The notes: a model not told the origin generated them from the letters alone. 39,854 nt of DNA from Aggregatilineales bacterium (GCA_038214955.1 JBBQRJ010000001.1:1-39854), one strand, 5' to 3'. Positions 1 through 39,854 are shown, counted from the stretch's first letter. Numbers and translations: made by a program.

Positions 1-1
1 G

Positions 2-390
2 ATAGAGAGGGGTTCAACGAGTGCTAATCGACGCTCAAGGAAATCCCATCCGAGGTGGAACAGACTCAAATCACGCCGGTCAGAGCGGTGAACCTCGTTC
101 GTGAGCTGGTAGGTGATGACATGTTCGTCCAGCGCGATCAACCACAGGTAGAGCAGGCAAACGGCGAGGGTCAAGCGGGACAGGCGGAGAAAATGGCGCA
201 AATGGCTGGACTCGAGTTCAAAACCATGCTTTTTCATGTCGCCAAACATCTCCTCAATCCACATGCGCCGACGGTAGAGACGCAGCACCGCACGTGGGTC
301 AAGCAAATAGGTCGCCAAATACTAGGGTTTGGCTTTGCCAACTTGCCAGAACAAGACCAGATGGGTGGGATAGGGGCTGGTTTGGGTTAA
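2..390 (-). pseudogene. IS4-family (DDE) transposase C-terminal fragment, inactivated
   Basis: Manual minus-strand translation gives ...FWQVGKAKP*YLAT...LYRRRMWIEEMFGDMKKHGFELESSHL..., containing the IS4 Y-x2-R-x3-E-x6-K signature. In-frame TAG at 322-324 (likely a former TGG). Confidence 0.8.
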
Positions 391-397
391 CAGCAAG

Positions 398-673
398 CTG
401 TGGGGGCTACTTTGAGTATCTGAGGGGAAAACTGCATTTTACGCTGTCCGTCGATAGTCGTGATGCAGTCCGCCGAGTACGGGAAACGCGGTGATTTGCC
501 CGCTTGGTGCTGGCGCAGAACCTAGGCTCGTCGAAGGAATTGGCACCTGTCCAGAGATGCCTTGATGCGGTCGCGCAATGTTGAAATAGACAACAAACTC
601 TTTGATCACACGGTGCAAGTGACGCTCGTTCAGAACGATGATGTGATCCAAACATTCGCGGCGTACACTCCCT
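398..673 (-). mobile_element. Integrase-core (rve) IS remnant: C-terminus plus right end
   Basis: Minus strand encodes GSVRRECLDHIIVLNERHLHRVIKEFVVYFNIARPHQGI...PVLGGLHHDYRRTA*, a typical C-terminus of rve-type transposases. The terminal motif at 398-458 is repeated at 6709 and 6781. Confidence 0.8.
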
Positions 674-887
674 CGAAAGCGTTCACACGCAGCATCAACG
701 GGGCGATGCTCGCCGTCGATTCATCGTAAATAAAGCTATTAGTATTAACTTTTGGAAGAGTTAAACTTATATGAAAATACGAGGTTAATTCGCCCTTAAT
801 GGTAAATTGCGCCAACTTTTCATATAATGGTCTCTTTAATTCCAGAATGTATTGTCAATTGAATAGTCTATGAGGTGATGGATACTG

Positions 888-3263
888 GTGGTATCGCTTA
901 TTGTTGCCGTATTCGCTCCCGCAATTGCGGCGCTGCTGCTGCTAACGCCGCTTCGCAAACGTCCATCGTGGGTTGCACTTGTCCCCGGCGGCTTGTTCCT
1001 GTATTTTCTCGCGCAAATTGGCATTCCTTCACAGTTTTTTGTCCCGTGGGTGCCATCTTTGGGCGTAAATCTGAGCTTCCAGCTTGATGGGTTAGCGCTG
1101 TTGTTCACCTTGATCATCACAGGGATCGGGACACTTGTTTTGCTCTATACCAGCGCCTACTTTGATGAGCGCGAAGATGCTGCCCGTTTTAGCGCGTATA
1201 CGTTGATCTTCATGACGGCGATGCTCGGTATCGTCACCAGTGCCAACTTGATCCTGATATTTGTTTTCTGGGAGATCACGAGCCTAACGTCGTATCTGCT
1301 CATCGGGTTTAACCATGATGATGAGGCTGCGCGAAGCGGGGCGCGTCGGGCGTTGATCGTCACAGGGGGTGGCGGACTCGCGTTGATGGCGGGACTGCTG
1401 CTGCTAGGGTTGATCGGCGGTTCGTTCGAGATGACAGAACTGCTTGGTCAAGGGGAAGCCATTCGCGGACATAGCCTTTATACCCCGATGCTGCTGCTGA
1501 TTCTGGCGGGGGCATTTACCAAAAGCGCCCAGTATCCGTTTCATTTCTGGCTTCCGGGCGCGATGGCAGCGCCAACCCCCGCCAGCACCTATTTGCACTC
1601 TGCAACGATGGTCAAGGCGGGCGTATTTCTGCTGGCACGCTTGAGCGGTTTGCTCAACGATACGCCTTTATGGGAAGGGTCGCTGCTCATTGTCGGGCTG
1701 GTCACGTTCATTTATGGTGGACTGGTGGCACTGCGCCAAACCGACCTGAAAGCCATTCTCGCCTACAGCACGGTAAGCTGGTTGGGTGCTTTGGTCGCGG
1801 TGCAAAGTTCAAACAGCGAATACGCGGCTGTCGCGTTTGCGGTGGGCGTGCTGGCGCACGCACTGTATAAAGCGGCGCTGTTCCTGACAGCGGGCAGCGT
1901 GGATCACGGCGTCGGCACCCGTGACATTCGACAGTTGGGCGGCTTGTTCCGCGTCATGCCGTTCACTTTTGCTGGCGCGTTGATCGCCGTGATCAGTATG
2001 GCGGGGATTCCGCCTCTGTTGGGCTTCCTGTCGAAAGAACTGCTCAAGGCGGCGTCGTTGTATGAGGGTCAACCGGATGCCTTTCTGGTGATCTTTCCCG
2101 TCGCGGCGGTGATCGGGTCGGCGCTCACGGTGACGGTGGCGCTGCGTTTTCTATGGGATACATTCATCCGTCAGCCAGCGGCAGACGCGCATCATCACGC
2201 GCATGAAGTAAGTCCACTGATGTGGATCGGGGCGCTCGTACTCGGTGTACTTACGCTTTTGCTGCCGCTTACGCTCAGTACAAGTCTCGACCCGCTGATC
2301 GGATCAGCAGTCGATGCGATTCGCCATGAACATAGCGAAATCCATCTGCATCTGTTCGAGGGGATCACGGTGCCTCTGATCATGAGCGTGATCTCGATCA
2401 CACTCGGCATTATTTTGTTCTTTGCCCGAACGCGACTGATCGCATTCTTACTACGGCTGCCTGAATTGAATCCAACAGTGGTTTATCAATGGCTGTTCTA
2501 TCGTGCCTTGCCCGATGGCGCGGCGTGGATGACCACACGGTTGCAAAACGGGCGTTTGCATTTCTACCTGCTGGTTGTGATGGGATCGGTCATTTTCCTC
2601 ACTGGGGCGTTACTGCTGCTAGGGCAAGTCAATCTGATCAACGAAGAAAGTTTCATGAACTTTGACCCGATTGCGGCAGTCGTATGCGTTCTGCTGATAG
2701 CGGGGGCGATCACAGGGGTTGTTGTTCCCACGCGCTTAAGTGCTATCGCTATTCTAGGGATTGAGGGCGCACTGCTGTCGCTGTTGTTCGCATTGTTTGG
2801 TGCGCCCGATCTCGCCTTCACCCAACTGATGATCGAAGCGGTGACGCTTGTGCTGTTCGTGCTGGCGTTCCATTTCTTGCCGAATACGTTCGATACCAAA
2901 CTGAGCCGTGTCACCGCTGGCATTGACATTTTGTTTGCCGCCGCCGCCGGACTTACTGTGACGATCCTCATTTTAGCGGCGAACGCAAACACCATTGGCG
3001 AGTCGATCAGCGGTTGGTATCTGGAAAATGCCGAATCCGTCGGGCATGGACATAATGTTGTCAACGTAATCCTTGTCGATTTTCGCGGATTGGATACACA
3101 GGGTGAAATTGTCGTCTTGATCATCGCTGCGATTGGCGTGACGGCACTGCTGCGGTTGCGCCCGTCGGATCAAGCACGGGGTAAACATTTAACCTTAGAA
3201 GTAGAAAAAGTCATCCTGCCGCCTGTAGAGGCAGATGTGAGTATCAAAGTGGAGGAGTCATGA
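888..3263 (+). CDS. mrpA: Na+/H+ antiporter subunit A (MrpA/MnhA)
   Basis: 791-aa polytopic membrane protein with NuoL/MrpA motifs ([40 protein letters not shown]) and C-terminal [26 protein letters not shown] precedes the GTG start. Confidence 0.95.
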
Positions 3264-3694
3264 CTCAATCGATCTTCTTCCGGTTTTTAGCGCGGCTCAT
3301 GATGCCTGTGCTGATCCTGTTTTCGCTCTTTCTGCTCCTACGCGGGCATAACGCGCCGGGCGGGGGGTTTGTCGGTGGGTTGGTGGGGGCGGGCAGCATC
3401 GTTATGATGACTCTTGCTTATGGCGCGGATGAAGTGCGCCAGCGTCTGCGAATCGATTTTCGCCGCGCTATGTTCTACGGGCTGGGCACTGCACTCATCG
3501 CAGGGTTAATCGGGCTGGTGGTCGGCGCAGCATTCCAAGAGGCTTACTGGTGGACTCCATTCTTTCGAGGCATTGGCAGACTAGAAATCAGTACACCGCT
3601 GTTGTTTGACATTGGTGTGTATATCGTCGTCTTTAGCGTGACTTCAGCGATTGTGATGGACATGGCGGAAGAAGGGGAACGGGAGGATCACTGA
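3260..3694 (+). CDS. mrpB: Na+/H+ antiporter subunit B
   Basis: [16 protein letters not shown] motif and LFDIGVY; ATGA overlap with mrpA. Confidence 0.93.
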
Positions 3695-4038
3695 TGCTGA
3701 TCATTTTTGCGATTACGGCGGGTGTGGTGTTCGCCTGTGGTGTTTACTTGATGCTGCGCCGCAGCATGGTACGGCTGATCATTGGGTTATCACTGCTCAC
3801 CTACGCCGTAAACCTGCTCATTTTCTCGGTGGACGATTTAAGCACCCGCGCCGCACCGATCATTGATGCCGTTTCCGAAGAACAGATGGCAGACCCACTG
3901 CCACAGGCGCTGATCCTTACGGCAATTGTGATCAGCTTTGGGATGCTGGCGTTCTCGCTCGCGCTGGCGTATCGTGCCAGCCAAGCCGCGCAAACGGATA
4001 ATATCGACGTGCTGCAAAGCACAGATCGGGATATGTAA
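3694..4038 (+). CDS. mrpC: Na+/H+ antiporter subunit C
   Basis: DPLPQALILTAIVISF motif; 114 aa. Confidence 0.95.
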   Translation: MLIIFAITAGVVFACGVYLMLRRSMVRLIIGLSLLTYAVNLLIFSVDDLSTRAAPIIDAVSEEQMADPLPQALILTAIVISFGMLAFSLALAYRASQAAQTDNIDVLQSTDRDM

Positions 4039-4039
4039 C

Positions 4040-5545
4040 ATGCAGCAGTTCATTGTGCTGCCGTTGATCATCCCGCTGTTGATGGCGCTTACTGCCCTGG
4101 CACGGTTGCGCTCGTTTCGCCGCCGCCTCGCGCTGATCGGCGCGCTGGCAAATCTGTTAGCCTGCATTGCGCTGCTGATCATTACTGAAACGGGAAATAT
4201 TCAAGTCTCGCAGATGGGTGGTCATCCTGCGCCTTACGGAATCTCCCTCGTCGTTGACCCATTGAGCGCGATGATGCTGACTATCACGGCGATCATCCTA
4301 TTCACAAGTGTGATCTACTCAAGAACAGCCATCGATGCCAACCGCGAACGGTTTAACTATTACCCATTGCTCGGATGTTTACTGCTTGGCATCAACCTTG
4401 CGTTTATGACGGGCGATCTGTTTACGCTGTATGTTGCTTTCGAGATCATGTTGATGTCGTCGTTCGTTTTGCTCACGCTGGGCGGTGAACGAGGACAGCT
4501 TGAGGGTGGGTTGAAATACGTGATCCTCAACGTAGTTGGATCGACGGTGTTTTTGATTGCAGTGGGATTGACCTATGCAGTCGCTGGAACGCTGAACCTT
4601 GCCGATCTCGCGCAGCGGTTGGCAGGGGTGGTACCAGAATCACGCGACATGACAACGGTTCTCGCGGGGCTGTTTTTGCTTGCGTTCGGAATCAAAGCGG
4701 CGATTTTCCCGCTGTTTTTCTGGCTGCCCGCCTCGTATCACACGCCGCCAATTGCGATCACAGCGCTGTTTGGCGGCTTGCTGACCAAAGTTGGCGTTTA
4801 CTCGATGTGGCGCGTACTCGTGATGGTTTTCCCGAATGAACTTGTCGTGCTGCAACCGCTCCTACTCGCGCTTGCCATGCTCACGATGATCACGGGGGTG
4901 TTGGGGGCAGTGGCGCAAATGGAACTGCGGCGTTTGCTCTCATTTCACATCATCAGCCAGATTGGTTACTTGCTCATGGGGACAGCACTGCTGACGGAAG
5001 CAGGATTAGCAGGCGCTGTCTTTTTCATGATCCATGTCATTCTGGCGAAAACGGCGCTGTTCTACATCAGCGGTATTGTTTATGAAGCGCAAGGCAGCTA
5101 TGACCTTAAGAAATTGGGCGGGATGCGAAAAATGCATCCGGGTGTGGCGCTGTTGTTCTTGCTCGCGGCATTCTCGCTGGCAGGTCTGCCGCCGTTGTCC
5201 GGCTTCTGGGCAAAACTACTGCTGATCCGTGCCGCACTGGAAATCGGACAGTATGGTGTGGTTGCTGTTGCGCTGGTAGTGAGTCTCTTAACGATGTATT
5301 CGATGGTCAAGATATGGAACGAGGCATTCTGGAAACCGCCCGCAGCAGGTCGTGCCGCCGCGATGCTCACGCGTGATGATCGTCGCAGTTTGTTTTTCCC
5401 CGCTTCCGTTCTGGTGATCCTGATCGTCATCGTCGGGCTGTTCGCAGAACCTATGATTCGCCTATCGTCGCAAGCAGCACGCTCGATCATCGAACCTGGC
5501 GTGTACATCGAAAGCGTGCTGGTCGAGAACGGAGACGGTGAATGA
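4040..5545 (+). CDS. mrpD: Na+/H+ antiporter subunit D
   Basis: TGDLFTLYVAFEIML, KAAIFPLFFWLPASY and LLTKVGVY motifs. Start placed at ATG 4040 (MQQF), just after the mrpC stop. Confidence 0.93.
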   Translation: MQQFIVLPLIIPLLMALTALARLRSFRRRLALIGALANLLACIALLIITETGNIQVSQMGGHPAPYGISLVVDPLSAMMLTITAIILFTSVIYSRTAIDANRERFNYYPLLGCLLLGINLAFMTGDLFTLYVAFEIMLMSSFVLLTLGGERGQLEGGLKYVILNVVGSTVFLIAVGLTYAVAGTLNLADLAQRLAGVVPESRDMTTVLAGLFLLAFGIKAAIFPLFFWLPASYHTPPIAITALFGGLLTKVGVYSMWRVLVMVFPNELVVLQPLLLALAMLTMITGVLGAVAQMELRRLLSFHIISQIGYLLMGTALLTEAGLAGAVFFMIHVILAKTALFYISGIVYEAQGSYDLKKLGGMRKMHPGVALLFLLAAFSLAGLPPLSGFWAKLLLIRAALEIGQYGVVAVALVVSLLTMYSMVKIWNEAFWKPPAAGRAAAMLTRDDRRSLFFPASVLVILIVIVGLFAEPMIRLSSQAARSIIEPGVYIESVLVENGDGE

Positions 5546-6018
5546 CGTACTTCTTGGTCAATATCATTCTGGCGTTTCTGTGGGCATCGTTTCAACAGTT
5601 TCGCCCGCTCGATGTCGTGGTCGGTTTTGCCCTTGGATACGGGATCATCTGGCTCACCCGTGATTGGCTTGGTGAAGATGCGAGTCGCTATATCCAGCGC
5701 GTCCCGACGTTTTTGCGATTCTTGGGCTACTACCTGTCCGAATTGACAACATCAACTCTGGACGTAGTGAAAGCCTTATTTCGGGATCAAACGACGCTGC
5801 GTCCAGGGATTGTCGCTTTCCCCCTAGAAGCACAAACAGAACTCGAAATTGTGCTTCTCAATAACTTGTTGGCCTTGACTCCAGGTACGCTGGGTGTCGA
5901 TTTGTCGCCCGATCAAAAAACGCTTTACATCCATTTTCTTGATGTTCCAGATGCGGATTCAGCACGAATGCGAATTCGTAATGGCTTAGAACGGCGCTTG
6001 TTGGAGGTGCTGCGATGA
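5542..6018 (+). CDS. mrpE: Na+/H+ antiporter subunit E
   Basis: LRPGIVAFPL...LTPGTL...LYIH motif; ATGA overlap. Confidence 0.92.
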   Translation: MTYFLVNIILAFLWASFQQFRPLDVVVGFALGYGIIWLTRDWLGEDASRYIQRVPTFLRFLGYYLSELTTSTLDVVKALFRDQTTLRPGIVAFPLEAQTELEIVLLNNLLALTPGTLGVDLSPDQKTLYIHFLDVPDADSARMRIRNGLERRLLEVLR

Positions 6019-6308
6019 CGACTATTCTCATGCTCGTTCAATGGGTGCTGCTGTTGTCGCTGGTCTTGGTCACCGTGCGCTTGCTGCGCGGTCCGTCATT
6101 GGCGGATAGGGCAGTCGCGTCGGATCAATTGGCGCTGCGGGTCGTCGCCCTGATTGTGGTTCACAGTATGGAGTCCGATCAACCCTTCTTGATCGATCTT
6201 GTGATCGTGACGGCTATCGTCGGGTTTCTAAGTTTGGCAGTTATCGGCATCTACATTGAGCGGATCGTTCGCAGCAAAAAGCAAGACGAGCTAGGAGACG
6301 TGCTATGA
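6015..6308 (+). CDS. mrpF: Na+/H+ antiporter subunit F
   Basis: RLLRGPSLADRAVASD motif; 97 aa with three hydrophobic segments. Confidence 0.9.
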   Translation: MTTILMLVQWVLLLSLVLVTVRLLRGPSLADRAVASDQLALRVVALIVVHSMESDQPFLIDLVIVTAIVGFLSLAVIGIYIERIVRSKKQDELGDVL

Positions 6309-6631
6309 ACCTTACAAATCTGGTTATTGGAATTCTGCTCCTGCTCGGGGCGTTGATCATGCTGCTCTCGTCGGTGGGCTTACTCCGCTTTGGCGATGTG
6401 TTTCTCCGAATGCACGCCAGCACGAAAGCAAGTACGCTGGGAATTGGCTTTATCATGGTTGGGGTTGCACTTTATTTTGGAGACGCGCTCTTGACGATCA
6501 AACTCATCGCATTAGCAGTCATCTATTTCTTCACTGCGCCGATAGGTGCCCAAGTGCTGGCGAGTGCGGCTCACATTGCGCGTGTGCCTATGGTCAAAGA
6601 GACGTGGATCGATGAATTGAACGAGCGTTGA
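6305..6631 (+). CDS. mrpG: Na+/H+ antiporter subunit G
   Basis: GLLRFGDVFLRMHASTKASTLG and FTAPIGA motifs. Confidence 0.93.
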   Translation: MNLTNLVIGILLLLGALIMLLSSVGLLRFGDVFLRMHASTKASTLGIGFIMVGVALYFGDALLTIKLIALAVIYFFTAPIGAQVLASAAHIARVPMVKETWIDELNER

Positions 6632-6708
6632 GCAAAGGTCGCACGGCGCGAAAAATACATCTGCAGGGAATCTTCAGGTAGCCTCTCGAAAATACTCGTG
6701 AAGGATAC

Positions 6709-6770
6709 CTGTCGGGGCTAATTTGCGTATCTGAAGGAGAAATTACGTTTTACGCAGCTCGGCGATAGTC
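6709..6770 (-). repeat. Isolated IS right-end copy (degenerate repeat of 398-458)
   Basis: ctgtcggggctaatttgcgtatctgaaggagaaattacgttttacgcagctcggcgatagtc aligns with ctgtgggggctactttgagtatctgaggggaaaactgcattttacgctgtccgtcgatagtc. The minus strand encodes DYRRAA*. Confidence 0.75.
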
Positions 6771-6780
6771 ATATGCAACC

Positions 6781-7327
6781 CTGTGCTGGCTACTTAATGA
6801 ATCTGAGGGAGAAAACCGGGATCAGGCGGTTCGTCGATAGTGGCTGAGAAAACGTTGCTAGGTAACGCCCTGCCGGGCACGTTGTGGGGCAGGGGGAATA
6901 CGGTATCGCTTGAGGACATTCCGTACCGTGTTGGGATCCACGACATGACCCAACTTCAGCAGTTCGCCGCTCATTCTCGAGTACCCCCAACGCGGGTTCT
7001 CCTTCGCCATCTGAACGATCAGCTTCTGCAAGGGGTCCGCTAAGCGAGGACATCCCGGTTTTGCCCGACGGCGGAAGGTCCACTTGCGTCGTACAAGTTC
7101 ACGGTGCCAGCGCAGAACGGTTTCGGGACGAAAGATCAACGAGAGAACCGCGCTGAAAAGACAGCAGTACCAACAGTAGCAAAAGGTTGAGCAGTAGGGA
7201 AACGTCGAACATAAGCACCCAGGACTCGGTAAACTGTGAAATTCAGACTCCGAATCCTATGGGAATGTCCTAGCTGGTCAAATGTGAATTCTCAACGGTT
7301 TATGTGGGCAGTACCTGGGCAGTACCA
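6781..7327 (-). mobile_element. Internally deleted rve-type IS remnant with both imperfect terminal inverted repeats
   Basis: Minus strand encodes IFRPETVLRWHRELVRRKW...MAKENPRWGYSRMSGELLKLG...IPPAPQR (N-terminal HTH region), then T*QRFLSHYRRTA*, running into the right-end motif at 6781. The left end gtactgcccacataa resembles the right end gtgctggctacttaa. Confidence 0.75.
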
Positions 7328-7402
7328 TCGAGGAATTGAGCGCTATTACGGGGAAAACTATGTTCGAATGTGATCTAATCCTTCCCCGGGTTTGTTAATG
7401 GT

Positions 7403-7432
7403 TTGCTTCGCCCCACAAAGTTATACTAGAAT
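7403..7432 (+). promoter_or_regulatory. Putative sigma70 promoter of the kinase/RiPP operon
   Basis: TTGCTT (7403-7408)-N18-TAGAAT (7427-7432), with an overlapping TATACT. GAGGT RBS precedes ATG 7480. Confidence 0.4.
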
Positions 7433-7479
7433 AGAGGGTAGATCACGGAAATTTCATCTTTAATAAATGAGGTTGTTTC

Positions 7480-10400
7480 ATGACACGCAGTACATACCCT
7501 GCAAATATCATTGCGAAACGTTACACCTCGATGAGCAAATTGGGCGCTGGCGGAATGGGCAGCGTGTTTCGTGTGGTTGACCGTTTGACGGGCAACCATG
7601 TAGCGCTAAAGCAGGTGGCAGTCAAAACATCTGCGCTACATATGCAGGATGACCTGTCGATGCATGTTGCGCTCAGTCATGAGTTTCAAACACTGGCGGC
7701 GCTTCGCCATCCGAATGTCATTGGCGTTTTAGATTACGGGTTTGAAAATTTGGCGGACGGCTTACAGCCCTTTTTCACCATGGCGCTGGTTGAGGGCGGG
7801 CGAACACTGCGCGAAGCCAGCCTTAACCGCCCGTTTGACGAAAAGATCAAGCTGCTGGTGCAGGTGCTGCAAGCCCTTGTCTATGTTCACCGACAAAACA
7901 TCATTCATCGTGACCTAAAACCGGAGAATGTGCTGGTCACCCCCAACGACGTAGTGAAGATGCTGGATTTTGGTTTAGCAACCTCATTCGGGGAGACCAA
8001 CAGCGGGGAACTCGTTGGCACGGTCTACTATATGGCGCCTGAACTGTTTTTAGGACACGCCCCCAGCAAAGCCAGCGATTTATATGCTGTCGGGGTCATG
8101 GCGTATGAAATGCTGGTGGGGCAGCATCCCTATGACGCCGACAACAACTTCAAACTCATTCAGAATATGCAGACAAGCGAACCGAACTTTGATCTTGTCG
8201 ATGAGGTGTTCAAAAGTCACTACGCCGACGAAAAAACCTCGACAGCTTCAACATCATCAGAAGAAGTGACGACGGATGTAGTGGGCGGGAAGTCCACGAT
8301 TTTGCTCACGCAGGTCGAACAAAGTCAAGCGAACGAACTGATACGAAGCAACCCCATCTCCTACACGAACTCGCTTAGTTACGTGCTTCGGCGGCTGCTT
8401 TCCAAAGACCCTGCCTATCGCTATAACGATGCACAGGAAACCCTGCATGACCTCAGTCAGATTATCGGTATTGATTTGAATACCTCGATGCTCGGTCTGC
8501 AAGATAGTTTCTTGCACGCTGCCCGTTTTGTCGAGCGGGATGTAGAACTCAATCGGCTGTCGAATGCGCTGGCGCAAGCACGGATGGGACAAACCAGTTT
8601 ATGGTTCATTGGCGGTGAAAGCGGCGTTGGTAAATCGCGCTTGCTCGATGAATTCCGTACCGCTGCCATGATCCAAGGCGCACTGGTACTGCGCGGTCAA
8701 GCTGAGGTGGATGGTGCTAATCCGTATCAAATCTGGCGCGAACCACTGCGCCGTCTGCTGCTGACCATTGATCCTTCCGCGCTCGCCACCGTCGATCTCA
8801 GTGTATTAAAACAGCTTGTGCCGGACCTCGATTCACTGCTCAACTTGACCGTCCCCGACGCTCCTTTGCTCACGGGGGTCGATGGCGAACAACGTTTGAA
8901 CACGGCAGTCCTCAACCTGTTCAAGTCGTATTTTCAGTTCAATGACCCACCCCTGTTGATCATCTTGGAAGATGTGCATTGGGCGACAAAAGCGCTTGAC
9001 CTCGTAACGTTACTCATGTCCAGCAGCAGCAGCCATCCTATGATGCTCGTCGGGAGTTTCCGCGACGATGAAGCGCCCGAACTTCTCAGCCAGTTTCCCC
9101 AATCTCAGCTACTTGTGCTGTCCCGTCTCAGCGAAGATGCAATCCGTATGTTGAGCGAATCCATGCTGGGTGAAAGTGGTAAGAGCCGGCACATTGTCAA
9201 TTTGCTCCAGCAGGAGTCGGAAGGCAATGTCTTCTTCCTGACCGAAATCATCCATGCGCTGGCGGAAGAAGCGGGCGATCTGGCACAGGTGGGGAAAACC
9301 ACGCTGCCCGCACGACTGTTCACAGGGGGTATGAAGCAGATTGTCCAGCGGCGTCTGGATCGCGTGCCGCAAGTGTTTCGTCCGCTGCTGCATCTCGCCG
9401 CTGCCGCCGGACGCCAGCTTGATCTGCGGTTGCTTGCTCAGGTCGCTGGCGAGGTGGATTTTGAAATGTGGATTACCACGTGTGCCAACGCGACGGTCAT
9501 TGCGCTGCGCGATGAACGCTGGCAGTTTGCCCACGACAAACTGCGCGAGCATATTCTGAACAGTTTTACGGACGAGGAAGTCGCCGCCTTACATGAGCAG
9601 TTAGGTACGGCGTTTGAAGTGGTTTACGTAAATGAACTGGAACAACACGCGGCGGCATTGGCATACCACTGGTCATTCACACAGAATCAGGCGAAGAAAG
9701 TGCGCTTTTCCATGTTGGCAGGGGAAGCCGCGATGAAGATCAGCGCGTTTGCCGATGCCCAATCCCATTTTGGGCAAGCCCTCGACTCGTTGAGCGGCAC
9801 ATCTGCCACACGAGGAGAACGCTCCACTGTGCTAACGCGCTTAGGCGATGTTGCAGTCACACTGGGTAGATACGATACGGGGTCAGCATATCTCGATGAA
9901 GCCGTTGCGCTGGCGCGAGGGATCAACGACAGTAAACCGCTGGCAAAGGCGCTGCAAACCTCAGCATGGATTCATCTGCGTCAAGGGGCGATGGAACAAG
10001 CACAAGCCACCCTTGAGGAAGCCTTATCGATTGCCAGCATAGGCGGACATCACGAAGAAACGATGCTGGCATCCTATTTGACCTCTGTGCTGCACGTGAT
10101 CAAGGGGCAGTATGCAGACGCGCAGCGCAGCGCCAACGCCGCGTTACCGTTGGCGATTGCTATGGCGGATCGGGCGCATGAAGCCGATATTCGCAATGTG
10201 TTGGGTGCAATCGAAGAGGGGTTAGGCAATCCGCTGGCTGCATATACGCAGCTCAATACCGCCTACACGATTGCTAAAGAAATCGGTTATCGCTATCTCA
10301 TGGCGAACGCGCTGGGGAATATGGCGCGAACGGCGTATTTTCAAGGCAAACATGAGCAGTCGCTGCGCCAAGCCGAAGAGGTTTTGCAGTTGTTCCGCGA

Positions 10401-10776
10401 GATGGGCAGCATTTACCCTGAAGCGATCATGCTGTACTTCATCGGCTTCAACAAGATCGCGTTGGATCAAGCGTCTGCCTCGTGGAAAGACCTCGTCGCT
10501 TCCCTCAAGATCAGCCGCCAGATTGGTGCGACTCCGATGATATTGATCACACTGACGGGCGTAGTACGTTTATATTTGAAGATTGGACAGCCCGAACAGG
10601 CGGCGGAACTGCTCAGTTTTGTCATCCATCACCCCGATAGCAAACAGGATGTCGATGTGATGCGCGACGCTGAACCGCTTCGAGAAGCAATGGAGCGTCA
10701 GACCGAAGCATGGGAACGGGGTAAAACCCTGCTTCTGGAGTCCGTCGTCGCAGACCTCATCGCCCGTCATGAATAA
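7480..10776 (+). CDS. Hanks-type Ser/Thr protein kinase fused to AAA/STAND-like ATPase and TPR repeats
   Basis: Kinase motifs LGAGGMGSV, VALK, HRDLKPEN, DFG and APE. Walker A GGESGVGKS and Walker B IILEDVHW. Alanine-rich helical TPR-like C-terminus. Stop overlaps the next gene's start. Confidence 0.9.
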   Translation: MTRSTYPANIIAKRYTSMSKLGAGGMGSVFRVVDRLTGNHVALKQVAVKTSALHMQDDLSMHVALSHEFQTLAALRHPNVIGVLDYGFENLADGLQPFFTMALVEGGRTLREASLNRPFDEKIKLLVQVLQALVYVHRQNIIHRDLKPENVLVTPNDVVKMLDFGLATSFGETNSGELVGTVYYMAPELFLGHAPSKASDLYAVGVMAYEMLVGQHPYDADNNFKLIQNMQTSEPNFDLVDEVFKSHYADEKTSTASTSSEEVTTDVVGGKSTILLTQVEQSQANELIRSNPISYTNSLSYVLRRLLSKDPAYRYNDAQETLHDLSQIIGIDLNTSMLGLQDSFLHAARFVERDVELNRLSNALAQARMGQTSLWFIGGESGVGKSRLLDEFRTAAMIQGALVLRGQAEVDGANPYQIWREPLRRLLLTIDPSALATVDLSVLKQLVPDLDSLLNLTVPDAPLLTGVDGEQRLNTAVLNLFKSYFQFNDPPLLIILEDVHWATKALDLVTLLMSSSSSHPMMLVGSFRDDEAPELLSQFPQSQLLVLSRLSEDAIRMLSESMLGESGKSRHIVNLLQQESEGNVFFLTEIIHALAEEAGDLAQVGKTTLPARLFTGGMKQIVQRRLDRVPQVFRPLLHLAAAAGRQLDLRLLAQVAGEVDFEMWITTCANATVIALRDERWQFAHDKLREHILNSFTDEEVAALHEQLGTAFEVVYVNELEQHAAALAYHWSFTQNQAKKVRFSMLAGEAAMKISAFADAQSHFGQALDSLSGTSATRGERSTVLTRLGDVAVTLGRYDTGSAYLDEAVALARGINDSKPLAKALQTSAWIHLRQGAMEQAQATLEEALSIASIGGHHEETMLASYLTSVLHVIKGQYADAQRSANAALPLAIAMADRAHEADIRNVLGAIEEGLGNPLAAYTQLNTAYTIAKEIGYRYLMANALGNMARTAYFQGKHEQSLRQAEEVLQLFREMGSIYPEAIMLYFIGFNKIALDQASASWKDLVASLKISRQIGATPMILITLTGVVRLYLKIGQPEQAAELLSFVIHHPDSKQDVDVMRDAEPLREAMERQTEAWERGKTLLLESVVADLIARHE

Positions 10777-12955
10777 GCCGCGTTTTCGACCTGATTTGCA
10801 TGTTGAAGTGGTTGAGCCGGACAACGTATTTTTATTGTCGGAAACCGCCTATCACACCTTGAGCGGGCGGCTCTATGCCATACTTGCGCCGCTCATTGAT
10901 GGGCGGCGCAGCGTTGAGCAAATCGCGCGGGCGCTGTCCCCCGCTGTTAGCGCGACACAGGTGCATTACGCGCTGCATCGGCTCAAGGAGCGTGGTTATG
11001 TCATCGACGCTGACCTGACGCTCCCCGAAAGCGAAGCTGCTTATTGGTCGCTGCATGGGAAAACCGTACTAACTCCCCTGCATGAAACGATCAACGTGTT
11101 GTCGATTGATGTAGCGGACATGCTGACCCCCTATATTCAGCAAGCGGGTTTGCACATCGATGCCGCTGCGCCGTTTACGCTCGTAGCCGTCAACGATTAT
11201 CTGAATCCCGTACTGGCAGACATCAACGCGGCGATGCTGCGCGATCAGCGGGCATGGATGCTGGTCAAGCCTGTCGGGGCATTTCTCTGGGTGGGTCCTG
11301 TGTTTATCCCCGCTTCAAGCGCCTGTTGGGAATGTTTGGCGCAGCGACTGCGCGGCAATCGCTCGGTAGAAGCGTTCATCGAGCGTACTAATGATCTGTC
11401 CACCCCAATTATGCTGTCACACGCGGCATTGCCTACGACAACAGGCGTGGCGGCGGCGCTTGCCCTTCAAGAAGCCTATCGCTGGTTGCGTACAGGCGAC
11501 AGCAGCTTGATCAATCGGCTGACGGTGGTTGACCCGCACAACTTCACGCTGACGCATCACGCGCTCGTTCAGCGTCCTCAGTGTCCCGCCTGTGGAGATG
11601 CCAGTCTGCGCGATCCGCGCCCTATCACGCTGATGTCTCGCGGGAAAATAGGCACTCGCAGTGCCGCCGCTGTGGATACCCTCGCACGCTATCAACATCA
11701 TGTCAGCCCGATCACGGGGGTGGTTCGCCAGTTAGACCGCGTGCCGAGTCTGGGAATACTTCATGTCTACGCAGCAGGGGCAAATCGTTCACGTCCGCTA
11801 CGCCAATGGGCGTGGATGCGGCGGACGCTGCGATCTCACAGTGCGGGCAAAGGCACCGACGAGACGAGCGCGAAGGTCAGCGCGTTATGCGAATCACTGG
11901 AACGTTACAGCGGCATGTTTGATAGCACCGAACCGCGTATCGAAGCGACGTTTACCGAACTTGGAGACGCGGCAGTTCATCCACATGATTTGCTAGGATT
12001 TAGCGAACGTCAGTACGCGACTCGCGCCGAATGGAATCCGACTGCGCCGCCTCATCTTGAAGTGCCAGCGCCATTCACAGATCATAAAATTGATTGGTCG
12101 CCTGTCTGGTCGCTCACCGAAGCGCGGTTCAAGTTTGTGCCGACGGCGTACTGCTATTACGGCTATCCGCTGCCTGACGACGATGTATTTTGCATCCCCG
12201 ACTCGAACGGGAATGCAGCGGGCAGTTCGCTCGAAGATGCGATAGTGCAGGGTTTCATGGAATTGGTCGAGCGCGACAGCATCGCCCTCTGGTGGTATAA
12301 CCGCGCCCGCCGTCCGTGTCTTGATTTGGACAGCCTGAAACACCCCTACATCACCCAAGTCCGCGACTTTTACGCCGCGAATCACCGCGAATTATGGGTG
12401 CTTGATCTCACCACCGACTTGGAGATTCCCGCGTTCGTGGCGATCAGCCGCCGCGTGGATAAACCCGCCGAAGACTTGATCATGGGCTTCGGAGCGCATT
12501 TTGACCCCATTGCTGCCGCGTTACGCGCCCTCACCGAATTGAATCAAATGCTGCCGTCCGTGCTGAGCCTTGATCACATCGGTGACTACTATTCGGAATC
12601 ATCATGGGAGCGGCGCTGGTGGACAATCGCGACGCTGGCGAATCAGCCGCATTTTGTGCCGCTTGACCAGCCCATGCGCTCAGTTGCCTCTTTTCAGCGC
12701 CACGACACCGATGATCTCGCTGAGGATGTGCGTGTCTGTGAGCGCATCGTGCGCGAACAGGGACTCGAAATGCTGGTGCTGGATCAAACTCGCGCCGATA
12801 TTGGCTTGCCCGTTGTCAAAGTAATCGTGCCGGGACTGCGCCATTTCTGGAATCGTTTCGCGCCGGGGCGCTTATACGATGTGCCAGTGAAGCTGGGCTG
12901 GTTGCAGCACCCCACGCCCGAAACCGGACTCAACCCTGAACTGATGACCCTTTAA
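10769..12955 (+). CDS. Fused TOMM cyclodehydratase (RRE + E1-like C domain + YcaO D domain), PatD/TruD-like
   Basis: N-terminal winged-helix RRE-like region; VGPVFIP; zinc-type motifs CWEC and CPAC; YcaO motifs HVSPITGVV, SAGKG, CESLERYS, DSNGNAAG, ELVERDS, ELNQ and VIVPGLRHFW. Confidence 0.92.
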   Translation: MNKPRFRPDLHVEVVEPDNVFLLSETAYHTLSGRLYAILAPLIDGRRSVEQIARALSPAVSATQVHYALHRLKERGYVIDADLTLPESEAAYWSLHGKTVLTPLHETINVLSIDVADMLTPYIQQAGLHIDAAAPFTLVAVNDYLNPVLADINAAMLRDQRAWMLVKPVGAFLWVGPVFIPASSACWECLAQRLRGNRSVEAFIERTNDLSTPIMLSHAALPTTTGVAAALALQEAYRWLRTGDSSLINRLTVVDPHNFTLTHHALVQRPQCPACGDASLRDPRPITLMSRGKIGTRSAAAVDTLARYQHHVSPITGVVRQLDRVPSLGILHVYAAGANRSRPLRQWAWMRRTLRSHSAGKGTDETSAKVSALCESLERYSGMFDSTEPRIEATFTELGDAAVHPHDLLGFSERQYATRAEWNPTAPPHLEVPAPFTDHKIDWSPVWSLTEARFKFVPTAYCYYGYPLPDDDVFCIPDSNGNAAGSSLEDAIVQGFMELVERDSIALWWYNRARRPCLDLDSLKHPYITQVRDFYAANHRELWVLDLTTDLEIPAFVAISRRVDKPAEDLIMGFGAHFDPIAAALRALTELNQMLPSVLSLDHIGDYYSESSWERRWWTIATLANQPHFVPLDQPMRSVASFQRHDTDDLAEDVRVCERIVREQGLEMLVLDQTRADIGLPVVKVIVPGLRHFWNRFAPGRLYDVPVKLGWLQHPTPETGLNPELMTL

Positions 12956-12964
12956 GGTATTCCT

Positions 12965-14101
12965 ATGCCTCTCAACATCGTGGACTCAACCGATTCGCAT
13001 CACATTCCCATTCGCACACTGGTTCTGGATGGAACGCCGTTAGCGGTCTGGACGCCGATCATGCCCTATATCCGTCTGCATCATCCGTTCGATCCCGACG
13101 GTGTTTACATCCTGTCCCGCTTCGCCTATTTACGCCGCGCTGAGGAACAGTGCGTGCTGGAACATCCCGACGCGCTCGTGCGAATCGACTTTCTGGATGG
13201 GCGGGCGCTGGCACTTTTCGGGCAGTTGATCGGCGGGTTGGAAGTCGATCAAGCATTTCGAGAATTCATCGTGACGGCAGGGTTCATGGATGCAGTGGTT
13301 TCCGAAAATGCAGCATCACGGAATCGCTGGTCATTTCATGATCGGTTGTTTCAAGCGAAAACGCGCACAGGTGGGCGGCGTTTGCAGCAGCCGAAGTATA
13401 AGGTTGATGCGCCAGCCGATTTACCCCCTGTGGTCATTCCGTTAAATCCCCACGCCACGTATATTCCGCTCTACAAACCTGACTTAGCTGCCCTGACGCA
13501 AACAGACCCCTCCTTCACAGCCGTTCTGGAGTCGCGGCGGACGCGCTACGACTACGCGGACACGCCAATCACAGTGAATCAATTAGGGGAGTTCTTGTAC
13601 CGCGCAGCGCGTATTCAGCGGGTCGTGCAAGGGTCAGATTATGAAGGCAGCTTGCGTCCATCAGCAGGGGCAGGAGCGTTGCACGAACTCAATCTGTATA
13701 TTGTCGCCGCCCGCTGCGAAGGATTGGAGCAGGATATTTATCTTTACGACCCGCTGCGACATCAAGTGGGGAAACTGAATACCTCGTTTGGTTTTGATGA
13801 TCTGCTTGCGAACGCAACTATGATGACGGGCGGGCAGGTAAGTGTACCGCAGGTGTTGATTGTGATCACGGCACAGTTTGATCGCATCAACTGGAAATAC
13901 CCTGACACGGCGCTCTCGCTGGTGTTGAAAGATGTGGGCGTGCTGTACCAAACGATGTATTTGGTCGCAACCGCAATGGGACTCGCGCCCTGTGCGTTGG
14001 GCGGGGGGGATGCGAAACTGTTCAACCGGATTGCCGAACTCCACGAGCATGAAGAATCCGTCGGTGAATTCTTACTGGGGAGTTCTATACAAAATTCATA
14101 A
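12965..14101 (+). CDS. SagB/ThcOx-family FMN-dependent azoline dehydrogenase
   Basis: LSRFAYLRR N-terminal clamp-like region; nitroreductase motifs RRTR and RPSAGAGALHEL; Lys-Tyr pair in WKY; KDVGVLYQTMYLVATAMGLAPCALG. Confidence 0.9.
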   Translation: MPLNIVDSTDSHHIPIRTLVLDGTPLAVWTPIMPYIRLHHPFDPDGVYILSRFAYLRRAEEQCVLEHPDALVRIDFLDGRALALFGQLIGGLEVDQAFREFIVTAGFMDAVVSENAASRNRWSFHDRLFQAKTRTGGRRLQQPKYKVDAPADLPPVVIPLNPHATYIPLYKPDLAALTQTDPSFTAVLESRRTRYDYADTPITVNQLGEFLYRAARIQRVVQGSDYEGSLRPSAGAGALHELNLYIVAARCEGLEQDIYLYDPLRHQVGKLNTSFGFDDLLANATMMTGGQVSVPQVLIVITAQFDRINWKYPDTALSLVLKDVGVLYQTMYLVATAMGLAPCALGGGDAKLFNRIAELHEHEESVGEFLLGSSIQNS

Positions 14102-14110
14102 ATAAAAATC

Positions 14111-14152
14111 TTGTAAATTCTAATTGACATTACAATAAATATTCGCTATTCT
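14111..14152 (+). promoter_or_regulatory. Internal sigma70 promoter for the precursor gene with overlapping dyad
   Basis: Perfect TTGACA (14124-14129)-N17-TATTCT (14147-14152) in an AT-rich gap. Inverted repeat TTGTAA (14111-14116)-N13-TTACAA (14130-14135) straddles the -35 box. Confidence 0.7.
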
Positions 14153-14188
14153 ATAAATGTCATTCGTTATGTTGGGAGGATGAAGGTT

Positions 14189-14530
14189 ATGTCATTAGCA
14201 CATGCTAAACAATTTATTTCATCCATCGAAGCCGACTCTGTTCTCCAATCACGTGTAATCGCTTCTCACTGGAATACAGGCGTAATTTTGCGCGAAGCTG
14301 CTGTCCGTAATTATTCTTTCACCGCTGCCGAAATTGAAACCGTCCTCGACGAGACTTTCGGTGTGCTGGCAGAAGATGTACTCTTTAATGCGGCGGGTGG
14401 CAAAAACGACGACGCGGGCAATGATAAGTATCCTAATCCGCCGCCCGGTCAAAACCCAGATCGCGGTTCGTGGTCGCCGCCGCCCGGTGATGTGTCGGGT
14501 AATTCGTGTCTGTTTGGTTGGCGCGGCTAA
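14189..14530 (+). CDS. Nif11-like leader RiPP precursor peptide (double-glycine cleavage site)
   Basis: The leader MSLAHAKQFISSIEADSVLQSRV...NYSFTAAE...LAEDVLFNAAGG matches the Nif11-type leader pattern. The core (14402-14527) is KNDDAGNDKYPNPPPGQNPDRGSWSPPPGDVSGNSCLFGWRG. GGAGG at 14175-14179 favours ATG 14189 over 14180. Confidence 0.88.
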   Translation: MSLAHAKQFISSIEADSVLQSRVIASHWNTGVILREAAVRNYSFTAAEIETVLDETFGVLAEDVLFNAAGGKNDDAGNDKYPNPPPGQNPDRGSWSPPPGDVSGNSCLFGWRG

Positions 14531-14549
14531 TCATGATTCGGCGTTAAAC

Positions 14550-14572
14550 GAAGCCCGTGACGAACGGGCTTC
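14550..14572 (+). terminator. Stem-loop after the precursor (mRNA-stabilising hairpin or weak terminator)
   Basis: gaagcccgt-gacga-acgggcttc forms a perfect 9-bp stem with no U-tract. Confidence 0.6.
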
Positions 14573-14587
14573 TCATGGATGCACTAG

Positions 14588-15037
14588 ATGTCTTTACAAC
14601 CGCCTATCTACCGACAAGCAGCACTCGAAAAATATAAGTCTCCGCAGTCGCTCGATGAAATCCCGCAGTTGACCCCGCTCCATGCGTGGGTTGCGCTGGC
14701 GGCGCTTGCTTGTCTGATCGGCGCGGCGCTTCTGTGGGGCATGTTTGGCACGCTCATCAGCCAAATCGAAACGCAGGGCGTTGTCCAATCTGGCACGCTG
14801 GTCGTCACATTAGACGCGGCGCAAGCGGCGCAAATTCAAACGGGCATGATCGTCCGCGCCCTCTGTTCAGGCGCGTCGCACGCCGGAACGGTGAGAGCGA
14901 TCATTTACAATACTCAGCAGCGCCTATTTGAAGTCACTGTCATGCTGGATTCTTCTCCGCCCTCAAACACCCCTTGCTCTGTCTCTGTCATCACACGCGA
15001 AGAACACCCCCTTCAACGTGTATTTCCCGCCCATTAA
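14588..15037 (+). CDS. Short NHLP-type secretion accessory protein (truncated HlyD-like)
   Basis: The N-terminus IYRQAALEKYKSPQSLDE + TM helix + WGMFG and the C-terminal TPCSVSVITREEHPL are typical of NHLP-system HlyD proteins, but the protein is only 149 aa. Confidence 0.75.
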   Translation: MSLQPPIYRQAALEKYKSPQSLDEIPQLTPLHAWVALAALACLIGAALLWGMFGTLISQIETQGVVQSGTLVVTLDAAQAAQIQTGMIVRALCSGASHAGTVRAIIYNTQQRLFEVTVMLDSSPPSNTPCSVSVITREEHPLQRVFPAH

Positions 15038-15043
15038 ATCGCT

Positions 15044-18000
15044 ATGACCACGCGACTCAAAACGCCTTTGCTGCTGCAAATGGAAGCTGTCGAGTGTGGG
15101 GCGGCGGCGTTGGGTATCGTGCTGCGCTATTACGGTCATTACGCGCCCTTAGAAGAACTGCGCGTGGTATGCGGCGTATCGCGTGACGGTATCAACGCGC
15201 TCAATATCCTCAAAGCGGCGCAGGGATACGGACTCGAAACGAACGGACTGCGGCGCAGCACGCTGGAAAGTCTGCGTGACGTTGCGCTCCCCGCGATCCT
15301 CTACTGGAACTTCAATCATTTCGTTGTGCTGGAAGGCTTTGACCGTGACCATGCCTACCTGAACGATCCCGCTGTCGGGCGGCGCATCGTCTCCCTGTCG
15401 GAAATGGACGGGGCATATACGGGCTTGGTTCTCACCTTTAAGCCGACCCCCGCTTTCAAGAAGCGCGGACAGCCTTTTCGCCTGCTTCGCGCTTTGACCG
15501 AACGTTTGCATGGCTATCGCACGGCGCTGGCATTCGTCATGCTAACCACGTTGTTCATGGTCGTTCCCAGCTTTGTCGTGCCTGTCTTTTTGCGCGTATT
15601 TGTTGATGACATCCTGATCGGTGGGCAAGACTGGATCGCGCCCCTTTTGCTTGGCATGGCAGCCGTCGCTGTGCTGCGCGGAATGCTCAAGTGGTTGCAA
15701 GGGAGTGCGCTGCTGCGTTTGGAAATTCGGCTTGGCACAGAGACCGCCGCAGGGTTCTTCTGGCACGCGCTCAATTTACCCTACCTGTTTTATACGCAGC
15801 GTGCCGCAGGGGATATTGCTTCTCGCGTGAGCGCCAATGACCGCATCACTCACTTGATCACGGGCGAACTAGCGATCACGTTTATCAATCTGCTGCTGTC
15901 CGCTTTTTACGTCGTCTTGATGCTCACCTACAGCCCCTTGCTCACACTGATCGGCGTGACGTTCGCGCTGCTCAACCTGTTGATCTTGCGGTTTATCTCG
16001 CGCCGCCAAGCCGCCGCGAATCAACGCTTGCAGCAGGAACGGGGCAAGCTCACCAGTGCCATCACGAGCGGCTTGCGCTCCATCGAAACGCTGAAGGCGC
16101 TTGGGGCAGAATCTACACTGTTCGCCCGTTGGACAGGGTTGCAAGCCTCGATTGTGAACGTGGAGCAGGAAGTCGGCACACTGACCAACTGGCTTGCGGC
16201 GCTGTCGGTGTTCCTGTTTGCCGTCAGCGCCACGCTGATTCTCGGTGTAGGCGGAACGCTCGTGTTGAACGGGGCGCTGTCAGTGGGGATGCTGGTTGCG
16301 TTTCAAAGCATCCTGTTCGGCTTCAACGATTCGATTGAGCGCGTGATCGGTCTAGTCAACCGCGTACAGGAAGCCGAAGGCGATTTGAACCGCCTCGAAG
16401 ATGTGTTGAACACGCCGCGTGACCCCGCCACAATCGATTCGGCAGAGGGAAACACCGCATTAACTGGACAGGTTGAGGTACGCGATGTGTCGTTCGGGTT
16501 CAATCCCCTGCAAGCGCCCTTTCTCCAGCACATTTCTCTGAACATCAAAGCCGGAGAACGAGTCGCGCTGGTGGGAACGTCCGGCAGCGGTAAATCGACG
16601 GTAGCGCGATTGATCGCGGGTTTGTATCCCGCGTGGCGCGGCGAGATTTATTTTGACGGAATGAGCCGTGAACAACTGCCGCGTGCGGCGATCACATCAG
16701 CGGTAGCGTTGGTGGATCAGCAAACCGCGTTGTTCAGCGGCACGATACTCGATAACCTGACGTTGTGGGACAACACAGTCATCACAGCCGATGTCATGCA
16801 AGCGGCAAAAGATGCGGCTATCCATGAGCGTATTACGCAGCTTCCCCAGCATTATCACGCCCACGTTGAAGAAAATGGCGGCAATTTTAGCGGCGGCGAA
16901 CGTCAGCGTTTCGAGATCGCGCGGGCGCTGGTTGGCAAGCCTAAACTGCTCATTCTGGATGAAGCGACGAGCGCCCTTGATTCCGAAACCGAAACGCGGG
17001 TGCTGGAAAATATCGCATGGCGCGGCTGTGCCTGTTTGATCATCACCCATCGCCTCGCTACTGTGCGGGACTGCCATCGTATCCTTGTGTTGGATGGCGG
17101 CAGAATTGTGGAGCAGGGCAGCCATGACGAATTGATCGACCAAAATGGCGTTTATGCCAGTTTACTGAACAGCGATCAGCTTGAGGCTGAGCCACTCCCT
17201 GTTGAAAAAGCCACCCTTGATGGCGCTGCTGAACAATACAAAACGCTGCTCAACCGTCCGAAGGGATTGCATCAAACCGATGCTCTGACATCAGCATGTG
17301 AGCAAATCGGTCAGGCGCTTGGGGTGTCCATCACGATTCCGGCACGTTTGAGCGCTTATAAATATCCCGCGCTTGAAATTGCCGCCTGTTCGGGCTTAGG
17401 CGTGCGCCGCGTGGCGCTCACAAATGTGAAGCGCATCGAGGCGTTTAGTGCCGTGCTGGCGGTTGCAGATCACCAGCCCGTTGTCCTGCTGCAAGGCGCA
17501 CGGATCACGCCGACAGCGTATGAACCAACGGCATTTCTATTCTACAAACCGCTGCCCACTCACCTAAATGTAGAGCAAGTTTTCCAGTTTGCGTGGCAGA
17601 TGATTCGCGCCAATGTTGGGGTGATTCTGGCAGTTGGCATCGTGAGCGGTTTACTAGGCATTGCGCTGCCTCTGCTGACCTCAGTCGTCTTTGACGATGT
17701 GATCCCCGCCCGCAGTCAAAATCAAATGCTGCTGGTGGTGATCGTGCTGATCCTCAGTTCTGCTGCGCTGGCATTGTTTCAAGTGCTGCGCGGGGCGGCG
17801 GCACTTCGCATTCAAGGTTTGTTCGACAGCTTTTTACAGACCGCCCTCTGGAATCGCCTCTTAAATCTTCCTGTCGCCTTCTTTCGCGCCTTCGACGCGG
17901 GCGATCTGGCAGAACGTGCCGTTGGTATCGGGGCAGTCAAGTCGATTATTGCGGATGCGGTGGCACTGTCCTTGCTGACGGGCTTGTTTTCTGTATTCAA

Positions 18001-19225
18001 CTTTGGGGTGTTGTTCGCACTGGATGTGCCGTTAGCACTGGTCGCGCTGGCACTTGCCGTCCTGCTGATGGTGTTCACATCTGCCGCCGGATTGTGGCGG
18101 CTTGGTTTCCAGAAAACGATTGTCGGCACACGTGGACGCATTACAGGCGTAGTGCTGCAATTGCTCAACAGCGTGGCAAAATTGCGCGTTGCGGCTGCGG
18201 AAGGGCGTGCGTTCAAGGTCTGGCTTGGCTTGTTTGGTGAGCAGCAGCGGGCGCTGTTCGCTATGCAGCGTATCCAACTCGGATTGCAAGTGATCATTGC
18301 GGTTTATCCGCTGCTGGCATCCATGCTGATCTTTGCCCTCGCATACGAACGGGGAACGCTCACAACTGGCATGTTTCTGGCATTCAACCTCGCTTTCGCC
18401 CAGTTGATCATCGCTGGAAGTTCGTTAAGCGGCACGGTGATCAATGCGCTCATGGCGCTCCCATTCATCGAGCGAATCGCGCCGCTGCTGGCAGCCATAC
18501 CCGAACTAGAGTCGCACCGCGAACTACCGGGCGACATCAGCGGCGCGATTCGCATTGAAAACGTGTCGTTTCGCTACCAGCCGGATGCGCCACTTGTTCT
18601 CGATGATGTTTCGCTTGACATCAAAGCGGGGGAATATGTCGTCATCGTTGGGGCATCAGGTTCAGGTAAATCGACCCTGATGCGTTTGCTATTGGGTTTT
18701 GAAATGCCTGAAAAAGGTACTATCTTCTATGACGGCAAATCGCTCGATAGGCTGCATTTACAGGTGCTGAGGCGTCAAATGGGGTCCGTCATGCAGGGCG
18801 CACAACTGATCGGCGGCACGATTTTCTCAAATATCGTGGGCGCACGCGATTTAACCGTTGATGATGCGTGGTATGCCGCGCAGCTTGCAGAAATCGCTGA
18901 GGATATTCGCCAACTGCCGATGGGCATGGACACGGTCATCGGTGAAGAAAACGCGGCGTTTTCCGGCGGGCAAAAGCAGCGCCTGTTGATCGCCCGCGCT
19001 CTGGCATTTCGCCCGCGCATCATCCTGTTCGACGAGGCGACCAGTTCTCTAGACGAAATCACGCAAGCGCGGGTCATGCGGAATCTCGGTCAGCTTGGGG
19101 TGACGCGCATCCTGATCACCCATCGAAGCTCAATGCTCCATCAAGCGGATCGCATTTTTTTGCTGCATGAAGGACGCTTGCAGGAAACCACAGAGCCACG
19201 CGGTGTCGGCTGGGAAAATCCCTAG
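15044..19225 (+). CDS. Fused NHLP-type peptidase-containing ABC exporter (C39-TMD-NBD-TMD-NBD)
   Basis: C39 motifs QMEAVECGAAAL, HFVV and NDP. NBD1: GTSGSGKS, FSGGERQR, ILDEATS. NBD2: GASGSGKS, FSGGQKQR, LFDEATS. Two TMDs in one 1393-aa ORF. Confidence 0.9.
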   Translation: MTTRLKTPLLLQMEAVECGAAALGIVLRYYGHYAPLEELRVVCGVSRDGINALNILKAAQGYGLETNGLRRSTLESLRDVALPAILYWNFNHFVVLEGFDRDHAYLNDPAVGRRIVSLSEMDGAYTGLVLTFKPTPAFKKRGQPFRLLRALTERLHGYRTALAFVMLTTLFMVVPSFVVPVFLRVFVDDILIGGQDWIAPLLLGMAAVAVLRGMLKWLQGSALLRLEIRLGTETAAGFFWHALNLPYLFYTQRAAGDIASRVSANDRITHLITGELAITFINLLLSAFYVVLMLTYSPLLTLIGVTFALLNLLILRFISRRQAAANQRLQQERGKLTSAITSGLRSIETLKALGAESTLFARWTGLQASIVNVEQEVGTLTNWLAALSVFLFAVSATLILGVGGTLVLNGALSVGMLVAFQSILFGFNDSIERVIGLVNRVQEAEGDLNRLEDVLNTPRDPATIDSAEGNTALTGQVEVRDVSFGFNPLQAPFLQHISLNIKAGERVALVGTSGSGKSTVARLIAGLYPAWRGEIYFDGMSREQLPRAAITSAVALVDQQTALFSGTILDNLTLWDNTVITADVMQAAKDAAIHERITQLPQHYHAHVEENGGNFSGGERQRFEIARALVGKPKLLILDEATSALDSETETRVLENIAWRGCACLIITHRLATVRDCHRILVLDGGRIVEQGSHDELIDQNGVYASLLNSDQLEAEPLPVEKATLDGAAEQYKTLLNRPKGLHQTDALTSACEQIGQALGVSITIPARLSAYKYPALEIAACSGLGVRRVALTNVKRIEAFSAVLAVADHQPVVLLQGARITPTAYEPTAFLFYKPLPTHLNVEQVFQFAWQMIRANVGVILAVGIVSGLLGIALPLLTSVVFDDVIPARSQNQMLLVVIVLILSSAALALFQVLRGAAALRIQGLFDSFLQTALWNRLLNLPVAFFRAFDAGDLAERAVGIGAVKSIIADAVALSLLTGLFSVFNFGVLFALDVPLALVALALAVLLMVFTSAAGLWRLGFQKTIVGTRGRITGVVLQLLNSVAKLRVAAAEGRAFKVWLGLFGEQQRALFAMQRIQLGLQVIIAVYPLLASMLIFALAYERGTLTTGMFLAFNLAFAQLIIAGSSLSGTVINALMALPFIERIAPLLAAIPELESHRELPGDISGAIRIENVSFRYQPDAPLVLDDVSLDIKAGEYVVIVGASGSGKSTLMRLLLGFEMPEKGTIFYDGKSLDRLHLQVLRRQMGSVMQGAQLIGGTIFSNIVGARDLTVDDAWYAAQLAEIAEDIRQLPMGMDTVIGEENAAFSGGQKQRLLIARALAFRPRIILFDEATSSLDEITQARVMRNLGQLGVTRILITHRSSMLHQADRIFLLHEGRLQETTEPRGVGWENP

Positions 19226-19311
19226 ACGCCCGTCAAGAAAGCAGGTTAAGCAGTTCTCCCCTGGTACTGCCCACGGGCTACTCGCCCACCGGCGTTTTGG
19301 TACTGTAACCA

Positions 19312-20085
19312 TCAGCGCACAAATGTGTGCGTAGTATGGTATTCGTAGCGATCCGCTCGATATTGGCTATACGTATATTCGATGATGTCCTGATCCTCTA
19401 GGTACGCGGTTGTTTTGACGATGAGTAAAGGGTCCCCCAATGGAACACGCAGCAATTCAGAAGCGATTCTGTCCGCGTTGATAGCGCTGACCGCATGTGA
19501 AATCTGATTGATATGCAGTTTGTAAGTGTTGGACAAGACACCATAAAGCGAGTGATTGTTGAAATCGAAGGTTTGCAGGTCAGGACAACGTTCGGTGATG
19601 ATGGTCGTAGACTGCATCCCAATTGGGAAGTCGTCACCTAAGCGCAAGCGCACAAGATGAAAATAGGGAGCGCCTCGTTTGAGTTGCAGTGGCAGTGGTG
19701 ACGTTTCATCAATGATCCCGAAGGACGTTCGCAGCACCTCCGACCTAGCTTGCATCCCCATATCTGCCATTTGTTGTGTGAAGCTGCGATCCAGGTAGAA
19801 GCGATTGCGATCAACCTGCGCTTTCACGGTTGTTCCATATCCTGCATGTCGCTCAAGAATCCCATCTGCGACTAAGCGGCTCATCGCCATCCGCATGGTG
19901 TGCCGACCCACGTTATAGCGTTTGGAGAGTTCATTTTCGGGCGGCACGAGATCATTCGGTAGCATCGAACCAGACGTGATCAAAGTTCGCAAGTGCAATT
20001 CCACCTGATGATAGAGCGGGATAGGGCTGTTGGGGTCTACGGGCGTAATCAGAAGCGCATCAATATCAATCTGTCGTGCTGCCAT
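19312..20085 (-). CDS. GntR-family (HutC/UTRA) transcriptional regulator
   Basis: PLYHQV...PPENELSKRYNVGRHTMRMAMSRLVADG HTH plus C-terminal UTRA domain (SLYGVL, YRADRY). Confidence 0.93.
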   Translation of the reverse strand: MAARQIDIDALLITPVDPNSPIPLYHQVELHLRTLITSGSMLPNDLVPPENELSKRYNVGRHTMRMAMSRLVADGILERHAGYGTTVKAQVDRNRFYLDRSFTQQMADMGMQARSEVLRTSFGIIDETSPLPLQLKRGAPYFHLVRLRLGDDFPIGMQSTTIITERCPDLQTFDFNNHSLYGVLSNTYKLHINQISHAVSAINADRIASELLRVPLGDPLLIVKTTAYLEDQDIIEYTYSQYRADRYEYHTTHTFVR

Positions 20086-20111
20086 AACGTCCTTTACTCA
20101 ACATGGTTTGA

Positions 20112-20140
20112 TTGACTATTACACTTCAAGCGTGTATACT
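20112..20140 (+). promoter_or_regulatory. Putative sigma70 promoter of the catabolic operon
   Basis: TTGACT (20112-20117)-N17-TATACT (20135-20140). Confidence 0.6.
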
Positions 20141-20152
20141 CGCAGATTATCC

Positions 20153-20180
20153 TTAAATGTCCGAACATTCGGATATTTAA
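20153..20180. promoter_or_regulatory. Dyad operator, likely the GntR/UTRA binding site
   Basis: TTAAATgTCCGAAcaTTCGGAtATTTAA is a 28-bp near-perfect palindrome in the divergent intergenic region, just downstream of the predicted -10 box. Confidence 0.65.
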
Positions 20181-20434
20181 AACTCTAACACACTCTGGTT
20201 AATAGTACCAATATTGCTTCTGAGGGGCTACTGAATGCACAGAAGTCGTCGCTTTTTATTGTTGCATACAAGAGATATCGTCAGCGAGACTGATACCCGT
20301 AAAGATTTTTTCAGAAGAATTGTTTTATGCACAAAATCACTATGCTCAATACAAGGTTCATGGGGAATATCCTCCTATGAACAGCCCTCCGTCAAAAAGC
20401 CGCTTCATGTGTGGCATAAAGCTAGGAATACCTC

Positions 20435-21742
20435 ATGACCTCGTACCCGTTATTTGATGAAGCGGAGGTCGTCGTTCTCGGTTCTGGATCGGCGGGCTGC
20501 GTCGCGGCGATTGCCGCAGCGCGTCAGGGCGCGGATACGCTTTTGGTCGAGCGTTACGGCTTTCTCGGTGGCACATCGGTGATGGTTCTGGATACGTTTT
20601 ACGGTTTCTATACGCCGGGCGAACACTCGTTGCGCGTTGTGGGCGGGATTCCGTGGGAAGTCGTTGATCGCTTGCGAACATTCGATTCGATTTTGGAACG
20701 CCCGAACACCTACGGTGCGGGGACAGGGGTCACCTATAATCCGCCCATGCTCGAAGTTTTATGGGAACAATTCGCTCTAGAGTCAGGGGTGCGCCTACGT
20801 TTTCATACGTTTTGCGCTGGGGTCGAACGCGACGGTGAGCGCGTCACTGGCTTGATCGTCGCGGGTAAAAGCGGACTCGGCGTGATTCGCGGGCGTGTGT
20901 TCGTTGATGCATCGGGCGATGCAGATTTGTGTCATTGGGCAAATGTGCCTTACGAATCGGCGCATGTGTCCGGTCAAGCGCAGTCGCTGACGACAACATT
21001 TCGTTTGGGCAGCGTGAATATGGAACAGGCGCTTAAGGTCAAACGTGCCGATCTCGAACGTGAGATGAAAGAGGCAAACGTGAGCGGTGATTATCGCCTT
21101 CCGCGTGAGGAAGGCAGCGTCCACAAGACGACGATCGCCGGCGTGGTAGCTACGAACATGACGCGGGTCGCCAATGTTGATGCGCTTGATCCGCAGGCGC
21201 TCACGAAAGCGGAGATCGAAGGGCGTAAACAGGCAATGGAGTATACGCGCTTTTTGCGTGAGCGGATTCCCGGCTACGAGAACGCCTTCCTGATGAATTT
21301 CAGCACCCAGATCGGTGTGCGTGAAACCCGGCGCATCTACGGGGAGTATCGCCTGACGCGGGACGATGTCTTGTCAGCGCGTAAGTTCGAGGATGCGATT
21401 GCCCAATGCGGTGCGCCGATTGAGGATCATACAGCGGGCAGCAGCACTCGATGGGAATACGTGCCGAACAGTGATACCTATGACATCCCATTCCGAGCGC
21501 TCGTGCCGCAGACCGTCATCAATGTGGTTGCGGCAGGACGCTGTCTTTCGGCTGACCATGATGCTCATGCGTCGGTGCGAAGCATGGCGCAGTGCATGGC
21601 GATGGGTCAAGCGGCTGGAACAGCAGCAGCGCTGGCATCCAAACAAGATAGCTTGATTCGCAGTGTGACAGCGACTCAATTGCAAGCAAAGCTTAAAGCC
21701 GATGGCGCTCTGTTCGCTGGTGCATTTGAGGCATCGCCATGA
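20435..21742 (+). CDS. FAD-dependent oxidoreductase (FAD_oxidored family)
   Basis: Rossmann motif VVVLGSGSAG, LVER..FLGG, DASGDADL, GVRETRR and YDIPFRALVP...AGRCLS. Confidence 0.85.
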   Translation: MTSYPLFDEAEVVVLGSGSAGCVAAIAAARQGADTLLVERYGFLGGTSVMVLDTFYGFYTPGEHSLRVVGGIPWEVVDRLRTFDSILERPNTYGAGTGVTYNPPMLEVLWEQFALESGVRLRFHTFCAGVERDGERVTGLIVAGKSGLGVIRGRVFVDASGDADLCHWANVPYESAHVSGQAQSLTTTFRLGSVNMEQALKVKRADLEREMKEANVSGDYRLPREEGSVHKTTIAGVVATNMTRVANVDALDPQALTKAEIEGRKQAMEYTRFLRERIPGYENAFLMNFSTQIGVRETRRIYGEYRLTRDDVLSARKFEDAIAQCGAPIEDHTAGSSTRWEYVPNSDTYDIPFRALVPQTVINVVAAGRCLSADHDAHASVRSMAQCMAMGQAAGTAAALASKQDSLIRSVTATQLQAKLKADGALFAGAFEASP

Positions 21743-22701
21743 GTTTTTATGCCGGGATCGACTTGGGCGGCACGAAAATCGCTGCTGGCATTTTTGATAC
21801 AGAAAGCGGCAGGTTGATCGCTCACGATGTAATCCCCACGCACTCGCACGAGGGAATTGACGCTGTAATTAGACGGATGGTCGGAATCGTCCAGACCCTA
21901 ACAGATACAACCCAGGTGCGGTTGGAACGTATCGGCTTGGGTGTCCCCGCTGTCATTGATTATGAACGTGGGATGACGCTGCTCATGCCGAATTTAGCGG
22001 GCGATTGGTTTGAACGCCCCCTCGTTGCGGAAATGCAAGCGGCACTCAATCTGCCCGTCGCGCTGATCAATGATGCGCGGGCGTTCACGCTGGCTGAAGC
22101 GACCCAGGGCGCGGGACGGGGCGGCACGGTGGTCGCTTGTTTCACCATCGGCACGGGGATTGGTGGCGGGATTGCGATCAACGGACGTTTGCATCTGGGC
22201 TTAAAGAACGCGGCAGGCGAGTTCGGTCATCAAACGGTTGAGCCGAATGGTGCAGTGTGTGGGTGCGGCAATCGTGGGTGTTTGGAGACGCTTGCCAGCG
22301 GCTATGCGATCACCGCGCAGGGCGTGGAAGCAATGAAGCACGAGCAAAACGGGCACATTGCATTATTGGCGCAGCACGACCCCAAACGTGTGACGCCAGG
22401 GTTAATCATGCAAGCCGCTGAACGCGGCGACTCAACAGCGCGAGACATTCTCACCCGTGCCGCACAGTATATAGGCGTGGGCATCGCCAACATTTTGACG
22501 ATACTGAGCGCCGACAAGGTGGTTCTCGGCGGCGGTGTCTCGCAGTTGGGACCTTGGCTGTTTGATCCAATTTGGGCGACGGTACGCGAACGCTGCCATA
22601 CGATTCCTCTGGATCAGGTGACGATCACGCAGGCGGCACTAGGACAACACGCGGGCATTATCGGGGCATCACTCTGGGCATCGCAGCAGGGAACTTACTA
22701 G
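21739..22701 (+). CDS. ROK-family sugar kinase
   Basis: GIDLGGT, NDA, GTGIGGG and GEFGH...CGCGNRGCLE zinc motif; no N-terminal HTH. Confidence 0.9.
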   Translation: MSFYAGIDLGGTKIAAGIFDTESGRLIAHDVIPTHSHEGIDAVIRRMVGIVQTLTDTTQVRLERIGLGVPAVIDYERGMTLLMPNLAGDWFERPLVAEMQAALNLPVALINDARAFTLAEATQGAGRGGTVVACFTIGTGIGGGIAINGRLHLGLKNAAGEFGHQTVEPNGAVCGCGNRGCLETLASGYAITAQGVEAMKHEQNGHIALLAQHDPKRVTPGLIMQAAERGDSTARDILTRAAQYIGVGIANILTILSADKVVLGGGVSQLGPWLFDPIWATVRERCHTIPLDQVTITQAALGQHAGIIGASLWASQQGTY

Positions 22702-22714
22702 AGAAGGATACACA

Positions 22715-23509
22715 ATGACGGTTCATACAGAACCCGGTTTCGCATTCATTGATGGAGCGCTGGCGATTGTGCAGCGCATCCGCGATACACAAATGGAAAA
22801 TTTGGTAGCCGCTGCACAAATCTGTGCGGATTCGATTGCGGCGGGCGGTTTGGTGCATTTGTTCGGCACAGGACATTCTCGCATTCCCGTCGAAGAAATG
22901 TTCCCGCGTCACGGCAGTTTTCCCGGTTTTCATCCGATTGTTGAGTTGTCGCTCACGAATCACACTCAAGTCGTCGGGGCGAATGGTCAACGACAGGCGA
23001 TGTATTTGGAGCGCGTCGAAGGCTTTGGCGAAATCATCCTGCGTAATTTCGTATTCGGCACACACGATAGTTTCATGGTGTTCTCGAACGGTGGGGTGAA
23101 TGGTGTGGTGATTGATGTCGCGCTGGGCGCAAAACAGCGCGGGATGCCCGTGATTGGTGTCCTGTCAGTGGATCATTGTAAAGCATCAGGGGTGAAACAC
23201 AGTTCCGGTAAGACGCTCATGGACATTGCCGATGTAATCCTCGATAACGGCTCTGCGATTGGGGATGCGTTCGTCAAGATTGAGAACCTGCCTTACCCCG
23301 TTGCACCGGGATCAACGGTGGGTTACGCCGTGCTGGTCAATGCGCTCAAGGCGATGATCGCCGATGAATTGACGCGGCGTGGGCAGCCACCTCTGGTGTT
23401 GACCAGCAGCGCCTTGATCGGCAGCAAAGAGTCGGCGGAACTCTTCGACAAGACCTATGATGATTATCGAGCGCGGGTGGCACAGGTCTATGACACGTCT
23501 CGCAAATAA
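22715..23509 (+). CDS. SIS-domain sugar-phosphate isomerase-like protein
   Basis: LVHLFGTGHS, FSNGGVN, ADVILDN and APGST motifs; GAAAGGA RBS. Confidence 0.8.
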   Translation: MTVHTEPGFAFIDGALAIVQRIRDTQMENLVAAAQICADSIAAGGLVHLFGTGHSRIPVEEMFPRHGSFPGFHPIVELSLTNHTQVVGANGQRQAMYLERVEGFGEIILRNFVFGTHDSFMVFSNGGVNGVVIDVALGAKQRGMPVIGVLSVDHCKASGVKHSSGKTLMDIADVILDNGSAIGDAFVKIENLPYPVAPGSTVGYAVLVNALKAMIADELTRRGQPPLVLTSSALIGSKESAELFDKTYDDYRARVAQVYDTSRK

Positions 23510-24263
23510 AACCCTACTTATCACCGGGGCAGCAAGTGGAATCGGGCGTGCAACAGCGATTCACTTTACTCAGGAAGGCGCGAAAGTCCTGCTTTTGGAT
23601 CGCAACGCCGACGGCTTAGAGGAGGTAGGGTCGCTCATTCAAAGAGCAGGCGGGGAAAGCCATCTGTTTCAGGTGGATTTGACCGACGCGGCAGCAGTAG
23701 AGTCGGTATTGCATGACGCTGTCAACGTTTGGGGTGGACTGAATGGGGTCTTCAACGCGGCAGGCGGGAGTGGTCGCCGTTTCGGTGATGGACCGGTAGA
23801 TGCTTGCACGATTGAGGGGTGGGATAAGACCTTCGCACTCAACCTCAACAGCATGTTTTACGTGTGCAAATTCGCCCTGCCGTCTTTGCTCGAAAGTCGG
23901 GGAGCAGTCGTCAACGTGGCATCGGTGTTGGGCATGGTCGGAGGGGATGAAGATTTCGCCACCCATGCCTATGCTGCCAGCAAAGGCGCGATCATTAGTA
24001 TGTCGCGGGCGATGGCATCCTACTATGCCCCGCACGGCGTTCGCGTCAACGTGATTGCGCCCGGATTGATCGCCACGCCCATGAGTCAGCGGGCGCAAAC
24101 TGACGACCACATCCTCAGCCGCCTCTCCCAGCTTCAACCCCTGACGGGCGCTATGGGACAACCGGAAGACATCGCCACCGCCGCCGCTTATTTGATCTCT
24201 GATGAGGCTCGGTTTGTGACCGGAGCAGTTTTAACTGTTGATGGAGGGTGGACAGTCCGATGA
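23490..24263 (+). CDS. Short-chain dehydrogenase/reductase
   Basis: TGAASGIG, YAASK catalytic motif, VRVNVIAPG and VDGGW. Start placed at MTRLANK. Confidence 0.9.
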   Translation: MTRLANKTLLITGAASGIGRATAIHFTQEGAKVLLLDRNADGLEEVGSLIQRAGGESHLFQVDLTDAAAVESVLHDAVNVWGGLNGVFNAAGGSGRRFGDGPVDACTIEGWDKTFALNLNSMFYVCKFALPSLLESRGAVVNVASVLGMVGGDEDFATHAYAASKGAIISMSRAMASYYAPHGVRVNVIAPGLIATPMSQRAQTDDHILSRLSQLQPLTGAMGQPEDIATAAAYLISDEARFVTGAVLTVDGGWTVR

Positions 24264-25174
24264 TTCGTACCGTTACAGGCGACATTATGCCCGAACAACT
24301 TGGCATCACCTATCCCCATGAGCATCTCTTGACGCTTCCGCCAGCCAGCGTCAAAGATCGAGATCTTGAAATGTCGGATGAAGCGGTCATGCTGCAAGAA
24401 CTCAAGCACTTTTACACGGCAGGCGGACGTTCTATTGTCGAAATGACACCGCGTGATTATGGTCGTATGCCCGACGGGTTGCGCCGCCTGTCCCAACAGA
24501 GCGGTGTGCAGATTATCTGCATTACGGGTTGGATCAAACAAGCATCGTATACACGCTGGTCAGACGGACGAACCATCCACGAAATTGCAGACGAGATGAT
24601 CCGCGAAGTCATGGATGGAATCGGCGGGATAGGCATTCGCGCCGGAGTGATCAAAGCGGGGTCAAGCCTCAACATGATCACGGTGGAAGAAGAAAAGGTT
24701 TTTCGAGCGGCGGCTATTGCACATCATCAGACGGGGGCATTAATTTCCACGCATACCGAAGCTGGAACGATGGGCATAGAACAGGTCGAATTGCTGCGTT
24801 CCGAAGGTGTCTCCCCAGATCGCATCTTGATTGGTCATACGGATCGCAATCTGGATTGGGACATGCATCTCAAACTGGCGAATACGGGCGTAACACTGGG
24901 TTACGATCAGATTGCAAAAGAAAAATATTTCTCCGACAGCCAGCGCGTCGTTTTTATCAAGCGATTGATTGAGGCTGGGTTCGGCAAGCAGATCATCTTG
25001 TCAGGCGATCTGGCTCGCAAATCGTATTTCCCGAATTACAGCAGTTGGGGCGGTCCCGGCTTCACTTACGTCTTATGGCGTTTTGTCCCATGGTTGTACA
25101 GTGAAGGCGTAGACGCAGCAGCCATTGACGACCTATTGATCCACACGCCCGCACGGTTGCTCAATTTGAAGTAG
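24260..25174 (+). CDS. Phosphotriesterase-family metallo-hydrolase (lactonase/deacetylase-like)
   Basis: MIRTVTGDI, HEHL, VIKAG, STHT, IGHTD and SGD metal ligands; ATGA overlap with the SDR. Confidence 0.88.
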   Translation: MIRTVTGDIMPEQLGITYPHEHLLTLPPASVKDRDLEMSDEAVMLQELKHFYTAGGRSIVEMTPRDYGRMPDGLRRLSQQSGVQIICITGWIKQASYTRWSDGRTIHEIADEMIREVMDGIGGIGIRAGVIKAGSSLNMITVEEEKVFRAAAIAHHQTGALISTHTEAGTMGIEQVELLRSEGVSPDRILIGHTDRNLDWDMHLKLANTGVTLGYDQIAKEKYFSDSQRVVFIKRLIEAGFGKQIILSGDLARKSYFPNYSSWGGPGFTYVLWRFVPWLYSEGVDAAAIDDLLIHTPARLLNLK

Positions 25175-25249
25175 GGTGAAATACATGAACAGCGCTGTGA
25201 CACTCATGGAAATACAAAGAGACAACCTCATATTTTGAAAGGCACGATA

Positions 25250-27259
25250 ATGTATTTTGGTGTTGATTATTATCCAGAACATTGGCCCGAATCACGCTGG
25301 GAAACAGATGCCCAGATGATGCAGGATGCTGGCATTAACCTTGTTCGCCTAGCAGAATTTGCTTGGTCGAAAATGGAACCTGAAGAGGGTGTGTTTGATT
25401 TTTCATGGCTTGATCGCGCTATGAGCGTGCTGGCGAAGGTAGGTATCAAGATTGTTCTCAGCACACCTTCGGCTGCGCCGCCGCCTTGGTTATGGGCAAA
25501 AATTCCCGATATTGCATTAGTTGATGAGCGCGGGAGAACACGCACCTATGGCAGCCGCCGTGAATACAGCCCCACCAACGTAGCCTACCGTGAGCACGCG
25601 GTGCGTATAGCACAACAAATGGGACTACACTATGCGGGAAACACGCAGGTGGTGGGCTGGCAAATCGACAACGAATTTGGGGAGCGTTGTTATGCACCTG
25701 GCACCCGACTCGAATTTCAGCGTTGGCTGAAACAGCGCTATGGGTCGCTGGAGGCTCTCAATGCGTGTTGGGGAACATGCTTCTGGAGTCAAATCTATAC
25801 GGATTGGTCTCAGGTCCCCGTTCCTGTTCAGCTCATTCATGGACAGCACAACCCAAGCCTACAGCTCGATTTCTCGCGGTTTATATCGGATGTGTATGTC
25901 GAGTTTCAACAGCTTCAGGTAGATGCTCTGCGGGAAATCTGCCCGCCTGAGCAGTTCATCACCCATAACTTGATGGGATTTGGCTACCCCACACTCAATT
26001 ATTTTGATCTCGCCAGAACACTCGATCTGGTGACGTGGGACAACTATCCAAGCGGCTTCTGGGTCAAGACTCCAGAGATTGTACCTGCCCCTCTTGCTCT
26101 GGGCAGTGCCACAATGCGCGGCTTAAAGAAGAAAAACTTCTGGGTGATGGAACAGCAGAGTGGACAGGGCGCATGGGATATTTTGCCGCCTCTCACTCGT
26201 CCGGGGGAAATTGCGCTGTGGGCGTATCAAGCCATCGCGCATGGCGCAGATGCCATTGTATTTTTTCGCTGGCGTACCTGCCGCTTTGGAACAGAACAAT
26301 TCTGGCATGGCATTCTCGATCATGATGGACAGGGTCGCCGCCGCTATACGGAAGTCAAACAGATGGGGCAAGACATCGCCCGCATCGGCGATTTGATTGC
26401 AGGCAGCGAGGTGCGTGCTAGGACAGCCATTATGCTCTCATACGACTCGCGTTTTGCGTTTCAGTTCCAGAAAAACAACCCCGACTTCCTCTATGAACAG
26501 CATCTGACCGATTATTTTAGCGCACTCCACAGCGCCAATATTCCGGTTGACATCGTCTCCTCGCAAGATGACCTGACGAGTTGCGATTTCCTGATTGTTC
26601 CAGCACTCTACATCACAGAAAGCGAAACAGTCAAACATCTTGAAGCCTTTGTTGAACGCGGCGGCACACTCATCATGACAGCCCGCTCAGGAGTAAAAGA
26701 TCACACGAATATCGTTGTTGATCTGCCTCTGCCCGGTCTGCTAGCTCCCCTCTGTGGGGTCGAAGTGCAGGAGTACGACTCGCTGTTGACGGGTCAGAGT
26801 CGGGCGCTCAGATGTGTCACGTCTGAGATCGCTCAAGCTGGCAATGCAACCGTCTGGTGTGACATTCTAAAGCTCATCACCGCCAAGGTTCTGATACAGT
26901 ACGACGAAGACTTTTATTCAGGGCAACCGGTCGTGACGCTCAACAAAGTAGGCGCGGGGCATGTCATTTACGTCGGGACAATGGGAGATGAGTCCTTCAT
27001 TAAATCTATTGTCACTTATGGGGCTAATTTAGCGGGCATTACCGGACTCATGGAAACGCCCCCTAGTGTGGAAGTGATGGCTCGCTGGCAAGGAGAGACG
27101 CGCCTACTGTTTGTCTTGAACCATGCGAATACCGCACAGCAGATTACCCTTGAAGCTGACTTGATTGATCTCGTTTCGCAGCAGACACAAAGCGGACACG
27201 TCACTCTGCAACCCAAACAGGTCATGATTCTAAGCGATATAACAGGCAAGGTGTCTTAA
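25250..27259 (+). CDS. GH42 beta-galactosidase
   Basis: GVDYYPEHW, acid/base WQIDNE, THNLMG, nucleophile WVMEQQ, FFRWR and EQFWHG; C-terminal trimerisation domain. Confidence 0.92.
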   Translation: MYFGVDYYPEHWPESRWETDAQMMQDAGINLVRLAEFAWSKMEPEEGVFDFSWLDRAMSVLAKVGIKIVLSTPSAAPPPWLWAKIPDIALVDERGRTRTYGSRREYSPTNVAYREHAVRIAQQMGLHYAGNTQVVGWQIDNEFGERCYAPGTRLEFQRWLKQRYGSLEALNACWGTCFWSQIYTDWSQVPVPVQLIHGQHNPSLQLDFSRFISDVYVEFQQLQVDALREICPPEQFITHNLMGFGYPTLNYFDLARTLDLVTWDNYPSGFWVKTPEIVPAPLALGSATMRGLKKKNFWVMEQQSGQGAWDILPPLTRPGEIALWAYQAIAHGADAIVFFRWRTCRFGTEQFWHGILDHDGQGRRRYTEVKQMGQDIARIGDLIAGSEVRARTAIMLSYDSRFAFQFQKNNPDFLYEQHLTDYFSALHSANIPVDIVSSQDDLTSCDFLIVPALYITESETVKHLEAFVERGGTLIMTARSGVKDHTNIVVDLPLPGLLAPLCGVEVQEYDSLLTGQSRALRCVTSEIAQAGNATVWCDILKLITAKVLIQYDEDFYSGQPVVTLNKVGAGHVIYVGTMGDESFIKSIVTYGANLAGITGLMETPPSVEVMARWQGETRLLFVLNHANTAQQITLEADLIDLVSQQTQSGHVTLQPKQVMILSDITGKVS

Positions 27260-27264
27260 AGAAA

Positions 27265-27755
27265 CCGTAGTGTCCGAAAAAGGGATTCGGACGGGTTAAT
27301 CTACTTCACGGTAGTAATCGTGGATGAGACCGCCTAAAACATCACGACATCGAACGATCCCTTCGCGTTCACAATTGGGTAGTTCGTCAGGACAGCGTTG
27401 TTCAATCCCTTGATGAGGTCGACGTTGATTGTAGAAGGCGACGTACTCGTCTAATACCTGTTGTAAGTGGGGTTGGCTGAAAATCAAAACAGGATCGAGA
27501 TATTCTTCCCGAATGGTTCGCACCCAGCGCTCGGCAACAGCGTTGGCATTCTGCGTTCGATAAGGGATACGCAGCACTGTTATCGCTTCGGACATCAAGA
27601 CGGTATCGAAAGAATGCGTGAACTTGGTATCCCGGTCATGGATGAGCGCTTTCGATTTGACCTAGAACGATTCGAGCTGCCAGAGCAGATTGCGCGACTG
27701 CTGTGTGACCCAAGCACTGGTCGGATGGGCTGTCGCCTGCGCGAGCAAGAAGCGC
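27265..27755 (-). pseudogene. Integrase-core (rve) IS transposase remnant with right end
   Basis: Minus strand: TAHPTSAWVTQQSRNLLWQLESF*VKSKALIHDRDTKF...PYRTQNANAVAERWVRTIREEYLD...RPHQGI...VLGGLIHDYYREVD*, with an internal stop at 27662-27664. End motif ccgtagtgtccgaaaa at 27265. Confidence 0.8.
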
Positions 27756-27804
27756 CGGGCATATGACCGGGCGCTTTTTGATTCTCTGCGGACGCGGAAA
27801 TTTA

Positions 27805-27830
27805 CTGTAGTAGCCGAAAACTCTATCCAA
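27805..27830 (-). repeat. Second IS end motif
   Basis: ctgtagtagccgaaaact resembles ccgtagtgtccgaaaaa at 27265. Confidence 0.45.
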
Positions 27831-27862
27831 GGGGAACTTTAGTTTTAGATGACAATTTCGGC

Positions 27863-28909
27863 TTAGCCCGGTTTTTCGTCGTACACGTACACACGTGTGT
27901 CCTGGATAATCCAATTGTCCCACAGCCACTTGGCATCGCTGACGCTGAGGTTCACACAACCGTGTGACCAGTAGTAGCCGAAGTTGTCGTGCCAATAGAC
28001 GCCATGGAGCGCCTCTCGCCAGTTGAAATACATGTGGTACGGCACTTGATCCAGCCCATAGAAATTATCACTACCCGCCACGCCTTCCATCGGTCCTACT
28101 TCCCAGAACAGCTCGACCTGCCAGTCACCGTGATCGGTGCGCCACCGTTCCTCATCCATATCGCCGGTTGAGACCAGCGTTGCCATCACAGGACGCTCGC
28201 CCTCGTAGGCGACGAGGTTCTGCTCGTAGGTGCTTACACCGACCCAACGCCAGTTGAAAACGGCGGGTGAGGTAGTGTGCACTATGCTGAGATTGGTTTG
28301 CACGGTCCACTGTCCCGGTCCGACGAGATGCCAGTCCCACTCATCGACAGTGACAGTGGCATAGATGTTCATCAGGTCATAGCGGCGGAACGATCCTGAT
28401 TGCTGACAGTTGCGCGGACCACCGGGCGTGAGCGACGTGCAGTGATCGTAGATCGCCCACGCGAAGGGCATGTCCATGCGATTGATGGTCACGCCGGTAA
28501 AGGTTGAGGGGGAGGCAAAGTGTGCGTTTTCAAGCGACGCCCAACGACCGGGTCGAATCTCCGCCCAATCGCTGGAGGTCTGGATCACGTTGACGTAGGT
28601 GCTGCGTCCAGCGGGAAGGATGTCGATCATTTCGCCGTCGGGCGCGTCGTAGAGTGTCACCTCGTCGTTGTCGAAATAGATAAAGTCCTGCCCCGCGATC
28701 ACACCGAGATCATAGGGGATTGGCACTACGTCGGGATAGGGTTGGGCTACTATAGTGGAGTCACACTCCGGCGTCTGCGGGGCAGCGTAGGTGATGCCTG
28801 CACAGTTAGGATGTCCGGGGACAACCTCCGGAGTGGCACGAATCGGCGCGACGCCGCTTAGAGCGATAAACAGGATGGCGAACATGACAAGGCTGCGGAT
28901 GTTGAACAC
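27863..28909 (-). CDS. Secreted L,D-transpeptidase (YkuD family)
   Basis: N-terminal signal peptide; C-terminal VSTG, ALHGVYWH...SHGCVNLS catalytic His/Cys motif. Confidence 0.88.
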   Translation of the reverse strand: MFNIRSLVMFAILFIALSGVAPIRATPEVVPGHPNCAGITYAAPQTPECDSTIVAQPYPDVVPIPYDLGVIAGQDFIYFDNDEVTLYDAPDGEMIDILPAGRSTYVNVIQTSSDWAEIRPGRWASLENAHFASPSTFTGVTINRMDMPFAWAIYDHCTSLTPGGPRNCQQSGSFRRYDLMNIYATVTVDEWDWHLVGPGQWTVQTNLSIVHTTSPAVFNWRWVGVSTYEQNLVAYEGERPVMATLVSTGDMDEERWRTDHGDWQVELFWEVGPMEGVAGSDNFYGLDQVPYHMYFNWREALHGVYWHDNFGYYWSHGCVNLSVSDAKWLWDNWIIQDTRVYVYDEKPG

Positions 28910-29126
28910 GCCAACTCCGTCGTGATTCGAACATTATGTACCATCATACCGTAAATCTGCTTGTGAAAGCTAAGAATCCCGTGACTTCTGGAACTGGTAC
29001 TCTAACCGGAAGTGTGATTCAGCCGATCACCGTGCGCTGTTCTTCATTGAGAAGCAGAGCGCGTCACCGTTGAAAACATCCAAATGGCAGGTTACTTTAT
29101 AACGATGTTGCCGCCGCTCCTGATTG

Positions 29127-29153
29127 CCATCTCCCACGCAAGCGGGGAGATGG
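29127..29153. repeat. GC-rich palindrome (REP-like or terminator) downstream of the phn operon
   Basis: ccatctccc-acgcaagcg-gggagatgg forms a 9-bp perfect stem. Confidence 0.5.
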
Positions 29154-29184
29154 GAGAAAAGCTAAATACCGCTGTGGTGAGGTA

Positions 29185-29847
29185 CTAGCCATACCTTTCG
29201 ACAAAACGTTGTAAGTCCAATAAATCATCGAAGCGTTGTTCCAGTAAGGATCGATCCCAGTCCCACCATGCAATGCGGAGCAGTTTTTCGATCACCTCAT
29301 CGCTAAAGCGTTTACGGATCGGTTTGGCGGGAACGCCAGCGACAATGTTATACGGCTCAACATTTTTGGTGACTACCGCCCCTGCACCAATAACCGCACC
29401 TGTCCCAATTTCGACTCCCGGCATGATCGTCGCATTGTGTCCAATCCACACATCATGCCCAATCACACATTGATGCGCCCGCCGCCACTCGAAGAATTCC
29501 ACGTCGTCTTCGCCAAAGCCGAACAATTTTCGGCGGTAAGTCATGTGATGCTGTGTGACGCGCTCCATCGGATGATTGCCGGGATTGATGCGAACATGCG
29601 AGGCAATGGAACAGAACTTTCCAATCTTCGCGTAAATGATTTGCCCATCCCCGGCGATATAGCTGTAATCATCGAAGCTCGATTCGCTGATGAGGGTATT
29701 TTCACCGATTTCCGTCCACGAGCCAATCTGTGACTCGTGAATCACAGCGGACGGATGGATAAAGGGGAGTTCACCGAGTTTCTTTTCCGTGTGATCGGGT
29801 TTAGGCAAATTGGATTTTGGGAACATATCGATGTAGTGTAATGTCAT
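29185..29847 (-). CDS. Hexapeptide-repeat (CatB/Vat-like) acyltransferase associated with phosphonate metabolism
   Basis: [46 protein letters not shown] and IAWWDW; overlaps the phnM stop. Confidence 0.85.
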
Positions 29848-31040
29848 GATCCGATGGGGACGCTCGTTGGTTGCATAAACCGGAGTGCTGTGCTATCGGA
29901 ATAGACGAGTGCGCCATTGCAGAAAGTCGCTCGTACACGAGGATAAGCGCCTTCTTCCAGAACGACAATATCCGCACGGCAGCCCACAGCGATTCGTCCG
30001 CGATCATGCAGTCCCACTGCATTTGCCGGATTTGCTGTGATCAACTTGACACTTTCGTGCAGAGGCAGAATTCTGTTGTGCGCCAGTTTGAAAGCGGCTT
30101 GGAGCGGTGCAGCCGGAAAATAGTCCGTTGCCAGAATATCGACAACGCCCGCTTGAATCGCTTCTAGGGCGCTTAAATTTCCTGTATTTGATCCCCCACG
30201 AAAGGCGTTCGGCGCTCCCATGATCACGTGCAGTCCACGTTCACGCGCAGCATAGGCGGCTTCCAATGTGACCGGGAACTCGCTGATCGTCACGCCCATC
30301 TCGGCTTGATCATGTACTTTCTGTACGGTGTCATCGTCGTGTGAGGCGATCACAATGTGATGCTCTCGTGCAACGCGCAGTACATCACGCACCACTGACC
30401 AATCGCGTTCCGCCTCTTTCAATTCTGCGATCCGCTGTTTGATCCGGTCAGCGATCGGCTCGACTTCATCTTCTGTGAAGCCGATCCACTCCGTAAGGAA
30501 TTGAATGTAGCGATTCGCGTCGCTGTACTGCCCCTGTCCCGGCTTGTGATCCATAATCGACACGAGATCGATTTGTTTTCGTTCCAGAAGATCGGTCAAG
30601 ATTGGGACAGTTTCTGGATTATTCACTTCAAACCGTGCGTGAACTTTGAAGTCGGCAAGCAGAACATCCCGCATATCATTCACCACGCGGATAATCTCTA
30701 CCGCCTTTTCCTGCCCACGAAGATCGTTGCTGTGCCATGCAAACCCAACGGCGGCGTAAGCGGTTGTGATGCCTGTGCCAACCAAGCGTTTATCCAATTC
30801 GTGAATTGCCATCTCAACCGGGAATTCGGCGCGAGGGCGCGGCTCGATGTCGCGTTCGAGCATATCGCCATGCAGATCAATAATACCGGGAATAGCGGTC
30901 AAACCGCGTAAATTGATTGCATTGGAGGGAGCAATGCCTTCACGGATTTCCTCAATGCGTCCGTCCTCAATGCGTAGAGCGCCGCTCTCAACGACGCGAT
31001 CTGGCAAAACCAATCGAAGATCACTCAACCACATAATCAT
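29844..31040 (-). CDS. phnM: alpha-D-ribose 1-methylphosphonate 5-triphosphate diphosphatase
   Basis: [35 protein letters not shown] and ATDY motifs. Confidence 0.95.
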
Positions 31041-31737
31041 TCTCCGTTGTCGGCAGTGTCAGCCGCACTTCTTGATCAATGAGATGTTGTATTTCTTGGG
31101 GATGGTGAAAGATGCCGATGATCGCCACCCCTTGCATTTTCAATTCGCGCAACCGCGCCATAAGGGATACGCGGGCGGCGCTATCGAGCGAGGCGGTGGG
31201 TTCATCCAGCAAAAGCAAGCGGAAAGGGTGAATCAATGCCCGCGCCAAATTGACCTTTTGCTGCTCTCCGCCAGAAAACGTCGTCGGGTATGCGCCCCAC
31301 AAATCCTGTTTGAGTCCAAATGCGGACAGCATTTCACGCGCACGTTCCAAGGCTGGTTCGAGGTCACTCCCTGCATTTAACAACGGCTCTGCGACCAATT
31401 CCAACGCACTGACACGCGGACGCGGATTCAAGAACTGCGTGACGAAGCCAATTTCCTCACGGCGCAAAATCGCAATATCGACATCTGCCGCGCATACCAG
31501 ATCAATGCTGCCGCGCCACGATTGATAGTAGGCATGTCCACCTGTTGCAAGATAGCTCCGGTAAAGGCAGCGCAATAACGAGGATTTCCCCGCCCCATTG
31601 ACGCCGCTCACGTGGATGAATTCACCCTCGTCTACCGTAAAATCAAGCCGATCAAATACGGGGATTTCGCGCCCCAGGTGATGAATGAAAAACCGCTTTT
31701 CTAAACCTTCAACTTGTAAGAGACGCACTCTTGTCAC
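31021..31737 (-). CDS. phnL: C-P lyase ATP-binding subunit PhnL
   Basis: GVNGAGKS, VTQFL..PR, PTTFSGGEQQKVNLAR, LLLDEPTASLD and GIFH. Confidence 0.93.
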   Translation of the reverse strand: MTRVRLLQVEGLEKRFFIHHLGREIPVFDRLDFTVDEGEFIHVSGVNGAGKSSLLRCLYRSYLATGGHAYYQSWRGSIDLVCAADVDIAILRREEIGFVTQFLNPRPRVSALELVAEPLLNAGSDLEPALERAREMLSAFGLKQDLWGAYPTTFSGGEQQKVNLARALIHPFRLLLLDEPTASLDSAARVSLMARLRELKMQGVAIIGIFHHPQEIQHLIDQEVRLTLPTTENDYVVE

Positions 31738-31740
31738 CTT

Positions 31741-32562
31741 TCACAATTTCGCGTGGACAAGCTGCTGCGTATAAGCATCTTGCGGGTCGTTCAATATTTG
31801 ATCCGCCAGCCCCACTTCGACGATGCGACCATAGCGCATCACAATCACACGATCCGACAGGGTGCGAATCACACCGAGATCGTGCGAGACAATCACAATC
31901 GTGATATGGCGTTCGCGCTGCAAGCGTTTCAACGTATCGAGTACCAACGCTTGAACGGACACATCTAAGCCTGTCGTTGGCTCATCTAACAACAAAAGCT
32001 GTGGTTGTAGCGCCAATGCTTTCGCCAGTTGGACGCGCTGCTGCATCCCGCCGGACAGCACACGCGGCGGATCGTCCATACGATCAATTGGAAACTCTGA
32101 CGCAAGGAGCGAAGTCCGCGCTTTCGTCCGCAGCGTTTCGTAACGACGTTCCCCCGTGATCAAGAGGCGTTCCGCGACATTGCCGCTGCTGGTGAAGTTC
32201 ATCCGCAAACCCAAGAATGGGTTTTGATACACCATGCCAATGTGCTGGATTTGTACTTCGCGCCGTGCGAACCGATCCAGCGCGAACAGATTTTGCCCCG
32301 TCACGCCGGGAATGTTGAGCGTATATTCCCCTGTTTCTGGCTGTTCTTCGAGATTCAACAGGCGCAAAAGGGTGGATTTGCCTGAACCCGATTCCCCGAC
32401 AATCCCCAACACCTCGCCGGGATAAACTTCAACGTCTGCCGATTCCACCGCGTTGACGTGGCGGTAGCGTTTTGTCACACCCACCGCCCGCAGCATGGGT
32501 GGCGCATCGACAAAGCGCGGCGGGTCAAGCGGATAGGATCGGTGGTTTGAGATAGCCGTCAT
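31741..32562 (-). CDS. phnK: C-P lyase ATP-binding subunit PhnK
   Basis: GESGSGKS, GNVAERL, SGGMQQR, DEPTTGLDVSVQA and DPQDAYTQQLV. Start chosen at ATG 32562 (GAGGG upstream); upstream ATGs extend to 32586. Confidence 0.92.
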   Translation of the reverse strand: MTAISNHRSYPLDPPRFVDAPPMLRAVGVTKRYRHVNAVESADVEVYPGEVLGIVGESGSGKSTLLRLLNLEEQPETGEYTLNIPGVTGQNLFALDRFARREVQIQHIGMVYQNPFLGLRMNFTSSGNVAERLLITGERRYETLRTKARTSLLASEFPIDRMDDPPRVLSGGMQQRVQLAKALALQPQLLLLDEPTTGLDVSVQALVLDTLKRLQRERHITIVIVSHDLGVIRTLSDRVIVMRYGRIVEVGLADQILNDPQDAYTQQLVHAKL

Positions 32563-33475
32563 GGTAGAAATTACCCTCATCATCATAATAGGTTGCGCCC
32601 ACCGTCACCTCTTCGCCCGCACGACTCGCCGCTAACTTGAGCGCATAGCCGCTGTCCGACAGGTCATAATCTACCGTGCCATCGGGTTGGGGGAGTTCGT
32701 TCATGAATTTATTGGTCACGCCCGTCGTTTTGCACACACGCCCGCTCTGGTCTTCGACCTGAAACGGAATGTCCTCAAATTCGAGGGGATAAACATCCGT
32801 ATAAGGTGGCACAGCATAAAGGCGTTTCTCACGTCCTGCCGATAGGAGCGTCAAGTGTGCTGCCTGATGCAGTTTCGGGTTATCCCAACGTGGGATCGGG
32901 CTTGGGCTGATCATGTAGCGCCCGCCGACCATCGCCGGATAGCTTGCCCCCTGTACGTACTGCTTATAGCGGACAAGTTGTTCATACAGCACCAGCCACA
33001 TTTGACCGTAATCAGCGTCGGCGTGCATTTCTCGCGCCCGCGAAATCTCTGCTTCAACAGCGCGTAAGGGTTCGGGGTCAGGCACTTGTAGGATCAAGGC
33101 TTGCCCTTCAGACAGGATTTCTTCGGGGATACGGTGACGACTCTGGATGAGCGTGGCTTCTACGGCATCCGTCGTCGTCTGCGCTCCGCTCATGCGGGCG
33201 ATGAAGCGGCGAAGGTTCGCGGCATTGACCGAATCGTCTGCGCCCTGATCGATCACCTTCACGATGCTTTCGGGTCCCACCAGACTCAGCGTCACTTGCA
33301 AACCGCCTGTCCCCCAACCCCGCGCAATCGGCAGTTCACGACTGGCATACGGCACCTGGTAGCCGGGAAGGGCAATCGCTTTGAGGATGCGGCGGCGCAG
33401 CTCACGTTTAGCATACGGATCAAGATAGGCATAACTGTAATCGGACTGAGGCGTCGTCAGTTGTTCAAGCATCAT
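32525..33475 (-). CDS. phnJ: PhnJ C-P lyase catalytic subunit homolog lacking the Fe-S cysteine motif
   Basis: YAYLD...KAIALPGYQVP, GWGTGGLQVT, KVIDQGADD, RHRIPE, QVP.PEPLR, PSPIPRWD and AGREKRLYAVPPYT. Only one Cys in the protein. Confidence 0.93.
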   Translation of the reverse strand: MMLEQLTTPQSDYSYAYLDPYAKRELRRRILKAIALPGYQVPYASRELPIARGWGTGGLQVTLSLVGPESIVKVIDQGADDSVNAANLRRFIARMSGAQTTTDAVEATLIQSRHRIPEEILSEGQALILQVPDPEPLRAVEAEISRAREMHADADYGQMWLVLYEQLVRYKQYVQGASYPAMVGGRYMISPSPIPRWDNPKLHQAAHLTLLSAGREKRLYAVPPYTDVYPLEFEDIPFQVEDQSGRVCKTTGVTNKFMNELPQPDGTVDYDLSDSGYALKLAASRAGEEVTVGATYYDDEGNFYHDGYLKPPILSA

Positions 33476-34554
33476 GATCCTGCCTCTGGAACGGGTTTCG
33501 CTTCGGCGGCGTACATGGTGTTAATCACTTTACGGATGTTGTCCAAACTGCTGGCAAAGGTCACGTAATGGGGCAGTTTGAAATGGATACAAAAGCCCGA
33601 CGCCTCGACAGGTTCGGTGTGATACATAACAAATTCTTCGCGGTGGGCAGGATGAGGATTCGCCGCGTTCATTTCGAGATCGAGCGTTGCCCCCGCGATC
33701 AGCTTGACCTCGTTCCAACCCATTGTTGCCGAAAAACCAAGTGTGAATCCCTGCTTATTATCTGCACCACCGTTGTTGACGACCTCACAATGACTCACAC
33801 GCACACGCCCCGCGCTGAACACTTCTCCCGTCACCGGATGCTTGAGTTCAACCTCAGCATACCCTAGTCGTAACTCATTGACTGTCGGGTGAATCAACCC
33901 GTAGCCGCGCATACTCGCATAACCCAACGCGAGGATGCCACCTGTATCGGCACGGGCTAACGCTTGTAGTCGATGCGCTCTCGGCGCGGGGAAGGTGACG
34001 GTATCCGTTGTCACATCGGGGATTTCAGTTGCCTCGGTGATGTCTAGGGGGGCGTCGGGAAGTAGATTATTTTCACGATGCCAGTCTGCTACCGCCGGAT
34101 AGACTCGCGGTGCGGGCGACTCAGCGGGTTCAAACGTCTGATCCTCAGATGGACGACCTTCGAGAACGTTCATTTTCAGTAGGCGATGACTGTAATCCAA
34201 CGTCGGACCCAAGACCTGTCCGCCGGGAATGTCTTTGAATGCCGCCGAGATGCGCCGTATCGTGAACAACTGATCGGCTGAACTTGGCTGTGCATAGGCG
34301 ATGCGCGGCTGAGTCGCACGGTAGGCGCGGAGCAGTAACACCGCTTCATACAGATCGCCGCCCGTTTGGGCAATCGCCAGCGCCGCCAGTTCAGGCGAGT
34401 ACAGCGACCCTTCGCCCATGACTCGATCAACGAGATAGGGCAAGTTTCGCTCAATCGAACGCACTTGCTCTAAGGTGATGTCTCCGTTGAGCGATAGATA
34501 GAACTTTTCCGCGTTCTGGATCGCTTCTTCGCCACCTTTTGCAGCGACATACAT
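33472..34554 (-). CDS. phnI: C-P lyase subunit PhnI
   Basis: MYVAAKGGEEAI, DRVMGEGSLY, RRISAAFKDIPGGQVLGPT and HFKLPHYVTF. Confidence 0.95.
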   Translation of the reverse strand: MYVAAKGGEEAIQNAEKFYLSLNGDITLEQVRSIERNLPYLVDRVMGEGSLYSPELAALAIAQTGGDLYEAVLLLRAYRATQPRIAYAQPSSADQLFTIRRISAAFKDIPGGQVLGPTLDYSHRLLKMNVLEGRPSEDQTFEPAESPAPRVYPAVADWHRENNLLPDAPLDITEATEIPDVTTDTVTFPAPRAHRLQALARADTGGILALGYASMRGYGLIHPTVNELRLGYAEVELKHPVTGEVFSAGRVRVSHCEVVNNGGADNKQGFTLGFSATMGWNEVKLIAGATLDLEMNAANPHPAHREEFVMYHTEPVEASGFCIHFKLPHYVTFASSLDNIRKVINTMYAAEAKPVPEAGS

Positions 34555-34555
34555 A

Positions 34556-35098
34556 CTATTTCGCTCCGATTCGCGTGCTGCGCGGAATGCCGATCACGTC
34601 CTGACCGCTGACCAAGAAAATGTCCCACCCTAACGGGTAACGGATGATCTGCTGGCGAAGCGTCCAGAATTCAGCGGGAATGCCGCCTATAGTGATGGTG
34701 TAGACACCTTGAATGCCCGCGCCGCTGAGGTCAACCGTGCTGCCCTGCCCCAACGTGCATCCGATGACAAGCGTAGCCGATTGGTCGGGATATTGCATCG
34801 TTCCCACACTGGCATTTTTGAGTTCGCCCAGGTGGTCAACCGTCAGCGCGGGGTAGAAGTGATAAGCGGCACGACCCGACGGCAGCGAACGTGCGCCCGT
34901 ATGACGCAGTACGGTTTCCAACTCGGCATCGGGCGTATAGAAACTCGTTTCAAGATCGAGCAGCGCCGCGCCCATATCGGCATAAGGGCTGCTCGTGGAT
35001 AATCGTTTTGATCTGCCGGGATAACTCAACGCCCACATCAACGCGAGGAAGGTTTCGCGGGCGCGGGCTTCGGCAGAGGTATATAGGGGAACGTTCAT
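34556..35098 (-). CDS. phnH: C-P lyase subunit PhnH
   Basis: FLALMWALSYPG, LLDLET, GT.QYPDQSAT, YPLGWD and IPRST. Confidence 0.9.
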   Translation of the reverse strand: MNVPLYTSAEARARETFLALMWALSYPGRSKRLSTSSPYADMGAALLDLETSFYTPDAELETVLRHTGARSLPSGRAAYHFYPALTVDHLGELKNASVGTMQYPDQSATLVIGCTLGQGSTVDLSGAGIQGVYTITIGGIPAEFWTLRQQIIRYPLGWDIFLVSGQDVIGIPRSTRIGAK

Positions 35099-35523
35099 TA
35101 AAACGTCTCCAGTTCTACGCGGGTGGCTTCGACAGCGCGTAAAAGTTGCTCATCTGTTTGGGCTTGGGTATTCGCCTGTGCTTCAACAAAGGCGAGGATC
35201 ACATCACGCAGGATGTTCGCGCTGATCGCTGCATCAAGCAGGGCAACCGCCAGCGATTGTTCTAAGTCGCGCCCCATGCACACCGCATAGCCCTGTGTGC
35301 CGCCGCTGATTTGCACATGCGATTCGGTCACAAGGATTTCGCCAAGATGAAATAGTGTGCCTTTTGACGGATCAGTGTAAGGAAGCATGACGAGTCCGCT
35401 TCGGTTGGTGATCACGGTGATCTCGCCTACTTGCGGGATAACATTCTCTGCAAGGGATTTGACAAGATCGGCGGGGGCATGGGTGAGAAGGGTTAAATAC
35501 TCTGCTTGCGAAAAATTGTTCAC
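35098..35523 (-). CDS. phnG: C-P lyase subunit PhnG
   Basis: GLVML, FHLGEILVT, GYAVCMGRD, ALLDA and ATRVELET. Confidence 0.9.
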   Translation of the reverse strand: MNNFSQAEYLTLLTHAPADLVKSLAENVIPQVGEITVITNRSGLVMLPYTDPSKGTLFHLGEILVTESHVQISGGTQGYAVCMGRDLEQSLAVALLDAAISANILRDVILAFVEAQANTQAQTDEQLLRAVEATRVELETF

Positions 35524-35548
35524 GACAGTAAACCTATTGGGTTATACG

Positions 35549-35587
35549 AAACAAAATGTGGGCGATCAAACTGTTTGATCGCCCACA
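35549..35587 (-). terminator. Rho-independent terminator between phnD and phnG
   Basis: tgtgggcgatcaaac-t-gtttgatcgcccaca is a 15-bp perfect inverted repeat, followed on the minus strand by TTTTGTTT. Confidence 0.75.
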
Positions 35588-35606
35588 CAACACTTAAAAC
35601 AGAGAT

Positions 35607-36659
35607 TTAGCGGGCGCCCAAGTCCAACTGCAAAAGGGTTGCAGTATCGCGCAGACCGTCATACAGGTTGTCCAGCGATTCCAAGCCCAAGAATTCGGTT
35701 GGATTCACGTAGTAGCGTTCCAGCGAAACAATCAATTCGGGATCGTTAGCAATGTCGAGCAGCGCCGTCTGAACGGCAGTCTTGAACGATTCCGGCAGAT
35801 CACCGCGCACGGCGAACGGCGTGTCAGGGATAACCGACGATTGGCTGAACACGACCACGTTACCATCGGGGCATTCAGCGTAAATCGCGTCAATTTCTTC
35901 CTGCGTCATGACTTCGTAGTAGGGGAATTCGCCTGTGTCCGCATTGTAACCGCACAGTTCGATTAAGCCTTCGTTCGCTTGCGCGACGAGGTTGCCATCG
36001 AAGGTTGCGCCTGCATCCGTGTTGCCTTCAACGACGCTCAACACCGACGAGGGGTGATTGCCTGCGAAAACAACCGTCGCAAATTCTTCGATCTGCGCCG
36101 GGTCAGTGAAGCCCATCGAGGTCATGATGTCGGTTGCGGGGATCAGATAGCCGCTGGTGGAAGCCGGGTCAGTGAACGAGAATGTGCGTCCTTCCAGATC
36201 AGCAACGCTGGCAATGCCCGAACCCTTGACCGTAAACAGGAGGCTGAAATAACCGGGGACGAATTCCGTTTCCGGGTTTGTTGCTTCTTCCAACGTGATG
36301 CCTTCTTGGAAGTTGGCAACCGCAATCGCTTCGGCGTTGGCTTCTTGAGCGGCGAGGACATACGAGAACGGACCGACTTCCATTGCATCGGCGCGACCCG
36401 CACGCATCGCTTCAATCACGGCGGTGTAGCTTGTACCCGTGATCAAGACTGTGCGAACACCCAACTGGGTCTCCAGATAGACGCGCAGGGGTTCAACCGA
36501 TGACAGGGCTTCTTCCACGTTATCGCCGGGGTACACACCAACGATGAACGTTTCGGGCCAACCCATGCGATCCGTTTCGGGGGTATCCTGAGCCGAGACG
36601 CTCAGACCGAACGCGACGAGGACGAGAATCATTGCAAAGACGATACCGAATTTCTTCAT
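35607..36659 (-). CDS. phnD: Phosphonate ABC transporter substrate-binding protein
   Basis: Signal peptide MKKFGIVFAMILVLVAFGLSVSA; SYTAVIEAMR, GPFSY, DPASTSGYLIP and FAGNH; AGAAAGGGA RBS. Confidence 0.9.
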   Translation of the reverse strand: MKKFGIVFAMILVLVAFGLSVSAQDTPETDRMGWPETFIVGVYPGDNVEEALSSVEPLRVYLETQLGVRTVLITGTSYTAVIEAMRAGRADAMEVGPFSYVLAAQEANAEAIAVANFQEGITLEEATNPETEFVPGYFSLLFTVKGSGIASVADLEGRTFSFTDPASTSGYLIPATDIMTSMGFTDPAQIEEFATVVFAGNHPSSVLSVVEGNTDAGATFDGNLVAQANEGLIELCGYNADTGEFPYYEVMTQEEIDAIYAECPDGNVVVFSQSSVIPDTPFAVRGDLPESFKTAVQTALLDIANDPELIVSLERYYVNPTEFLGLESLDNLYDGLRDTATLLQLDLGAR

Positions 36660-36693
36660 GCGATCCCTTTCTAAACAGGTCAAAAAATGCGTG

Positions 36694-37773
36694 CTAGATG
36701 AAACGACTCCGCACGTAGTTACTGAAACGGTCAATGACCGTGACAGCGATAACCAATATGATCACCGTACCCATCATCTTGTCGTACTGGAACAAGCCCA
36801 TGTACTTTTGCAGTTCGAAACCCACACCGCCCGCGCCGACATAACCCAAAATCGTCGCGTTGCGGACGTTATGCTCGAAGTAGACGAGGGAATACGAGAT
36901 CAGCAGCGGGACGGCTTGCGGTAGCACCGCATACATAAACGTTTGAATGCCGCCCGCGCCTGTTGCTTGTACGGCAAGCACCTGCTGCGGATCAATTTGT
37001 TCGATGGCTTCTGCGAATAGGCGAGACAGTGAGCCAACCGAACCGAAGATGATCGCCAATACGCCGGGAAAGGGTCCCAAACCGACGGCGGCAACGAAAA
37101 CCAAGCCGTAGATCAGTTCGGGGACGGAGCGCAGCGTATTTAAGACAAGGCGCGTAATTTGATAAATAGTGGGGTGTGGCGATACGTTTTTCGCCGCCAA
37201 CAGCGAGAACGGGATGGCGAGTAACACCGCGCCAATCGTGCCGATGATCGCCATTTGAATAGTCTCAACGACGGCGGTGACAATGGTGGGCCAGCCAATC
37301 GTGATTCCGGTGGCGTTGATCACATAGCGCACGGTTTCGACACCCGCATTCCGAATCAGCGAGATTCGTTGAGGTAAGTCGCGCTGCAATACCGGAACAG
37401 GTTGATCGCCTACATAGATGAACAGGCGATCTGTCGTGGCATAGGCGTTTCGGATAGCAACTTCCGCATCTGCTATTGAAACGCTCAGTTCTTCGCCGCC
37501 GTTGAGGAATGTCCGCTCTGTGCCACGCCCAAGCTCAAATTCGGGCGGAAACAACCGCGTGATGAAATTCCACACATCCGGTAAGCCTTCAACCAGCGTA
37601 CCCAAGCTGGTTTCCGTTCCGTTGACACTCCATGTCAGCAGACCTACCACGAGGAAAAACAGGATCACCACACGCCAGCTCAAGCTAGGAATAGGGCGTA
37701 GCAGTTGTTCGCGCAAGATTTCCGGCGAGACAGGGACAGGGGTTGGTTTAGCTGTGACTGTTTGATTGGTCAT
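36694..37773 (-). CDS. phnE: Phosphonate ABC transporter permease
   Basis: ETIQMAIIGT, RSVPELI, GLGPFPG, FAEAIE and FEHNVRNATILGYVGAGGVG. Confidence 0.92.
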   Translation of the reverse strand: MTNQTVTAKPTPVPVSPEILREQLLRPIPSLSWRVVILFFLVVGLLTWSVNGTETSLGTLVEGLPDVWNFITRLFPPEFELGRGTERTFLNGGEELSVSIADAEVAIRNAYATTDRLFIYVGDQPVPVLQRDLPQRISLIRNAGVETVRYVINATGITIGWPTIVTAVVETIQMAIIGTIGAVLLAIPFSLLAAKNVSPHPTIYQITRLVLNTLRSVPELIYGLVFVAAVGLGPFPGVLAIIFGSVGSLSRLFAEAIEQIDPQQVLAVQATGAGGIQTFMYAVLPQAVPLLISYSLVYFEHNVRNATILGYVGAGGVGFELQKYMGLFQYDKMMGTVIILVIAVTVIDRFSNYVRSRFI

Positions 37774-37782
37774 GGACGCACC

Positions 37783-38622
37783 CTAAATTACAAGCCGCTG
37801 CGGTTTGACAACTTCTCGAAGGACGGGAAAGTCCTCAACGTCGTCGCGTGCCGACTTATCTTTGTCAAAGCGGTAGATTTGATCCATCACATCGTCGGTC
37901 AAACCTTCGGGCGATCCGTCATAAACGACAACGCCCTGTGCGATTCCGATCAAGCGATCCGCGAACTGCTTGGCAAGTTCAACCTGATGAATATTGATCA
38001 GGGTTAACACGCCGTCTTCACGGGCAACACGGGCAAGGTCTTTCATGACCTGAACGCTAAGTTCAGGGTCGAGACTGGCAACGGGTTCATCGGCAAGGAT
38101 AATTTTGGGTTCTTGCGTAATGGCACGGGCGATAGAGACACGTTGTTTTTCACCACCGGAAAGCCGATCCGCACGGGAATGAGCGCGATGGAGCAGCCCC
38201 ACCCGTTCTAGACTGCGTAGCGCAATCCGCCGATGCTCACGGTTGAAGTAGAACAATAGGCTGCCGATCCCCTGGTTATAGCCCAAACGCCCGGTGAGGA
38301 CGTTGGTGATGGCAGGCAGCCGTTCAACCAGATTAAACTCTTGCCAGATAAACCCAACGTAACGGCGTGCTTGCCGGAGCTGTGACGCGCTCATTTGGGT
38401 AATATCTTCGCCATCTAACGAGATGCTGCCAGAACTCGGCTTTTGCAATCCGTTGATGCAGCGCAGCAGAGTCGATTTACCAGCACCAGAACGCCCAATA
38501 ATCGCAATAATCTCGCCTTGACGGGCGGAAATGGTGATCGATTTAAGGGCTTCATTTCCGTTCGGGTAGACGACGCGTAGATCAGTTACTTGCAGCATAC
38601 GCAGTACATTTCCTTCGCTCAC
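37783..38622 (-). CDS. phnC: Phosphonate ABC transporter ATP-binding protein
   Basis: [32 protein letters not shown] and [10 protein letters not shown]. Confidence 0.93.
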
Positions 38623-38689
38623 TGAATCGCATCAGACGTGCAACGAACGCTACTCATTTGAATTTAGCGAACTTGGGAAGCGTAACCAG

Positions 38690-38733
38690 CGTGTATCAAG
38701 CACAAGCCAAGAAATGATTAAGAACCATGCAAG
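38690..38733 (-). promoter_or_regulatory. Candidate Pho-box array upstream of phnC
   Basis: On the minus strand, four units start with CTT at an exact 11-bp period (cttgcatggtt cttaatcattt cttggcttgtg cttgatacacg), next to an AT-rich tract. Confidence 0.4.
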
Positions 38734-38810
38734 TTATAATGATTAAAAATTAAATAATATTTGGCGGCGGTATCTTGAGATAGAATGCTCAAAAAAAGGA
38801 TTGAAGCCTC

Positions 38811-39614
38811 ATGTATAACGGTTTTAGAAATGCAAGAATCGGCTGGTGGTTCTTGCTCATTGCAAGTATTCTGCTCTTGCTCCAGCGTTCAAAGCGACAG
38901 CGGCTTATCGTAATAGGACATCGCGGCGCAGCGGGACTCGCGCCTGAAAACACGCTGGCGAGTCTGCAAGTTGCACAGAGATTAGGGGCAACGTGGGTCG
39001 AGGTCGATGTACAGCGTACCCGTGATCAGGTATTGGTCATTTTGCATGACAACGACCTTGACCGCACGACCAACGGCACAGGCAAGGTGCTAGAGATGGA
39101 TTCTGAATATGTGGCTACCCTTGATGCGGGTTCATGGTACGGATCAAAATTCGCGGGCGAACCTATCCCCCGGTTGGATGAAGTGCTAGTTTTCATACGC
39201 GAACACAAACTGACCTTGTGCCTTGAAGCGAAAGACCCGGCGCTCTATCCCGGCATTGGCGAACAGCTTGCTACTGCGATTCGGGAACATCAACTCGTGT
39301 CGCAAGTCGTCGTCATTTCGTTTGATCGGGAATGGCTGCGCGGTTTCAGCGAATTTGCCCCCGATATAACGGTTGGCAGTTTATGGGAAACGCCTCACGA
39401 CGCGAACAGCGTTCCCACAGCACAGTATATTGATGTGTACTGGCTTACGGCGCTGCTCAATCCAACCCTCATTTGGCAAGCGCATCAAGACGGACGCAAA
39501 CTCATTGTGTGGACAGTAAATTCCCCCATCATCGCGTGGCTGCTGGTTTTGCTCGGCGTGGATGCGATCACTACAGACCGCCCGGACTTGATGCTTCCAC
39601 TAGCCGGAGACTAA
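38811..39614 (+). CDS. Glycerophosphodiester phosphodiesterase (GDPD/UgpQ-like) with N-terminal membrane anchor
   Basis: IGHRGAAGLAPENTLAS, VEVDVQRT, LHDNDLDRTT, IPRLDE, LEAK, WTVN and ITTDRP. Confidence 0.9.
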   Translation: MYNGFRNARIGWWFLLIASILLLLQRSKRQRLIVIGHRGAAGLAPENTLASLQVAQRLGATWVEVDVQRTRDQVLVILHDNDLDRTTNGTGKVLEMDSEYVATLDAGSWYGSKFAGEPIPRLDEVLVFIREHKLTLCLEAKDPALYPGIGEQLATAIREHQLVSQVVVISFDREWLRGFSEFAPDITVGSLWETPHDANSVPTAQYIDVYWLTALLNPTLIWQAHQDGRKLIVWTVNSPIIAWLLVLLGVDAITTDRPDLMLPLAGD

Positions 39615-39817
39615 CACACATAACATTCCCTTCAATGTGCGTTAATCTAGTCACAGTTTTGTCTTAACGTTGCTCCCTTACACTGCCCCAAAGCTATCGA
39701 ATCAAAATTGAGAAAGTAGCCCTGCAGCCATTATCCTCTCTCCTTGTTTTTGATGCGATAGCCTTGTACACTGCCCTCTTGCGAATTGACACAGTGGTTT
39801 TTGAGGAGAAATAAGTC

Positions 39818-39854
39818 ATGCTGAACCGTAAAATCGGTCTTTCAATGTTTTTCT
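39818..39854 (+). CDS. Start of a probable secreted/membrane protein (truncated by window edge)
   Basis: GAGGAG RBS, then ATG MLNRKIGLSMFF..., resembling a signal-peptide n/h-region. Confidence 0.5.
   Translation, partial: MLNRKIGLSMFF

What the first reader, a model, noticed from the sequence alone, without database searches (positions are those of the whole stretch)
32525..33475. PhnJ without its radical-SAM cysteines in an otherwise intact C-P lyase operon: possible non-canonical C-P lyase
Established: E. coli PhnJ binds a [4Fe-4S] cluster via C241/C244/C266 (CX2CX21C) and uses G32 and C272 in radical C-P cleavage (segment ...PCAICGSTHSYLDE...FVCSDTDYC, recalled from memory). Seen: this PhnJ aligns through the same segment in frame (RVCKTTGVTNKFMNELPQPDGTVDYDLSDSGYA). 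Only C248 remains; the other three positions are T251, L272 and A278, and there is no other Cys in the protein. The G32 equivalent (PGYQ, G38), the RHRIPE His and the PhnI HxxxxH metal site (HFKLPH) are kept. All of phnGHIKLM is intact, and no CxxC or radical-SAM gene occurs elsewhere in the operon. Inference: three targeted substitutions with no other decay argue against random pseudogenisation. They suggest an Fe-S-independent (possibly O2-tolerant) mechanism, an external radical activase acting on the conserved Gly, or a changed reaction or substrate.
Basis: partly seen in the sequence, partly recalled or inferred. Interest (0 to 1): 0.88.

Follow-up and report, generated by a model that had tools for sequence, protein, structure and literature searches.

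The report
C-P lyase without iron-sulfur cysteines
The subunit PhnJ of this bacterium's phosphonate-splitting enzyme lacks three of the four cysteines that the textbook iron-sulfur radical mechanism needs, a loss shared by a large, conserved branch across four phyla, so these enzymes likely still break carbon-phosphorus bonds but likely start the reaction in a way nobody has described.

Summary
Confirmed. PhnJ (32525-33475, minus strand) keeps only C248 (E. coli C241); C244, C266 and C272 are T251, L272 and A278. This is not an error or decay. All 120 nearest homologues and all 80 genome loci share the loss, and about a fifth lack C241 too. They form one branch (also on an N-terminal-only tree and a PhnI tree) under purifying selection, in Chloroflexota, Deinococcota (Thermus HB8 plasmid pVV8), hot-spring Synechococcus and Alphaproteobacteria. 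The fold and every residue of the PhnI-PhnJ histidine metal and product pocket are kept. No radical-SAM activase travels with the operon, and glycyl-radical activases were found in only 2 of 5 genomes. Two candidate compensating residues failed as branch-specific. The same operons also lack a four-cysteine insert in PhnK that their sister group has. Best reading: a working C-P lyase whose cysteine site became a metal-free fold, with chemistry likely started at the histidine metal site. That step is inferred, not shown. Nothing on this in 10 paper searches. This scan found the same branch before, in at least 9 other genomes.

The parts
32525..33475 (-). phnJ, 316 aa, Cys-less branch; single phnJ found in this 87%-complete genome
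32732..32734 (-). C248 (= E. coli C241), the only Cys; D or S in 25 of 120 homologues
32723..32725 (-). T251 in place of C244 (T/S in the branch)
32660..32662 (-). L272 in place of C266 (L/I/V in the branch)
32642..32644 (-). A278 in place of C272, the proposed thiyl residue (A/V/G/L and others in the branch)
33362..33364 (-). G38 (= G32, proposed glycyl radical); G in 93 of 94 branch members
33134..33139 (-). R113-H114 (= R107-H108, product-binding); invariant in 94 of 94
32528..32620 (-). C-terminal extension (residues 286-316), conserved in most of the branch, shorter in the Thermus/Synechococcus and alphaproteobacterial members, absent from canonical PhnJ
33472..34554 (-). phnI; keeps metal ligands H222, H324, H329; carries W158 and W280, fixed in 84 of 84 branch members and rare in canonical PhnI
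34556..35098 (-). phnH
35098..35523 (-). phnG
31741..32586 (-). phnK (ORF; true start probably a few codons later); no Cys and no four-cysteine N-terminal insert
31021..31737 (-). phnL
29844..31040 (-). phnM, over the equivalog cut-off
29185..29847 (-). hexapeptide-repeat acetyltransferase of phosphonate operons (TIGR03308), homologues in 50 of 81 loci
35607..36734 (-). phnD; Thr, not Tyr, at the cap position that marks phosphite-specific binders
36694..37773 (-). phnE
37783..38622 (-). phnC, first gene of the operon

Best explanation
This operon belongs to an old branch of C-P lyases whose PhnJ has lost the four-cysteine metal site, and it likely still cleaves organophosphonates to ribose cyclic phosphate, with the radical likely started at the PhnI-PhnJ histidine metal site instead of at an iron-sulfur/SAM centre on PhnJ. 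Shown: the cysteines are replaced by residues that cannot hold a cluster (T/S, L/I/V, A/V/G/L). Predicted: the mini-domain folds as in E. coli, as a metal-free knuckle. Shown: every residue that binds the metal and the modelled product in the E. coli structure is conserved. Inferred: PhnCDE imports a phosphonate, PhnGHIL and PhnM make ribosyl-phosphonate 5-phosphate as in E. coli, and PhnKL open and close the site. Inferred and least certain (about 0.3 on its own): a redox-active metal in place of the Zn seen in aerobic E. coli preparations, perhaps served by an aromatic relay in PhnI, oxidises the bound phosphonate by one electron; the C-P bond breaks, the 2'-OH closes the ring, and the alkyl radical takes a hydrogen, so the cycle is redox-neutral.
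For: Loss shared by 120 of 120 homologues and 80 of 80 genome loci. One side of one branch on three trees: whole PhnJ (99 rows, support 99), PhnJ 13-235 without the Cys region (94 rows, 95) and PhnI (84 rows, 99). Median pairwise dN/dS 0.19 against 0.30 for canonical PhnJ. AlphaFold model pLDDT 91.9, about 96-97 over residues 241-310; 1.5-1.6 A rmsd over 274-275 residues to E. coli PhnJ. R113, H114, Q130 and loop 53-56 invariant in 94 of 94; PhnI H222/H324/H329 in 84 of 84; these are the contacts named in PMC9947105, which also reports the Cys site 30 A from Gly32 and Gly32 31 A from the Zn in the open state. Only phnJ copy in this genome and in 4 of 5 named-strain genomes. No PhnX over cut-off and no PhnZ-type match in 5 of 5 genomes tested. 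Pho-box-like repeats before phnC in 11 of 46 loci against 1.8 in shuffles. A member, P0128 (ABD01166.1), is by recall the PhnJ of Synechococcus OS-B', which secondary papers say has a C-P lyase operon and grows on phosphonates (PMC5955973; PMC9600594). Three further proteins show the same three losses inside a canonical group.
Against: No activity of any branch member was measured here. The OS-B' link rests on recall for the strain's identity and on secondary citations; the primary papers were not held. By recall the operon-less strain OS-A also grows on phosphonates, and PMC3266647 mentions uncharacterised C-P cleavage activities in these Synechococcus, so growth alone does not prove the operon. 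No knockout is known to me. E. coli structures hold Zn, which is not redox-active, at the His site; no result here identifies the metal. No compensating catalytic residue was found: PhnJ Y43 and PhnI C322 also occur in four-cysteine operons and are absent from most or all of the basal branch. The positions of PhnI W158 and W280 are unknown, and fixed residues are expected on any long branch. The window itself has no match to the Pho-box pattern. The model may echo the E. coli structure, as 46 of its 133 alignment rows are canonical. A single origin of the two losses is not rejected (AU p=0.16).
Confidence: 0.45

Rival explanations
1. Changed substrate: the complex no longer makes radicals and cleaves only bonds that can break by polar chemistry at the Zn site (activated phosphonates such as acyl-, 1-hydroxy- or 1-amino-alkyl ones, or another P-X bond), with the 2'-OH as nucleophile.
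For: The pocket is intact while all radical residues on PhnJ are dispensable. In 3 of 3 sampled proteobacterial genomes with the Cys-less operon a canonical copy is also present, which fits a division of substrates. PhnI has many branch-specific fixed changes. PhnD is closer to PtxB (91 bits) than to E. coli PhnD (33 bits).
Against: The PhnD cap residue is T, S or G and never the phosphite-specific Tyr in 59 of 59, which argues against phosphite. By recall OS-B' releases methane and ethane from methyl- and ethylphosphonate, which are unactivated; only an indirect passage was seen (PMC4400912).
Confidence: 0.25
2. A housekeeping Fe-S or radical-SAM protein encoded elsewhere supplies the radical or electron in trans, at Gly38 or directly at the substrate when PhnKL open the complex.
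For: G38 is kept in 93 of 94. This genome has 16 radical-SAM matches elsewhere. The complex opens on ATP turnover. No genome-wide co-occurrence test was run.
Against: Only 1 radical-SAM gene, on the other strand, in 80 loci of up to 10 kb each side (many loci are cut short by contig ends). Glycyl-radical activases pass the cut-off in 2 of 5 genomes, the same two that have a glycyl-radical domain, and not in this genome. The operon sits as a compact cassette in four phyla and on plasmids. G32 is Ala in P0121.
Confidence: 0.2
3. PhnJ still binds an Fe-S cluster or other metal at the old site, with non-cysteine ligands or cysteines lent by another subunit.
For: C241 survives in about 80% and is Asp in most of the rest. 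PhnI C322 is present in 80 of 84.
Against: The other three positions are Thr/Ser and hydrophobic residues; 15 of 94 members have no Cys after residue 236. No subunit has a Cys pair. PhnK lacks the four-cysteine insert in 89 of 89 read, plus 3 basal members. PhnI C322 is Ala in 4 of 4 basal members.
Confidence: 0.07
4. Dead gene or assembly error.
For: The residues essential in the E. coli model are gone; one of 80 loci (L074) is split into two frames.
Against: Independent assemblies and runs agree; purifying selection at least as strong as in canonical PhnJ; whole operons kept across four phyla.
Confidence: 0.03

Closest known systems
E. coli PhnJ in Phn(GHIJ)2/KL, alpha-D-ribose 1-methylphosphonate 5-phosphate C-P lyase (EC 4.7.1.1; PDB 4XB6, 7Z15-7Z19)
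   Same: Same family, operon order and predicted fold (47-48% identity, 1.5-1.6 A); same His metal site, product contacts and G32.
   Different: Lacks C244, C266 and C272; has a 30-residue C-terminal extension; no phnF, N, O or P in the operon; an acetyltransferase closes it.
Four-cysteine PhnJ of the Methylibium/Thiothrix type (L154, L159, L161), the nearest canonical group on the N-terminal tree (support 80, weak)
   Same: Shares the Cys two residues before the PhnI metal His and, in L154 and L161, Tyr at E. coli position 37.
   Different: Keeps all four PhnJ cysteines and a CxxC...CxxC insert in PhnK.
Glycyl-radical enzymes with separate activases (PFL/PFL-AE)
   Same: A conserved Gly could in principle be activated in trans.
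   Different: No activase beside the operon, none over cut-off in this genome, no glycyl-radical domain.
Zinc-free 'C-minus' forms of zinc-ribbon proteins (ribosomal proteins; recalled, not tested)
   Same: A Cys4 site replaced by Thr/Ser/Asp and hydrophobic residues with the fold kept; CxxCG becomes CxxTG, CxxSG or DxxTG in 87 of 94.
   Different: In those proteins the site is structural; in PhnJ it is held to be catalytic, which is what makes the loss matter.

Membership tests
PhnJ family (PF06007) | Profile match over the curated cut-off | tested here: met
   404 bits vs 25
PhnJ family (PF06007) | PhnJ fold including the C-terminal mini-domain | tested here: met
   Predicted model, Z 38, 1.6 A over 275 residues, model 10-285 on chain 4-279; prediction only
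C-P lyase core complex | phnGHIJKLM complete and adjacent | tested here: met
C-P lyase core complex | PhnI H219/H328/H333 and PhnJ R107/H108/Q124/loop 47-50 | tested here: met
   Invariant in 84 of 84 PhnI and 94 of 94 PhnJ; residues from PMC9947105
C-P lyase core complex | Cleaves an unactivated C-P bond to alkane and ribose 1,2-cyclic phosphate | not testable with these tools
   Only secondary reports for a relative
Radical-SAM PhnJ of the E. coli type | CX2CX21C cluster ligands (C241, C244, C266) | tested here: not met
   C, T, L
Radical-SAM PhnJ of the E. coli type | Catalytic C272 | tested here: not met
   A278; no other Cys in the protein
Radical-SAM PhnJ of the E. coli type | Gly32 | tested here: met
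   G38; 93 of 94 in the branch
Radical-SAM PhnJ of the E. coli type | [4Fe-4S] and SAM dependence | not testable with these tools
   Needs anaerobic reconstitution, EPR and assay
Glycyl-radical enzyme plus activase | Activase gene linked to the enzyme gene | tested here: not met
   1 unrelated radical-SAM/SPASM gene in 80 loci
Glycyl-radical enzyme plus activase | Activase elsewhere in the genome | tested here: inconclusive
   None over cut-off in this genome (87% complete) and in 2 others; present in 2 of 5; other radical-SAM families not excluded
Phosphite uptake and oxidation (PtxB-type binder) | Capping Tyr in the binding protein | tested here: not met
   T/S/G in 59 of 59, position placed by sequence alignment

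The most novel reading that the evidence does not exclude
A self-contained C-P lyase that breaks the methyl-phosphorus bond and releases methane with no iron-sulfur cluster, no SAM and no thiyl cysteine, working in aerobes such as Thermus and oxygenic Synechococcus. The PhnJ cysteine site would then be a dispensable structural or activating module, lost perhaps twice, and the true catalytic centre of all C-P lyases would be the PhnI-PhnJ histidine metal site.
Probability: 0.35. Interest if true: 0.92.

Novelty: new variant of a known kind. Interest (0 to 1): 0.78.

Why it matters
The C-P lyase mechanism has not been reconciled with its structure: the cluster site, Gly32 and the product-binding metal site lie about 30 A apart (PMC9947105). 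A natural branch without the cluster ligands is the control that question lacks, and it includes a genetically tractable, crystallisation-friendly thermophile (Thermus thermophilus HB8, plasmid pVV8). If active, it gives a new route to aerobic methane and perhaps an oxygen-tolerant phosphonate-degrading enzyme. If it has another substrate, these genes are misannotated as EC 4.7.1.1 and miscounted as methane sources. Surveys that curate PhnJ by catalytic residues (PMC9381506 does so; its residue table was not seen) may drop the branch, which made up 14 of 16 PhnJ copies in a Deinococcota sample.

Tried and rejected
Compensating Cys in PhnI (C322, two before the metal His): first looked branch-specific (72 of 75 vs 0 of 22), rejected because it also occurs in four-cysteine operons L154, L159, L161 and is Ala in 4 of 4 basal members. 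Compensating Tyr in PhnJ (Y43, E. coli F37): rejected, also in canonical L154, L160, L161 and Phe in 3 of 4 basal members. Tyr-rich C-terminal extension as a universal radical site: rejected, truncated in the basal and alphaproteobacterial members. Phosphite specialisation: not supported by the PhnD cap residue. Second canonical phnJ in this genome: not found (87% complete). First fold on a 32-row alignment failed (pLDDT 40). PhnI-PhnJ complex prediction gave weak support only: score 0.38, best of 3 controls 0.00, runs agreeing in at least 0% of contacts, partner pLDDT at least 84; the mark was reached at 0.60 or under by 18 of 157 solved complexes and by both of the 2 of 215 mismatches that passed; a like complex is solved, so it shows likeness only and gave no contacts. 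No RNA holder listed for the gene. Pho-box pattern (recalled motif) not enriched in the window (4 matches vs 3.5 expected). Independent origin of P0408/P0412/P0420: favoured by the tree, not established (AU p=0.164 on a 32-row subset). The 50%-cluster search returned mostly fragments; 27 of 150 could be read through the segment and showed no further Cys-less type. Ten paper searches found no description of a Cys-less PhnJ; most subscription journals are outside the library.

Full report
Observation. The ORF at 32525-33475 (minus strand) is a 316-residue PhnJ (PF06007 404 bits) in the operon phnC-E-D-G-H-I-J-K-L-M plus a TIGR03308 acetyltransferase. Aligned with E. coli PhnJ it runs in frame through the cysteine segment; C241 is kept as C248, while C244, C266 and C272 are T251, L272 and A278. 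C248 is the only cysteine, and none of the eight subunits checked has a CxxC or CxxxC pair. G38, H114 and the PhnI histidines are kept. Three other assembled proteins of the same cluster have the same residues, and contigs of 3 of 4 laid runs cover the L272 and A278 codons without a coding change. The genome (87% complete; phylum Chloroflexota as judged from its nearest named relatives) has one phnJ match.

It is a branch, not an accident. All 120 best homologues (74-94% identity) lack cysteine at the three positions, and 25 of them also lack C241 (23 Asp, 2 Ser). All 80 loci from the genome collection agree; one (L074) is split over two frames. These searches were seeded with this protein, so they cannot give the branch's share. 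Even samples by family profile do: in Chloroflexota 29 of 401 genomes had a match, and of 28 full-length copies read 7 (own included) were Cys-less and 21 had three or four cysteines; in Deinococcota 14 of 16 copies were Cys-less; in Cyanobacteriota 1 of 4 full-length copies, the seed genome; in Pseudomonadota 3 of 20 genomes with a match, the seed genome among them, each beside a canonical copy. Named members include Thermus thermophilus HB8 plasmid pVV8, Deinococcus oregonensis, Oscillochloris, Chloroploca, Sinorhizobium sp. CB7 and Synechococcus sp. H55.6. The Cys-less rows form one side of one branch on a whole-PhnJ tree (99 of 145 rows, SH-aLRT 99; L074 dropped), on a tree without the cysteine region (94 rows after removing 5 duplicates, support 95; L160 dropped by a parsing miss) and on a PhnI tree (84 rows, 99). 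The roots are midpoint only. Pairwise dN/dS (pairs with dS 0.1-1.5, not independent) has median 0.19 in the branch against 0.30 in canonical PhnJ, and 0.36 against 0.48 over residues 236-280. Among 120 relatives of a three-cysteine variant, three proteins (P0408, P0412, P0420) show the same pattern, C241 kept and the other three lost, and sit inside a canonical group (support 96). A shared origin with the main branch was not rejected (AU p=0.164), so a second loss is suggested, not shown.

What is kept and what is gone. A model from a 133-row alignment (46 canonical rows) has pLDDT 91.9 and matches E. coli PhnJ at 1.5-1.6 A over 274-275 residues, including the former cysteine domain. The knuckle reads CxxTG, CxxSG or DxxTG in 87 of 94, and 15 of 94 have no cysteine after residue 236. 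PMC9947105 (abstract, sections 4, 9, 10 and passages read) models the cyclic-phosphate product at a Zn site between PhnI H328/H333 and PhnJ R107, H108, Q124 and loop 47-50, with PhnI H219 joining in the open state. All of these are invariant in the branch (94 of 94 PhnJ, 84 of 84 PhnI). The same paper puts the cysteine site 30 A from Gly32 and says the mechanism could not be reconciled with the structure. PMC11978286 (passages) restates the standard roles of the four cysteines and Gly32. The branch also lacks a CxxC...CxxC insert in PhnK (0 of 89 read, plus 3 basal members; 2 loci had no phnK) that is present in 22 of 46 canonical operons and in the plasmid operons L159, L160, L161 and L164. 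The proteobacterial type lacks that insert while keeping the PhnJ cysteines, so the two losses are not obligately linked.

Looking for a replacement. Clustering of all ORFs in the 80 loci shows only the core genes, the transporter, the acetyltransferase (50 of 81 with the window) and a calcineurin-like phosphoesterase between phnK and phnL in 11. Four ORFs of 150 residues or more carry CxxxCxxC; one is a radical-SAM/SPASM protein, on the opposite strand in one locus. Glycyl-radical activases pass the cut-off in 2 of 5 genomes, the two that also have a glycyl-radical domain, and not in this genome, which has 16 radical-SAM matches elsewhere. Gly32 is Ala in P0121. PhnI C322 and PhnJ Y43 looked like compensators but occur in four-cysteine operons too and are missing from most or all basal members. 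PhnI W158 and W280 are fixed in 84 of 84 and rare in 44 canonical sequences; their positions are unknown, so they are leads only.

Is it used for phosphonates? The Cys-less gene is the only phnJ in this genome and in 4 of 5 named-strain genomes. No phosphonatase over cut-off and no PhnZ-type match was found in 5 of 5 genomes. An 11-base-spaced Pho-box-like repeat (pattern recalled) lies before phnC in 11 of 46 loci against 1.8 in base shuffles, though not in the window. PhnD scores best against phosphite binders, but the capping Tyr that PMC5700983 (passages) shows to define phosphite specificity is T, S or G in 59 of 59 (some are second transporters nearby). P0128, accession ABD01166.1, is Cys-less; by recall it is the PhnJ of Synechococcus JA-2-3B'a(2-13) (OS-B'). 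Genome G957 encodes P0128 letter for letter with one match and no CxxxCxxC ORF among those listed in 20 kb. PMC5955973 (passages) lists that strain as having a full phn cluster and growing on phosphonates as sole P; PMC9600594 (passages) says OS-A lacks the operon and cannot grow in the dark on phosphonates, in contrast to OS-B'; PMC4400912 (passages) links this to mid-day methane as a hypothesis; PMC4477158 (passages) notes the genes in the B'-like strain. The primary papers (Gomez-Garcia 2011, Adams 2008) and Seweryn 2015 were not held. That OS-B' releases methane and ethane, and that OS-A also grows on phosphonates as P source, is recalled. PMC3266647 (passages) mentions other, uncharacterised C-P cleavage activities in these strains and variant C-P lyases with different substrate ranges. 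No knockout is known to me.

Mechanism. Shown: PhnJ here cannot hold a three-cysteine cluster or a C272 thiyl radical. Predicted: the fold and the His-site pocket are unchanged. Inferred: uptake, ribosylation and pyrophosphate removal go as in E. coli. The overall step, ribosyl-phosphonate to cyclic phosphate plus alkane, is redox-neutral, so it needs a radical initiator, not net reducing power (established chemistry). I favour initiation at the PhnI-PhnJ His site by a redox-active metal (overall 0.45; the metal step itself about 0.3). Rivals: polar cleavage of activated substrates only (0.25), a housekeeping partner in trans (0.2), a cluster with other ligands (0.07), a dead gene (0.03).

Novelty. 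It is a member of the PhnJ family and of the C-P lyase complex by sequence, context and predicted fold, but fails two defining features of the radical-SAM PhnJ. Ten full-text searches found no description; PMC10574752 and PMC11665274 (passages) do not mention it in what was read. PMC9381506 curates its databases by catalytic residues (passages); 12 of its 51 supplementary files were searched and the residue table was not seen, so whether it excluded this branch is open. Earlier reports of this scan describe the same branch in at least 9 other genomes; they are unchecked AI notes, and gave me two leads (the cyanobacterial member and a second loss) that I then tested. Verdict: real, conserved, unexplained; new variant of a known kind; interest 0.78.

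Noticed in passing
window 7480-19225 (+): RiPP-like cluster: kinase-AAA-TPR protein (7480-10776), YcaO cyclodehydratase (10769-12955), ThcOx/nitroreductase (12965-14101), a 116-aa ORF (14180-14530) that looks by eye like a leader plus a core ending in a Ser/Cys-containing tail, a 149-aa membrane-fusion-like ORF, and a 1393-aa C39 peptidase transporter with two ABC units.
   Followed up: partly
L088-L116, L118, L119, L154, L159-L161, L164 (phnK): PhnK of many non-proteobacterial four-cysteine operons has a CxxC...CxxC insert before the Walker A motif (22 of 46 canonical rows), absent from E. coli-type and Cys-less operons; probably a zinc ribbon, not checked in the literature.
   Followed up: partly
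P0313/L105, P0316: Three-cysteine PhnJ variants in which C244 is replaced and a His lies two or so residues on: possible intermediates.
   Followed up: partly
G002, G917, G921: Alphaproteobacteria with both a canonical and a Cys-less phnJ (G921 has three copies); good hosts for comparing substrate ranges.
   Followed up: partly
L035, L036, L044, L054, L061, L063, L065, L067-L069, L071: A calcineurin-like phosphoesterase sits after phnK in 11 loci, and a 2H-phosphoesterase-like gene is nearby in 6; candidates for the missing PhnP role.
   Followed up: no
window 38811-39614 (+): Glycerophosphodiester phosphodiesterase divergent from phnC, sharing a 190-base AT-rich spacer: a phosphorus-scavenging pair.
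   Followed up: no
window 888-6631 (+): Complete Mrp-type Na+/H+ antiporter operon.
   Followed up: no
window 19312-27259: GntR regulator divergent from a sugar-use cluster: FAD oxidoreductase, ROK kinase, SIS protein, SDR, phosphotriesterase-family protein, GH42 beta-galactosidase; integrase fragment at 27296-27598.
   Followed up: no
L004, L009, L019, L040: Records titled Bacteroidetes, Pleurocapsa and Gracilibacteria carry operons nested among Chloroflexota sequences: transfer or mislabelled bins.
   Followed up: no
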